From a virus (lineage: Duplodnaviria > Caudoviricetes), in IMG/VR virus record IMGVR_UViG_3300048839_000493, positions 1-50,770 of that record: a DNA stretch of 50,770 nt, one strand, 5' to 3'. Under the pieces are notes generated by a model that was not told the origin of the DNA, did no database searches, and saw nothing but the letters and a program-made list of their open reading frames with translations. Positions 1 through 50,770 of the stretch are shown in pieces (position 1 is the stretch's first letter; every line of letters starts with the position of its first letter). The translations under genes were made by a program, and so were the position numbers.

Positions 1-15
1 AACGGATCGGCAAAG
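1..15. repeat. Terminal direct repeat, left copy (AACGGATCGGCAAAG)
   Basis: Positions 1-15 are identical to 50756-50770, consistent with a circular or complete assembly. Confidence 0.9.
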
Positions 16-76
16 CGCGATTTTTTTGTAGGCATAAGGCCCAAAACTGAGTTGACATTATAGCTAAGGATTTGAC

Positions 77-610
77 ATGCCGGTTTACTTGAACGCCGCA
101 CAATACGCCGAACATCGTGGAGTAAAGCGGGCGATGGTCGGTAAATACATAAGTAGCGGGAAGTTATCAAAGTCTATCAAGAAGGTTGGAATCAGGTATC
201 AGATAGACCGTGATAAAGCGGATGAGGAACTGTCCCAAAACCTCGATCAGTTGCACAGCAGGAAGAAAAAAAAGCCGGACAAAACAGAAGTGAAAAAAGT
301 GGTGCACGATGCAGGATTTGACGGGCTGACACTGATGGAGGCGCAGACAGAAAATCAGAAATACGCCGCCGCCCTCAAGAAGCTCGATTTTGAAAAAAGA
401 AAGGGCGAACTTGTCCTGGCGAGTGATGTTAAAAAAGCAATGTCAAATATCATCATGACGGCCCGGGGAGGGGTGATTGCGTGGAAAGGACGGATCGCAC
501 CAATTTTGAAAGAGTTCCTGCCTAACCCTGCACAGTTCGGCCGGTGTATGGAAGCCGTTGACGATTTGACAGACGAGATACTCCAGGGGCTTGCTGATGC
601 AAATCGATGA
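77..610 (+). CDS. terS: Terminase small subunit
   Basis: N-terminal wHTH-like segment (AQYAEHRGVKRAMVGKYI) and KLDFEKRKGELV motif typical of Nu1-like subunits; overlaps the start of terL. Confidence 0.85.
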   Translation: MPVYLNAAQYAEHRGVKRAMVGKYISSGKLSKSIKKVGIRYQIDRDKADEELSQNLDQLHSRKKKKPDKTEVKKVVHDAGFDGLTLMEAQTENQKYAAALKKLDFEKRKGELVLASDVKKAMSNIIMTARGGVIAWKGRIAPILKEFLPNPAQFGRCMEAVDDLTDEILQGLADANR

Positions 611-2426
611 GATAGTTTCGCAATGTCAATCATTGTGGAAGCCACCCGAGAAACTCAAACTGTCTGAGTGGGCAGACAAGTATTTCCGACTGTCCCCTGA
701 GTCCTCGGCAGATGTCGGGAGATGGCGATGTTACCCGTACCAGAGAGAAATCCTTGACGCACTGGTGGACCCGTCAATCGAAATCGTAACCTGGATGAAA
801 TCGGCTCGAACCGGCTATACAAAGATGCTCGACATTGACACGGCTTTCCATATCGCACAGGAACCGTGTTCACAGCTCATCGTTCAGCCAACCGTTGAGG
901 ACGCGGCAGGATACAGCAAAGACGAAATCGCGCCAATGCTTCGAGACGTTCCTGTCCTTGAGGGGCTCGTTTTCGAGGCAAAGTCCAGGGACTCAAACAA
1001 CACGATCTTGAAAAAGTCCTACCCTGGCGGGATCCTGCATCTTGTCGGAGCAAATTCGGCCAGGGGTTTCCGGCGCATTACGGTTAAGCGGGTCAAATTT
1101 GATGAGGTGGACGGCTATCCCCCGACCGCCGGTCATGAGGGTGATCAGATAAAGCTCGGGTCCATGAGGTCAAGCACGTTTTGGGATAGGAAAATCATCA
1201 TAGGATCAACGCCGACAATCAAGGGGATTTCCAGAGTCGAAAAATCCTTCCTTGAGTCGGATCAGCGTTATAGGTTTCTCCCGTGTCCGTATTGTGGTGG
1301 CTTTCAGGTGTTGAAATTCAGGAATATCAGGTGGCCGAAAAACGAGCCGGAGAAGGCACAATATCAGTGTGAGTTCTGCGAGAAACTCATTCCTCACAGC
1401 ATGAAACGCCAGATGGACGAGCGGGGGGAGTGGAGAGCAACACAGCCGTTTAAGGGCCACGCAGGGTTTCACATATGGGCCGGCTATTCGTATTCACCGA
1501 ACTCAACCTGGGCCGATATTGCCGAGGAGTTTTTGAAGGTCAAGGCCGACCGAGAGCAGTTAAAGACTTTTACGAATACCGTCCTCGGGGAGACCTGGGA
1601 GGAAGATGGCGATCAACCAGAATGGGAAAAACTGTCCGCCCGGTCAGAGCCGTACAGGATTTTGAATATCCCGTATCGTGGTCAACTTCTCGTTGCTGGA
1701 GTTGATACCCAGGACAACCGCTTGGAGGTTGTGATTATTGCTTACGGCGCCGGAGAGGAATCCTGGGTGATTTACCGGGCCACGCTTTACGGGGATCCGG
1801 ATCAGCCAGAAGTGTGGAGACAGCTCGATGAGATCCTCGGCAAGGCGTATCCCCATGAGTCCGGCGCTGATCTTCACATCGAGGCCATGGCTGTTGACAC
1901 GGGCGGCCACAAAACCCAGGCTGTCTATAATTATTGCCGTGCCAGGGGCCCTGTGGCTTTCGCTGTCAAGGGACAATCTCAACCCGGTAAGCCAGTGTAC
2001 GGCAGGCCGACGCAGCAGGATGTTGACTACCTCGGACGGGTCATTAAAAACGGGGTGCAACTCTACCCTGTCGGGTCAGACGTGGCAAAAGGCGTGATCT
2101 ATAATCGCCTTCGCCTGACACAGCACGGACCCGGGTTTATTCATTTCCCCATCGGCCTTGACGATGATTTTTACCTCCAGTTGACGGCGGAAAAAAACGT
2201 CAAGCGATTTGACCTGAAGGGGCGCGAGGTGCGGGAGTGGGTTAAGGTCCGGGAGAGGAACGACGTCCTTGACTGCTTTGTCTACGCCTATGCAGCGGCA
2301 CTGAAGGCGGGCGTTCAGCATCGGAATTGGAGTGAGAGAGACGACCAAATCCGAAGCGTTGCAAACAAAACCCAGGTCAACGTTCAACAGCAAAAACGGC
2401 GCATCTTAAACAGGGGAATCCAATGA
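591..2426 (+). CDS. terL: Terminase large subunit, lambda GpA family
   Basis: EWAD, PYQREI, KSARTGYT Walker A, FDEVD Walker B, GSTPT, CPYCG Zn motif and GVDTQ nuclease motif. The start may be ATG 597. Confidence 0.95.
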   Translation: MLMQIDEIVSQCQSLWKPPEKLKLSEWADKYFRLSPESSADVGRWRCYPYQREILDALVDPSIEIVTWMKSARTGYTKMLDIDTAFHIAQEPCSQLIVQPTVEDAAGYSKDEIAPMLRDVPVLEGLVFEAKSRDSNNTILKKSYPGGILHLVGANSARGFRRITVKRVKFDEVDGYPPTAGHEGDQIKLGSMRSSTFWDRKIIIGSTPTIKGISRVEKSFLESDQRYRFLPCPYCGGFQVLKFRNIRWPKNEPEKAQYQCEFCEKLIPHSMKRQMDERGEWRATQPFKGHAGFHIWAGYSYSPNSTWADIAEEFLKVKADREQLKTFTNTVLGETWEEDGDQPEWEKLSARSEPYRILNIPYRGQLLVAGVDTQDNRLEVVIIAYGAGEESWVIYRATLYGDPDQPEVWRQLDEILGKAYPHESGADLHIEAMAVDTGGHKTQAVYNYCRARGPVAFAVKGQSQPGKPVYGRPTQQDVDYLGRVIKNGVQLYPVGSDVAKGVIYNRLRLTQHGPGFIHFPIGLDDDFYLQLTAEKNVKRFDLKGREVREWVKVRERNDVLDCFVYAYAAALKAGVQHRNWSERDDQIRSVANKTQVNVQQQKRRILNRGIQ

Positions 2427-2701
2427 TCTACTGCACAGTATGTCAGAACTGGGAACGCTGCAAGCCTGAAGACGTTTGGGCGTGTACACGAATTTTCGAC
2501 AAAGCAAGCGGCAACTGGAGGCTCAGATGTATCCCGCGCGATTTCAAGCCAGCGTCTTCACCGTCGCCAGAATTTTGTCCAGAATGCGGCGCAGATAACA
2601 GGGTAAATTGGACTCGGAAGAAAGACAACGGTATCCGTAGGGGCTACAAATGCCCGTCTTGTGGGTACATTTTGAAAACTACTGAAATAATCACAAAATA
2701 A
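2423..2701 (+). CDS. Zinc-ribbon protein, possible transcription regulator
   Basis: CPECG...RRGYKCPSCG C-terminal ribbon; ATGA coupling to terL. Confidence 0.6.
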   Translation: MIYCTVCQNWERCKPEDVWACTRIFDKASGNWRLRCIPRDFKPASSPSPEFCPECGADNRVNWTRKKDNGIRRGYKCPSCGYILKTTEIITK

Positions 2702-2762
2702 TCCCTCCTATTACATACCTGTAACGCCCGGAAAAGTCACTCGATGTACACTATGAGTGACT

Positions 2763-2957
2763 ATGGACGATACACAGAAATTCCTCGACAGAGGCGGCAA
2801 AATAATCAAATTGCCACCTATTGTTCGGCCAGAGTCCGCATCAGAATGCGTCAGGCCGCGAGGGGTTTCTTTTTTTGTATCGCCTGAATTTTACGACGGA
2901 ACCAATAGTGACGAAATCGGTTGCTACTGGGTTCCGTCATACGGGCGCAACGGGTAA
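2763..2957 (+). CDS. Small protein with SutA-like FLxRGGKI motif
   Basis: QKFLDRGGKIIKLP resembles the RNAP-binding motif of Pseudomonas SutA-like proteins; start is ATG 2763 or GTG 2757. Confidence 0.45.
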   Translation: MDDTQKFLDRGGKIIKLPPIVRPESASECVRPRGVSFFVSPEFYDGTNSDEIGCYWVPSYGRNG

Positions 2958-2959
2958 TC

Positions 2960-3175
2960 ATGTCAATCTCCCTCACCGAAGCAACCATACTTCGAGACGC
3001 CACAAAAGAGGCATACCTTGCCGCTCTCGCCTCGCAGCAGTACAGCAAGGGCGACCGTGCCAACCGTCGCGCCGATCTCGCCGTACTCGCCGCCGAACTC
3101 ATGAGATGGGAAAAAATCGTCCAGAGGCTTGAAAACGGCGGCGGCATCCGCATCACGGGGGCCACGCCGGTATGA
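2960..3175 (+). CDS. Head completion/head-tail joining protein (gpW-like)
   Basis: 71 aa directly before the portal; AYLAA...SQQYS...RRADL motif; ATGA coupling. Confidence 0.75.
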   Translation: MSISLTEATILRDATKEAYLAALASQQYSKGDRANRRADLAVLAAELMRWEKIVQRLENGGGIRITGATPV

Positions 3176-4755
3176 ATCTGCGCGAAGTGAAAGAGAAAAT
3201 CAGAAGCGTGAAACCGAACATGGTTGACCGTGTTGTCAACTATTTTTCCCCCGTTGCTGGTTCCAATCGTCTCCGAGCCCGTGCGGCGCAAGAAATCCTT
3301 GGCGGTTACGACGGGGCCAGCACATCCCGCCGCAGCCTGTCGGCATGGAAAACCCTCGGGTCTGACGCTGACACGGACATCCTTGACGACCTGCCGAAAC
3401 TCCGTGAACGATCCCGGGATCTCGTCCGCAATAATCCACTGGCCGCCGGTGCGATCAAAACGAAGGTCTCCAACGTCGTTGGTACCGGCCTTCGGCTCCA
3501 GTCTCACCTTGACCGGGAAGCCATTGGCCTTGATGACGACACAGCCGACGCCATCGAGCGACAGATCGAGCGTGAATTCCGGCTGTGGTGGGAGTCGAAA
3601 GACTGCGACATCACCAGGACGCAGACCGGCCACGGCATCACCAGGATGGTGTACCAGCAGAGCAAGGAGAACGGTGACGTTTTTGTGCTGCTGCCGATGA
3701 AGCCTGTCCCGACACTCCCGTATTCCAGGCGGCTCCAGGTGGTTGAGGCTGACCGGATCTGCAACCGCGACGACGCCATGGATACCGACAGGCTTGCCGG
3801 AGGTGTCGAGAAAGACGACTCAGGTGCACCCGTGGCGTATCACATAATGGACCAGCACCCGGGCGACATGACGACCGTCAAGCGGACGTGGACCGTTATC
3901 CCCGCCTATGGGCGCAAAACCGGCCTGCGGAATGTCATCCATCTATACAACCCGACTCGCCCCGGGCAGTCCCGTGGAGTCCCCGATCTTGCCGCAGTCA
4001 TCGAACCGTTGAAACAGCTTGGCCGCTACACAGACGCCGAGGTCATGGCCGCCGTGGTATCGGGCATGTTCACCGTTTTTATCGAGTCGGAAAATGGGGC
4101 CGGGACGTTCGACTACTCCAATCTTGGAACCGAGGTTTCCCGCTCGTCGTCCGACAAGGATATGAAGCTCGGCAACGGGATGATCGTTGAACTCGCCGCC
4201 GGCGAGAAGATCCACGATACAAACCCGGGGCGCCCAAACCAGGCATTTGACCCGTTTGTCCAGGCGATTCTCCGGCAGGTTGGTGTTGCCCTTGAAATCC
4301 CCTTCGAGATCCTGATCAAGCATTTCACCGCTTCGTACTCAGCGGCCAGGGCGGCCCTGCTCGAAATGTGGAAATACGTTCTATCGGAGCGCCGGTGGCT
4401 CGTTGACAACTTCCTCCGGCCCGTTTTCGAGGTCTGGTTTTACGAAGCCGTCGCCCTTGGTCGCATTCCGGCCCCAGGGTTCTTGTCTGACCCGGCTATC
4501 CGCGCCGCCTATCTGTCGTCCGACTGGGTAGGCCCTGCCCGTGGACAAATTGACGAACTCAAAGAGGTCAAGGCCGCCAGGGAACGCCTTGCCGCCGGCC
4601 TGACAACCCTGTCGCAGGAGACAGCAGAACTTACCGGCGGCGATTGGGAGCGAAATCACCCTCAGCAGGTCAAGGAAAACAACAAGCGCCTGGAGGACGG
4701 GCTCGTAACGCCGCCCATCGAACCTGGCGACGTGGAGGATACCGATGGAAATTGA
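3172..4755 (+). CDS. Portal protein, lambda family
   Basis: LRERSRDLVRNNPLA, RPGQSRGVP and SYSAARAALLE motifs. Confidence 0.95.
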   Translation: MNLREVKEKIRSVKPNMVDRVVNYFSPVAGSNRLRARAAQEILGGYDGASTSRRSLSAWKTLGSDADTDILDDLPKLRERSRDLVRNNPLAAGAIKTKVSNVVGTGLRLQSHLDREAIGLDDDTADAIERQIEREFRLWWESKDCDITRTQTGHGITRMVYQQSKENGDVFVLLPMKPVPTLPYSRRLQVVEADRICNRDDAMDTDRLAGGVEKDDSGAPVAYHIMDQHPGDMTTVKRTWTVIPAYGRKTGLRNVIHLYNPTRPGQSRGVPDLAAVIEPLKQLGRYTDAEVMAAVVSGMFTVFIESENGAGTFDYSNLGTEVSRSSSDKDMKLGNGMIVELAAGEKIHDTNPGRPNQAFDPFVQAILRQVGVALEIPFEILIKHFTASYSAARAALLEMWKYVLSERRWLVDNFLRPVFEVWFYEAVALGRIPAPGFLSDPAIRAAYLSSDWVGPARGQIDELKEVKAARERLAAGLTTLSQETAELTGGDWERNHPQQVKENNKRLEDGLVTPPIEPGDVEDTDGN

Positions 4756-5767
4756 CCTGAAAAACGCAAAGTGTACCGAACTATCAATCGAGACGCCAGT
4801 CATAACGCTTGCCAAAGAAGAAGGCAAGCGCGGCGAGTTTGTTATTGAAGCCTACACAGGGGCAGTTGTTGAGCGATGGTGGGGGAAACTTGCCATCGAC
4901 ATAGACGGCATATCGGCTCCATCAAAAATGCCGAACTTCTTCAATCATGACCACGGGCAGATTGTCGGTTTTTCAACGAAATCCTGGAAAGACGGCAGTT
5001 TTTTTGTCGCTGGCAAGTTTTCCAAATCAACAGAGGCGGCCAAAGAAGTCCAGGGACTTGCCGACGAGGAATTCCCCTGGCAGGCGTCTATCGGGGTGCG
5101 TGCCAAGAAGGTCATGCAGTTAGAGGAAGGTGTGTCTCATGTAGTCAATGGGGCACAGCTTGACGGCCCCGCCGAAATCTGGACCGAATCCGAAGTTTTT
5201 GAAGTTTCCTTTGTACCATTTGGTGCGGACGGTAACACCAAAGTCTCAACGTTTTCAAAATTCGCAGAAGCCTCGCCGCAGGGCGAGATACCCAAACCGG
5301 CAGAGAAAGGAGACATCCACATGCCGATCACCATTGCATCACTCACAGCCGAAGCGCCCGCCCTGCTGGCCGAAATTCAGACCGCAGCCAAGGCCGAAGG
5401 CGCAAACGCAGAGCGCGAGAGAATCAAGGGCGTCCTGGCTCAGTCCCTCCCGGGGCATGAGGCCATCGTCCAGAAACTCGCTTTCGACGGATCGACCAAC
5501 CCTGACCAGGCCGCCGTTGCCGTATTGGCAGCAGAAAGGGCCATGAGGGCAAGCGCCGTCCAGGATCTTCACGCCGACGCCGTTCCGCCCGTCCCGGCAC
5601 CAGCCGCACCTCCGGCCCCCAAGGCGCCCGAACAGCCGACCACTAAGGAGGCTTTCGAGGCTGACAAGGCCCTGGTGGCCGAGTTCGGCGACTGGGACAC
5701 CTACAACGCTTACCTGGCGGCCACTGAGCGCGGTCTCGTCCGCATCCTCAAAAACAAGGAGAGATAA
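4745..5767 (+). CDS. Prohead maturation protease with C-terminal scaffold
   Basis: AYTG, FFNHD (His), WQASIG (Ser) and EVSFVPFGAD, followed by an Ala/Pro-rich helical C-terminal half. Confidence 0.85.
   Translation: MEIDLKNAKCTELSIETPVITLAKEEGKRGEFVIEAYTGAVVERWWGKLAIDIDGISAPSKMPNFFNHDHGQIVGFSTKSWKDGSFFVAGKFSKSTEAAKEVQGLADEEFPWQASIGVRAKKVMQLEEGVSHVVNGAQLDGPAEIWTESEVFEVSFVPFGADGNTKVSTFSKFAEASPQGEIPKPAEKGDIHMPITIASLTAEAPALLAEIQTAAKAEGANAERERIKGVLAQSLPGHEAIVQKLAFDGSTNPDQAAVAVLAAERAMRASAVQDLHADAVPPVPAPAAPPAPKAPEQPTTKEAFEADKALVAEFGDWDTYNAYLAATERGLVRILKNKER
5321..5767 (+). CDS. Nested in-frame scaffolding protein (lambda Nu3 / Mu Z-like)
   Basis: Internal strong RBS AAAGGAGA at 5306-5313 precedes an in-frame ATG at 5321, at the protease/scaffold boundary. 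Confidence 0.65.
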   Translation: MPITIASLTAEAPALLAEIQTAAKAEGANAERERIKGVLAQSLPGHEAIVQKLAFDGSTNPDQAAVAVLAAERAMRASAVQDLHADAVPPVPAPAAPPAPKAPEQPTTKEAFEADKALVAEFGDWDTYNAYLAATERGLVRILKNKER

Positions 5768-5770
5768 GCC

Positions 5771-6538
5771 ATGACCACCCTTGCAGCAGATACCCCGAGG
5801 GCGTTTGAACTGGGCGACAGGAATGAGTTCCCCGTGGTTGCCTCAGACATCATCTATGAAGGCGCAGCCGTCGGCATTGTTCTCGCCTCCGGCCATGCCC
5901 GCCCGCTCACCTCCGTGGATCGGTTCGTCGGTTTCGCGGAAAAAACCGTTGACAACAGCTCCGGTGCCGCCGCCGCCCTGAACGTCAGGGTTGTGAAAAA
6001 AGGTATGGTGAAGCTCGCCATTTCCGGCGCAGTCATCACCGACATCAACCTGCCCGTCTACGCCAGCGACGACAATACTTTCTCGTTCCTGAAGACCGGA
6101 GCGGTTTTCGTCGGTTTCAGCCGCCGTTTCGTATCCTCCGGGTACATGATGGTGGAGTTCGACGCCGGGGTACTCACCGATCCCCACGATGGCCTGTTCG
6201 CCGAGTCGAGCGCAGTGGATCTGACCGTCGATGCCCAGGACACCGGGAAGGTTATTTTCATCACCGCCGATGCCAAAACCGTGACCCTTCCCGCCGTCGA
6301 AGGCGTTGGCAAGGTCCGCGTTGTTAATGGCGGCGCTTTCGGCACACAGCTCGTCACCATCGCCCCCAACGGCTCAGACATGATCGAGGGCACCAATACA
6401 GCCGTCACCGATGCCGACACCTGGGCCAACACCAAGGCGACCGCCTGCCGTGGCGACTACGTGGACATCGAGTATGGCGATTCAGCCGGATGGGCGATCA
6501 CCGCCAAGCGCGGAACCTGGGCCCTGACCGCCGTCTAA
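5771..6538 (+). CDS. Capsid decoration/cement protein with C-terminal extension
   Basis: IYEGAAVG...FVGFA...VYASDDNTF (DUF2190-like) N-domain; lies between scaffold and major capsid genes. Confidence 0.7.
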   Translation: MTTLAADTPRAFELGDRNEFPVVASDIIYEGAAVGIVLASGHARPLTSVDRFVGFAEKTVDNSSGAAAALNVRVVKKGMVKLAISGAVITDINLPVYASDDNTFSFLKTGAVFVGFSRRFVSSGYMMVEFDAGVLTDPHDGLFAESSAVDLTVDAQDTGKVIFITADAKTVTLPAVEGVGKVRVVNGGAFGTQLVTIAPNGSDMIEGTNTAVTDADTWANTKATACRGDYVDIEYGDSAGWAITAKRGTWALTAV

Positions 6539-6565
6539 CCGACACTGACAAGGAGATAATGCAAA

Positions 6566-7522
6566 ATGGGTGCGAACCTCATAACCGAACGGCAGATCAT
6601 CGGAACTTTCTACAAGGCGCTGTCTCAGAACGTAGGCGCCGAGTGGATCGGTTCCGTCTCCAACTACTTCACCAGTGACCAGGCATCCGAGACATACGCC
6701 TGGCTAGGCATGTCACCGCTCATGCGTGAGTGGATCGGCGGCCGGCAGACCAACGGCATCAAAGAGAATAGTCTGACCATCCGCAACAAGCATTACGAGG
6801 CCACCATGGAAGTGCTTGTCCGCGACCTGCGCCGGGACAAAACCGGGCAGATCATGGTCAGAATCGAAGAAATGGCACGGAGAGCAAACGCTCACTGGGC
6901 CAAACTCCTGACCGACCTCATCGACGCCGGAGCGGCGACCGCCTGCTACGATGGCAAGTACTTTTTCGCGACCGATCACGAAGAGGGTGAGTCCGGGGCG
7001 CAGTCCAACGCGATCAGCTCCGACATCAGCGAGTACCCCGTCATCGAAACCGGGACGACATCCCTCCCGGCCGTGACGGAGATGCAGTATTCCATCGCCA
7101 AGGGCATTGAAGCCATCGCCGGGTTCAAAGATGACAAGGGGCAACCCATGAACGAGGATGCCATGTCCTTCCTGATCATGTGCCCGGTCACCATGATGAA
7201 CGTGGTCATGCAGGCCGTTCAGACGCCCGTCCAGGTCGCCGAAACCCAGTCCGCCCTGAGCGCCCTGAAGAACAAATTCAGGATCGACTGGGCCGTCAAT
7301 GCCCGTCTCGGTTCCGGGTGGGCCTCCAAGTTCGTCATCTTCCGCACCGATGCCGCGATCAAGTCGCTGATCCGTCAGGAGGAAACCGGCGTGGTGATGA
7401 AAGTCAAGGGCGCCGGGTCCGAGTTCGAATTCGACAACGACGCCCATCAGTACGGAATCGACACCTGGCGGAACGTGGGTTACGGCTACTGGCAGAACGC
7501 CTGCCAGGTCACCCTGACCTAA
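6566..7522 (+). CDS. Major capsid protein, Mu gpT-like
   Basis: ETYAWLG..P.MREWIG.R, CYDGKYFFATDH and YGIDTWRNVGYGYWQ motifs. Confidence 0.9.
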   Translation: MGANLITERQIIGTFYKALSQNVGAEWIGSVSNYFTSDQASETYAWLGMSPLMREWIGGRQTNGIKENSLTIRNKHYEATMEVLVRDLRRDKTGQIMVRIEEMARRANAHWAKLLTDLIDAGAATACYDGKYFFATDHEEGESGAQSNAISSDISEYPVIETGTTSLPAVTEMQYSIAKGIEAIAGFKDDKGQPMNEDAMSFLIMCPVTMMNVVMQAVQTPVQVAETQSALSALKNKFRIDWAVNARLGSGWASKFVIFRTDAAIKSLIRQEETGVVMKVKGAGSEFEFDNDAHQYGIDTWRNVGYGYWQNACQVTLT

Positions 7523-7531
7523 GAGGCAAAC

Positions 7532-7846
7532 ATGACCTTCAAAGAGCAGATGGCGGCGGACCTGTCAACGGTGTTTTTCAACACTGACGACTTCGCGGAA
7601 TCGGCAATTTACACGCCGGTTTCGGGGGCCGCCGTCGCCTGTTCTGTTTTGATTGATCACAACATTGAACTCCAGCCCTCCGGCCTGGATTCCCAGGTAT
7701 CGGTAACGGCCACGGTGATCGAGTCTATGGTTTCCGAGGTAGGTATCCCGGTTGTCGGCGCTACCTTCACCATCGGTTCGACCGAATACGAAATCCGGGA
7801 ACTCCTGGAAAACGACGGGCTCATCACCCGGGTGGCGGTGGCATGA
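7532..7846 (+). CDS. Head-tail joining protein (gpFII-like)
   Basis: MTFKEQMAADL..VFFN.DDFAE motif; position after the capsid gene. Confidence 0.75.
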   Translation: MTFKEQMAADLSTVFFNTDDFAESAIYTPVSGAAVACSVLIDHNIELQPSGLDSQVSVTATVIESMVSEVGIPVVGATFTIGSTEYEIRELLENDGLITRVAVA

Positions 7847-8466
7847 AAGTCGAGGTCAACAAGATCCAGCTCGACGCCGTGAAATCCGCATTGGCGGAGA
7901 TCAAAAACGGGGCTCCCCGGGCCATATCATCGGCCATGAACGCAACCATGACCACGGTGCAGACGCAGGCTGTCAAGGCCATCGGGCAGGATCTCAACCT
8001 TGCAGCCAAGCGGATCAAGTCAGATTTCAAGATCAAAAAAAGTTCCTGGAAAGACCTTGCTGGTTTCGTGTCGGCGACTGGAGCCCCGATCGGCTTGGTG
8101 AATTTCGCCGCCAGGCAGACCAAAACCGGAGTTACGGTCAAGGTCAAGCGCACCGGAGTACGGCGGCTGCTGCCTCATGCCTTCCTTGCCGCAGGCCGCA
8201 AACAGGCCGGGTATCATGTCTGGTGGCGGGCGAAAGTATGGGGTCGGCCTGTAAACCCGGCCCTGGCATACGGCAAACTGCCCAAAAAGTACCGTTTTCC
8301 AGAGGGGCCAAAGGGCGAGCGCGGAGTCCATCGCCTGACAGGCCCGCGCATTGAGGATATTTTCGCAGCAGACCGGATCTACAACCCCATACGGCTTTTG
8401 GCCGCTGAGAAGTTCGCGGAAAACTTGGTCAAAAAAACAGAGGAGACACTGAGGCGCTTTGGCTGA
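7843..8466 (+). CDS. Tail completion/minor tail protein (gpZ-like)
   Basis: Basic 207 aa protein with RAISSAMN...GVTVKV...HAF...LTGP pattern; neck-region position. Confidence 0.75.
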   Translation: MKVEVNKIQLDAVKSALAEIKNGAPRAISSAMNATMTTVQTQAVKAIGQDLNLAAKRIKSDFKIKKSSWKDLAGFVSATGAPIGLVNFAARQTKTGVTVKVKRTGVRRLLPHAFLAAGRKQAGYHVWWRAKVWGRPVNPALAYGKLPKKYRFPEGPKGERGVHRLTGPRIEDIFAADRIYNPIRLLAAEKFAENLVKKTEETLRRFG

Positions 8467-8887
8467 CACCATCAGAGAGCAGATTGTCCAGGCGTTCGTC
8501 ACCCGGGCCGGTGAGATCACAGGGTATTCCGTGGTCAGGTCGCGGAATCCGGTCAGCGAGTCGGACCTCCCGTGTATCAACGTCATCCCCGGGAGGGATC
8601 AGGCTGAAGCCAGGTACGGCAAGGTGGTGTCTGTTTTTCCGATCACCATCGAAGCCATCCAGACAACCGACCTCGACGCGGCCAGCGCGGCCCAGGAGGA
8701 TATGCTCGGTGATCTGCTGACCGCATTCACCGATCCATCTGACCCGGTATCAGCCCTGGCCGAGCACATCCGGTACACCGATGGCGGCCCGACCGGCATA
8801 AATCAAGCCAAGGACGCAGTGGTCGGGGTCTCGATCATCGTTGAAGTGAAATATAGCACAATTTTAGGTAACCCCTATAAACAATAA
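8459..8887 (+). CDS. Tail terminator (gpU-like)
   Basis: TIREQI...DLPCINV acidic protein directly before the major tail gene. Confidence 0.7.
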   Translation: MADTIREQIVQAFVTRAGEITGYSVVRSRNPVSESDLPCINVIPGRDQAEARYGKVVSVFPITIEAIQTTDLDAASAAQEDMLGDLLTAFTDPSDPVSALAEHIRYTDGGPTGINQAKDAVVGVSIIVEVKYSTILGNPYKQ

Positions 8888-8898
8888 GGAAAACCGCT

Positions 8899-10134
8899 AT
8901 GTCTTCAGACAATGCAGCAATCTACTACGAGGCCGCCCAGTCCGCCGTCGCCATGACGGAGCTTACGGACTCCGGCGACAATACCTTTTTCGAGAGCGGT
9001 GACGAACTCTGGTCCAACAAGGCCGGGTACGAGCCGAGCGTAAAACCAAACGGACTGGTGACCGGCGGGGCCGCATCGCCCGGTGCCGTCGCGGATCAGA
9101 TTTCCATGGCTGCGGCCACCGCTTACCTGGCCGGTGTTCTGACCAGCGTGGCCGCCGACACTGCTCTTGCTGTTGCTCGCCCCGATGCAACCCATCTCCT
9201 GCTGACCCTGGCCTCAAGCGGTTACACCAACTGCGTGGCGTCGGACATCGGGAAAACCGTAACCGGTGGGACCACTGGGGACACGGGCGTCTTGATCGCT
9301 TACAACAACACCACCCGGCAGTGGGTGGTTGACCAGACCGACTCAGGCGACACCTTCGACGACGACGACGAAGCATTGACCATCGGAACGGGGACCGGAG
9401 CCGGAGACATGGAGGGTGTCGCGGTCGCCGCGCCTTACAAAATCTGCTCGATCACCATCAACTCGTCCGGTGCCTGGGCCGTGGTCGCCGGGTATCAGGG
9501 GATCGCATTCAGTGATACCCGCGCCGCAGTCGGAGGCCCCCCGCTGATCCCGACGACCAGTATTGAGGTCGCCCAGGTCAAGTACACCAGCGGCTCGTCC
9601 GGCTTGCTCGTTGTGTCCAAGATCAAGCAGGTGGTCGGGACGTCGCAGGAAAGGTACGACTATCCCGCCTGGACGCAGAAACGTGTCAACGTGACGGCGG
9701 GTGTCATCGGCAACGCTGGTGTTGAGTTCGTCGCCGCTCTGCCGCTGATCCACACTGGTGGTGTGCCGAAAAAGGTGTATGCGAGCTACTACACCCCGGA
9801 ATTCGCAGAGGCCCCGAAGACCGCCGATTTCGTGCCGCCGGAAACCACACACAGTGTTTCTTCGACGCAGATTTACGGGCAGACCCTCGGTGCCACCAGT
9901 TCCACCCTCAACCAGGGTACGTTCAACTACTACCCGGAGGACGGGATTTCGGACGCCCTGATCCAGCAGAAAAACGAGCAGCTCTGGTTCAAATTCAAAC
10001 AGAACAAACTCAACAGCGCCTACATCCTGGCCCAGGGCAAGCTCGGGATCTCTCGGTCATTCCCGGCTGCGGACAACATTGTCGCCGCCTGCACCGTCAG
10101 CGCTGAAACCTCGGCCGTCGAGGTTTTCGCGTAG
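8899..10134 (+). CDS. Major tail tube protein
   Basis: Position between terminator and chaperone; beta-rich, Thr/Ser/Gly-rich, probably with extra domains. Confidence 0.7.
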   Translation: MSSDNAAIYYEAAQSAVAMTELTDSGDNTFFESGDELWSNKAGYEPSVKPNGLVTGGAASPGAVADQISMAAATAYLAGVLTSVAADTALAVARPDATHLLLTLASSGYTNCVASDIGKTVTGGTTGDTGVLIAYNNTTRQWVVDQTDSGDTFDDDDEALTIGTGTGAGDMEGVAVAAPYKICSITINSSGAWAVVAGYQGIAFSDTRAAVGGPPLIPTTSIEVAQVKYTSGSSGLLVVSKIKQVVGTSQERYDYPAWTQKRVNVTAGVIGNAGVEFVAALPLIHTGGVPKKVYASYYTPEFAEAPKTADFVPPETTHSVSSTQIYGQTLGATSSTLNQGTFNYYPEDGISDALIQQKNEQLWFKFKQNKLNSAYILAQGKLGISRSFPAADNIVAACTVSAETSAVEVFA

Positions 10135-10139
10135 TAGTC

Positions 10140-10204
10140 TCCCGGGGATAGGGCGCAAGCCCGAAAAGCGGAAACCAGCGCCGCATCCCCGGGAATCTCG
10201 CTGG
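10140..10204 (+). ncRNA. Candidate cis-regulatory structured RNA (3-way junction plus pseudoknot)
   Basis: P1 10140-10149/10185-10194 (10 bp perfect), P2 GGGC-GCAA-GCCC, GAAAA linker, P3 GCGG/CCGC; loop CCAGCG is complementary to CGCTGG at 10199-10204. Confidence 0.6.
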
Positions 10205-10225
10205 ATCAACAAGCTGGAGTTGATT

Positions 10226-10696
10226 ATGCCGTTCGATACAAAGCAGTTTCACAAAACCAAATTCAAAGCCAGGACAGAGGATGTGCCTGTCCCTGACCTC
10301 GCCGGGTTTTTCCCTGACGGGGAATCGCCGGTCTGGACCGTCAGGGGGCTCACCGGGAAAGAGGTTGGGATCTCTGCCGAGGCTGTAAGCAAGAATAAGA
10401 ACCTGACCGCCGTCGTGGACGCCCTGGCTTCGACCGTCCAGGCCGAAAAGGTCCAGGGGCTCAAGGACGCCCTCGGGATCGGCAAAGTCCCGGACGACAT
10501 CGCCAAGCGGATCGCGCACCTTGAGGCAGGGTCCGTAAGTCCGAAGTGTGACACGGAGCTTGCCCTGAAAATCTGCGAGCATTTCCCGATCATTTTCTAC
10601 GAGCTGACCAACGTCATTTTGAAGCTCACTGGCCAGGGTGCCGAACTGGGAAAGCCCGTCGCCTCTACTCAGACCCCGGAGTCAGAGGCAGCTTAG
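10226..10696 (+). CDS. Tail assembly chaperone (gpG-like)
   Basis: ATG 10226 follows GGAG; lies between major tail and tape measure genes; contains GGGAAAG near its end. Confidence 0.8.
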   Translation: MPFDTKQFHKTKFKARTEDVPVPDLAGFFPDGESPVWTVRGLTGKEVGISAEAVSKNKNLTAVVDALASTVQAEKVQGLKDALGIGKVPDDIAKRIAHLEAGSVSPKCDTELALKICEHFPIIFYELTNVILKLTGQGAELGKPVASTQTPESEAA

Positions 10697-10833
10697 CGCT
10701 GTGCGCGGCGCATGGGGCGTTTTTGTACCAGGCAAGGCCGGATATTTTTCCTTACGGATTTTTAACGGCAACAGAAATGGAACTCTGGGCGATGTACTAC
10801 AAAGACAGGAATAAAAAGCATGGCCGATCTTGA
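10648..10833 (+). CDS. -1 frameshift extension of the tail chaperone (gpGT-like)
   Basis: GGGAAAG (the lambda G/T slippery site) at 10648-10654; the -1 frame stays open to TGA at 10831-10833 (GKARRLYSDPG...LTATEMELWAMYYKDRNKKHGRS). Confidence 0.8.
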   Translation, partial: GKARRLYSDPGVRGSLALCAAHGAFLYQARPDIFPYGFLTATEMELWAMYYKDRNKKHGRS

Positions 10834-13471
10834 GAAAACAGTCAAAATTTTGTTCCTGGGCGAAGACCAGATATCAAAAACGATCACCGATATCGGGTCA
10901 AAGGTCGATGTTTTTTCGGCAACCATCGAGAGTATTGCCAACCCGCTTGCAGGTGTGGCCGACGGGGTAATAAAGACTGACGCAGCTCTTGCTGCAATGG
11001 CTATTGGTGGTCTTGCATATGCCTTTACAAAGTCGAAGGATTTTGAATCAGCGGTTATTGAACTTCAGAAAGTCCTCGGGGATGGCGAATCAGCAGACGC
11101 AGCCATCAAGTCAGCGAAAGATTTATCCAATACTTACGGACAATCCGCAACTGACATCCTCGGCGCAACGGCAGGCTTCCGGCAGGCTGGTTACACAATA
11201 CAAGATGCGCTGACGCTGACCAAAGATTCTCTGGATTTAGTCATCGCCGGCAACATCGATGCTGCTGAATCATCTGGCCTTATCATATCCGCCCTTAAGG
11301 GCTTTGGCCTTGAGGCTGATCAGGCTCGCAGATACATTGACATTCTGAATGCTGTTTCGAACAACTACGCGACCGATGTCAATGAGCTTGCAAAGGGCAT
11401 GTCTGGGCTGTCTCCGATTGCTAACCAATTCGGCCTATCAATGGAAGAAACGGCCGGTATCCTGACCCCTGTCATCGAGGTTTTCCGTTCCGGTGATGAG
11501 GCAGCCGTTGCACTTAAAACCGGTTTGCTCAAACTCGTTGACGACGCAAAGCCGGTTAGAGATGCGCTTGCATCAATTGGTGTGTCTCAGTATGACGCAA
11601 ACGGCCAGCTCAGGTCAGGAAAGGACATTCTCCTTGACGTTGCCAAGGCGTTCACGACGCTCGACGACAATCAAAAGCTGTTTGTGACACAGCAACTTGT
11701 CGGCATTGAGCAGTCTGCCAGGATGGTTCAGGTTTTTGACGGCCTTTCAAAGACATCTGGCATAACTGCTACCGCCATGGAAGCAGCTGGATCGGCAGCG
11801 AAAGAGGTTGCAAAGCGCCTTGAGTCTTCGCAAATCGCCGTTGATCGGTTCAAGGTTGGATGGGAAAACCTCTCTGTTGCTATTGGGGATCAGTTCAGAG
11901 AGGCCGTGAAAGAGGTTTATAACGGCGGAACGGAAATCGAGCGTGTGCTTGAAAGCATGGTTGACAATGGAACGTTTAAACCCGTTTTCGACGCAATCAA
12001 TAAATTTGCAAATGAAATAGGTGACCTTCTAAAGGCCGTCGCAAAAAATCTCCCAGAAGCGTTTGAAAAAGTAAAATTTGACGACTTGTTGAAATCGTTC
12101 GGTGGTCTTGAGGAAGCGGTAAAAGGGTTATTTGAAGGGGTCGATCTAACGACAACAAAAGGGCTTGCCGAGGCAATACAGAAGGCCGTTGACACAATAA
12201 GGTCACTGGTAAATGTAACATCCGGAATGATCGAAGGTTTCAAACCATTTTTTGATGCTATCAAGGGCGGGATATCATCCTTCAACGAGCTTGATTCCGG
12301 AAGTCAAAAAACAGCTGGGAACCTGCTTGCACTGTCGAAAGCCGTAGCAGAAGCTGGGCTAAAGATGGTCGCCGCCGTTCTTGCCATCAGCGCAAGCGCG
12401 GATGAACTCGAACCAACATTCAGGCTTGTTATCAACTCCGTCGGACTACTGCTTGACGGTATGCAACTCGCCTGGAACGGGCTGAAACTCGTAATTTTAG
12501 ACTCTATCGAGTCAATGCTCTCATCCGCTGCCACAGTTGCAAAAATTTTACCATTCGGCGAGCTTGAAGAAAAAATAGATGTGGCCAGAAGGGCAATAGG
12601 TCTCTGGAGGGATGATGTAAGCCAAGACATCAAAGACGCTGCTGAATCAGGGAAGGGGCACCTAAACAGCCTTGGGTGGAATTTTGAACTTGCTGGAGAA
12701 TCATCTGAAAAATCGAAAGAGTCAATTAAATCGGCCATGGAAAAAGCAGGGGAGTCCATGGCAACAGCGCAAACAAAAGCGGAAAGCCTTTTTAAATCAA
12801 TCCCTGCCGAAAAAATCACATCCATAACAGCCAAGGCCGACGAATCAGGCATCAAAAAGGCCGTAGAGTCAGCATGGAACTACATCGAAATCGAGATGCC
12901 AGACGGATCGGTAAAACGCATCGACATTGCAGCAAAAGCGAACAAAGACTCTGCCAAAAAAGCCAAGGAAGACATTGACAGGGAAATTCCTGCTGTCAAG
13001 CAACTTGAGATCCAGACCGAGCTTGACATTGAAAAACTCAAAGCCGTTACCGATGTCTTGAACACCTCTATCGAATGGTCAGCAAAAATCGACATTGCCC
13101 AGATTGAGGCAGACGCTGAGGTCGCAAAAGCGGCCTTTGAATCCATTGGGGAAGCCGTTGCGGCCGTGGCTGATGCCTCCGCATCAATGTTTGGTGATCT
13201 CTCCGGGTATGATGGGGCGCATTTCTACGAGCTTTATGACATCCTTTCTCAGCAGGTTGACATCGAGGAAAAGCTCGTCAACGCCCAAGTGGCGCTGATC
13301 GAGGCCAGGACGGCGGCATATAAAAACGGCACGGCGCAGACATTCACACTTCAGGGTGACAATTTGAGTCAAGGGGCGCGGACCTTTATGTATGATGTCC
13401 TCAAGGAAATTCAGTTGGATATTTCGGAGCGAGGTGACTCCTTGCTCCTCGGTACTGCGGGGGTCTCATGA
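10820..13471 (+). CDS. Tape measure protein
   Basis: 883 aa helical Ala/Lys/Glu-rich protein with a TP901-type core; follows the chaperones. Confidence 0.92.
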   Translation: MADLEKTVKILFLGEDQISKTITDIGSKVDVFSATIESIANPLAGVADGVIKTDAALAAMAIGGLAYAFTKSKDFESAVIELQKVLGDGESADAAIKSAKDLSNTYGQSATDILGATAGFRQAGYTIQDALTLTKDSLDLVIAGNIDAAESSGLIISALKGFGLEADQARRYIDILNAVSNNYATDVNELAKGMSGLSPIANQFGLSMEETAGILTPVIEVFRSGDEAAVALKTGLLKLVDDAKPVRDALASIGVSQYDANGQLRSGKDILLDVAKAFTTLDDNQKLFVTQQLVGIEQSARMVQVFDGLSKTSGITATAMEAAGSAAKEVAKRLESSQIAVDRFKVGWENLSVAIGDQFREAVKEVYNGGTEIERVLESMVDNGTFKPVFDAINKFANEIGDLLKAVAKNLPEAFEKVKFDDLLKSFGGLEEAVKGLFEGVDLTTTKGLAEAIQKAVDTIRSLVNVTSGMIEGFKPFFDAIKGGISSFNELDSGSQKTAGNLLALSKAVAEAGLKMVAAVLAISASADELEPTFRLVINSVGLLLDGMQLAWNGLKLVILDSIESMLSSAATVAKILPFGELEEKIDVARRAIGLWRDDVSQDIKDAAESGKGHLNSLGWNFELAGESSEKSKESIKSAMEKAGESMATAQTKAESLFKSIPAEKITSITAKADESGIKKAVESAWNYIEIEMPDGSVKRIDIAAKANKDSAKKAKEDIDREIPAVKQLEIQTELDIEKLKAVTDVLNTSIEWSAKIDIAQIEADAEVAKAAFESIGEAVAAVADASASMFGDLSGYDGAHFYELYDILSQQVDIEEKLVNAQVALIEARTAAYKNGTAQTFTLQGDNLSQGARTFMYDVLKEIQLDISERGDSLLLGTAGVS

Positions 13472-13812
13472 TCGCAATCTCGACACCCACCTATGACCTT
13501 GACGGCGCCCGGATCTTCAGCCGGACCGAGCGGACCAATCTGACGGCCATCTCCCGCCGGGTGACCAGGACCGCCACCCTGGACGGCGGGGTCTCGATCT
13601 ACGACGGGGGGCACTCCGCCGGGGATCGGACCATTGAGCTGAGGCAGGCCAACCCGACGGACGAAGATGTGGCATTCGGCACCTATATCACCCGCTATTA
13701 CCGGGAGGTGCTGGTCTGTTGCTCGGCGGGTGTGTTCCTGGCTGTCCCGGCTGATCTCAATCTCACCAACAACGAAATGATCCTGAAACTGCTCATCAAG
13801 GAGGAGCTGTAA
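13468..13812 (+). CDS. Distal tail protein (putative)
   Basis: SRRVTRTATLDGGV motif; immediately after the tape measure gene. Confidence 0.6.
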   Translation: MIAISTPTYDLDGARIFSRTERTNLTAISRRVTRTATLDGGVSIYDGGHSAGDRTIELRQANPTDEDVAFGTYITRYYREVLVCCSAGVFLAVPADLNLTNNEMILKLLIKEEL

Positions 13813-14438
13813 TGGGCGCAAAATTCTGGGAGTCCGACAAGTTTAGACTCCACCTTGCAATGAAAATCCACGACCTTGAGGACAGCACGTACAAGCTGGC
13901 CCTGGTCACGTCCGCCGCGACCTCCTCGGAGGATGAGTGGGCGACCTCGACCGATTACGAAGTGGGAGACGTCGTGGTCCCGACGACACGCAACGGACAC
14001 CGCTACATCTGCACCACGGCTGGCACATCCGTATCGGAGCCAGCCTGGCCGACAACCGAAGGGGCTTCGATCGGATCGTCCCCGGAGTGGACAGAGTACG
14101 GCGGGGATATGTGCGCCCATGACCTATGGGCAGACTTTTCCGGGTCCGAGGCGGCGACCGGCGACGGGTATACCACGGGCGGTGAGACCCTGGCGAGTAA
14201 GACCCTGCCACAGACCTACCGGGATGTCTACTGGGACGCTGCGGACGTCACCTGGACCGGGCTGACAAAGACCTTCCGGTTTGCGGTGCTCTACCTCTCA
14301 GGCACAGTGGACGGCATTGTCAATCCTGTGGTCGGGTATGCCCTGTGTGATGACACGTTCGTGGACAAGTCGATTTCTGGGATCAACTACAAACTGTACT
14401 GGTCCACGTCCGGTATTCTCCAGATAGGGAGGGCATAG
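13812..14438 (+). CDS. Tail-associated protein with inserted carbohydrate-binding-like module
   Basis: W..STDYEVGDVV.PT..NGHRY.C..AGTS..EP.WPT (CBM5/12-like) inserted in a KLALVTS...GYT.GG.TL...WDAADVTW structural domain. Confidence 0.6.
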   Translation: MGAKFWESDKFRLHLAMKIHDLEDSTYKLALVTSAATSSEDEWATSTDYEVGDVVVPTTRNGHRYICTTAGTSVSEPAWPTTEGASIGSSPEWTEYGGDMCAHDLWADFSGSEAATGDGYTTGGETLASKTLPQTYRDVYWDAADVTWTGLTKTFRFAVLYLSGTVDGIVNPVVGYALCDDTFVDKSISGINYKLYWSTSGILQIGRA

Positions 14439-14440
14439 GC

Positions 14441-15187
14441 ATGGCAACCTCTCACCTCAAATACGACCAGCCGGATGACGGCGACGGGATCGCAACCGAG
14501 ACCTTCACCGAGGACACGATCACCAAGCATTTTCAAAGGACTGTCCCAGGGTACAAGCCTCATGGTGACTGGCAGGAAATATGGGCCGACACGGTAGGAC
14601 CAAAGCCGGATATCCTCAGTCTCTGCACCAGCGGGCAGGACAACTGGACGGCGACCGGCGGCGGCGACGGCTCCTACTACTACAACCACGGTGACAACCT
14701 GGATTTCGACCGGCTGGTGGTGATTGAAATGCTCTACGCATCCGGCGCCAACGCCCTGGCCGAGGGGACACTCGGGAGTCTCGGTAATAACGAGTATGCC
14801 ATCGGTGACAACGACAGCCTGGGTTTTGATACCATCTACATCAAGCGCAACGATCCGGATGCCCAGGTCACAGGCTACTACAGCCTGCACTACTGCTGGA
14901 GCTGCGACGGGCACAGCAAGGTCCTTGTCTCGTCCGTGTTCGACACAGCCGGGGAGTCCATCGTTGTGCATCCCATTTTGTTCATCGGCGCAACCTGGAA
15001 CCCGCTCATCCTGGATGCCGTTACCCTGACCGAGACAGAGGAAACCTGGAGTGACGTAGATGACATGATCAACGGGCTTCCCGGGAACGGGTTCGTTTTT
15101 GACACCTACGGTGCCATGGCTTACGGGTTTCTCGTGACCACGGCCCCGGCAACCGGCACGGCATTTCTGAGGGCGCAGGCAATCTGA
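14441..15187 (+). CDS. Putative virion structural protein
   Basis: Acidic 248 aa ORF, translationally coupled within the tail module. Confidence 0.55.
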   Translation: MATSHLKYDQPDDGDGIATETFTEDTITKHFQRTVPGYKPHGDWQEIWADTVGPKPDILSLCTSGQDNWTATGGGDGSYYYNHGDNLDFDRLVVIEMLYASGANALAEGTLGSLGNNEYAIGDNDSLGFDTIYIKRNDPDAQVTGYYSLHYCWSCDGHSKVLVSSVFDTAGESIVVHPILFIGATWNPLILDAVTLTETEETWSDVDDMINGLPGNGFVFDTYGAMAYGFLVTTAPATGTAFLRAQAI

Positions 15188-16623
15188 TGCTTTTCCTGCT
15201 GCAAAAAGCGACCGAGCGCGACCGGATAGGGGGGGTTCCTCCCAGGGTCGGGCCACTTCGTGATCCGGTGACGGGGGTCACGGAGTTCGACAATCACCTG
15301 GACGGCTATCTCTGGTACACCAACCACCAAAACGGATGGCGGCAGGAGCCAGCCGGAGTTCTCGCCGCAGAGGCCCCGGATTCGGTCGGGCAGTACATCC
15401 TTTCCACGGCCCGGGTTCGGGTGACGGAGGAAACGGTTTTCTCCTTCCTCGGCACGATCAAATCCAGCAACAAGGCCCAGTCGTGGCACGGCGGCGTGGG
15501 CAGTCTCCAGTATTACGGCAACATCCTCCGGTTCAGAGTTTGTGATCCATCCCTCGCCCAGTATTACGCCGGGGACGACTACACCACGATCCATGATGAG
15601 ACCATCGGCGGCTGGCATGTTGACCACGTTTTCACCGTGACACTGCAACCAGGCGTCTATGATCTGGTTTTCGAGCACGCTAAGGTCTGGTTCATGGCGA
15701 ACAGCGTTGATGGCCACAGGTACGACTCGACCAATGACCTGACCTGGATGGTCGCTGCCTACGTCGCACCGGCCGGCAGTCCGACCAACGAGGCCACGAT
15801 CTCCGGCATGTCTGAAATCCTGCCGCTGATGATCACCGTCAGCAACAACGCCATAGGGGACCAGGAGGGGGACGAGTTCGGCGGGGAGATGGACGGACTG
15901 GAAGATCCGGCTTTCATATCGGTTCGGGCCTACACACCGACCAGTTTTGAAGGGGCGCTCGATGAGATCGGCCCGGGGATCATCAAGGTCAACGCCTTGC
16001 CGATCACGCAGGAGGTCAACTCCGTCCTGCCTCTTGCCCGGGTGACCGTCAACCCGCTCAACGTCGGCTCCTGGTGGACGGTCCCGCCGACGCTCTCCGG
16101 CCAGATGACGGACATCTACGTCTGCATCCTGACCGGGGCAGATGACGGCCTCGATGATCTCCGTATCCCGATCTCCAGTTTCACAGCCCGGATGAGGTCT
16201 GCCGAGCCGAGCTACCTTGGCGTAGTGATCCCGGCCATCACTGACTACGAGGACGAGATCAACCTCCGGCAAAACGGCGACATTGAGATATGGAAGGGGT
16301 TCCGGGACATCAACGGGACCGAGCACCTGGAGCGGATCATCTCCGTGAATTTTGATTACCTGCGTTTGGACCAGGGGGCGGCATCGGCATCCGGCACGAT
16401 GGTGGGCTACCGACAGCGGACCAATGATTCCCCGACCGAGCGGACCGTCTCGAACATCTCCTACCGGGCGGTTTCGGAGTCCGGCACCCTGCGCCTGCGC
16501 GGTGACGTTGATTTGTTCGTGCAGCCCGGGGACACCTGCGTGTTCGGCACCGATGAGTTTGTGATCGACACCATCACCTACATTGTGACACCGCAGCTTG
16601 CCTATATGGAGGTCGCTGAATGA
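15187..16623 (+). CDS. Tail tip/baseplate hub-like protein
   Basis: C-terminal RIPISSF.AR...VQPGDT pattern; position in the tail module. Confidence 0.55.
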   Translation: MLFLLQKATERDRIGGVPPRVGPLRDPVTGVTEFDNHLDGYLWYTNHQNGWRQEPAGVLAAEAPDSVGQYILSTARVRVTEETVFSFLGTIKSSNKAQSWHGGVGSLQYYGNILRFRVCDPSLAQYYAGDDYTTIHDETIGGWHVDHVFTVTLQPGVYDLVFEHAKVWFMANSVDGHRYDSTNDLTWMVAAYVAPAGSPTNEATISGMSEILPLMITVSNNAIGDQEGDEFGGEMDGLEDPAFISVRAYTPTSFEGALDEIGPGIIKVNALPITQEVNSVLPLARVTVNPLNVGSWWTVPPTLSGQMTDIYVCILTGADDGLDDLRIPISSFTARMRSAEPSYLGVVIPAITDYEDEINLRQNGDIEIWKGFRDINGTEHLERIISVNFDYLRLDQGAASASGTMVGYRQRTNDSPTERTVSNISYRAVSESGTLRLRGDVDLFVQPGDTCVFGTDEFVIDTITYIVTPQLAYMEVAE

Positions 16624-19247
16624 GCACCGCCAAAATCACCTCCAACCTGGGGGAAGGCCGGTACAAAATCATCATCGACCAGGATACCAGCGTCATCGAT
16701 GGCCGCCTGACCAAACTCTCCGAGCGGATCACGGAACTGGAGACCAGTATCCCGAAGCTCGATGACGAGCAGACCGCCGCCGCGGGCACCCTATATGTGA
16801 AGGTGGCAGCCCTGAACTCCTCCATCGCCGCATACAAAGCCAGCGGATACGCCGACGCCGAGCGGGCCGCAGTCCAGGAGGCGACGCTCGAATTTTTGGA
16901 CGCCGAGACCGCCGCCCTGACTGCCCGGACGAAATTGTCCGAGGCAAAACTCCAATTGCTCGCAGCGCAGAAAGAGCACGAGAAGGTCACGGCTCTCAAG
17001 GCGGCCATCACGACAGCCGAGAGGGAAGCCTGGGCGGTGGATCTCTCCACGGAACTGACAGTCGGCTCAACCGTCGGGATCGTGGAAATCAACGGTGAGA
17101 CGGGCCGGATCAACATTGCCGCAGCAGGCGCCGCAACTGCCGGGAAGATCACCCCGGCGCAGTCTATGACAGAGGCCCAGGCATACGCCGGGACAGCGAT
17201 CAAACCGGGTTGGCAGAAATTCCGCCCGACGTACCGGACGGGGATTATCACGGCCATTGATTACGAGACGGATACCTGCTCGGTCTCCCTGGACGCCGCT
17301 ACATCCTCCACGCTCCGCCCCAGGTCAAAGGATGCAGACGGAGAGATCACGGAACCGGTTGGATACGACATCAACCAGACCGCTGCACTGACCGATGTAC
17401 CGATCCATTACATGACCTGCAACTCGTCCGTGTTTGTCGTCGGGGACGCCGTGGTTGTGCAGTTCCAGGAGCAGGACTGGGGTCAACCGCAGGTGATCGG
17501 GTTTGTCTCCAACCCGGTCGGATGCGCCACACAGATTCAACTCCGGTTTGCCGCCGCCAGCGCCTACGCCGAATTCACGACCTACGCAAACGCCAGGATT
17601 GCCGAACTCGGGACCGCCGTTGACCATGCCGAATATCTGCGGGATACCTTCTGTGATGAGATCCTTGACCACATCCAGGTGCTTGAGGGAGAGGTCAAGA
17701 GCTTTTTCAAACTGCCGACAGGGGAATCACTGTATCAGGTTTGGAGTCAGGCCGAAATCGATCAACTCAAAGCGCCGTGGGAAGAGGTCAAGGACAGCAC
17801 TGCCGACCTGATCATTGACAACCTACAAGAGGCAATCGGGCGATGGGAGACTGCCCGGGACGCCGGGTCGGCGCTGGCCGACTCTCTCCTTGGAACCATT
17901 GCCGGATGCACCCTCCCGGCCAACGACATGACAGACGAGGAAATGGGGGATTTCATAGTCACACTCGATTGCTGCCGGACCGAGGAGGCAGAACCCGCCG
18001 CGATCGACACCTCCGGTTGGACCAGCTACCAGGCCAGGCAAATCCTCTCACTTTTCGGCCTCACTTTGTGGGATGAGGCACAAGACGCCTGTTCCCCGGA
18101 CATTTACGTCCGTCTCCGGGTGCCGTCTCTCGCCAGCTTCTCGGCCAGCCTCAAGGGTGCAGTTGACCAGGAAAACAAGCTCCTGCACATCATCGCCACA
18201 GATCACACCGGGAGCATTGACGGCCTGCCCGAGGGGTGGCTCGAAACACTCCGGCTCGTCCTGCGGATCGACGGGACAGGGGAGACGCTTTCTTACCCGA
18301 CCGAATCGGATTACACCGTGACCAGTTTCCAGTTGCCGGTTTACGGCACACCTACGTCGGCGACCTTCGACCTTCGGGCAACCGGGCGCCTGCTTGACTT
18401 TCCGACGACCTTCGGGGCCAGGGTGCCGAGCTGGAAATGGCGGACTGTGACCATCAATTTCAACCCAGTCGATGTTCCGTATGGTGAGATTGTGGAGTAT
18501 GAGGACGGCTACTCCTTCATGAGTCTCTATTTCCGGTACGTCGGCAACGCCTTCCAAAACAACTTGAATTCCGGTATAGGAGACACTTACCACCCGATCA
18601 GTTTCGCCCTGTCCAGGGCCGCGAACAGGTTCTACGGCGCTTATAACGAACACCCGATTACAACGGGAGTAGACAATCTGACGGTGATCGAAAAGGAAGC
18701 TGCTGAGATGTTGACCGACTTGGCCGAGGTCAACACCGAAGTCAACGCCTTCCCCTATCAGCGCGATTCGATCGACTCCGACCACTGGTATTTTCTGACC
18801 GGGACCGCCGCCGGGGACTGCGAGGACTATTCGATCACGAAAATCCAGAAACTCCTTGAGCGAGGCTGGTCGATTGACAACCTCCGGCTCGAATCCGGAT
18901 TCAGGGAAATTTCCTATGTGCCACCCCGCTATTACGACGACGGCAGCGAGATCCGCGCATTCGACGGCCATATGTGGGTGCTGGCAGACGTCGGAGGGAC
19001 CAAGTACGCCCTGACCAACGGCAACAACTCACTGTTCGATCCGGCAACACTCCGGGCGCTTTACCCCTACGCTCCCCATGTGCAGATCAGCGGGCGGACA
19101 TGGGCTCCCTACGACCTCCCGGCCTGGACGCCGGACATGGAACGGGCCGTGACAGTAGAGCCGCTGCCACACACCAGTTTTGACTTGCCGATCATCCGCA
19201 TGACAGGATCAATGCTCAACACCACGCCGGAGGTGCCTGCATCATGA
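16620..19247 (+). CDS. Tail tip protein with coiled coil and C-terminal transglutaminase-like cysteine protease (BTLCP/LapG-like) domain
   Basis: N-terminal coiled coil and RPTYRTG.IT.ID motif; C-terminal VN..VN..PY..D....D.W......GDCEDY...K...L...GW....LRL...GH.W. Confidence 0.75.
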   Translation: MSTAKITSNLGEGRYKIIIDQDTSVIDGRLTKLSERITELETSIPKLDDEQTAAAGTLYVKVAALNSSIAAYKASGYADAERAAVQEATLEFLDAETAALTARTKLSEAKLQLLAAQKEHEKVTALKAAITTAEREAWAVDLSTELTVGSTVGIVEINGETGRINIAAAGAATAGKITPAQSMTEAQAYAGTAIKPGWQKFRPTYRTGIITAIDYETDTCSVSLDAATSSTLRPRSKDADGEITEPVGYDINQTAALTDVPIHYMTCNSSVFVVGDAVVVQFQEQDWGQPQVIGFVSNPVGCATQIQLRFAAASAYAEFTTYANARIAELGTAVDHAEYLRDTFCDEILDHIQVLEGEVKSFFKLPTGESLYQVWSQAEIDQLKAPWEEVKDSTADLIIDNLQEAIGRWETARDAGSALADSLLGTIAGCTLPANDMTDEEMGDFIVTLDCCRTEEAEPAAIDTSGWTSYQARQILSLFGLTLWDEAQDACSPDIYVRLRVPSLASFSASLKGAVDQENKLLHIIATDHTGSIDGLPEGWLETLRLVLRIDGTGETLSYPTESDYTVTSFQLPVYGTPTSATFDLRATGRLLDFPTTFGARVPSWKWRTVTINFNPVDVPYGEIVEYEDGYSFMSLYFRYVGNAFQNNLNSGIGDTYHPISFALSRAANRFYGAYNEHPITTGVDNLTVIEKEAAEMLTDLAEVNTEVNAFPYQRDSIDSDHWYFLTGTAAGDCEDYSITKIQKLLERGWSIDNLRLESGFREISYVPPRYYDDGSEIRAFDGHMWVLADVGGTKYALTNGNNSLFDPATLRALYPYAPHVQISGRTWAPYDLPAWTPDMERAVTVEPLPHTSFDLPIIRMTGSMLNTTPEVPAS

Positions 19248-20677
19248 GTTTTGCGGCAAAAAGCGTCGTAATAGACATCGCGGATAACTGGGGTCACGCT
19301 TCTTACATCGGTTTGCGGTCAGTTGATTTGTATCTCAACGGGGCATTGGTTGAAACAGAATCGACCTGTTACCACACATCGGTTTATTCTGCATCCTATT
19401 CTGCCGAACACGTTTTTGACACATCGAAATCAAAAATAGGATCGTGGGATAGCACCTCATGGGTGTCTGGCAACGGTAATACTACCAACCAGAGACTCGT
19501 TGCCGTCTTTGATTCCGAAATTGAGTTTGACGCGATTGTGGTCAACAACCAGCACAATTCAGGCGCCGCATCCGATTGCGGTGCAAAAAACATTGTAATC
19601 ACCATCACTGAGGACACCTATACAACCACAACATATGGCGCCAGTGTGACAAATGGCACTGATATTTTTGACGGACAACTCGGACAGCACGTTGCGGTTA
19701 ATGAGGCGGACGGTGAAATCGTTCTGGACCAGACGGGGGTGTGGGCCAAATCCGTTGTTTTCGATTGCGCTGACAATTGGGGTGATGCCTCCTATATGGG
19801 CATCAGAGCGATCGAGTTAACCGCCGATTCGTCAGTAATTTCGTTGGCCAGTGCGGATTTCAACGCGTATTCGACAACATCGAGCAACGCTCATTTCGTT
19901 GCCGATTTTGCCTTTGAAACTGCCCTATCAAAAACTGGATCATACTCAAGAACATCCTGGGTGTCTTTATCTGGCAATGTGACCAACCAGCGCTTGACGA
20001 TTCGGTTCTGTAACCCCTTATGGTTCGATGGGATCACGGTCAATAATGGTCACGATTCTGGGTCTGATACGGACATAGGGGCAAAGGCCGTCAAGATTTA
20101 CAGGACTGCCGAGTCAACGACATCAACCACTTACGAAGATGCCGTATCCGGTGGAACCAAAATATTCGATGGCCAACTACTCCAACACAGCGCCGCCGAT
20201 GAGGCCGACGACCAGGAACTTACGCTCGATGACGGCAGCGTTGATATCACCTCCGACGGGATCACCACGGGTTCGCCCGCCATGGGGACTCCGACCATGG
20301 GCCAAGTTCACGCGCTAACAGGAGCCGGGATCGCGGCTGGTGCTCCAGATGTTGATGCGCCGAGCATCGGCCAGATCCATGCCCTAACCGGGTCAGGCAT
20401 CACCGCCGGATCTCCCACGCTCGGAGCCCCGGACGTGATCAAGGACGACCTGACAGCCTCCGGCATAGTCACTGGCATCCCGTCGGTAGGCGCACCAACG
20501 ACCGGGCAGGTCCACGGTATCACAGCCACAGGCATCACAACCGGCTCGGCCAGAGTTGGGACACCTGCCATCGACTGGACACAGCCGGGGACGCCGGAAA
20601 GCAGGACATGGAGAATCCCGGCAGAAGGTCGGGAATGGAAAATATTGTTTGAAACGAGAACTTGGAGGATATCATGA
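19244..20677 (+). CDS. Fibre/receptor-binding-like protein with two tandem beta-sandwich domains and G/T/P repeats
   Basis: A ~160 aa unit (AKSVV.D.ADNWG.ASY.G.R...NQRL...IFDGQL.QH) occurs twice, followed by GI.xGsP.xG.P repeats. Confidence 0.7.
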   Translation: MSFAAKSVVIDIADNWGHASYIGLRSVDLYLNGALVETESTCYHTSVYSASYSAEHVFDTSKSKIGSWDSTSWVSGNGNTTNQRLVAVFDSEIEFDAIVVNNQHNSGAASDCGAKNIVITITEDTYTTTTYGASVTNGTDIFDGQLGQHVAVNEADGEIVLDQTGVWAKSVVFDCADNWGDASYMGIRAIELTADSSVISLASADFNAYSTTSSNAHFVADFAFETALSKTGSYSRTSWVSLSGNVTNQRLTIRFCNPLWFDGITVNNGHDSGSDTDIGAKAVKIYRTAESTTSTTYEDAVSGGTKIFDGQLLQHSAADEADDQELTLDDGSVDITSDGITTGSPAMGTPTMGQVHALTGAGIAAGAPDVDAPSIGQIHALTGSGITAGSPTLGAPDVIKDDLTASGIVTGIPSVGAPTTGQVHGITATGITTGSARVGTPAIDWTQPGTPESRTWRIPAEGREWKILFETRTWRIS

Positions 20678-21048
20678 CCGACGTACTGCACAACGACGTC
20701 TTTGACAGCGGTCTCAACGTCATCGACACCAACACGGAAAAACTCTACATCCTGAGCGCTGACCCGGGCCTGACCTGGGCGAACATCGCAAGCTATGCCC
20801 TTGGGAACAAGGCCACACCGGCCATTGCCGCACCGTCAGACCGATCCGGCGGCGGGCGTGAGGTGGTTGTGTCCGCCATCGCAGACGGGACAGTCACCGA
20901 CACCGGGACAGCGACACATTACGCCCTCACCGATGACAGCGCCGAAAAGATCCTGGCCGCCGGGGATCTGGCAAGCTCTCAGGCCGTGACGTCCGGGAAC
21001 ACGTTCACCCTGACTCAATTTGCCATCGGCATCCCTGACCCGGCATAG
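20674..21048 (+). CDS. Virion structural/fibre-associated protein
   Basis: GT.THYAL.D...LAAG.L..SQ.VTSGN.FTL pattern; GGAGG precedes ATG 20674. Confidence 0.6.
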   Translation: MTDVLHNDVFDSGLNVIDTNTEKLYILSADPGLTWANIASYALGNKATPAIAAPSDRSGGGREVVVSAIADGTVTDTGTATHYALTDDSAEKILAAGDLASSQAVTSGNTFTLTQFAIGIPDPA

Positions 21049-21056
21049 GAGGCGGC

Positions 21057-21326
21057 ATGGACGGACGTTACAGCAAAGACCCTGATGCTATGCTCGATTA
21101 CACTAACGACTGGTCAGACTGGCTGGATGGCGACGTGATCTCATCCAGCTCATGGACCGCCGACACAGGGATCACGGTTTACGGCGACAGCTACGACGAC
21201 GAGACGGCTACCGCATGGATTTCCGGCGGGACGGTCGGCACGGCCTACGACATCACAAACCAGATCGTCACGGCTGCTGGCCGGACAGACGAACGAACGA
21301 TACGAATCACAGTGAGGGAAAAATGA
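21057..21326 (+). CDS. Fibre adaptor-like virion protein
   Basis: KDPDA.LDY..DW..WL...WISGGT.G..Y.IT..I.T..GRTDERTI motif common to small phage virion proteins. Confidence 0.65.
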   Translation: MDGRYSKDPDAMLDYTNDWSDWLDGDVISSSSWTADTGITVYGDSYDDETATAWISGGTVGTAYDITNQIVTAAGRTDERTIRITVREK

Positions 21327-21703
21327 AAAAGATCCTGATCATCCTGGCTATCCTGGCCCTGGCCGCAGCATCTTACGCCGCCGAGGCAACGCAGCGCGAT
21401 TACAATTTCCGGGGATTTCACTACGCCGAAACCATCGCCACAACCGAAACCGGCGAGACGGTAAAGATCCCGACCATCCAGATGTGGCGCAATATCACCG
21501 TCACCCTGGTGGCCGGAGCCAACACCGGCAAGATTCAGACCACCACCAGCTCCGACGCCGCGGTTGCCGCAGGGACCGCGACATGGGCAGACTGGGATCT
21601 CGGGACGCAGACAGGCACCGTCAGCGACGTGATCACCGGCCCAGTGACAGGCATCCGCGGGGTCAGCGTATCCGGGGAGGTGAAAATTGAGATCGTTTAC
21701 TAA
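21323..21703 (+). CDS. Small beta-rich protein with Sec signal peptide
   Basis: MKKILIILAILALAAASYA-AE; ATGA coupled to the upstream gene. Confidence 0.7.
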   Translation: MKKILIILAILALAAASYAAEATQRDYNFRGFHYAETIATTETGETVKIPTIQMWRNITVTLVAGANTGKIQTTTSSDAAVAAGTATWADWDLGTQTGTVSDVITGPVTGIRGVSVSGEVKIEIVY

Positions 21704-23384
21704 GCTGGTCCTCCTGGTCCTGCTCATCCCTGCGCTTGCCTGGGGCGGACAGTGGCAGGGCTCGCAGTGGAGGGGCGGGCTATGGGCCGGGTCGATCTGG
21801 AAAAGCTCACAGGGCTACGGCGACTACGCCCTCTACCTCGACACCGCCCGATACGGCACCAAGGACATGGTATCCCGCAACTCCCTTACCGCCACCATCG
21901 CCGGAGCGCGGACCCTGGCTGATGGCACAGCGGTTGTGGTGAACCAGGCGGCTATCGAGGCGGTGGGGGTGAGGACTGCGCCGGTGGTGAGTAATCTGAT
22001 CACCGGGACTGCTCCGGTTGATTTGACGATAGATGGCTGGCTAAAAACAAGGGCGACAGTGTCTCCGAGCGCAGCAGCGGCACCGTTTGGTGGCGGTTTT
22101 GCGTATAAGGTGATTGCATCATCCGATGCGTCCACAACGCATAAAATATTCTCTCCGATATTCATAGTTAATAGTGGGGGATCGTATTGTGCGAGTATAT
22201 ATGTCAAGGCAAGCGAGTATGATTATGTCTCAATCGCAATAAAATCGTCTATTGAGTCGGAGATCGGATTCCCAACTCCAGTGATATTTAATTTGCTTGC
22301 TGGTACAGTTAGTGGGAGTGGGGAAATCGTACCTGTTGCAGATGATTGGTATCGTATCATAGTGACTGGGGCTGCAAACAGTACAACGGATGCGCGATTG
22401 GTGTTATATTTATGCGACAATATAGGGAATACCGTTTTCACAGGCGACGGTGAATCAGGCATCTACGCCTGGGGCGCACAAGTCACAGCATCCGCCTACC
22501 CCCTCCCCCTCAACACCTCCGGCTCCGCATGGGCAACCGAGATGGGCGGTGACGATGCCGGGGTGTATCTTGATGACATTGACACCAATTTCCCGGATTT
22601 GTATGCGGCGTTGGGTGGTGATGGGGTTAGCCTGGGAGGAGATGTGGCTGGTGATTTAACCGCATGGATAGTATCTGGCGGTGACGCAAATAATTATCTA
22701 TCAGCACTTGGGGGTGGCGTATATAGGCTTGTTGCTGACGGGACCGTTGCTTTTAACATTAAAAAACAAATACTTATTTCGAGTAAATATTATCGACATA
22801 CGCTGACTGTATTAACTAGCTTTGGACAGGCTGGAGTAAAACTCAACCAAGATGGTGATTCTGACTGTGGATCTTTACCCGGCGTTGGGTTGTCTGTCGT
22901 TGATAATAGTGGCACAGACACATACCTGGAAATTTTTAGACAAACAGCAGGCAAAACAACAGACGTTACGTTTACATTGACAACAAAACCAATTCAAGCG
23001 CAGGGATCTCTTAGGTTCGGCTGGACGCCGGGGTGGGATAAGGCTGACATCAGTGGTGAGAACAATATTCTAAAATGCGGGGACTTCGTTGTCCAGTACG
23101 ACGCTGACAACGGGCTTATCGAACTCAGCGACGGCACGAATACAGCCTCAGTTGCGTATGATGCGGTGCAGGATACGCAGGTATGGTTGCACGCCCAATG
23201 GCTCACAGACACAATGCGTGTAGGTTACTCGACAACCAAAACCGGAGAGGTCACCTGGGGCAGCGATGCCACGTTTGCCGGTACATTCACGCCGGTGACA
23301 CAACTCAATCTGTCTCACACGGCATCACATCTGCAATGGATCGGCCCCGACATCACGGTAACCAAGGAGGTGACGGCATGGTAA
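21687..23384 (+). CDS. Fibre/spike-like multidomain protein with signal peptide
   Basis: MRSFTKLVLLVLLIPALAWG-G N-terminus; YCASIYVKA...WYRI...GIYAWGAQV spike/fibre-type domain; LamG-like C-terminus. Confidence 0.7.
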   Translation: MRSFTKLVLLVLLIPALAWGGQWQGSQWRGGLWAGSIWKSSQGYGDYALYLDTARYGTKDMVSRNSLTATIAGARTLADGTAVVVNQAAIEAVGVRTAPVVSNLITGTAPVDLTIDGWLKTRATVSPSAAAAPFGGGFAYKVIASSDASTTHKIFSPIFIVNSGGSYCASIYVKASEYDYVSIAIKSSIESEIGFPTPVIFNLLAGTVSGSGEIVPVADDWYRIIVTGAANSTTDARLVLYLCDNIGNTVFTGDGESGIYAWGAQVTASAYPLPLNTSGSAWATEMGGDDAGVYLDDIDTNFPDLYAALGGDGVSLGGDVAGDLTAWIVSGGDANNYLSALGGGVYRLVADGTVAFNIKKQILISSKYYRHTLTVLTSFGQAGVKLNQDGDSDCGSLPGVGLSVVDNSGTDTYLEIFRQTAGKTTDVTFTLTTKPIQAQGSLRFGWTPGWDKADISGENNILKCGDFVVQYDADNGLIELSDGTNTASVAYDAVQDTQVWLHAQWLTDTMRVGYSTTKTGEVTWGSDATFAGTFTPVTQLNLSHTASHLQWIGPDITVTKEVTAW

Positions 23385-23854
23385 GCGGCAGACGTTGGTA
23401 CGACTGGGCATACTGGCCCGTATTGGTTGCAGCACTGGTTCTTGTGATTTCGGTCCTCGGTGCGAAGTTGGCTTTTTCGCTGGAGGTCTACTGGACCCTC
23501 CCGGCTGGCTCCTGTGTGGGAACTGAATGCCGGGTGCCTCTTGAAGGGGATGTGCTGACAATGGACAGCATGAGAAATTCCCTGGTTCTGTACGAAGATG
23601 CCGAAAAGACAATCATCGTCACATGCGTGGAGCGCCGGTCCCTGCTGGCTTTCCTGGAGGAAACAGGGGGGCGACCGCTTGATCCGAACACGGCGGCAGA
23701 AATGGGGATCGGGGCGTACTACCTTGGCAAATCGTTTGCGGATGTGCTGGCGAAATATCCAGAACTGGATGGGACGTACAGCGTGATCAATGAGGATGGG
23801 AGCGAGGCGACGTTCCCGATAATAACGGAACGGCATTTTTTAGGATGTGAATGA
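23378..23854 (+). CDS. Exported or membrane-anchored protein
   Basis: AAGGAGGT RBS before ATG 23378; hydrophobic segment VLVAALVLVISVLGAKLAFS. Confidence 0.6.
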   Translation: MVSGRRWYDWAYWPVLVAALVLVISVLGAKLAFSLEVYWTLPAGSCVGTECRVPLEGDVLTMDSMRNSLVLYEDAEKTIIVTCVERRSLLAFLEETGGRPLDPNTAAEMGIGAYYLGKSFADVLAKYPELDGTYSVINEDGSEATFPIITERHFLGCE

Positions 23855-24336
23855 TGGAAATCACCGATGTTTTGATGCAAAGGCTTGACGAATTGGAACT
23901 CAGGGTTGCGGCCCTGGAGGCGAACAAGAAACCTTCTCCCGCGCCGGTGATCCCCGTTGACCCGGTGCCGGAACCGAAACCGCAGTACCAGGACGCTTCC
24001 GCATTCTGGAAAACCATGTGCAATGCCCAAGCAGGCACGAAAACCGAGATCCCCGGGTGGGGCTACATGGTGGTTGCCGTGCAGTACGGGTTCACCCTGG
24101 TGGAATGGCACTGCGACAAGATCAAGGACTCCCCGGAATGGTTCGGTCCCAACGCCGACATGAACCAGATGCGCCGGGTCTACCGGGAGGGTCTCGACGC
24201 CCTGTTCGTTCCGGCCTGCGGCGAGGATTGGCACATCGGATACAACGCCGGGAGCGAGACGGGGCTCACAAGCGAGGGCACCGGAATACCGGGGTATCTG
24301 CCGTGCGGACGGCGCAAAGTCAACGGGCTGAAATAA
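23851..24336 (+). CDS. Hypothetical protein (coiled coil, Pro-rich linker, Cys-containing domain)
   Basis: Coupled ORF; LDELELRVAALEA followed by PSPAPVIPVDPVPEP. Confidence 0.55.
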   Translation: MMEITDVLMQRLDELELRVAALEANKKPSPAPVIPVDPVPEPKPQYQDASAFWKTMCNAQAGTKTEIPGWGYMVVAVQYGFTLVEWHCDKIKDSPEWFGPNADMNQMRRVYREGLDALFVPACGEDWHIGYNAGSETGLTSEGTGIPGYLPCGRRKVNGLK

Positions 24337-24354
24337 CGCCATGGGAGGCGCACC

Positions 24355-24597
24355 ATGGTTGAACGACTGATCGACGGCATGACAGACACGGAGCGTAAAA
24401 TGCTGAAATGGGCCTTGATTTCACTGTATTCCATCATCACGGGTGCGGTCCTCTGGCTCTGCGTGGACCGTGTCAACATGCCGCATGAATACGTCCGGCT
24501 CGAACGGTATCAGGCAGACCAATGCCGCCTGGAAAAGCAGAACGAACGCATCCTGACCCAGGTTGATAAGATCCTGGAAGAGTTGAGGAAGAAATGA
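24355..24597 (+). CDS. Single-TM membrane protein, holin/antiholin candidate
   Basis: One hydrophobic helix plus coiled coil; coupled to the endolysin gene. Confidence 0.5.
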   Translation: MVERLIDGMTDTERKMLKWALISLYSIITGAVLWLCVDRVNMPHEYVRLERYQADQCRLEKQNERILTQVDKILEELRKK

Positions 24598-25019
24598 ACC
24601 GTCTCGCCCTGGAACTGATCAAGCGGCATGAGGGGGCGAACCGCAAGAACGGGCGGCACGTCCCCTACCGCTGCACGTCCGGGGCGCTGACTATTGGCTA
24701 CGGTACACAGATAGAGGACGGGATCGACGAGAACGAAGCCGTGATGCTCTTGATCTACCGGGCCGAGGCAGCAGAAGCCGAGCTTGAGCTTTTGTTCGGT
24801 GATGCCTGGGATTCCATGCCGATGGAGCGGAGAGCGGTACTCATCGACATGATGTACCAGCTTGGGTCCAAACGGTTCAGGAGTTTCAAGCGGTTCATCC
24901 AGGCCGTTCGGATCGGGGATCTCCCCGGCATGGTCAAAGAAATGTTGGACAGCAAGTGGGCAACACAGACGCCCGGACGGGTCGAGGATCTGATCCGGGT
25001 GCTTGGAGCCCGTGCATAA
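24594..25019 (+). CDS. Endolysin, T4-lysozyme-like (GH24)
   Basis: IKRHEG...PYRCTSGALTIGYG...DM.YQLG...EMLDSKWATQTPGR. Confidence 0.9.
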   Translation: MNRLALELIKRHEGANRKNGRHVPYRCTSGALTIGYGTQIEDGIDENEAVMLLIYRAEAAEAELELLFGDAWDSMPMERRAVLIDMMYQLGSKRFRSFKRFIQAVRIGDLPGMVKEMLDSKWATQTPGRVEDLIRVLGARA

Positions 25020-25084
25020 AACGCACGAACTGAACCATGAAAAACACCAACTGTCACACACGTATTACATGGATGAGGTGAAAA

Positions 25085-25450
25085 ATGGAGTGGCTCTCAA
25101 CAGTATTCAAGCCCCTGTCTCTTGCTTGGGGTATGGTCCAGGCCGGCACGAACGGCAAGATTCTGAGCGTCTTTGACACGGTTCCGGCACTCGTCGGCAA
25201 CAACCTATACCTGATTCTGATCGGGCTGTTTGCGCTGAAGTGGCTGGCAAAAAAGACCTCGTGGGCCGGAGACGACAAGATCAGCACCATGCTGTCGGGT
25301 TTTGTTGCGCTCGTCATGCGTGGGGGTTTCACCAAGGAAAACGTTGCCAAATACCTGGAGGAAAAGGCCAATGTTTCTGACCGAACTGAACGCAAGGCAC
25401 CTGCCGGACGGGACAATACGACTCCTGACTCCGCTCATCTGGCAGACTGA
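25085..25450 (+). CDS. Membrane protein, holin candidate
   Basis: Hydrophobic segments and a KT.W.GDDK motif; next to the endolysin. Confidence 0.5.
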   Translation: MEWLSTVFKPLSLAWGMVQAGTNGKILSVFDTVPALVGNNLYLILIGLFALKWLAKKTSWAGDDKISTMLSGFVALVMRGGFTKENVAKYLEEKANVSDRTERKAPAGRDNTTPDSAHLAD

Positions 25451-25715
25451 CACGGATGTGGTCACGGTCCCCCGTGGGTTCATCTCTGACGGGGCATCGG
25501 TTCCGCGCCCGTTCTGGTGGTTCTGTCCCCCGCTTCGTGGGCCTCATGCCAGGGCCGCAGTGCTGCATGACCACCTGTGTGTTTTGGGCCAGGATCAGCG
25601 CCGGGCTGACCGGATCTTCCTGGAGGCGCTGGAGGCTTGCGGGGTTGGATGGTTTCGGAGGCGGGTGATGTTCAGGACTGTGAGTGTCTACCAGTGGATG
25701 AGGGGGCGATATTGA
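25371..25715 (+). CDS. DUF1353 family protein
   Basis: TVPRGFISDGASVPR..W...PP.....AAVLHD.L...AD.IF.EAL; ATG 25371. Confidence 0.8.
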   Translation: MFLTELNARHLPDGTIRLLTPLIWQTDTDVVTVPRGFISDGASVPRPFWWFCPPLRGPHARAAVLHDHLCVLGQDQRRADRIFLEALEACGVGWFRRRVMFRTVSVYQWMRGRY

Positions 25716-26860
25716 GCGAGCCATTGACCGACGCACAACAGAGAGCCTACGACGCATACCACCGACTCGGGAGCGAGACCAAAGCGGCCCGGGAACTCGG
25801 CATCAACCGAAACGGTCTGATCAAAACGCTTTGGTGGTGCGCTAAGAAGGGTTACCCGGTGAGCCATGACACGTTTTGCGAGCAGGCCCCGGTTGGCTTC
25901 GAGCTGCGGAAATCAACTCTCCAAGTCAACGCAGGCGGGGAGATCGTACAGCGGTGGGACCGGGTTTCGCCCATCGGGTACAGTGAGCAGCAGATAACGG
26001 ACCATCTCCGTTCCCGGATCCCTGCCGCTGCCCTGGATCTCCCGCGCCGTCCAACCAATGCCGGACTGATGCTGGAACTTTTGCTGTATGATTTACATCT
26101 CGGGTGCCATGCCTGGGCCAGGCAAACCGGCACAGCCTACGACACCAAGATTGCCCGGGCGCTCATGATCCGAGCAGCCGAGCGGATCTACTCCATGACC
26201 GGGCCTGTTGCCGAGTCAGTCATCGTCCTGGGCGGCGACAATCTCCATGCTGATAATCGAAACAACCAGACCGAGCGGTCCAGACATGCCCTTGACGTGG
26301 ACACTCGGTATCAGAGATCCATCGAGGCGATAACCGAGGGCATGACAACGGCCATCGAAACGGCGCTGTCCGTCTCCGGGGCCGTGACAGTCTATGTCCT
26401 GTCGGGTAATCACGACCACCACGCATCCATAGGGCTTGCCCTGATCCTGGCCGCATACTACCGCAACGAGCCACGTGTCACGATTGATACCAGCCCGAGC
26501 AAGCATCGGCTGCACGTTTTTGGAGGCAATGCGTTTCTGTATTCACATGGCGACACCGGCACGGAAAAGCGCCTTGCCGGGTACATGCTCCAGCGGATTA
26601 TCCAAGGAGGCATCACGGGTGTGGACCGTATGCTTGTTCGGCTTGGGCATCTGCACCAGCGGTCCCGGGCGATCATACCTGACATGACCGAGGAATCCGG
26701 GGTGGTCATTGAACGGTTTCCGACCTTGGCCGCGCCCGACTCGTTCGCGCATGAACAGGCATACGTCAACCAGCGGATGACCGTGGCGAATCTGTGGCAC
26801 AGGAAACACGGGTTGCGGAGCAGGATGGAGATAGGTGTTGGGGAATTGGTTGACAACTGA
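25712..26860 (+). CDS. Calcineurin-like metallophosphoesterase with N-terminal HTH
   Basis: DLHLG, GGD..H, GNHD, HGD and GHLH motifs; AARELGINRN HTH; probable TTG start at 25712. Confidence 0.85.
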   Translation: MSEPLTDAQQRAYDAYHRLGSETKAARELGINRNGLIKTLWWCAKKGYPVSHDTFCEQAPVGFELRKSTLQVNAGGEIVQRWDRVSPIGYSEQQITDHLRSRIPAAALDLPRRPTNAGLMLELLLYDLHLGCHAWARQTGTAYDTKIARALMIRAAERIYSMTGPVAESVIVLGGDNLHADNRNNQTERSRHALDVDTRYQRSIEAITEGMTTAIETALSVSGAVTVYVLSGNHDHHASIGLALILAAYYRNEPRVTIDTSPSKHRLHVFGGNAFLYSHGDTGTEKRLAGYMLQRIIQGGITGVDRMLVRLGHLHQRSRAIIPDMTEESGVVIERFPTLAAPDSFAHEQAYVNQRMTVANLWHRKHGLRSRMEIGVGELVDN

Positions 26861-26998
26861 TCGGATTTGTGAGATATTATAATCAATAATTGATCGTGCG
26901 GACTGTTCCCGGTAATGCGGTGCAAGCACGATCCCGCTTGAATGGCCGTGCACGGCTCGCGTGGCCCCGGCGATACGGGGCAAGTTTGAAAGGCTGTG

Positions 26999-27232
26999 AT
27001 GAAAACATCAGAAAAATTGAATCGTTTGCTCAATCCGCAGTGCGTGTCAGATTGGCATATCTCGATCCCCATTGATGATATAGTCAATGATCCTGAGTGC
27101 ATACCCCTTATCAATGAGCTTGAGAATTGTTTTCCCATAAAGAGTATTATGGAAGATATTGCCAAGAACACGCACAATTCACCGCATGGGATTAGCGAGG
27201 CGATTGATGACAATTTTTTTGAGCTTTTTTGA
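26999..27232 (+). CDS. Hypothetical protein
   Basis: AT-rich 77 aa ORF sitting between GC-rich structured segments. Confidence 0.45.
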   Translation: MKTSEKLNRLLNPQCVSDWHISIPIDDIVNDPECIPLINELENCFPIKSIMEDIAKNTHNSPHGISEAIDDNFFELF

Positions 27233-27572
27233 TAAACTCCCCACGCCTGCCAAGCCAAACGACGGCAAAAGCGGCGCACCCAGGGGACCATGCAAACCGG
27301 CCTGATCACCCGGGGACCATGGCGGCTGGCATCCGGTCTGCTCGCATAAGCCACGTTACGGCTGGCGGCCTCGCCACTATGTGGTTGGGGTCTGATGGCC
27401 CGCCCGGAGCCGTTAATCCGGGCATAATAAGCATGACGGCTTGCAACCGCATGTCCTCACAAGAGGCGTAACCGGGACCGCGCAAGTGCCCCGGCACAAA
27501 TTTATATCTCATCTGGCAGTCGAAAGACGTAAGGCCCGAAGGAGATGGCCCCGCCTTTGAGCGGGGCTTTGT
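27233..27572 (+). ncRNA. Candidate structured non-coding RNA(s)
   Basis: No credible gene; dense hairpins with G-U pairs, an H-type pseudoknot at 27402-27440, GNRA/GAAA loops, and a closing terminator. Confidence 0.45.
27547..27572 (+). terminator. Rho-independent terminator
   Basis: GGCCCCGC-CTTTGA-GCGGGGCT followed by TTGT. Confidence 0.55.
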
Positions 27573-27649
27573 CAACACTGCACGATAACATCCAAACCGT
27601 TACTGTTCAGTGACTTTGTGACAAGAAACCCATAAGTTTCCTATGGATT

Positions 27650-27844
27650 ATGAGCTTCAAAAACGAACAGATCGACCGGCTCAAACAACAACTTGCAGTC
27701 CATGGCAAACCATGGAAACGCCGGTACTCGTCGTGGTCCCGCAAGCTCGTGAAACGCTGGAAGTACAAACAGGAACGGGCCAGGATCAGGCAAGACCCGG
27801 AGGCTTTTACGTCTTACGGGGAGTATCGCGGGTGGGAGTGGTAA
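27650..27844 (+). CDS. Small basic hypothetical protein
   Basis: 64 aa, K/R/W-rich, ends in YRGWEW. Confidence 0.55.
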   Translation: MSFKNEQIDRLKQQLAVHGKPWKRRYSSWSRKLVKRWKYKQERARIRQDPEAFTSYGEYRGWEW

Positions 27845-27847
27845 ACA

Positions 27848-28099
27848 ATGCTCTATATCGTGACAGCATACAGATACGGGGACACCGAGCGGCATAGTTA
27901 CCCGGTTGGGGTGTACTCAACAGTTGGTGGTGCAATCGGGGCGGCAACTGACGAAGAATACTCCCGTGGCGGGAAGTACTCGTGCCACATTGTCGAGGCC
28001 GAGTTGGATCGTGGAAGGTCTGCGCGGTTTGGTCCATGCCTGCATTCGTGGCGTGAGTTTCTTGGAATGTCGAAGCAGTACCCCAATATAGCAATGTGA
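27848..28099 (+). CDS. Hypothetical protein
   Basis: YIVTAYRYG..E.HSY.VGVYS...RGGKY; follows the previous ORF by 3 nt. Confidence 0.6.
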   Translation: MLYIVTAYRYGDTERHSYPVGVYSTVGGAIGAATDEEYSRGGKYSCHIVEAELDRGRSARFGPCLHSWREFLGMSKQYPNIAM

Positions 28100-28121
28100 T
28101 AACCCCAAAAATGGGGCGGTT

Positions 28122-28172
28122 GAAAAACTTGTGGCTCATCGGATACGCTCCGGTGAGCCACAAGTGGTTTTA
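28122..28172. terminator. Bidirectional terminator between convergent operons
   Basis: 17-bp stem ACTTGTGGCTCATCGGA (28127-28143)/TCCGGTGAGCCACAAGT (28149-28165), flanked by AAAAA and TTTT. Confidence 0.8.
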
Positions 28173-28448
28173 AAACACAGGGTGAAGGACACTTTGCAAA
28201 TGGGCCTCTGCCGATTCCATTCTTTTGTTGAATCTTTGATTCCATCCATACAATTCGGATTTTAGATCATCTATTGTTCTGTATGCTGCGAGCAACTTGT
28301 CGTTGCTTTTTTCGAGTTTCGCAATACAGTCATTGCAGTAGTACGCGTCACCATGTCCGCTGATATGTACTGCGTGCTGAAACCGCTTGCCAACGATTGT
28401 TTGACATGCGTAACAGTGATGCACTCCGCAACTCTTGCAAGAACTCAT
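28170..28448 (-). CDS. Zn-finger plus coiled-coil protein (5' end possibly frameshifted)
   Basis: CKSCG..HCYAC...YCNDC; the upstream frame has a further CASCG motif. Confidence 0.55.
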   Translation of the reverse strand: MSSCKSCGVHHCYACQTIVGKRFQHAVHISGHGDAYYCNDCIAKLEKSNDKLLAAYRTIDDLKSELYGWNQRFNKRMESAEAHLQSVLHPVF

Positions 28449-28577
28449 GTGCGGTTCAATCGATCCGCATGAAGCACATTCAAATCTGATTCAAGCATGT
28501 TCTTTTCCTTTATCTTTGTGTTATCACCACCCGGCCAATCCGGGATGGTTGCTGTCAAGGATGGTGGGCATTCAACA

Positions 28578-29129
28578 TTAACCCGGTTTACGCATAAGTC
28601 CGAAGTCACGTTTCTTGATTTTTGCCATGCGCCCGTCAGGATGGTGGAAAACGAGCCCCTCTATGTCCATGTTTGCAATCCATGCCCTTAACCCGTCGAA
28701 ATCTCTTGGGACACCATCGTATATATGGGCCTCTGCGTGTTTCTTCAGGTAGTGAATCGCAGTCCCTTCCGGATTCCCTTGAATCTTTGGTCCTACCAAT
28801 TCATATGTTCCATGCGGCAACCCTTGCCTGAGTGCCTCCAAATGATACCTGTCAGCCGGGTTGGAGGGGTCAACAGGAACCCACCCCACCCTCTTTCCTG
28901 TCACAGGGTCCGCCATTTCTTCCCTGAAGTCGGTTGGGATCTGCCCGCCAGGTTTGATTTCTCGGCGCTTGAAGTACCCATCTCCCGAGATCATACAACA
29001 TGTCCCGTCATACTTGCGGGTAGGGGCTCCCTCACAATCAAAGACCCATTGGCAAGCAGGGTTGGGTTCTCTGGTTACAAGTTTCCGGTTTTCTTCGTCC
29101 CTGATAAAAATGGTTGGAATTTTTTTCAT
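28578..29129 (-). CDS. RNA ligase-like nucleotidyltransferase (DUF5565/RLIG1-like)
   Basis: Motif I RKYDGT, YELVGPKIQGNP, and EGLVF...MAKIK. Confidence 0.75.
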   Translation of the reverse strand: MKKIPTIFIRDEENRKLVTREPNPACQWVFDCEGAPTRKYDGTCCMISGDGYFKRREIKPGGQIPTDFREEMADPVTGKRVGWVPVDPSNPADRYHLEALRQGLPHGTYELVGPKIQGNPEGTAIHYLKKHAEAHIYDGVPRDFDGLRAWIANMDIEGLVFHHPDGRMAKIKKRDFGLMRKPG

Positions 29130-29315
29130 CTTTTGTTTTCCTTTTTTTGTCAAGAATCTGGGTCATCTCTCCGTCCACACCGCTACGAGCACAATGCACG
29201 CTCCATGCACAAGCCCAAGCAGATAGGCCATTGTCGTATTTTTAAGCATCAGCAAAAACGGCAACCACGACGAGCGCCATGGATATAACGATGAGCCATG
29301 CTGTTGGTTTGTGGA

Positions 29316-29576
29316 TCATCTCAACCACCCATCATTCAGGTGTTCAATCAGCTCATCCCGTGTCATCTTCTTGATTGACCTGTTGCCCTTATTTATGATG
29401 ATTGTGATTGCAACGAAAAACAAAAGCGCGTCCAGGCAGAACGATTGCCCGATCAATTTGTAGTTGAGATAAAAAGCTGACAAGATGCACGAGAAAGTGA
29501 ATACATCTGAGACAATGGATTCAAAAAGTGTCTCGTGCAGGACAATTATTTTTCGTGGTTCGTTTTCTGTGTTCAT
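29316..29576 (-). CDS. Two-TM membrane protein
   Basis: ET..ESIVSD.FTF followed by two hydrophobic helices. Confidence 0.55.
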   Translation of the reverse strand: MNTENEPRKIIVLHETLFESIVSDVFTFSCILSAFYLNYKLIGQSFCLDALLFFVAITIIINKGNRSIKKMTRDELIEHLNDGWLR

Positions 29577-29697
29577 CTCATCCCCTCCATCCATCTATTC
29601 AACGCCACCATCAACCGCCGCGCACACGCAATCCACGCATGCGGCCACGGCAGGTCCATCGCGCAGAGTTCGCGGGCTCTATCGCGGGGCCAGGGGG

Positions 29698-30306
29698 TCA
29701 TCTCGTCACCTTTGCAAACTCGATGACCCACACCCACGGATTCGAGTCCCACGGGGCGCGGTCGAGGTTGATTTCATCCCACAAAAACGAGAACGCCGGT
29801 TTGTATATGCACCCTGTTTTGGCCGCAAGATGCCCTGCAAGACTGCCATCATTGATGGTGATTGGGTCTACGCCTTCGGCCTTTGCGTCTTTCTCGGAAA
29901 TCTCTTGCAACCGCTCAACCCTGACGTTGGTGATGCGGAGCCAGATCCGAGCGGCCTTTTTCGTCATAAACCATGGGGACCGCCATTTGTCCGTTGGTTT
30001 GCCGTATTCTCTCTCTCGCTTGTCCCCATCAGCCCGGTACAGGTATCCACCTGTTGCGGTTCCAAATTCTGTTTCATAGGCCCACACCTCTCGCACCCAA
30101 AGCCGATCACCTGGCTGGCCGTATGGGCAATCTTTTTGTGAAAGAAAACGCCCATCCTTGATTGGATCACGAGTGACCCCATTGAGATGAACAACCGGCA
30201 GTTCTCCATCCGGCTGTGGCTTCACGATCCGTCTCGTCTGCGTCTTTCGGCAATCGAGAATTGCGCGGACCATTGGTGTGCTGAAAATTATTGGGCTTTC
30301 CTTCAT
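29698..30306 (-). CDS. ASCH/PUA-like phage protein
   Basis: PIIFS..MVRAIL..RKTQTRR, CPYGQPGDRLWVRE, VERLQEISE.DA.AEG and WDSNPWVWVIEF. Confidence 0.85.
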   Translation of the reverse strand: MKESPIIFSTPMVRAILDCRKTQTRRIVKPQPDGELPVVHLNGVTRDPIKDGRFLSQKDCPYGQPGDRLWVREVWAYETEFGTATGGYLYRADGDKREREYGKPTDKWRSPWFMTKKAARIWLRITNVRVERLQEISEKDAKAEGVDPITINDGSLAGHLAAKTGCIYKPAFSFLWDEINLDRAPWDSNPWVWVIEFAKVTR

Positions 30307-30476
30307 GATTTCCCTCCCTCATGCGCCGCCCGGCGGCATTCAACAACCCAAGTCTCGTCTCGTGGCACAGCATATTCTTCGTCGTCAATGTCAACGATTG
30401 CCCAAGTTTTCGTTGCGGCAATCAAAAAACCCTCGCCGAAATCACAGCCGATTTTTTCTCCGATTTTGACTTTCAT
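30303..30476 (-). CDS. Small hypothetical protein
   Basis: MKVKIGEKIG...WVVECRRAAHEGGKS; ATGA-coupled at both ends. Confidence 0.5.
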   Translation of the reverse strand: MKVKIGEKIGCDFGEGFLIAATKTWAIVDIDDEEYAVPRDETWVVECRRAAHEGGKS

Positions 30477-30676
30477 ATCTCTATCTCCACATTTTCAAAT
30501 TTTTGTTCAAACTCATACAACTCTCTGACAAATTGTCGGGGATAATCTCCAGCTTTTTTATATAAAACCATGGCCCTTCCGCTATTGGCATTTGTAGCGT
30601 CTGTTACAATGTCCTGAACAATGTAAAAATCTCCTGTCTTTTTATTTCTCGCTACCGAGTCGATTTTAATCTTCAT
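30473..30676 (-). CDS. DUF1653-like protein
   Basis: KTG..Y.V....TDATN.....MVLY.......FVRE..EF..KF. Confidence 0.7.
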   Translation of the reverse strand: MKIKIDSVARNKKTGDFYIVQDIVTDATNANSGRAMVLYKKAGDYPRQFVRELYEFEQKFENVEIEI

Positions 30677-30849
30677 TCCTTCCACTCCCATTCCATTTCT
30701 ATGGTTTCCGTCCGCTCGATCTTGACCAGGGCGCAGGGCATTCCGTGGTTTAGGCATGTCTGGAAAAGCTCCCTGGCTTCACGCTCGGTCGGAACGGATA
30801 TAACGCGCTTGCCGACCCTGGAATCCCATCTAACCTCGTATTCAATCAT
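30673..30849 (-). CDS. Small hypothetical protein
   Basis: ATGA-coupled chain of mini-genes. Confidence 0.5.
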   Translation of the reverse strand: MIEYEVRWDSRVGKRVISVPTEREARELFQTCLNHGMPCALVKIERTETIEMEWEWKE

Positions 30850-31031
30850 TGCTTTTCTCCCCCATGCGCCGCCCGGTGGCACTCGGCCCATCGTTCGGCT
30901 TCGTTGGTCTCATCGTTGAAACAACACATCAACACACACGCAATGGACCCTACCTTGGTTTCGTCGTCACGGTGGGGACAAAGCGTGACCGAGACGCCAC
31001 CATCACAGACGGTCTCATAGTAAATTTTCAT
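30846..31031 (-). CDS. Small Cys-rich protein
   Basis: CPH....KVGS.AC..MCC; coupled to neighbours. Confidence 0.5.
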   Translation of the reverse strand: MKIYYETVCDGGVSVTLCPHRDDETKVGSIACVLMCCFNDETNEAERWAECHRAAHGGEKQ

Positions 31032-31297
31032 TGCACGTTACCATCCTCCATCATCTTCCGGTAAGCAATCCCCCGGAGATCCTCGATAAGCTGCCGGATC
31101 TCGGACTCGGTCATCGTTGCGGCAATGTGCGCCTTGATTTCTTCAAGCGTTTGCATCCTGGCTCCTGCATACCAAATACTCACCTAAAACCTTTCCTGCC
31201 ACGGCACACCGCTTACACTCCGGCGAGCCGACCTTGACCGGGGTCCGGGGGTGGGACTTGGGGCAGCGGGTGCCGACGAGGCGAAGGGTGTAGCGCT

Positions 31298-31621
31298 TCA
31301 TTTCTTCGCCTCCTCGATCATGCTCTTGAGTTTCACATCCAGCAGTTCAACAAAATTGGCCGGGATCTCGCCTTTCGTTATTGCAGGGACCGTGAGCATA
31401 GCAATGGCGGTTTTGGTACTGGGGGTTATTGCCTCCAACACTGCGCAAATAACAACTATGGTGAAACTAATTATAGATAATTTTTTGGCAAATTCACATT
31501 CTTCAATTTTCCAAAATAGTATTAAAAAAGTCGTGGCCATGACCCCGAGAATAATAACTCCAAAGAAAATGCCATTTAATTTATCCAATTGCATGATTAG
31601 ATACACCTGAAATGTTGTCAT
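31298..31621 (-). CDS. Two-TM membrane protein
   Basis: YLIMQLD, two hydrophobic helices, and PSTKTAIAM..VP. Confidence 0.65.
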   Translation of the reverse strand: MTTFQVYLIMQLDKLNGIFFGVIILGVMATTFLILFWKIEECEFAKKLSIISFTIVVICAVLEAITPSTKTAIAMLTVPAITKGEIPANFVELLDVKLKSMIEEAKK

Positions 31622-31962
31622 TCTTTTTCCTCCAGAATCGCAATGATGCGTTTGAGTTTGTCTGTTGTTATTTGTTCCCACTTTGCAGATTCAATTTTCC
31701 TGACAAAGATGCGCCTTTTGTGTTCTTCTCGAATGTGCTCTTTGTCTCCGGGGATCAGTTGTCTCAAGTACGGTTTGTGGAAGCCATAAGCGCCAACCTT
31801 CGTCCCTGAACTACGTGTAAATTTGTCGCCGTTTTTGAGTTGCAGTTGTGTCTTGAGAACCCTATTAATTGTTGCAATATACCTGGGTTCTGATCTATAC
31901 CCATGGGACTCAACAACCACATCATCCCCAACCTTCAGTTCTTGAAGCCAGTTTTCAGCCAT
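31618..31962 (-). CDS. Hypothetical protein (SH3-like N-terminus)
   Basis: WLQELKVGDDVVV...KTQ...KF.R.SG; RBS AAGGAG. Confidence 0.6.
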   Translation of the reverse strand: MAENWLQELKVGDDVVVESHGYRSEPRYIATINRVLKTQLQLKNGDKFTRSSGTKVGAYGFHKPYLRQLIPGDKEHIREEHKRRIFVRKIESAKWEQITTDKLKRIIAILEEKE

Positions 31963-32074
31963 TGGAAAACATCTCCTTTTTGATGACACTGTTCGCATAA
32001 AAACACGATCCTCTTATACAGCGTCGCGTCCCGGATCTCACCCAGGTAGCGGCCACAGGCGGCGCAGTGGATTT

Positions 32075-32353
32075 TCACGCTTCCATGCCCTCCAGTTTTG
32101 CGAGGTCATTTTTCAGGCTTTCGAGTCTTTTGTAGGCGCGATCAATCATCTCCCCTTGTGCCATAATCAAAGCCGTTTTCGCATCCTCGAACGAGTCGAA
32201 AAAAGAAACATACTCTGACTTTTTAGCGTAGCGTTTCCCATCAATCCACACAGACGGGCCGGTCTCCCTGTCTGCTTCTACGCAGGTTATGGTTTTGCTC
32301 CATGTCTGCCAGTTGGTGTAATGTGTTGTCACCTGTGCTCTATATTTTTTCAT
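32075..32353 (-). CDS. Hypothetical protein
   Basis: RET..SVWI...K.S....FFDSFEDAK pattern common in phage accessory genes. Confidence 0.6.
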   Translation of the reverse strand: MKKYRAQVTTHYTNWQTWSKTITCVEADRETGPSVWIDGKRYAKKSEYVSFFDSFEDAKTALIMAQGEMIDRAYKRLESLKNDLAKLEGMEA

Positions 32354-32792
32354 GCTGTGTTTCCTCCATAAAAAGTTTATACTCTCGGTCCGCAATCTCA
32401 TAGAGATTGTACCGGGTAAGCGATGCGTCAAACGCCTTCAGGAGCCATGTCAAGCGCTTCACGACAGATCCGGACGTCTTGGTCTTATCCAACCCGGCCA
32501 TGAGGAAGGCGAGACACGTTTCCAGGTGATGTTTCCCGTCCATCCAGCCGTGGCTGTCGATCTTGGCATATGCCTTGTTTATCTGGCGCAGTTTGGACTT
32601 GTCGATGGTGGTCTTGTACTTTGCAGCCATCTCCTGGCAGGATTCCAGGAGTTTGAGTGTCCTCCAGCGGACGGTGGCCCCGTGGTTTCCATTGAGAGTG
32701 TCATCCCCTGGGTCATCGCACTTGTTGATGATCGCCACGCAGACGGCCATGGTGTAGGCAAGGAATGCGTTGACTTTGATGGATGCAGTCAC
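32340..32792 (-). CDS. Hypothetical protein
   Basis: GTG start after GGAGGTGG; coupled to neighbours. Confidence 0.5.
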   Translation of the reverse strand: MTASIKVNAFLAYTMAVCVAIINKCDDPGDDTLNGNHGATVRWRTLKLLESCQEMAAKYKTTIDKSKLRQINKAYAKIDSHGWMDGKHHLETCLAFLMAGLDKTKTSGSVVKRLTWLLKAFDASLTRYNLYEIADREYKLFMEETQHEKI

Positions 32793-33256
32793 GCCACCAC
32801 CTCCGCAGTGTCCCACACGTCCGAGGCGCCGATGTGGTCGAGGATGTCCAGGGCAACCGGCTGATACCGGATACACCCCTTGCAGCCGTGTTTTTTCAAA
32901 TGGTCCTCCCTGCGAAACAGGCAGTACATGCGCCAATGACAGTCAGGATGGCTCTCAGGTAGAGGCTTCTGGTATTCTATTCCCCGCTTGCTGTTGTTGC
33001 GCTTGCGGCGGGGGTTCGACGAGTCCCATTCTACCCGAATGCGCTTTGCAACGATGGGTCTGCACTTGGAGCAGTACCGGACGTTGTGCTTGCCCTTCTT
33101 GACATCGAAGGTTATGCCGCACTCGTCGCAAGCCATGGTGTACCCTGCAATGCCCGATTGGAGCATACAAACGGGGCAAATCCTACGGGCCGAGCCGATT
33201 TCGGGGGCGGGGCCTGGATGGGAGTGGCCGCAGGTGTAGATGGTGTATTTGATCAT
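32789..33256 (-). CDS. Multi-zinc-finger protein
   Basis: Several CxxC pairs (CPVC, CDECG, YCSKC, CKGC). Confidence 0.55.
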   Translation of the reverse strand: MIKYTIYTCGHSHPGPAPEIGSARRICPVCMLQSGIAGYTMACDECGITFDVKKGKHNVRYCSKCRPIVAKRIRVEWDSSNPRRKRNNSKRGIEYQKPLPESHPDCHWRMYCLFRREDHLKKHGCKGCIRYQPVALDILDHIGASDVWDTAEVVA

Positions 33257-33600
33257 TTGTCCCTCCATTCCAGCAACTCTCCCAAGTTCTCGAACACCGG
33301 GATACCAAGCTCTTTTGCCCGGGCGATCTCGGCAAGTGTCCCCTTGCTCGATTCCCAGCCGGGAACCAGAAAAACGGCATCGGATACTTCGAGCCATGCA
33401 AGGGAGTACTGGTAGAATTGATCGACGGTTAGCGTGGTATCTGGGCATTCAATGGCAAAGGACTTATCATGCCACGGGCAAAAGGGGGCCATGTCCAAGA
33501 GGAAAACATTCGCCGCTATTCGTTCTCCCCTGCCGATGTTTTGCAGGACCGTAAGGACATCAGGGCCGCTGTATGGGCCGGCGATATAGACTCGTTTCAT
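33253..33600 (-). CDS. DUF4406 / nucleoside deoxyribosyltransferase-like protein
   Basis: VYIAGPYS, PFCPW, SDAVFLVPGWE.SKG..AE...A.ELGIPVF. Confidence 0.8.
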   Translation of the reverse strand: MKRVYIAGPYSGPDVLTVLQNIGRGERIAANVFLLDMAPFCPWHDKSFAIECPDTTLTVDQFYQYSLAWLEVSDAVFLVPGWESSKGTLAEIARAKELGIPVFENLGELLEWRDK

Positions 33601-34823
33601 TTTCGCATCCATTTTTCTTTTTTCCATTGTTCTTTCCTTCTTCTCATAAGCTCCAAATATTTTTGGTATGCTTCGTTTTTATGTTGAGAAAAGCCAAGTC
33701 CCTTACACCAATAATCATTTCTAAGTAAAGATTTACATACTCTTCTCCACGATGGAACGTCTCTTTTCATCTCAAGGTTTTCTTCGGCCTCATCAGGAAT
33801 TCCGTTAGGATAACCACGCTCTATCCACCACTTCTGGAATAATATTATTTTATTTTCAAAGTGCTCTTTGGTTTTTGGCGGCATAGACGATAAGAGCAGT
33901 TTAGCAAAAGATTCCCATGTATGATTACCAGGTTTAGTTATCTTGTTGTATCCATTGATATTACCGTTTTCTTGTATATATAGTGCCCCGGAGTTTGCTC
34001 CAGAAACACGGGCTACTATTTTTGCCCATGTTTCTGGTTCAATGAGATGAAAAAGCCAAAGCCCTCTGCGCTGATCATCACCGTAGGGTTGACATATACG
34101 TTGATTGCTTAATTTTACGCCAGCCATTTGCATATAGTCATAAAGTTTATTGTATTCTTTATCCCTATTTTTACCATGATATGCCCAAATATCTTGGGTC
34201 CTCCAGTCATAGATTGGATAAACATTATAAACATGATCTGTAACCTTTGTTGTCCACTGTTTTCCGTCATATGTTGTTTTTTTCGCACTTGCTATTGTTC
34301 TGAAACGATTCAAGCTCTCATCTGATCGTATCCCAACGAGACAAGCGCAATTTTCAAATTTAGCATACCACTCTCCGAACAGCGGAACAAATTCTTCAAA
34401 TTCCATATCTTTATAAAAAAAATCAAAATAAGATTCGTCATGGATAGCCTGGGTGGGCAATTCGCGTATCCAGTCTGATTTCTTATTGTCGTCCCATGGT
34501 GTCCACTTTGGTTCATAGACAGAAACTGCATTTCTAAGGGCAATTGGAAGGCAAACCCAATACAGGTCTATAATATTTTTATACTTAGCGAACATTGTGT
34601 TTGCGTGGTTTATTGTAAGTTTGTATTGTCCCTCAAGGTCAACAAGCAAGACACCAAATTTTCTATTTCTTTTTATTGCTTCATCAGCAACAAGGTGGAA
34701 CATAACAGTTGAATCTTTGCCAGCCGAAAAAGAAATATAAATTTTTTCAAACTCATCAAAGACAAAAGATATTCTCTGCCTTGCTGCGTCTAAAACATTT
34801 ATCCCTAATCCACGCTTTGACAA
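33597..34823 (-). CDS. ibrA: IbrA-like PAPS-reductase-family protein (DUF3440)
   Basis: PP-loop SFSAGKDS, DLEGQY, VGIRSDESLNR, YPIYDW...DIW, QRICQPYGDDQR and SWRR.CK..LRNDYWC. Confidence 0.85.
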   Translation of the reverse strand: MSKRGLGINVLDAARQRISFVFDEFEKIYISFSAGKDSTVMFHLVADEAIKRNRKFGVLLVDLEGQYKLTINHANTMFAKYKNIIDLYWVCLPIALRNAVSVYEPKWTPWDDNKKSDWIRELPTQAIHDESYFDFFYKDMEFEEFVPLFGEWYAKFENCACLVGIRSDESLNRFRTIASAKKTTYDGKQWTTKVTDHVYNVYPIYDWRTQDIWAYHGKNRDKEYNKLYDYMQMAGVKLSNQRICQPYGDDQRRGLWLFHLIEPETWAKIVARVSGANSGALYIQENGNINGYNKITKPGNHTWESFAKLLLSSMPPKTKEHFENKIILFQKWWIERGYPNGIPDEAEENLEMKRDVPSWRRVCKSLLRNDYWCKGLGFSQHKNEAYQKYLELMRRRKEQWKKEKWMRK

Positions 34824-35203
34824 TTTTCATACTCCCATTTTTCGATGGCTTTATCTGCCATTGCGTTAGCGTTTATTTGCTGTTGCTCTGTCAACCTTGA
34901 CCAAGCGAATCTGACTATATCCTCAGGGCAATTAAAGGCATAAGCGCAAGCCGCGTGACCTATCCATGCCCTTCTGTTTTGAGTAATATTTGAAAGATTG
35001 TGTTCACATGAATATTTCCAATCCTTCACAACCCTCATCATCCACTTGCCATACAATTCGTGATCAGAAGTAAACATAACCGCCATCTCTATCCAAATTC
35101 TACGTTCGTTTACTTGCCCCCACATATTATACCTTGATTCTTCCCAAAGGTGCCATGGGTGATAAATTCTTTTAATCGATCGACTCAATGTTGTCATCCT
35201 CAC
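34805..35203 (-). CDS. Trp/Cys-rich protein between ibrB and ibrA
   Basis: RIYHPW..WEE...MW...WKYSCEHNL....NRRAWIGHAAC; overlaps both neighbours; exact start uncertain. Confidence 0.7.
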   Translation of the reverse strand: MRMTTLSRSIKRIYHPWHLWEESRYNMWGQVNERRIWIEMAVMFTSDHELYGKWMMRVVKDWKYSCEHNLSNITQNRRAWIGHAACAYAFNCPEDIVRFAWSRLTEQQQINANAMADKAIEKWEYENCQSVD

Positions 35204-35825
35204 TTGTTAAAAGTTCGGCTTCCCATGCCTCTGAAAATTCATGGTCTGCAAACATGTCGGCAAGGCCAGCTATCTGTTTAAGTCGCAAAATTTCATCTTG
35301 ATCCATTCCCAACTCAATAGCTATTTTTTTATCTGACCAATTTCTTCTTTTCAACTCAAGAACTATCTCTGACATGGAATCTACCTTGTGTTTCCCTCGC
35401 GCCCTATTGTGTCTTATCGTTGACGCAATGCGGTCGCACCTACCTTGCTGACTGTCTCTGATTGTAACAACAGGAAGATACCCATTGAGCCTTTCTACAA
35501 CGTCTTTGCACTCCTTCCCAACCCTATTTCTATGAAATCCGTCTATGACTTCGTGGTTTCCAATTTCATCGAGCATTGCAACTATTGGTTGTGTATAACC
35601 ATCAGTTATTATTGAATGCCTCAATAATTCCATTTCGGGTGGCGCAACTGCGTTTGGGTTGTAGTCATTGGCATAAACAGATTTGTTTCTAACCCACAAA
35701 ACGCAATCGACCGGCTCATTTTTAAATGGGCTTATATTGTGAAGCGCAATTTTAATTTCGTTAATTGCTTTTATCTTTTCATCAATTTGCATATGCTCTA
35801 AACGATTCAGTATTTGGTCAATCAT
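35172..35825 (-). CDS. ibrB: IbrB-like ParB/sulfiredoxin-domain protein
   Basis: EPVDCVLWV, ANDYNPN.VAPPEM.LL, DGYTQPIV, IDGFHR and STIRHNRARGKH; GGAGG before ATG 35825. Confidence 0.88.
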   Translation of the reverse strand: MIDQILNRLEHMQIDEKIKAINEIKIALHNISPFKNEPVDCVLWVRNKSVYANDYNPNAVAPPEMELLRHSIITDGYTQPIVAMLDEIGNHEVIDGFHRNRVGKECKDVVERLNGYLPVVTIRDSQQGRCDRIASTIRHNRARGKHKVDSMSEIVLELKRRNWSDKKIAIELGMDQDEILRLKQIAGLADMFADHEFSEAWEAELLTSEDDNIESID

Positions 35826-35904
35826 AAAATCCTCCAATTGAAAATTTGATGGTTTGTAAAATACAGTTATAAGATATACACGTTTTTCAAGTCAATGCTA
35901 TACC

Positions 35905-36249
35905 TCATGCCGCCCTCCCGTACCGCCTACACTCCCGCCGGCCAGCATACCGCCGTCTCCGGATATCAAGGCGCTTCCATGTGTGCCTGACCTCCGGGCC
36001 TCGCCAGACCGTAACCAGGGTTTGCGAACAGAACACCCAGGTGTGGCCGAGGTACAGGCAAGCGTTGTTTGCGGTCCCCTTGCGCCGGTAGACGCGTTTC
36101 AGATATTTTCGGGTCCAGCCGGTAGAGTCAACGAATCTGACTCCCAGGGCGAAGGCTTCGTCAGCAACTCCCTGAACGGTCTTGCCCATGCGGCGGGGTC
36201 GGACTCGCTGGCTGACTCGCCGGGCCGCGTGGTCGGTGACTTGGGTCAT
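35905..36249 (-). CDS. Basic hypothetical protein with TDHAxxRxxQR motif
   Basis: VTDHAARRVSQR...WVF....LVTV, a pattern seen in small RelE/DUF4258-like folds. Confidence 0.5.
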   Translation of the reverse strand: MTQVTDHAARRVSQRVRPRRMGKTVQGVADEAFALGVRFVDSTGWTRKYLKRVYRRKGTANNACLYLGHTWVFCSQTLVTVWRGPEVRHTWKRLDIRRRRYAGRRECRRYGRAA

Positions 36250-36332
36250 CGAGGCACCTCCAGCAGCACGGCACGACCGTTGACGATGATCCACATAACA
36301 TACGATGGGAACGGACAGCGGGCGGGGATCAT
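36246..36332 (-). CDS. 28-aa mini-ORF, copy 2
   Basis: MIPARCPFPSYVMWIIVNGRAVLLEVPR; GGAGGTG RBS; ATGA coupling at both ends. Confidence 0.5.
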   Translation of the reverse strand: MIPARCPFPSYVMWIIVNGRAVLLEVPR

Positions 36333-36698
36333 TCTACACCTCCATCCAGCGGCCCGTTGCCGGTGTATTCGTCCAGCAACAGGAAGATTTCTTCTTTGTT
36401 GGAGCCCTCCTGTTTGCACGGGCAGGGGTTCTTATATAACGGGTCGGGGATCACAAACCCGTGTATAAACCCGAAATATTTGATGCAGTTACCGCAGGAC
36501 CAAAAATAGGCAAGCGGATAATTATCCTCAATGTCGCTATGGGGCGTCGTTCCCATGACTAAGCCTGGACAGGTCCTATTGGATTCGCTGCATTCACCAT
36601 TCAGCCGACTCCTTACGATGCGAAGCGCTTCTATCTGTCTCTTTGTCATTTAGGCACCTCCAGCAGCACGGCACGACCGTTGACGATGATCCACATAA
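36252..36698. repeat. 47-bp perfect direct repeat (36252-36298 and 36652-36698)
   Basis: AGGCACCTCCAGCAGCACGGCACGACCGTTGACGATGATCCACATAA occurs twice, 400 bp apart. Confidence 0.95.
36329..36649 (-). CDS. Cys-rich hypothetical protein
   Basis: 106 aa with CPG, C..C and CPC; lies between the two repeat copies. Confidence 0.6.
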   Translation of the reverse strand: MTKRQIEALRIVRSRLNGECSESNRTCPGLVMGTTPHSDIEDNYPLAYFWSCGNCIKYFGFIHGFVIPDPLYKNPCPCKQEGSNKEEIFLLLDEYTGNGPLDGGVE

Positions 36699-36732
36699 AA
36701 ATGGTTGGAATTTTGCAGACGGCGGGAATCAT
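36646..36732 (-). CDS. 28-aa mini-ORF, copy 1
   Basis: MIPAVCKIPTIFMWIIVNGRAVLLEVPK; GGAGGTG RBS; ATGA coupling. Confidence 0.5.
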   Translation of the reverse strand: MIPAVCKIPTIFMWIIVNGRAVLLEVPK

Positions 36733-36908
36733 GCGACACCTCCAATCAGCGCCGCATCGATGGCACGATAGATGCGCTCGGGGAGTCCGGGCTGTTGACG
36801 CAGAATAAGGAGATCCTCGATTGCGAGGATCACGGGGAGATGGGTGGATGGATCGTAGACGGATGCCGCAGTCGTTGCGGCTTCGATAATGCTCTGGCGG
36901 GTTTTCAT
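36729..36908 (-). CDS. Small hypothetical protein
   Basis: 59 aa MKTRQSIIEAA...; ATGA-coupled on both sides. Confidence 0.5.
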   Translation of the reverse strand: MKTRQSIIEAATTAASVYDPSTHLPVILAIEDLLILRQQPGLPERIYRAIDAALIGGVA

Positions 36909-37426
36909 TCCACACCTCCCTTGCGGATCTTGGGAAGCTCACCTGCAACGACGCGATGGAATGAATTCGGATCAACAGTCTTGATGTCGATACCGGAGTG
37001 CTCAGCTATCGACTCTACGTGATAGAGCAACTGAGCCATGATTCGCATATCGGCTTTGATTTTGAGGGAACCGCACCAAAGTGGGAGACATGAGAAATCG
37101 AGGTCGGCCCCGCTGAGGTCGGCCTCGCTGAGGTTGGCCTCGCTGAGGTTGGTCCCTCTGAGGTTGGCCTCGCTGAGGTTGGTCCAGCTGAGGTTGGCCC
37201 CGCTGAGGTTGGTCCCTCTGAGGTTGGTCCCTCTGAGGTCGGCCTCGCTGAGGTTGGTCCCGCTGAGGTTGGTCCCTCTGAGGTTGGTCCCGCTGAGGTC
37301 GGCCAAGCTGAGGTTTGACTTGGTTCTCACAGCGGCCTCAACGCAAAACCTGAGCGACTCGAACATTCCAGAGTACAGGATTTTTCGGGTAAAACGATTT
37401 GGGATCTCGAACAGCTTTTTTTCCAT
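36905..37426 (-). CDS. Pentapeptide repeat protein
   Basis: About 15 (A/T)(N/D)L(S/R)x repeats encoded by a 15-bp tandem repeat (~37098-37322); LPLWCGSL C-terminal cap. Confidence 0.9.
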   Translation of the reverse strand: MEKKLFEIPNRFTRKILYSGMFESLRFCVEAAVRTKSNLSLADLSGTNLRGTNLSGTNLSEADLRGTNLRGTNLSGANLSWTNLSEANLRGTNLSEANLSEADLSGADLDFSCLPLWCGSLKIKADMRIMAQLLYHVESIAEHSGIDIKTVDPNSFHRVVAGELPKIRKGGVE

Positions 37427-37461
37427 GTGAATCTCCTTTCGGTTAACGTTTACGATGACTC

Positions 37462-37490
37462 AGTATCCCAAGAATGCGTACCCTTGTCAA
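37462..37490 (-). promoter_or_regulatory. Leftward sigma70 promoter (PL-like)
   Basis: TTGACA (37490-37485), 17 bp spacer, GATACT (37467-37462), upstream of AAGGAG and ATG 37426. Confidence 0.75.
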
Positions 37491-37522
37491 CAAAATAATT
37501 TCATAGGAGTAAATTTTTTCTC

Positions 37523-37551
37523 TTGACAAGCCCCCAGTCTTAGCATAGGAT
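37523..37551 (+). promoter_or_regulatory. Rightward sigma70 promoter, probably giving a leaderless mRNA
   Basis: TTGACA (37523-37528), 17 bp spacer, TAGGAT (37546-37551), then 6 nt to ATG 37558 with no SD. Confidence 0.7.
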
Positions 37552-37557
37552 GAAGCC

Positions 37558-37821
37558 ATGAAACGAACTCAACGCAATCAAGCCAAACTAATCGGAATCA
37601 GCGAGCCGTATCTATCAAGAGTTTTGTCCGGTGGATGCCCGATAACATGGCAACTGGCAGAACGTCTTAGCAAGGTTTTACCAGGGTCTGTTGAATTCTG
37701 GAAAAACGCAAATCCGGGGCAGCTCCGGCTTGCACTGAACAATATCCCCACCGATCGCTTGAACTCCGGCCCGACATCGTGCTCGTGTGCCGACAGCCTG
37801 GGCGAATCGACAGGGGAATAG
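37558..37821 (+). CDS. Cro/XRE-family HTH regulator
   Basis: QAKLIGISEPYLSRVLSG..PIT...A.RL..V. Confidence 0.8.
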   Translation: MKRTQRNQAKLIGISEPYLSRVLSGGCPITWQLAERLSKVLPGSVEFWKNANPGQLRLALNNIPTDRLNSGPTSCSCADSLGESTGE

Positions 37822-37973
37822 GATAGAAGCGCCGGGCGACCGGCAACCATCAACGGGCCGTATCCCTGGCAGGAAACACGGTCACAATCACCCGATCCCC
37901 GGCGGTTTCCCGGGGCAGGAGGCACAATGTCACCGATCGTAAAACGTATCAACTCGTTGGAGGACAAAAATCG

Positions 37974-38165
37974 ATGAAAACCGTTCTCGCCTTTCTAACC
38001 AGAGCCTTTCACACGATGAAGGCGCTCCAAAAAGACAGCGACGCAGGTCCAAGACCGGACCAGTACCGGGGCAAAGGCCGTGGTCCCTTCACGGCAAACC
38101 GCAGGGCCCAGGTCAAAGTGTCGCGAATCAGAAAGCTCAGGGCTACCGGGAGGAAGCCGAGATGA
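37974..38165 (+). CDS. Small basic protein
   Basis: GGAGG RBS; R/K-rich. Confidence 0.45.
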   Translation: MKTVLAFLTRAFHTMKALQKDSDAGPRPDQYRGKGRGPFTANRRAQVKVSRIRKLRATGRKPR

Positions 38166-38316
38166 TACTACATTTGATCGCGAAAATCAGAGAAACCAAT
38201 CTGCGAGATGCAATGGAAACGGCCACTGAGTTTATCATGATGGTCATCATTCTTATCTGCGTGTGGGTATTCGCCCTGTGCGGATATGGACTTGGATATT
38301 AAAAGGAGGGGCACAG

Positions 38317-38979
38317 TTGGAGCGCAAAATCGTAGCATTCGACATTGAAACCATCGCCGATCAATCAATGGTCGGCATTCTCCCGGAGGTGACTGCCGCC
38401 GGAAACCTCAAGGACCCCGCGAAGATCGCGGCGGACATCGAGAAGAAAAAACAGCAGCAGCTCCTTGACATGGGTTTGGACCCGCTGACGAACGTCATAT
38501 GCTGCTTCGGATGGTGCGACAACTCCGGCAAGGCCGGCAACATCATCTTGCCGACGGACGACACCGGGAAAGACGATGAAAAGCGGCTGTTGCTTCAGGC
38601 ATGGGACATCCTCGGCCAGTACCAGCATTTCATCTCCTTCAACGGGCGCGCTTTCGATCTGCGCTGCCTCCATCTCCACGGGATCACTCACCGGGTCAGG
38701 CCGTCAATCCTGATCGACTCCGGCCGGTACAATCGTGGGAATCATACAGACCTGCGGTTGGTCCTGGCCGGGGAGGAACGATTCGCAAAAGGCCGCCTTG
38801 ACTTCTTTTGCCGGAAGTACCTGGGCCAGGGGAAAATGGACGGCATCGACGGGGCCCTGGTTCAGTCCTACTGGGACATGGGGATGTTGGACGACATCGG
38901 CGCCTATTGCCAGGACGACGCCGAAAAAACGATGGCGCTTTACATGCTCTGCGAACAGGCAGGGCTCACAGAACTATAA
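38317..38979 (+). CDS. 3'-5' exonuclease (DnaQ/PolB-proofreading-like)
   Basis: AFDIET (Exo I), ISFNG..FDL (Exo II) and YC.DD (Exo III); AAGGAGG before TTG 38317. Confidence 0.85.
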   Translation: MERKIVAFDIETIADQSMVGILPEVTAAGNLKDPAKIAADIEKKKQQQLLDMGLDPLTNVICCFGWCDNSGKAGNIILPTDDTGKDDEKRLLLQAWDILGQYQHFISFNGRAFDLRCLHLHGITHRVRPSILIDSGRYNRGNHTDLRLVLAGEERFAKGRLDFFCRKYLGQGKMDGIDGALVQSYWDMGMLDDIGAYCQDDAEKTMALYMLCEQAGLTEL

Positions 38980-38996
38980 GAGGAAAGGACGGGACC

Positions 38997-40931
38997 ATGA
39001 TCAAAAACTTGACAGTCGGCCTGCTGGAGGCCGGAAAGATTAAAATCGGGAAAAAGGGCGAGACGGTCAAGTCGAGCCTGGGGAATGAGTTCAGGCCCCC
39101 GCAGAAGCTCGACCATTTCATCATCACAACGACCGAGCGAGACGCCGCCGGGGATTTCATCCTTGACACGGACCTGATGGATGCACTGAAGAAAAATCCG
39201 ATCCACGTCAACAAGAACGGTGACCTGATCCGGATCCCGGTGCGTCTCCTGTACGACGACATCGAACTCAACTTCCCGACGCGCTACGTGTCGTACGCAT
39301 CGGGACAGCTCAACTGCTGGGGAGACGGGGAAAAATCCTGGAAGCGCCTGAATGACTTCAGCAAAGAGACACCGTGCCCGTGCCAGCGTCTGGATGCCGA
39401 TTACAAGGGGAAGGACAGATGCAAGGCAACAGGGACGTTGACCGCGCTGATCGATGAGCCTTCGGCCGGGTTCTTCGGCACCGCCCACAAGTTCCGGACC
39501 ACCAGCATCAACACCGTGCGGGGGATGCTCGGCGGGCTCGGCTATGTCATGGCGGCGACCAAGGGTCACATTGCCGGAGTGCCGTTGTATCTGTACATGA
39601 CGCCCAAGACAACAACGACGCCGGAGGGGCACAATGCCACCGTTTACGTTGTCAGCGTCTGCTATCGCGGCAGCATGATGGACCTGCGGGACGAAGTGAC
39701 CCGACTGCTGACTGCGGACAAACAGTACCTTCTGGATATCAAGAGCTTGGAGAATGAGGCCAGGTCGGCGACCAAGGTCGGGATTTCTCCGGGCTCTGAT
39801 GATGAGCGGGATTTCGTGGAAGAGTTTTTCCCTGACGCTGCTGTTGTTGTTGAGACAGCCACCCATGAATCTGGAATCAAGCCTGAACCCGAGCCGGATC
39901 CTGAACCGAATCGGCAGCCGGAACCGGAATCCGATCCCGTTGTGGCTGTCGAGCCCTCAAATCCTGAACCTGAACAAGTCCAGCAGCAGTCCACGGGTCA
40001 GAAGGACGAGGAATCAACAACAACCATCCAGGCGCCTACCGGCACCTATGCGGACATCTTTGTCCGGATGCTCCAGGAAAAAACTGACCACGATGCCGCC
40101 TGCAAATTGGCTGCCCGGTTGAAAAAGTCAGACCTGATTTACTTCCTCGAAACTGAGGCAACTGGCTACCAGTACAACAAAACCAGCCAGAAACCTGAAA
40201 TCCTCGACGTGGTGTACCGGGCCCTGGCCGATCGCATGGGGCTTGAAATCAAATATGACGGGCCTGTTGACTCCGAAGAAACACCGGACGAACAACCCTT
40301 CATCAACGAGCTTCGCCGCCTGACTTCACAGCATGAAGTTGCCAACGCGATGTCGGCGTTTTTCAAACCACTCCCGATAAACCGGACCCTGGATATCCCT
40401 GGCTTGATTGACATGGCAAGAAAAATGCTCGCCAAAGAACCTCCGACGTGGTGCGGGGTGTGCGGCGAAAGACAGTACAGGTGCATGAGCGGGACTACGT
40501 GCAAAAATGGCCACGGTGGTGCCGATGCTTGCTATGTGGATCCGAACAAACCCGGGGCGGCTGTCACCATCGAGAAAGAGACCCAGGTCAAGCAACCTGC
40601 AGTCGAATTGGCACCGGCGCCGGTACCTATCCAGGAGATAATAGCCACCGCATCAACGCCGAACCCCACTGCCGACCAGCAGTATTCCCGGGAGTGGGAT
40701 GAGTCCGGCCCCATCCAGCGCCCCCAGTTGGTAGAGCTGGTTCGCCTGAAAAAGATCCTTGAGGACGCCGGAGTCCTGCGGCCCGACAAGTGGTTCGATA
40801 ACGTCGCCTACTTCCTTGACAAGGCCGGAAAGCCTGTCCAGAAGGCGACGGAGTTGACGACGAAGCAGGGGGAAACCTTCATTGCCGTCCTGAACGCGAA
40901 CATCAAGAAGCACGATATAACCCCGTTTTAA
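38997..40931 (+). CDS. Recombination protein with phiC31 gp3/RDF-like N-domain and long acidic/Pro-rich C-terminus
   Basis: GKIKIGKKG...P.KLDHF...C.GDG...CPC...CK..G.L...FRTTS; C-terminal CGVCG..C...C..H motif and DITPF tail. Confidence 0.6.
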   Translation: MIKNLTVGLLEAGKIKIGKKGETVKSSLGNEFRPPQKLDHFIITTTERDAAGDFILDTDLMDALKKNPIHVNKNGDLIRIPVRLLYDDIELNFPTRYVSYASGQLNCWGDGEKSWKRLNDFSKETPCPCQRLDADYKGKDRCKATGTLTALIDEPSAGFFGTAHKFRTTSINTVRGMLGGLGYVMAATKGHIAGVPLYLYMTPKTTTTPEGHNATVYVVSVCYRGSMMDLRDEVTRLLTADKQYLLDIKSLENEARSATKVGISPGSDDERDFVEEFFPDAAVVVETATHESGIKPEPEPDPEPNRQPEPESDPVVAVEPSNPEPEQVQQQSTGQKDEESTTTIQAPTGTYADIFVRMLQEKTDHDAACKLAARLKKSDLIYFLETEATGYQYNKTSQKPEILDVVYRALADRMGLEIKYDGPVDSEETPDEQPFINELRRLTSQHEVANAMSAFFKPLPINRTLDIPGLIDMARKMLAKEPPTWCGVCGERQYRCMSGTTCKNGHGGADACYVDPNKPGAAVTIEKETQVKQPAVELAPAPVPIQEIIATASTPNPTADQQYSREWDESGPIQRPQLVELVRLKKILEDAGVLRPDKWFDNVAYFLDKAGKPVQKATELTTKQGETFIAVLNANIKKHDITPF

Positions 40932-40949
40932 CGCACAACCAAACAACAA

Positions 40950-41627
40950 ATGGAGAGCATCAAAATGGCTGACAACACTGTAGTAACGTACGCATGGGAT
41001 CAGGTAGACGTCGAGGAAACGGTTTCTGAGACCGACATCAAGCAGTCTGACAACCTCGGATCCGGCACCCCTGTAGGAAAATTCCTTTGCACTCTGGAAG
41101 ACATCACCTGCCAGGAAAACGCGATGAAGGAATATACCTGCCTGGCCGCGAACATGAAGCTCCGGATTGATCGCGTCATCGAACTGGAACAGCCCGTCAT
41201 CGACGACAAGACCGGGAAGCCCATCGAACGGGGAAGGATCGTCGTCATGAAAAAGATGCCGGTCAAGCCTGAGAAGCAGGCCGAAGCCAACATGCTGTAC
41301 GGAGGCCAATACCTCTATGACATGGTTAACCTGGCCCACGCCAAGGAAAAGCAAGGCATGAAGAACCGCCGGGTTTTCGTGGCACGCCGCCTGAACATCA
41401 TCACCGAGCAGGAATTTGTCGGAAACAAGGCCATCGTCATCCCGACCAAAGCGTGGCCTGCTGCCAAGGGTCGCCAGGTAGTGGTCGAGACCGAATGGAA
41501 CCGCTGGAAGGACAAGTTGACCGGGGAGGACCGGCAGAATGTCAAGGTGAAATTCGACGGATACGACTTCCCCGCGGCGGCGAATGCCGGAGTGAAACAG
41601 CCGGAGCCGGATTTCTCGAACATCTAA
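40950..41627 (+). CDS. Putative single-stranded DNA-binding protein
   Basis: P.GKF.C pattern, OB-like beta content and acidic-aromatic tail EPDFSNI; start may be ATG 40965. Confidence 0.55.
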   Translation: MESIKMADNTVVTYAWDQVDVEETVSETDIKQSDNLGSGTPVGKFLCTLEDITCQENAMKEYTCLAANMKLRIDRVIELEQPVIDDKTGKPIERGRIVVMKKMPVKPEKQAEANMLYGGQYLYDMVNLAHAKEKQGMKNRRVFVARRLNIITEQEFVGNKAIVIPTKAWPAAKGRQVVVETEWNRWKDKLTGEDRQNVKVKFDGYDFPAAANAGVKQPEPDFSNI

Positions 41628-41651
41628 CCGCCAACGACACCAGGAGCAGTA

Positions 41652-42425
41652 ATGCCAGCCGGAAAAACAGCACACCACCCTGACGGGGTTCATAGCATAA
41701 CCTTCCGCGAGGACAACCACTCCTACGTGGACAACAACGGGAAACGGTATGTCAGCGGTACGACATTCATCAAACCGTTTTTTCCAAAATTCGATGCTGT
41801 GGCCGTGTCAGAGCGGTGTGCTGCCGGCGACAATCCGAAGTACGCCGGTAGAGACCCTGGAGAAATCCGGGCGGAGTGGATGGCCGAGGGTAAGCGCGGC
41901 AGCGGCGAGGGGGATAATGTCCATACCTACATCGAGGCTGTTCTTTCTGGATGGCCCAAGTTCAAACAACCGAGACCGATATCTCTCCGTTGTGCCTTCC
42001 TATTTTGGCAGGCCCGCCGGGCAATGCGATGGCTGACTGTTGGTCGCGGGCTGGTTTTTATCGCCTGTGAGATGATCGTGTTCTCACCATCGCTCGGCCT
42101 GGCCGGCAGTATCGATTTGCTGATGTATGACCAGTTCAGAAACGAGGCTGTAATTTTAGACTGGAAGCAAAACAAAGAGATCAAATCAACTAATCAGTTC
42201 CAATCTGCAATCGAACCAATAGACCACCTGCAAGATACCGATATTTCAAAATACTCTCTGCAACTGTCCCTGTATCAACACATCATCGAAGTTGAAAACT
42301 ACTTCCCGGGAATATCCGGATTCAGACGTGGGCTTATTCATCTCCAACCGACCTCATTCACGCCTATCCCTATCGAAGATTACAACTATGAAATCCGCTG
42401 TATGCTCAAACACGCGGGGAGATAA
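41652..42425 (+). CDS. PD-(D/E)XK exonuclease
   Basis: H.Y...Y.S.TT, G..VH.YIE, E......LAGSIDL...ILDWK and Y.LQLSLY. Confidence 0.85.
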   Translation: MPAGKTAHHPDGVHSITFREDNHSYVDNNGKRYVSGTTFIKPFFPKFDAVAVSERCAAGDNPKYAGRDPGEIRAEWMAEGKRGSGEGDNVHTYIEAVLSGWPKFKQPRPISLRCAFLFWQARRAMRWLTVGRGLVFIACEMIVFSPSLGLAGSIDLLMYDQFRNEAVILDWKQNKEIKSTNQFQSAIEPIDHLQDTDISKYSLQLSLYQHIIEVENYFPGISGFRRGLIHLQPTSFTPIPIEDYNYEIRCMLKHAGR

Positions 42426-42430
42426 ACAGC

Positions 42431-43375
42431 ATGGCAGATACAGCATCCATCACGATAACGGCGACCCTTGACCGGATCATCTTCCAGAAGGAAGAGACTG
42501 GTTTCATCATAGGACAATTTTTTGATGCCGAAGCCGCCGGGTCAAGGCTGACAGCGGTCGGCACAATGATCAATCCTCAAATCTCCATGGAATACCGGCT
42601 GACCGGGGGATGGGAGGACAATCCACGATTCGGCAAGCAGTTCAAATTCAGCCAATTCAGTATGATCATCCCCCACGATACGAACGGAATCTACAAGTAC
42701 ATAGTCAGAGTGTGCAAGTTCGTCGCTGCCAGCCGGGGACAACAGATTATCGACACCTACGGCAAGACCGCACTGGATGTCATGAAGAACGAGCCGGAAA
42801 GACTGTCCGCAGATGTCCATGGAATCACCCTTGACCGCGCAAAGGAAATTCAGGCGGCATTACTGGCGAATGAACTAAACGAATCGGTCATGGTAGAGCT
42901 TGGCAGCATTCTCGATGTCCCCGGGATCCGGAAATCCCTCCTGGGGCAACTCGTCGAAAAATACAAAAGCAATGCGCCTGCCATGGTCAGAGAGAATCCT
43001 TACCGGCTGACACAGTTCAGCGGAGTGGGTTTCCTCTTGGCTGATCGGGTGGCTGTACATATCGGCTTCCCACGTGACAGCGTATTCCGCAAGGAGGCGG
43101 CGGCCTGCCATATCATCGAACAGACCATGCAGGAGGGATCGGTGTGGATCCACATCGATGAACTTTTGTCAAAAATGAAAGAGCTGATCCAGGTAGTTGA
43201 TCTTGACGAGGGTGTCCGGTCACTACTGAAAAGGGGAGCCATCGTGAAATCTGCCGATGCTGGCCGTTATGTGGCATTCTCGGGCCCTGCCGAGGATGAG
43301 TGGTATATCAGCCGAAAACTCATCTCTGGGTCATTCGTTGTTGACAATGAGCTTGCCATCGGCCTGGAGGTATAG
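42431..43375 (+). CDS. RecD2-like helicase, N-terminal OB/HhH part
   Basis: IIFQ.EETGF, G.W..NPRFGKQF and ENPYRL....GVGF..AD..A. Confidence 0.85.
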   Translation: MADTASITITATLDRIIFQKEETGFIIGQFFDAEAAGSRLTAVGTMINPQISMEYRLTGGWEDNPRFGKQFKFSQFSMIIPHDTNGIYKYIVRVCKFVAASRGQQIIDTYGKTALDVMKNEPERLSADVHGITLDRAKEIQAALLANELNESVMVELGSILDVPGIRKSLLGQLVEKYKSNAPAMVRENPYRLTQFSGVGFLLADRVAVHIGFPRDSVFRKEAAACHIIEQTMQEGSVWIHIDELLSKMKELIQVVDLDEGVRSLLKRGAIVKSADAGRYVAFSGPAEDEWYISRKLISGSFVVDNELAIGLEV

Positions 43376-43382
43376 AGCAATC

Positions 43383-44666
43383 ATGAGTCCACGCGAAATC
43401 ATTCTTACAGACCAGCAAATTGCAGCCGCTGGAATGGTGAGGCGGCACCAAATATCCGTCCTGGTAGGGGGCCCGGGGACAGGGAAAACAACCGCAACGT
43501 TCAATATTCTCAACTGGGCCGAGGGCAACCGTATGAGCATTCTCCAGGCCGCCCCAACCGGCAAGGCAGCCAAGCGCATGAGGGAAGCGACTGGGCGCCC
43601 GGCATCCACCATCCATTCCATGTTGGGGTGTGAATTTGTCAACGGCAAGTTTGAGTTTGTTCACAACGAAGACAATCCGATCCGGTGCGACCTGCTCATC
43701 ATAGATGAATGCAGTATGCTTACCAACAGCCTCCTTGCCGATGTCCTGCGGGCCGTCGATGTAAGGCGGACGAAAGTTCTTTTTGTCGGCGATCAGGACC
43801 AGCTTCCGTCTGTCGGGGCCGGCGCCGTCCTCCGAGATATCTTGGCATCTGGGATGATCCCATACACAGAACTGGATGTGATTCACCGTAACAGTGGGAC
43901 CATCATTTCAGCGTGCTCATCTATCCGAGAGGGCGAGAGCTACATCCCGGACACAGCCATTGATCTTGACGCAGAAAGCCCTGCGAATCTTATCCATGTG
44001 GAATGCCAGACACCCGAGGAAACACTCCGTGCTGTTGAGACAATCATGTGTGAGAGGATGCCCGCCAGGGGCTTTGACCCGATCAATGACGTCCAAGTGA
44101 TAAGCCCGGTCAACGAAAAGGGGTTGCTCTCCTGCATGTCGATCAATTCGCGCATCCAGTCTGTTTTGAATCCAGGGAACGCGGTCAACGAGAATGACCG
44201 ATTCCGCACTGGGGACAAGGTGATTAATACGAAGAATGGCGCCGCCAATTTGCACAACAGCAGCGCACAAACTTACATTGTCAATGGAGACATCGGCATG
44301 ATCACCGGAACCCACCTGGACAGGTATTTCATCGTAAGGTTTTCGGATCCGGACCGAGATGTTTTGATCCCCCGCGCAAATCATGATCTCCTTCACGCTT
44401 ATTGCATCACCTGTCACCGATTCCAAGGCAGCGAAGCCCCGGTTATCATCATCCCGGTTCACAACCAATTTGCCTATTTTCTGTCGAACAGTTGGATATA
44501 CACGGCCATCAGCCGTTCAAAGAAACTGTGTATCACAGTTGGAGCTTTTGCTGTAATCGAGAAAGCGATTCAAAACCGGATACCGAACAATCGATGCACC
44601 ATGTTGAAGGAGCGGATTATTGAGACTGACGAAGCAATGGCCGATCAAATTTTCGGGGATATTTGA
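43383..44666 (+). CDS. RecD2-like SF1B helicase, catalytic part
   Basis: GGPGTGKT, APTGKAAKR, IIDE.SM, VGD.DQLPSVG.G, AYCIT.H..QGSE and YTAISR; own GGAGGT RBS. Confidence 0.9.
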   Translation: MSPREIILTDQQIAAAGMVRRHQISVLVGGPGTGKTTATFNILNWAEGNRMSILQAAPTGKAAKRMREATGRPASTIHSMLGCEFVNGKFEFVHNEDNPIRCDLLIIDECSMLTNSLLADVLRAVDVRRTKVLFVGDQDQLPSVGAGAVLRDILASGMIPYTELDVIHRNSGTIISACSSIREGESYIPDTAIDLDAESPANLIHVECQTPEETLRAVETIMCERMPARGFDPINDVQVISPVNEKGLLSCMSINSRIQSVLNPGNAVNENDRFRTGDKVINTKNGAANLHNSSAQTYIVNGDIGMITGTHLDRYFIVRFSDPDRDVLIPRANHDLLHAYCITCHRFQGSEAPVIIIPVHNQFAYFLSNSWIYTAISRSKKLCITVGAFAVIEKAIQNRIPNNRCTMLKERIIETDEAMADQIFGDI

Positions 44667-45187
44667 TCATGGGGAAAAAGCGAGAGATCAACGTATTCAC
44701 TGTGATCATTGACACCCGGGAGCAGTGCCCGGTCCTGCATGGTAAAGCGGGGTCTCCGGGATTCCAGGATATCAAAACAGAATGGGGGACATTGAAAACC
44801 GGAGATTACTCTATCCTTGGTATGTCTGACCCGGATACCTGCGAGCATTCTATCACGATCGAACGAAAATCACTGCCAGACTTGTTCGGATCAACCGGGC
44901 GGGACCGTGATAGATTCGAGCGTGAATGTCAGCGAATGGCGAAGTTCGACCATGCCGAAATTGTAATAGAAGGCGATTTAAAAACCATATTTACCAACCC
45001 TCCCGCTGCATCCGCTATGCTTCCAAAATCTGTATATCGGACGCTCCTTGCCTTTTGCCAGCGATACGGAATCAAAATCTGGCCCTGCCCAAACCGGACC
45101 TTTGCGGAGCGCCATATTTACCTGACGCTAAAACGCTTTTATGAAGATCGCCTACCGAACGGAAAAATGGAGTTCGCGAAAATATGA
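44663..45187 (+). CDS. ERCC4-domain nuclease (putative resolvase)
   Basis: IIDTREQ, L.TGDY and IERKSL.DL. Confidence 0.85.
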   Translation: MIMGKKREINVFTVIIDTREQCPVLHGKAGSPGFQDIKTEWGTLKTGDYSILGMSDPDTCEHSITIERKSLPDLFGSTGRDRDRFERECQRMAKFDHAEIVIEGDLKTIFTNPPAASAMLPKSVYRTLLAFCQRYGIKIWPCPNRTFAERHIYLTLKRFYEDRLPNGKMEFAKI

Positions 45188-46815
45188 CAACGGATGCCGG
45201 GAATAATGATGGCAAAAAAATACTTGTCAATGATGACGGGTCTGCATTGCCAGCCGAAAGAAGAAAAAATGAATGCCAGAAACAACCGGATGAAATGGAA
45301 CCTCCTCCGGATGGAACTGAAGAATCATCTGAAATCGATTCAGAGTCAAACATAATAGACCTCCCTCAAAACGATAAAATTTGTTTACAAGCGCTTCGGA
45401 TGAATGAAGACGGAGATGCGTTTTTGCTCGTATCCGCGTTCAAAAATAAGTACTGCTTCGACTGTCAAACGCAAACTTGGTACTATTGGAATGATCATTA
45501 CTGGAGGCGCGACAAACTCAATCATCATCTGCATCTCATCAATACTGTGATCGATCGATACGAAAAGCAAAAGGTTTATGAAACGCTTTCTGCTCAAAAA
45601 GCGACGAAAGAATGCAATGATAAAAAAGCGAAAAAACACCAAGTAAATGTTGATGCTCTGCAAAAAAGGATTCATTTCCTTGGCACCGTCTACCGGAAAG
45701 AATCAGTCTTAAAATTGGCTCGGTCAGGCGTCAATTCCATGGGCATCACCGGGGAAGAGTGGGACCAGAATCCCTATCTGCTCGCCTGTAAAAATGGTGT
45801 GATCGATCTGAAAACGGCACAGTTCAGACCAGGTTCACCATCAGACTTTTGCAAGGTTCATGCGCCAACCAACTGGACTCAACCAAACGAGCCGTGCCCG
45901 TTGTGGGAAAATTTCCTCCTATCAACGTTTGGCCGCGATGAGGAACTTGTGTCCTACATGCGCCGCCTCCTCGGCTATTCAATCGCCGGACTCACAACGG
46001 AACACATTTATCCCATACTGTGGGGCCCCCGGGGACGCAACGGAAAGGGAACGATGTTTGAGACCCTGAAGTACATACTTGGGGATCTGCTCTATAAGGC
46101 CCCACGTGGATTCCTGTTGCAAACCAAAAACCAATCGGACGGATCCGCCCCGAATGCTGCCGTTATGGGCCTGCGCGGGGTTAGGATCGTATGGTGCTCT
46201 GAGACCAACGAAGGGGACCGCCTGGACGTTGGAAATCTAAAGGAATTGACTGGTGGGGACACCATCTCAGCCCGATTGCCATACGCGAAACAGCAAATTC
46301 AATTCAAAGCCACGCACACCCTTTTCACAATTACCAACAACCGGCCGAAAATTCTGGAGGACGATCAGGCATTCTGGTCAAGGGCCCACCTGATCCCATT
46401 CGAGTACTCTTTCTTGCCGTATCCGGATCCGAACAATCCCCGCCAAGTCAAGGCCGACCAAAACCTGCTTGAAAAATTGAGGGGTGAAGCATCTGGTATT
46501 TTGGCATGGCTTGTCCGTGGGCATATCGAGTGGTCTGAGTTCGGCCTGCTGCCGCCGCAAAAGGTTTGCGATGCGACAGCGGAATACCGGGTCAACGAGG
46601 ACATCATCGGGCACTTCATCTCTGAGCGGTGCGTTACTGGTGACAGTGATCTCCGGGCCAAACCGAAAGACCTGTACAGGGTTTATCGGGAATGGTGCGA
46701 CGAGGTTGGACGGAAGCCGAAGGCAAAAACCCGGTTCATGGAGGATATGCGGGATCGGTTCCCGATGGTGAGAAACAGTATCAATCTTTTCACTGGAATA
46801 GGGATCCTCGACTAA
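45184..46815 (+). CDS. P4/D5-family SF3 helicase (primase C-terminal-like)
   Basis: D5_N region (NGVIDL.T), G.NGKGT Walker A, SE..E, KELTGGD...AR and TNN.P. Confidence 0.9.
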   Translation: MTTDAGNNDGKKILVNDDGSALPAERRKNECQKQPDEMEPPPDGTEESSEIDSESNIIDLPQNDKICLQALRMNEDGDAFLLVSAFKNKYCFDCQTQTWYYWNDHYWRRDKLNHHLHLINTVIDRYEKQKVYETLSAQKATKECNDKKAKKHQVNVDALQKRIHFLGTVYRKESVLKLARSGVNSMGITGEEWDQNPYLLACKNGVIDLKTAQFRPGSPSDFCKVHAPTNWTQPNEPCPLWENFLLSTFGRDEELVSYMRRLLGYSIAGLTTEHIYPILWGPRGRNGKGTMFETLKYILGDLLYKAPRGFLLQTKNQSDGSAPNAAVMGLRGVRIVWCSETNEGDRLDVGNLKELTGGDTISARLPYAKQQIQFKATHTLFTITNNRPKILEDDQAFWSRAHLIPFEYSFLPYPDPNNPRQVKADQNLLEKLRGEASGILAWLVRGHIEWSEFGLLPPQKVCDATAEYRVNEDIIGHFISERCVTGDSDLRAKPKDLYRVYREWCDEVGRKPKAKTRFMEDMRDRFPMVRNSINLFTGIGILD

Positions 46816-46845
46816 ATGAGACATATTAATAAACTACAAATTAAT

Positions 46846-47171
46846 TTTGCTCGTACTTTGCTCGCCTGTTTTCAATATGTTACAATACTTTGCTCGCTGT
46901 TGCTCGTACTTTGCTCGTTAAAATATTCTAACAATATCAAATACATATATCTATTAACGAGCATTTATATATTGTTTTTGAAAAAAACATATATAGAAGG
47001 AGTAGAGAAAAAAGAACGCATATATATAGAACGCGTACGCACACACATACGCACATATAGGGCTTTTTCCTGGGAAAAATGCTCTTTGCTCGTAAACGGT
47101 ATTATTCTTAATAAAATAAGTTGTTTATGAACGAGCAAAACACGAGCAAACGAGCAAACTTAAAATGCTCG
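46846..47171. repeat. Putative replication origin with TGCTCG/CGAGCA iterons
   Basis: 11 copies in both orientations (46846, 46857, 46889, 46899, 46910, 46958rc, 47085, 47132rc, 47143rc, 47151rc, 47166) around an AT-rich core, between helicase and primase. Confidence 0.85.
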
Positions 47172-47191
47172 TTGGGATTTTAAGGGACAAA

Positions 47192-48571
47192 ATGAAGAAT
47201 ATTCTACAACTTTTTGAGCAGCGAGGATTCATCTACCGCAAAAAGGCATCCACCCTCGGCGGGGAATTCTCTGGCCCCTGCCCATGGTGCGGAGGCAAAG
47301 ATCGGTTTTCCATCCATCCAACCCGGGACCATTACGTTTGCCGGCAATGCCACAAGGCCGGTGATGCCATTGAATTCCTGAAAGATTACGCCAAACTGAC
47401 ATACCTTGAGGCATGTTCCGAGATCGGCATCCAGCCGTCACAAAAACCCAACGAGCGCTTGGATTACAGAGATATCACCAAGGACCAACAATCCGCAGCG
47501 TGGGAACCACGGGCTACCACGCCGCCACCGCTGACCTGGCAAAACAAGGCTGCGGCAGTCCTTTTCGAGTCCTTCAAATATATCATGTCTCCGGCTGGAA
47601 AACCCCATCGTGAATATCTCAATCAGAGAGGCATCGAGACAACAACGATAAAGGCCGCACGAATAGGCTACCACTTTGCACAATCGACATTCAGCGCTCA
47701 AGCGTGGGGGTATAGCCAGGAACATGAACAGGCCCTTAAAACGAAAATTTGGATACCTGAGGGATTTACCATCCCATACTTTAACGACAGTCTTCCGGTT
47801 AGGATTCGGATTCGCCAGGCTGACCCGGATGCCACCAGCCGGTTTATCGTTGTACCTGGATCATCAACCGGATTTTTCCATTATGATCAGCATTGCGGCG
47901 TCGCTCTTGACCCGGCGGACAAAAGGCCCTGGATTATCACCGAGTCGGAACTCGATGGGTGGCTTATCTATCAGACGGCAGGTGATATCATCAAAGTTTT
48001 TGCGATCGGCAACTCATCTGCACGTCCTGACCTGGAAACCCATCAAACGATTGCAGGGAAACCTGGATTGCTTAACCTGGACAATGACACTGCAGGCCGA
48101 AAAGAACTGCAATGGTGGGGACAGCATTACCCCCTGACCCGGCCATGGTTGTCAGTTGTCGGGAAAGACCCTGGAGAGGATTTTCAGGCGGGAATCGACA
48201 TCCGAGAATGGGTGCAGCAAGGCATTCAACATTTGCGTGATCGTGGGTATCTATCGGCACAATCATCAGTTCAAAATGGCACATTACAAAATATCCGTGA
48301 ATCAATATCAATTGAAAATCCAAAAGTAACAATTCAAGCAAATACAAAACAAAATATTGTCGAAAAACCAACACACGAAGACAATCAAACAATCAATTCA
48401 AAAAATTGCATTCATGGTCACTATTGCAATCATCATAAAAGCGGCTGCTGTTTAATACTTGGTGGGTCTGTTTTCGAAATCGATGAGTGTCCAAAGGAAT
48501 ATTGGTATCGATATCAAACTAATGAATTTTGTAATCAAATAGTTTTAGGCGTTGATTTTAAAAAAAAGTAA
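47192..48571 (+). CDS. DNA primase (Zn finger plus Toprim-like)
   Basis: GPCPWCGGKDRF...CRQC..GDAI, YL..RGI, ITESELD, LDND.AG and KDPG. Confidence 0.85.
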   Translation: MKNILQLFEQRGFIYRKKASTLGGEFSGPCPWCGGKDRFSIHPTRDHYVCRQCHKAGDAIEFLKDYAKLTYLEACSEIGIQPSQKPNERLDYRDITKDQQSAAWEPRATTPPPLTWQNKAAAVLFESFKYIMSPAGKPHREYLNQRGIETTTIKAARIGYHFAQSTFSAQAWGYSQEHEQALKTKIWIPEGFTIPYFNDSLPVRIRIRQADPDATSRFIVVPGSSTGFFHYDQHCGVALDPADKRPWIITESELDGWLIYQTAGDIIKVFAIGNSSARPDLETHQTIAGKPGLLNLDNDTAGRKELQWWGQHYPLTRPWLSVVGKDPGEDFQAGIDIREWVQQGIQHLRDRGYLSAQSSVQNGTLQNIRESISIENPKVTIQANTKQNIVEKPTHEDNQTINSKNCIHGHYCNHHKSGCCLILGGSVFEIDECPKEYWYRYQTNEFCNQIVLGVDFKKK

Positions 48572-48594
48572 CACATCAACAACATGGAGGCTGT

Positions 48595-48828
48595 ATGCAC
48601 TGCAAAAAACTAAGAGCAACCATCACCAACCATCAATGCGGCATCAACCACCTCCGCGCCCAATCCGTCCGATCCTCCCCGGAATACATCGGGTGCAAGG
48701 AGTGTCAGACCGGCAAGCTGAACGCACGGGCGAACGGGATAACCAGGGTGCCGGATGTGGTTTATCAACCGGCATGGGTGAGGGCGATGTGGAGGATTGA
48801 ACAGAGTTATAGAATGGGGGTGGTATGA
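48595..48828 (+). CDS. Small Cys-rich protein
   Basis: GGAGG RBS; C..L.A.I...QC...C..C..G. Confidence 0.5.
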   Translation: MHCKKLRATITNHQCGINHLRAQSVRSSPEYIGCKECQTGKLNARANGITRVPDVVYQPAWVRAMWRIEQSYRMGVV

Positions 48829-49238
48829 TGGGATTTCCGGAGTGTGGTCAGGATGGATGTGGGTTTCGGGCGGGGGTAGAATGCATCATGGGGACGGCTT
48901 GCGGAGCCTGGACCCCGCCGTACGATCCCGGCGCGGAGGGAGATGCCAAACCCAAGCGCCGTGGTGAATGCCTGGAGAAGGCCCTCGACGTGATCAACGG
49001 TGAACGGCAAGACTCGTATGGAAACCCGGAGGACAGTTTCGGAACCATTGGTGAATTTCTGACAACACATCTAAAGGCCAAGGGCAAGTTGAAACCAGGT
49101 GAAGAGATAACAGCCCTCGATGTCGCTGAGATGATGGCCCTGTTCAAAATAGGTAGGATGTCCGGGCAGAAAACAACCAAGGACAACTACATTGATTGCG
49201 CCGGGTACATCGGTATAGCGGGGGATATGGTATCATGA
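48825..49238 (+). CDS. DUF6378-like protein
   Basis: INGERQ..YG.PEDSF..I...M.L.KI.R......DNY.D.AGY. Confidence 0.75.
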   Translation: MMGFPECGQDGCGFRAGVECIMGTACGAWTPPYDPGAEGDAKPKRRGECLEKALDVINGERQDSYGNPEDSFGTIGEFLTTHLKAKGKLKPGEEITALDVAEMMALFKIGRMSGQKTTKDNYIDCAGYIGIAGDMVS

Positions 49239-49399
49239 TCACATTTAAAGACCGTACTTTCTGCCCATTCCACACACAATGCCATGACGGCTCAGACTGC
49301 CCCCGGGCGCTGACGCCGTTCGTTGTTTATGAGGCGGGGCTTGTTGGGCTTTCTATTTGTCAATTTGCTGAAAAACCGGATTGTTACAATGGAGACTGA
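49235..49399 (+). CDS. Small Cys-rich protein
   Basis: MITFKDRTFC.F...C....C.RALT; ATGA coupling. Confidence 0.5.
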   Translation: MITFKDRTFCPFHTQCHDGSDCPRALTPFVVYEAGLVGLSICQFAEKPDCYNGD

Positions 49400-49584
49400 G
49401 ATATGTACATGCGGCAGGATCATGCAGTGGTGCAACTATTTTCGAGGGTGGCGTTGCGACTGTGGAGAGCGGCGATTCTGCGACCAGCCAGAGCTTGCGC
49501 GGTCGCGGTCGGGTTTGCCCTGGGCGTTGTCGGGATCGCGGCGGCGTATGCCGGGTACAGACTCACCGAGTGGGGGACGAGGCA

Positions 49585-49824
49585 ATGATTAAATGCACAG
49601 AGTGTCAGGCGGATTGTGTCAGGACGAAGGAGTGCGTTGACCACAACTACAAAGATTTCTCGACTCGGTCGTCGTGGGATGCGGCAAAGCTCAAGCGCAA
49701 GATGGGAAGACGCGACGGAGGGGACCGCAGGACTTTCCAGTATGCGGTTGTAATCGACCGGAGACAGGCCGACCGTAGGACCACGGACCGGAGGGGCAAG
49801 ATGAGGTGGAGGGATGCAAGGTGA
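49585..49824 (+). CDS. Small Zn-binding protein with Arg-rich DRR repeats
   Basis: CTEC..C....C followed by GRRDGGDRRTFQYAVVIDRRQADRRTTDRR. Confidence 0.55.
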   Translation: MIKCTECQADCVRTKECVDHNYKDFSTRSSWDAAKLKRKMGRRDGGDRRTFQYAVVIDRRQADRRTTDRRGKMRWRDAR

Positions 49825-50723
49825 CTGTCGATGTAGAAATGTGTGAAAGATGTGGAAGACCAAAGGTAAGTGAAAAAAAGAGTTACAAAGGTCGTAAAGT
49901 TTGCGGTTATTGTATTTCTTCATTTCAAAATATCGGCAAACACACAAGAAACCTACCTGTTCCAAAGAGACTTGATGTTTTTAAATACATGAACAATGTG
50001 GTGGAAAATTGCAAAGCAAAATCAATAATTTGTTGCGATTGCGGCTTTATACTGCCGCTTGATGAATTTTATTTTCAGAGAGATAAAAAGAGAATAGATG
50101 GATTTAGGCATGTATGCAAGAAATGCAGGGGGGTTGGTTTCCAAACAGTTCATCTAAAATATAGCAAAGAAGACCACTTGATGGTAAAAAACAAGTGTAG
50201 GCATGGCCCGGTTTCTTTTTCTACTTACAGCGAAAAATTAAAATATGCAGAAAAAGTATATTGTGGAGAAAACGGTCTTTTGCTTGTTAGATGTAAATAT
50301 TGTGACAGGCGTTTTAATCCAAAAAGGTTAAGCGTTGAGTCAAGGATTAGATCACTTATGGGTCAAATACAGGGTGAAAATTCATTTTATTGTTCTGAAG
50401 GGTGCAAAAGATCATGCCCCACATTTAATACAAGAACCAAAGAAAGAACTTATAAAAAGAACTCCTCTCGAGAGGCCAACCCAGAACTTAGGAAAATTGT
50501 TTTAAAACGAGATGGCTACAAGTGCACAAAATGTGGCGCTAAATCTAAAAAAACAATACTACATTGTCATCATGTAATGCCAGCTAAATCAGATCCGATG
50601 CTGGCCAATGACCCTGACAACTGTATCACTGTTTGCAAACAATGCCATCAAAATATCCATGGCTCTGATGGATGTAAGTACAGTGATCTTAGGGGTTGTG
50701 CATCACATGATGCCTACCTATAA
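49806..50723 (+). CDS. HNH endonuclease with multiple Zn motifs
   Basis: LKRDGYKC..CG.....HCHH............NCITVC..CH..IH; directly upstream of cos/terS. Confidence 0.85.
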   Translation: MEGCKVTVDVEMCERCGRPKVSEKKSYKGRKVCGYCISSFQNIGKHTRNLPVPKRLDVFKYMNNVVENCKAKSIICCDCGFILPLDEFYFQRDKKRIDGFRHVCKKCRGVGFQTVHLKYSKEDHLMVKNKCRHGPVSFSTYSEKLKYAEKVYCGENGLLLVRCKYCDRRFNPKRLSVESRIRSLMGQIQGENSFYCSEGCKRSCPTFNTRTKERTYKKNSSREANPELRKIVLKRDGYKCTKCGAKSKKTILHCHHVMPAKSDPMLANDPDNCITVCKQCHQNIHGSDGCKYSDLRGCASHDAYL

Positions 50724-50729
50724 ATCAAT

Positions 50730-50770
50730 GGGTCCCTTCCAGGGGCAAAAAGCTAAACGGATCGGCAAAG
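50730..50770 (+). promoter_or_regulatory. Lambda-like cosQ/cosN packaging region (continues into 1-30)
   Basis: GGGTCCC-TTCC...ACG|GATCGGCAAAG|CGCGATTTTT parallels lambda GGGTCCT-TTCC...ACG|GGGCGGCGACCT|CGCGGGTTTT, with the same 23-nt spacing. Confidence 0.65.
50756..50770. repeat. Terminal direct repeat, right copy
   Basis: Identical to 1-15. Confidence 0.9.

Follow-up and report, generated by a model that had tools for sequence, protein, structure and literature searches.

A predicted Sec-exported form of a spike base-fibre cassette beside the lysis genes of a tailed phage

The window analysed here is the entire 50,770-nucleotide stretch of the virus record IMGVR_UViG_3300048839_000493, and all of the genes described below are encoded on its + strand. 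The region of interest begins with the gene for an 875-aa tail hub/tip protein (16620..19247), which contains a BTLCP (Peptidase_C93) domain (Pfam PF06035, 5.6e-10) and is related to the hub proteins of loci L010, L008, and L005 with BLASTP E values of 4e-32 to 2e-20. In most relatives, the N-terminal part of this hub is encoded immediately 5' of a gene of the g5 type described below. Marinobacter phage PS3 has the hub N-terminus in common and lacks the g5-g6 cassette. The hub gene is followed by that of a 477-aa fibre protein (19244..20677), which contains a tandem pair of modules and, at its C-terminus, a Gly-rich repeat and has homologues in L008_449 (E 2e-40) and L012_460 (E 2e-35). Adjacent to it are the genes for a small structural protein of 124 aa (20674..21048), matching phrog_240, "head protein," at 7.7e-7 and Pfam Gp80 weakly at 0.088, and for an 89-aa Gp77-type fibre-tail adaptor (21057..21326; Pfam PF23148, 3.6e-27), the score of which, 95.1 bits, exceeds the gathering cut-off of 27.

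The next three genes, referred to as g5, g6, and g7, each overlap their neighbours and each have a Shine-Dalgarno sequence. The first of these, g5 (21323..21703), codes for a putative spike base of 126 aa, so assigned from its homologue family and an AlphaFold model. Its ATG overlaps the stop codon of the upstream gene (ATGA) and is preceded by GAGGGA. The second, g6 (21687..23384), codes for a fibre of 565 aa, as judged from sequence matches and its N-terminal layout, and starts with a TTG codon positioned 5-7 nt past GGGGAGGTG, a strong Shine-Dalgarno sequence. The third, g7 (23378..23854), shares its first 7 nt with the end of g6, has AAGGAGGTG ahead of its ATG, and encodes a putative exported or membrane-anchored protein of 158 aa with four Cys residues that are invariant in its two homologues. 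An ATGA overlap couples g7 to the gene for a signal-less 161-aa protein (23851..24336) that displays a coiled-coil N-terminus, a Pro-rich linker, and four Cys residues in its C-terminal part, and for which no family match was found in Pfam, PHROGs, or PADLOC searches. The g5-g7 genes lie directly 5' of the lysis region (24355..25450), which was delineated by Pfam and PHROGs matches and by transmembrane segments. It comprises an 80-aa protein with one transmembrane segment starting at 24355, a signal-less phage lysozyme of 141 aa (24594-25019; Pfam Phage_lysozyme 5e-7, phrog_7 endolysin 1e-13), and a 121-aa membrane protein (25085-25450). Among cultured phages, there was no blastn match to 19000-25100 and no tblastn match to g5 or g7. 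With respect to the host, the single genome match is a Nitrospirae MAG contig, and the TerL relatives (∼45% identity) come from Gram-negative hosts, which makes the host type only a guess.

Signals were called with our own hydropathy script, by inspection, and by comparison with homologues. A gene qualified if the Kyte-Doolittle mean over nine residues (H9) was at least 2.5 within the first 25 residues and the n-region was positive. In a curated set of 31 + strand late-module genes within 1-26860, only g5 (H9 3.67), g6 (3.37), and g7 (3.57) qualified, and the next highest value, 2.22, belongs to the 80-aa protein at 24355. The preliminary description had identified signal-like starts in three consecutive genes at 21323, 21687, and 23378 and had stated that the upstream fibre genes carry none. 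Both observations are correct, for the products of 19244 (H9 1.53), 20674, and 21057 possess no such N-terminus.

The signals of g5 and g6 display the full n-h-c layout of the Sec (signal peptidase I) type, each with an n-region charge of +2, hydrophobic cores of 13 and 12 residues, respectively, small residues at positions -3 and -1, and no lipobox. The predicted g5 signal peptide extends from residue 1 to 19 (21323..21379) with cleavage at S-Y-A|A, and signal-less homologues begin at the aligned position. That of g6 includes residues 1 to 20 (21687..21746) with predicted cleavage at A-W-G|G. The g7 protein is atypical; its predicted signal or anchor, based on H9 and on its homologues, covers residues 1 to 34 (23378..23479). 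A regular-expression scan of all starts in the window with the general lipobox pattern revealed no convincing lipobox in or near 21323-25800. The signals of the three genes are genuine features rather than start-codon artefacts. The g6 frame opens just two codons 5' of the TTG and contains no other in-frame ATG, GTG, or TTG before residue 60. For g5 and g6, comparison with homologous sequences favours cleavable signals.

The mature domain of g5, a jellyroll of ∼105 residues, belongs to a large phage family (655 representatives at E<=1e-3) whose genes are found in head, neck, and tail modules. A Sec-type signal is present in 20 of the 194 members examined for signals, and the remainder begin at the aligned mature residue. 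These 20 signals are of the MKK type with A-x-A-like sites, and they diverge in sequence while retaining the same layout, in contrast to the conserved mature domains. The mature-arm motif T-K/Q-R (TKR/TQR) is found in signal-bearing and signal-less forms alike. At the signal-less loci that were fetched, the upstream space is too small for a signal. On a tree of 189 members, the signal state changes ∼10 times versus 18-20 times in shuffles (ten printed of 200 run), and the mature domains are 50-68% identical across these changes. Such a small number of changes, together with this degree of identity, fits an unchanged core function. The polypeptide chain ends in Tyr or Phe in 18 of the 20 signal-bearing members versus 11 of 169 others, and this feature may be an adaptation to a new compartment or partner. 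Profile searches with P0041 and P0018 returned signal-less loci only, and those with the g5 and g7 sequences of the window itself yielded one match to the signal only and one spurious match.

The AlphaFold model of g5 (pLDDT 91) consists of a helix from residue 2 to 21 and a β-sandwich from residue 28 to 126. Its top structural matches are the C-terminal domain of XepA (Z 8.9, rmsd 2.4 for 87 residues) and YomS (Z 8.7, rmsd 2.7 for 88 residues). The sequence identities are 8-11%, and the scores lie only ∼1.5 above the background of 7-8 given by unrelated jellyrolls, so that homology to these proteins is not established. A Foldseek search against the PDB gave a best E value of 1.3e-3 (Ena2A fibres), with YomS at rank 20 (8.3e-3). 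Matches in PHROGs were weak: phrog_2682 and phrog_8801 cover the signal region, and phrog_17426, "adhesin," aligns with residues 1-118 at E 0.091 with no significant domain. The family profile searched against PDB sequences gave chance antibody matches only.

The g6 fibre can be divided into the signal, an aromatic-repeat N-terminus, a centre of the glycan-binding type, and a C-terminal part in common with the signal-less homologue L007_554 (E 3e-7; the N-terminal match is weak, E 0.06). Its predicted mature N-terminus (21747..21800) has Trp at positions 3, 8, 13, and 18, a period of five, and is in register with its counterparts, the M-G-L-W N-termini of signal-less fibres. Aromatic residues with the same period are also observed at the N-termini of the L020 and L007 fibres. 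Residues 102-275 (21990..22511) constitute a domain with homology to Rcc01080, the head-spike fibre of RcGTA, as indicated by a phmmer search of PDB sequences (6tb9_F3 residues 86-260, E 1e-11). For this central domain there are 13 fibre-like homologues and, by tblastn, 27 phage records, which include annotated tail or structural proteins. Pfam and PHROGs gave no match for g6. The earlier suggestion that the mature parts are of the virion type is thus upheld by the likeness of the g6 centre to a head-spike fibre and by the membership of g5 in a jellyroll family of head, neck, and tail modules.

In relatives, genes of the g5 and g6 types form a two-gene cassette that is mostly signal-less. Of the 16 loci with a signal-less g5 homologue and a downstream gene in view, 15 have no signal on that second gene, which in 14 of them starts M-x-x-W/F. 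The metagenome contig L022 is like the window in having signals on both genes, and it provides the sole comparable signal-bearing fibre for g6. Predicted cleavage would leave G-Q-W in the window fibre and G-M-W in that of L022, placing an aromatic residue at mature position 3, precisely where it is found in signal-less fibres after removal of the Met. In this manner, both partners would regain the N-termini of their signal-less forms, the fibre Gly-x-Trp and the base the TKR/TQR arm. Retention of the signal among homologues had been proposed as a check, and the comparison reveals signals joined exactly onto the N-termini of signal-less relatives. Signals on base and fibre co-occur with a Fisher p of 0.02, or 0.05 if L008 is counted, a value that rests on two loci. 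Note that in L031, and in L013 with its other gene context, a signal-less g5 homologue lies beside signal-bearing neighbours, and that L031, L027, and L013 have other large signal-bearing proteins at the corresponding place. No further copy of g5 or g6 without a signal is present in the window. The notion of a signal-bearing decoy beside a signal-less virion copy was rejected, given that there is one copy of each.

At the tail-tip loci of the g5 family that were fetched, the g5 gene directly follows that of the hub, and, as judged by ORF size, no adaptor-sized small ORF intervenes. This arrangement lends no support to the proposal that the exported proteins attach through the products of 20674 and 21057, and the Gp77-like adaptor more likely serves the 477-aa fibre.

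Two homologues of g7 were found, with 60% and 54% identity (the latter 53% by BLASTP), and in both a hydrophobic N-terminus precedes a domain with the four invariant Cys residues. Across the family (3/3 with hydrophobic N-termini), conservation begins at the predicted cleavage site, with L/I-E-x-Y-W. Because the N-terminus of g7 combines a long, 13-residue n-region containing RR with an uncharged stretch of 20 residues, followed by a Lys in the c-region, it could serve as a signal anchor, as a signal cleaved at A-F-S|L, or as one resembling those of the Tat pathway. The Tat features of the family are RR in two of the three members, a c-region Lys in those two, and signals of 34-37 residues. 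Set against the Tat consensus are a very hydrophobic core and the short Sec-type signal of the third member. An assignment of g7 as an i-spanin was considered and rejected; the N-terminal hydrophobic segment is present, but neither a lipoprotein partner nor a lipobox was found. The model of g7 is poor (pLDDT 46), with mixed strands and short helices, an Atlas search gave low scores only (0.77; TM <=0.40), and no match was found in Pfam or PHROGs.

Taken together, these features suggest that proteins of the virion type are probably exported from the cytoplasm in this phage. Our preferred reading, to which we give somewhat less than an even chance, is that the window encodes a spike base-fibre cassette in a Sec-exported form, the products of which are still the virion spike and are added at lysis, a form of "late arming." The g5 and g6 proteins would be the only copies in this phage of a cassette consisting of a jellyroll base and a fibre, the latter having an aromatic N-terminal docking peptide and a domain of the glycan-binding type. 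In most related phages, both proteins would be made in the cytoplasm; in the window and a minority of relatives, a cleavable Sec signal appears to have been joined exactly onto each mature N-terminus. Because each would carry such a signal, g5 and g6 are predicted to be exported late in infection along with the Cys-rich g7. Signal peptidase would then recreate N-termini identical to those of the cytoplasmic forms, and base and fibre would fold and pair outside the cytoplasm. They would meet finished particles only once holin lesions or lysis had merged the compartments. A description of Sec-exported virion proteins, or of virion attachment after lysis, in tailed phages was not found in the literature searched. 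A broader proposal, which we consider possible though rather doubtful, is that part of virion assembly takes place in the periplasm in some tailed phages: a spike base and its fibre would be exported by Sec, trimmed by signal peptidase to the N-termini of their cytoplasmic relatives, possibly folded with the aid of g7, and clipped onto finished particles only when holin lesions open the cytoplasm, with repeated evolutionary switching of the cassette between cytoplasmic and exported states.

A different role for the same proteins must be weighed. The g5/g6 complex, together with g7, could be a free envelope or released glycan-binding complex rather than a part of the virion, and it might cover the receptor polysaccharide of dying cells and of the debris they leave, sparing the progeny from re-adsorption, or aid lysis or release, a role that has been put forward for XepA. 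The closest folds to g5 are those of XepA and YomS, and XepA is reported to be exported, absent from particles, and encoded beside the PBSX lysis genes (PMC6834076), just as g5-g7 lie immediately 5' of the lysis region. Also in keeping with a free complex are the distinctive C-terminal Tyr/Phe of the signal-bearing g5 members, the other, signal-less fibre set (19244-21326) that could equip the virion, and the other large signal-bearing proteins at the corresponding place in L031, L027, and L013. The mature sequences and both putative N-terminal docking motifs are, however, conserved with signal-less forms from head, neck, and tail modules, and particles of RcGTA display the homologous fibre (PMC7296036). 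Furthermore, in a diderm host, a type guessed here from the TerL relatives, a protein confined to the periplasm has no access to receptors on the cell surface until lysis. On balance, a free complex appears unlikely, although it deserves to be taken seriously.

The predicted nature of the g5-g7 signals also leaves room for the hydrophobic N-termini to be uncleaved membrane anchors or docking peptides of proteins used from the cytoplasmic side. In RcGTA and RcapNL, the fibre starts with a hydrophobic Gly-Leu repeat through which it binds the base (for RcGTA, PMC7296036), and the 20-residue uncharged stretch of g7 suffices for a membrane anchor. We nevertheless regard this explanation as improbable. 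Both g5 and g6 have a basic n-region, a core of 12-13 residues, and small residues at -3/-1; the base bears such an N-terminus as well, a feature not accounted for by a role as docking peptide; the 20 family members with signals vary in sequence yet keep the layout; and the aromatic motif comes after the hydrophobic segment, in the register of signal-less fibres. It is less probable still that g5-g7 are prophage morons for lysogenic conversion or superinfection exclusion, of the type represented by the envelope proteins of lambda, T5, and phi80. All three genes do carry signal peptides, and envelope proteins encoded beside tail-fibre genes, such as Lom, Llp, and Cor, are a known theme. Against this, the genes overlap their neighbours with no consensus promoter just upstream, no lipobox was found, PADLOC gave no match for six proteins of the region, and the homologues of g5 and g6 are proteins of structural modules rather than known exclusion proteins. 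Superinfection exclusion, one of the roles offered in the preliminary description, is unlikely in lysogens because no integrase or repressor was found among the genes scanned and because g5-g7 are translationally coupled to the late operon.

The morphogenesis of tailed phages is classically regarded as wholly cytoplasmic. A conserved structural-module cassette that occurs both with Sec signals on its two partners and with none, and in which predicted cleavage restores the same mature ends, amounts to a natural experiment that asks in which compartments the accessories of a virion can be produced. Should the exported form continue to arm the virion, it would define a new assembly route and a way to make receptor-binding parts that are disulfide-bonded or incompatible with the cytoplasm. 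If it does not, virion spikes would have been repeatedly recruited as exported late proteins, a link to the poorly understood XepA and YomS. In either case, annotation calls for caution: the presence of a signal peptide in a tail-module gene is not enough to identify it as a moron, nor is a fibre-like domain enough to assign a protein to the virion.

Lambda Lom and Bor, T5 Llp, and phi80 Cor are envelope proteins whose genes adjoin those for phage tail fibres or lysis. These exported proteins are specified by genes in the distal part of the tail module and function in receptor masking or exclusion. Unlike g5-g7, which have no lipobox, they are either lipoproteins or barrels of the outer membrane, with no relationship to virion components. 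The Sec-exported and SAR endolysins are made by phages late in infection and rely on the Sec system of the host to act outside the cytoplasm before lysis (PMC6834076); they differ in being lysis-pathway enzymes, and the endolysin encoded here is signal-less. A possible counterpart in fold is provided by XepA of PBSX and YomS of SPbeta, jellyroll pentamers of the "lytic cassettes" of Bacillus prophages, which are the closest-fold matches to g5 and which, like it, are encoded near lysis genes. XepA has no transmembrane domain, and the available portion of the report describes neither a signal peptide for it nor a partner fibre with a matching N-terminus for XepA or YomS (PMC6834076). The hosts of these prophages are monoderm.

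The best parallel for the cassette as a whole is the RcGTA head spike, in which a small jellyroll base, Rcc01079 (GhsA), is likewise followed by a fibre, Rcc01080 (GhsB), that contains the domain homologous to residues 102-275 of g6. The same base-fibre pair is found in RcapNL at the end of the late genes. As described in the accessible part of the RcGTA report, the fibre docks by a periodic hydrophobic N-terminus, which forms a five-point star, into a pentamer of the base encoded just upstream (PMC7296036), and the Trp found at every fifth residue of the predicted mature end of g6 recalls this arrangement. The docking repeat of RcGTA differs from that of g6 in period and in residues, and the N-termini examined for the RcGTA and RcapNL fibres are Gly-Leu repeats without the n-h-c layout of a signal. 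For the base, hhalign of the g5 family profile with the RcapNL homologue of Rcc01079 gave a probability of 0.1, which does not indicate homology, and no RcGTA chain was among the best 50 matches listed in either structure search with g5. The proposed correspondence between g5 and the RcGTA base is accordingly an analogy, drawn from the fold class, the gene order, and the fibre domain that the two systems have in common.

At the end of the tail fibre module lie three consecutive genes with hydrophobic N-termini, which the preliminary description had taken to encode export signals; its placement of their open reading frames at 21323, 21687, and 23378 was borne out on inspection. The first of these, g5 (21323-21703), begins with an ATG overlapping the stop codon of a Gp77-type adaptor gene. 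The second, g6 (21687-23384), employs a TTG start downstream of GGGGAGGTG; its frame opens two codons upstream of the TTG, and there is no alternative in-frame start before residue 60. The third, g7 (23378-23854), starts downstream of AAGGAGGTG, overlaps g6 by 7 nt, and is itself overlapped by the following gene by 4 nt. Signals were predicted by a simple hydropathy test on the sequence. Among 31 curated late genes exactly g5, g6, and g7 were flagged, with values of 3.37-3.67 versus ≤2.22 in the rest. All three possess a basic n-region. The hydrophobic cores of g5 and g6 comprise 13 and 12 residues, respectively, and small residues occupy positions -3 and -1 in both. In g7 the n-region is longer and includes an RR pair, and the uncharged stretch extends over 20 residues; such an N-terminus might be cleaved as a signal, serve as an anchor, or act in a Tat-like manner.

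The AlphaFold model of g5 (pLDDT 91) consists of a helix formed by residues 2-21 followed by a jellyroll from residues 28 to 126. A Foldseek search with this model matched many small uncharacterised phage proteins. The top VIA-align matches were the XepA C-domain (Z = 8.9) and YomS (Z = 8.7), scores only slightly above background, followed by a podophage needle protein, a cement protein, and a head turret protein (Z = 6.5-7.5).

A word-indexed search provided 48 relatives of g5, and an exhaustive profile search 655 cluster representatives at E ≤ 1e-3. Signals were flagged by script in 21 of the 194 members with sequence examined. One of these, P0137, was removed by eye (an internal strand), leaving 20 of 194 with a textbook signal, in which an MKK-like start leads into a hydrophobic core that closes with a site resembling A-x-A. 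The remaining members start at the aligned mature residue (M-A-V-V-E-M-T-K-R versus ...A-H-A/A-V-T-E-M-T-K-R, the slash marking cleavage). In the metagenome loci fetched around g5 homologues, the signal-less genes begin only a few bases past the preceding gene, thus excluding a hidden upstream signal. In a FastTree phylogeny of 189 members, for which only the last 104 residues (∼100 columns) were used and whose topology is uncertain for so short a protein, the signal state changes 10 times versus 18-20 times in the ten shuffles listed, with gain indistinguishable from loss. Among g5 itself and the family members P0015-P0211, a C-terminal Tyr/Phe is present in 18 of the 20 signal-bearing proteins, and a C-terminal aromatic in 11 of 169 signal-less ones, one of them Trp. 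This association of Tyr/Phe with the signal has a raw Fisher p of 9e-16; kinship may explain it, since only three independent pairs lie on supported branches, with about two in the same direction.

The usual gene order in these loci is hub protein, g5-type gene, and variable fibre-like gene. Sixteen loci contain a signal-less g5 homologue with a visible downstream gene (L004, L005, L007, L010, L016-L018, L020, L021, L023, L026-L031). Left out of this count were loci cut off at the gene by the end of the contig (L009, L014, L015, L019, L011), L025 (a broken copy), and those with the homologue in the head/neck module (L006, L012, L013, L037). Of these last four, only in L013 is there a signal-bearing neighbour, and a gap separates it from the homologue. 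The downstream neighbour is signal-less in 15 of the 16, the exception being L031, and 14 of these 15 neighbours begin M-x-x-W/F. The g5-type gene bears a signal in three loci, the window, L022, and L008. The next gene is also signal-bearing in the window and L022; in L008 a 90-residue unrelated ORF precedes the contig end. Co-occurrence of base and fibre signals gives a Fisher p of 0.02, or 0.05 with L008 included. The numbers are small: two loci show the co-occurrence, and one or two cases are mixed. Predicted cleavage would yield G-Q-W (window) and G-M-W (L022), placing an aromatic residue at mature position 3. The initiator Met is removed when Gly is the next residue, and the signal-less M-G-L-W forms then carry their aromatic at the same position.

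In L031 (6962-11346), a contig of a Nitrospirae MAG, the genes downstream of a signal-less g5 homologue encode a run of three proteins (723, 254, and 375 residues) that all begin with a signal-like sequence of the MKK type. On one side of them is a terminase-like gene and on the other an SU10-type portal. A signal-bearing protein is also located nearby in L027 and L013. It may be usual in this phage group for exported proteins to be encoded here. The g5-type gene does not follow the hub in L006, L011, L012, L013, and L037 but neighbours genes for the major head protein, the neck, or the tail terminator, which fits a small accessory able to decorate different particle parts.

Residues 102-275 of g6 match Rcc01080, the head-spike fibre of the Rhodobacter gene transfer agent (RcGTA), with E = 1e-11. 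The same region is matched by 13 fibre-like metagenome proteins, none with a signal. A tblastn search with g6 matched 27 phage records; the 15 listed are annotated as host specificity, minor tail, tail, or structural protein, together with several hypothetical proteins, one gp7, and one record without annotation. The nearest Atlas clusters by language-model features are viral proteins of 614-760 residues. The locus protein L007_554, which is without a signal, resembles g6 at both ends (E = 3e-7 at the C-terminus and a weak 0.06 at the N-terminus). Tryptophans occupy predicted mature positions 3, 8, 13, and 18 of g6, and the L020 fibre displays aromatics at period 5, five times.

Only two homologues of g7 were found in the large protein collection, with identities of 60% and 54% (53% by BLASTP). 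The N-termini of all three proteins are hydrophobic and mutually unrelated in sequence, and conservation begins right after predicted cleavage (A-F-S/L, A-Q-A/I, A-Y-S/L). Four cysteines are invariant; such an even count, conserved downstream of an export signal, hints at disulfide bonding in an extracytoplasmic compartment. The 34-residue signal (23378-23479) contains an RR pair in S-G-R-R-W-Y and a lysine in its c-region, and the homologue P0066 has R-R-R-F-W. These features are Tat-like, but the core is very hydrophobic. The g7 gene is coupled to g6 and directly follows it, a position after fibre genes often occupied by fibre assembly helpers; a helper role for g7 is speculation. Coupled to g7 is the gene for a 161-residue protein (23851-24336) that starts as a coiled coil, passes through a Pro-rich linker, and has four cysteines in its C-terminal part; it showed neither a signal nor a family match.

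The 50,770 bp record, with an estimated completeness of 95%, has a siphovirus-type layout. The plus strand carries the genes for the small and large terminases, portal, protease, major head protein, and neck proteins, the tape measure gene starting at 10820, and that for an 875-residue hub/tip protein (16620-19247). The latter contains a Peptidase_C93 domain (bacterial transglutaminase-like cysteine protease) at residues 694-757 (E = 5.6e-10), and its residues 697-815 weakly resemble a Methanosarcina virus protein. The adjoining 477-residue fibre (19244-20677) has a ∼165-residue module in two tandem copies (1-161 and 168-336), both aligning to one and the same part of the locus proteins L008_449 and L012_460, and C-terminal Gly-rich repeats each closing with Q-V/I-H-A/G-L/I-T. 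The lysis region spans 24355-25450, and the replication genes lie at the far end. No integrase or repressor was found among the scanned genes. TerL, the only clue to the host, is ∼45% identical to terminases from phages of Gram-negative hosts, a weak hint of a Gram-negative host. On the minus strand (33597-35837), a PAPS-reductase-like protein (phrog_2302, 2e-87) adjoins a ParB-like protein (phrog_2159, 1e-66), and the G+C content drops to 0.40 around the pair at 34-36 kb; the region may be a DNA-modification module. A circular map would bring together the HNH endonuclease gene at the right end (49806-50723) and the small terminase gene at the left (77-610). In HNH-dependent cos packaging the HNH gene neighbours the terminase, an arrangement like that of the circularised ends.

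Export accompanied by cleavage is highly probable for g5 and g6, as is a location outside the cytoplasm for the conserved domain of g7. That the hydrophobic segments serve as uncleaved anchors fits the data poorly and is improbable; equally ill-fitting, and more improbable still, is that g5-g7 are prophage morons. The exported base and fibre would, in our favoured but tentative proposal, which falls a little short of even confidence as a whole, join finished virions at lysis. It is favoured because the mature sequences and docking motifs are conserved, because g5 and g6 are each encoded by a single gene copy (no second copy of either occurs within the window), and because the signal state switches repeatedly without divergence. 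The two proteins might instead form a free exported complex that is not part of the virion, which we consider less likely. In its favour, the C-terminal Tyr/Phe accompanies the signal, kinship permitting, and the phage has another fibre set that is signal-less. The main support for a free complex comes from XepA, the best, albeit near-background, structural match of g5, which is reported to be exported during PBSX development and not to occur in particles (PMC6834076).

A virion role for the exported pair finds its closest parallel in RcGTA, in which the jellyroll base Rcc01079 assembles as a pentamer and, with one Rcc01080 fibre, makes up each head spike. Residues 2-10 of the fibre, in which Leu/Ile alternate with Gly, occupy the hydrophobic pockets of the pentamer as a five-point star (PMC7296036). 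Adsorption requires both spike genes, and homologues occur in prophages (PMC5026251). In RcapNL, likewise, the late genes end with an RcGTA-type base and fibre pair, the fibre beginning with a Gly-Leu repeat. No homology is detectable between g5 and the RcGTA-type base. The fibre domain of g6 is homologous to that of RcGTA. At its predicted mature N-terminus g6 displays a period of five in Trp, the RcGTA fibre a Leu/Ile-Gly alternation. By analogy, we read g5 and g6 as a putative base and fibre working like the RcGTA spike.
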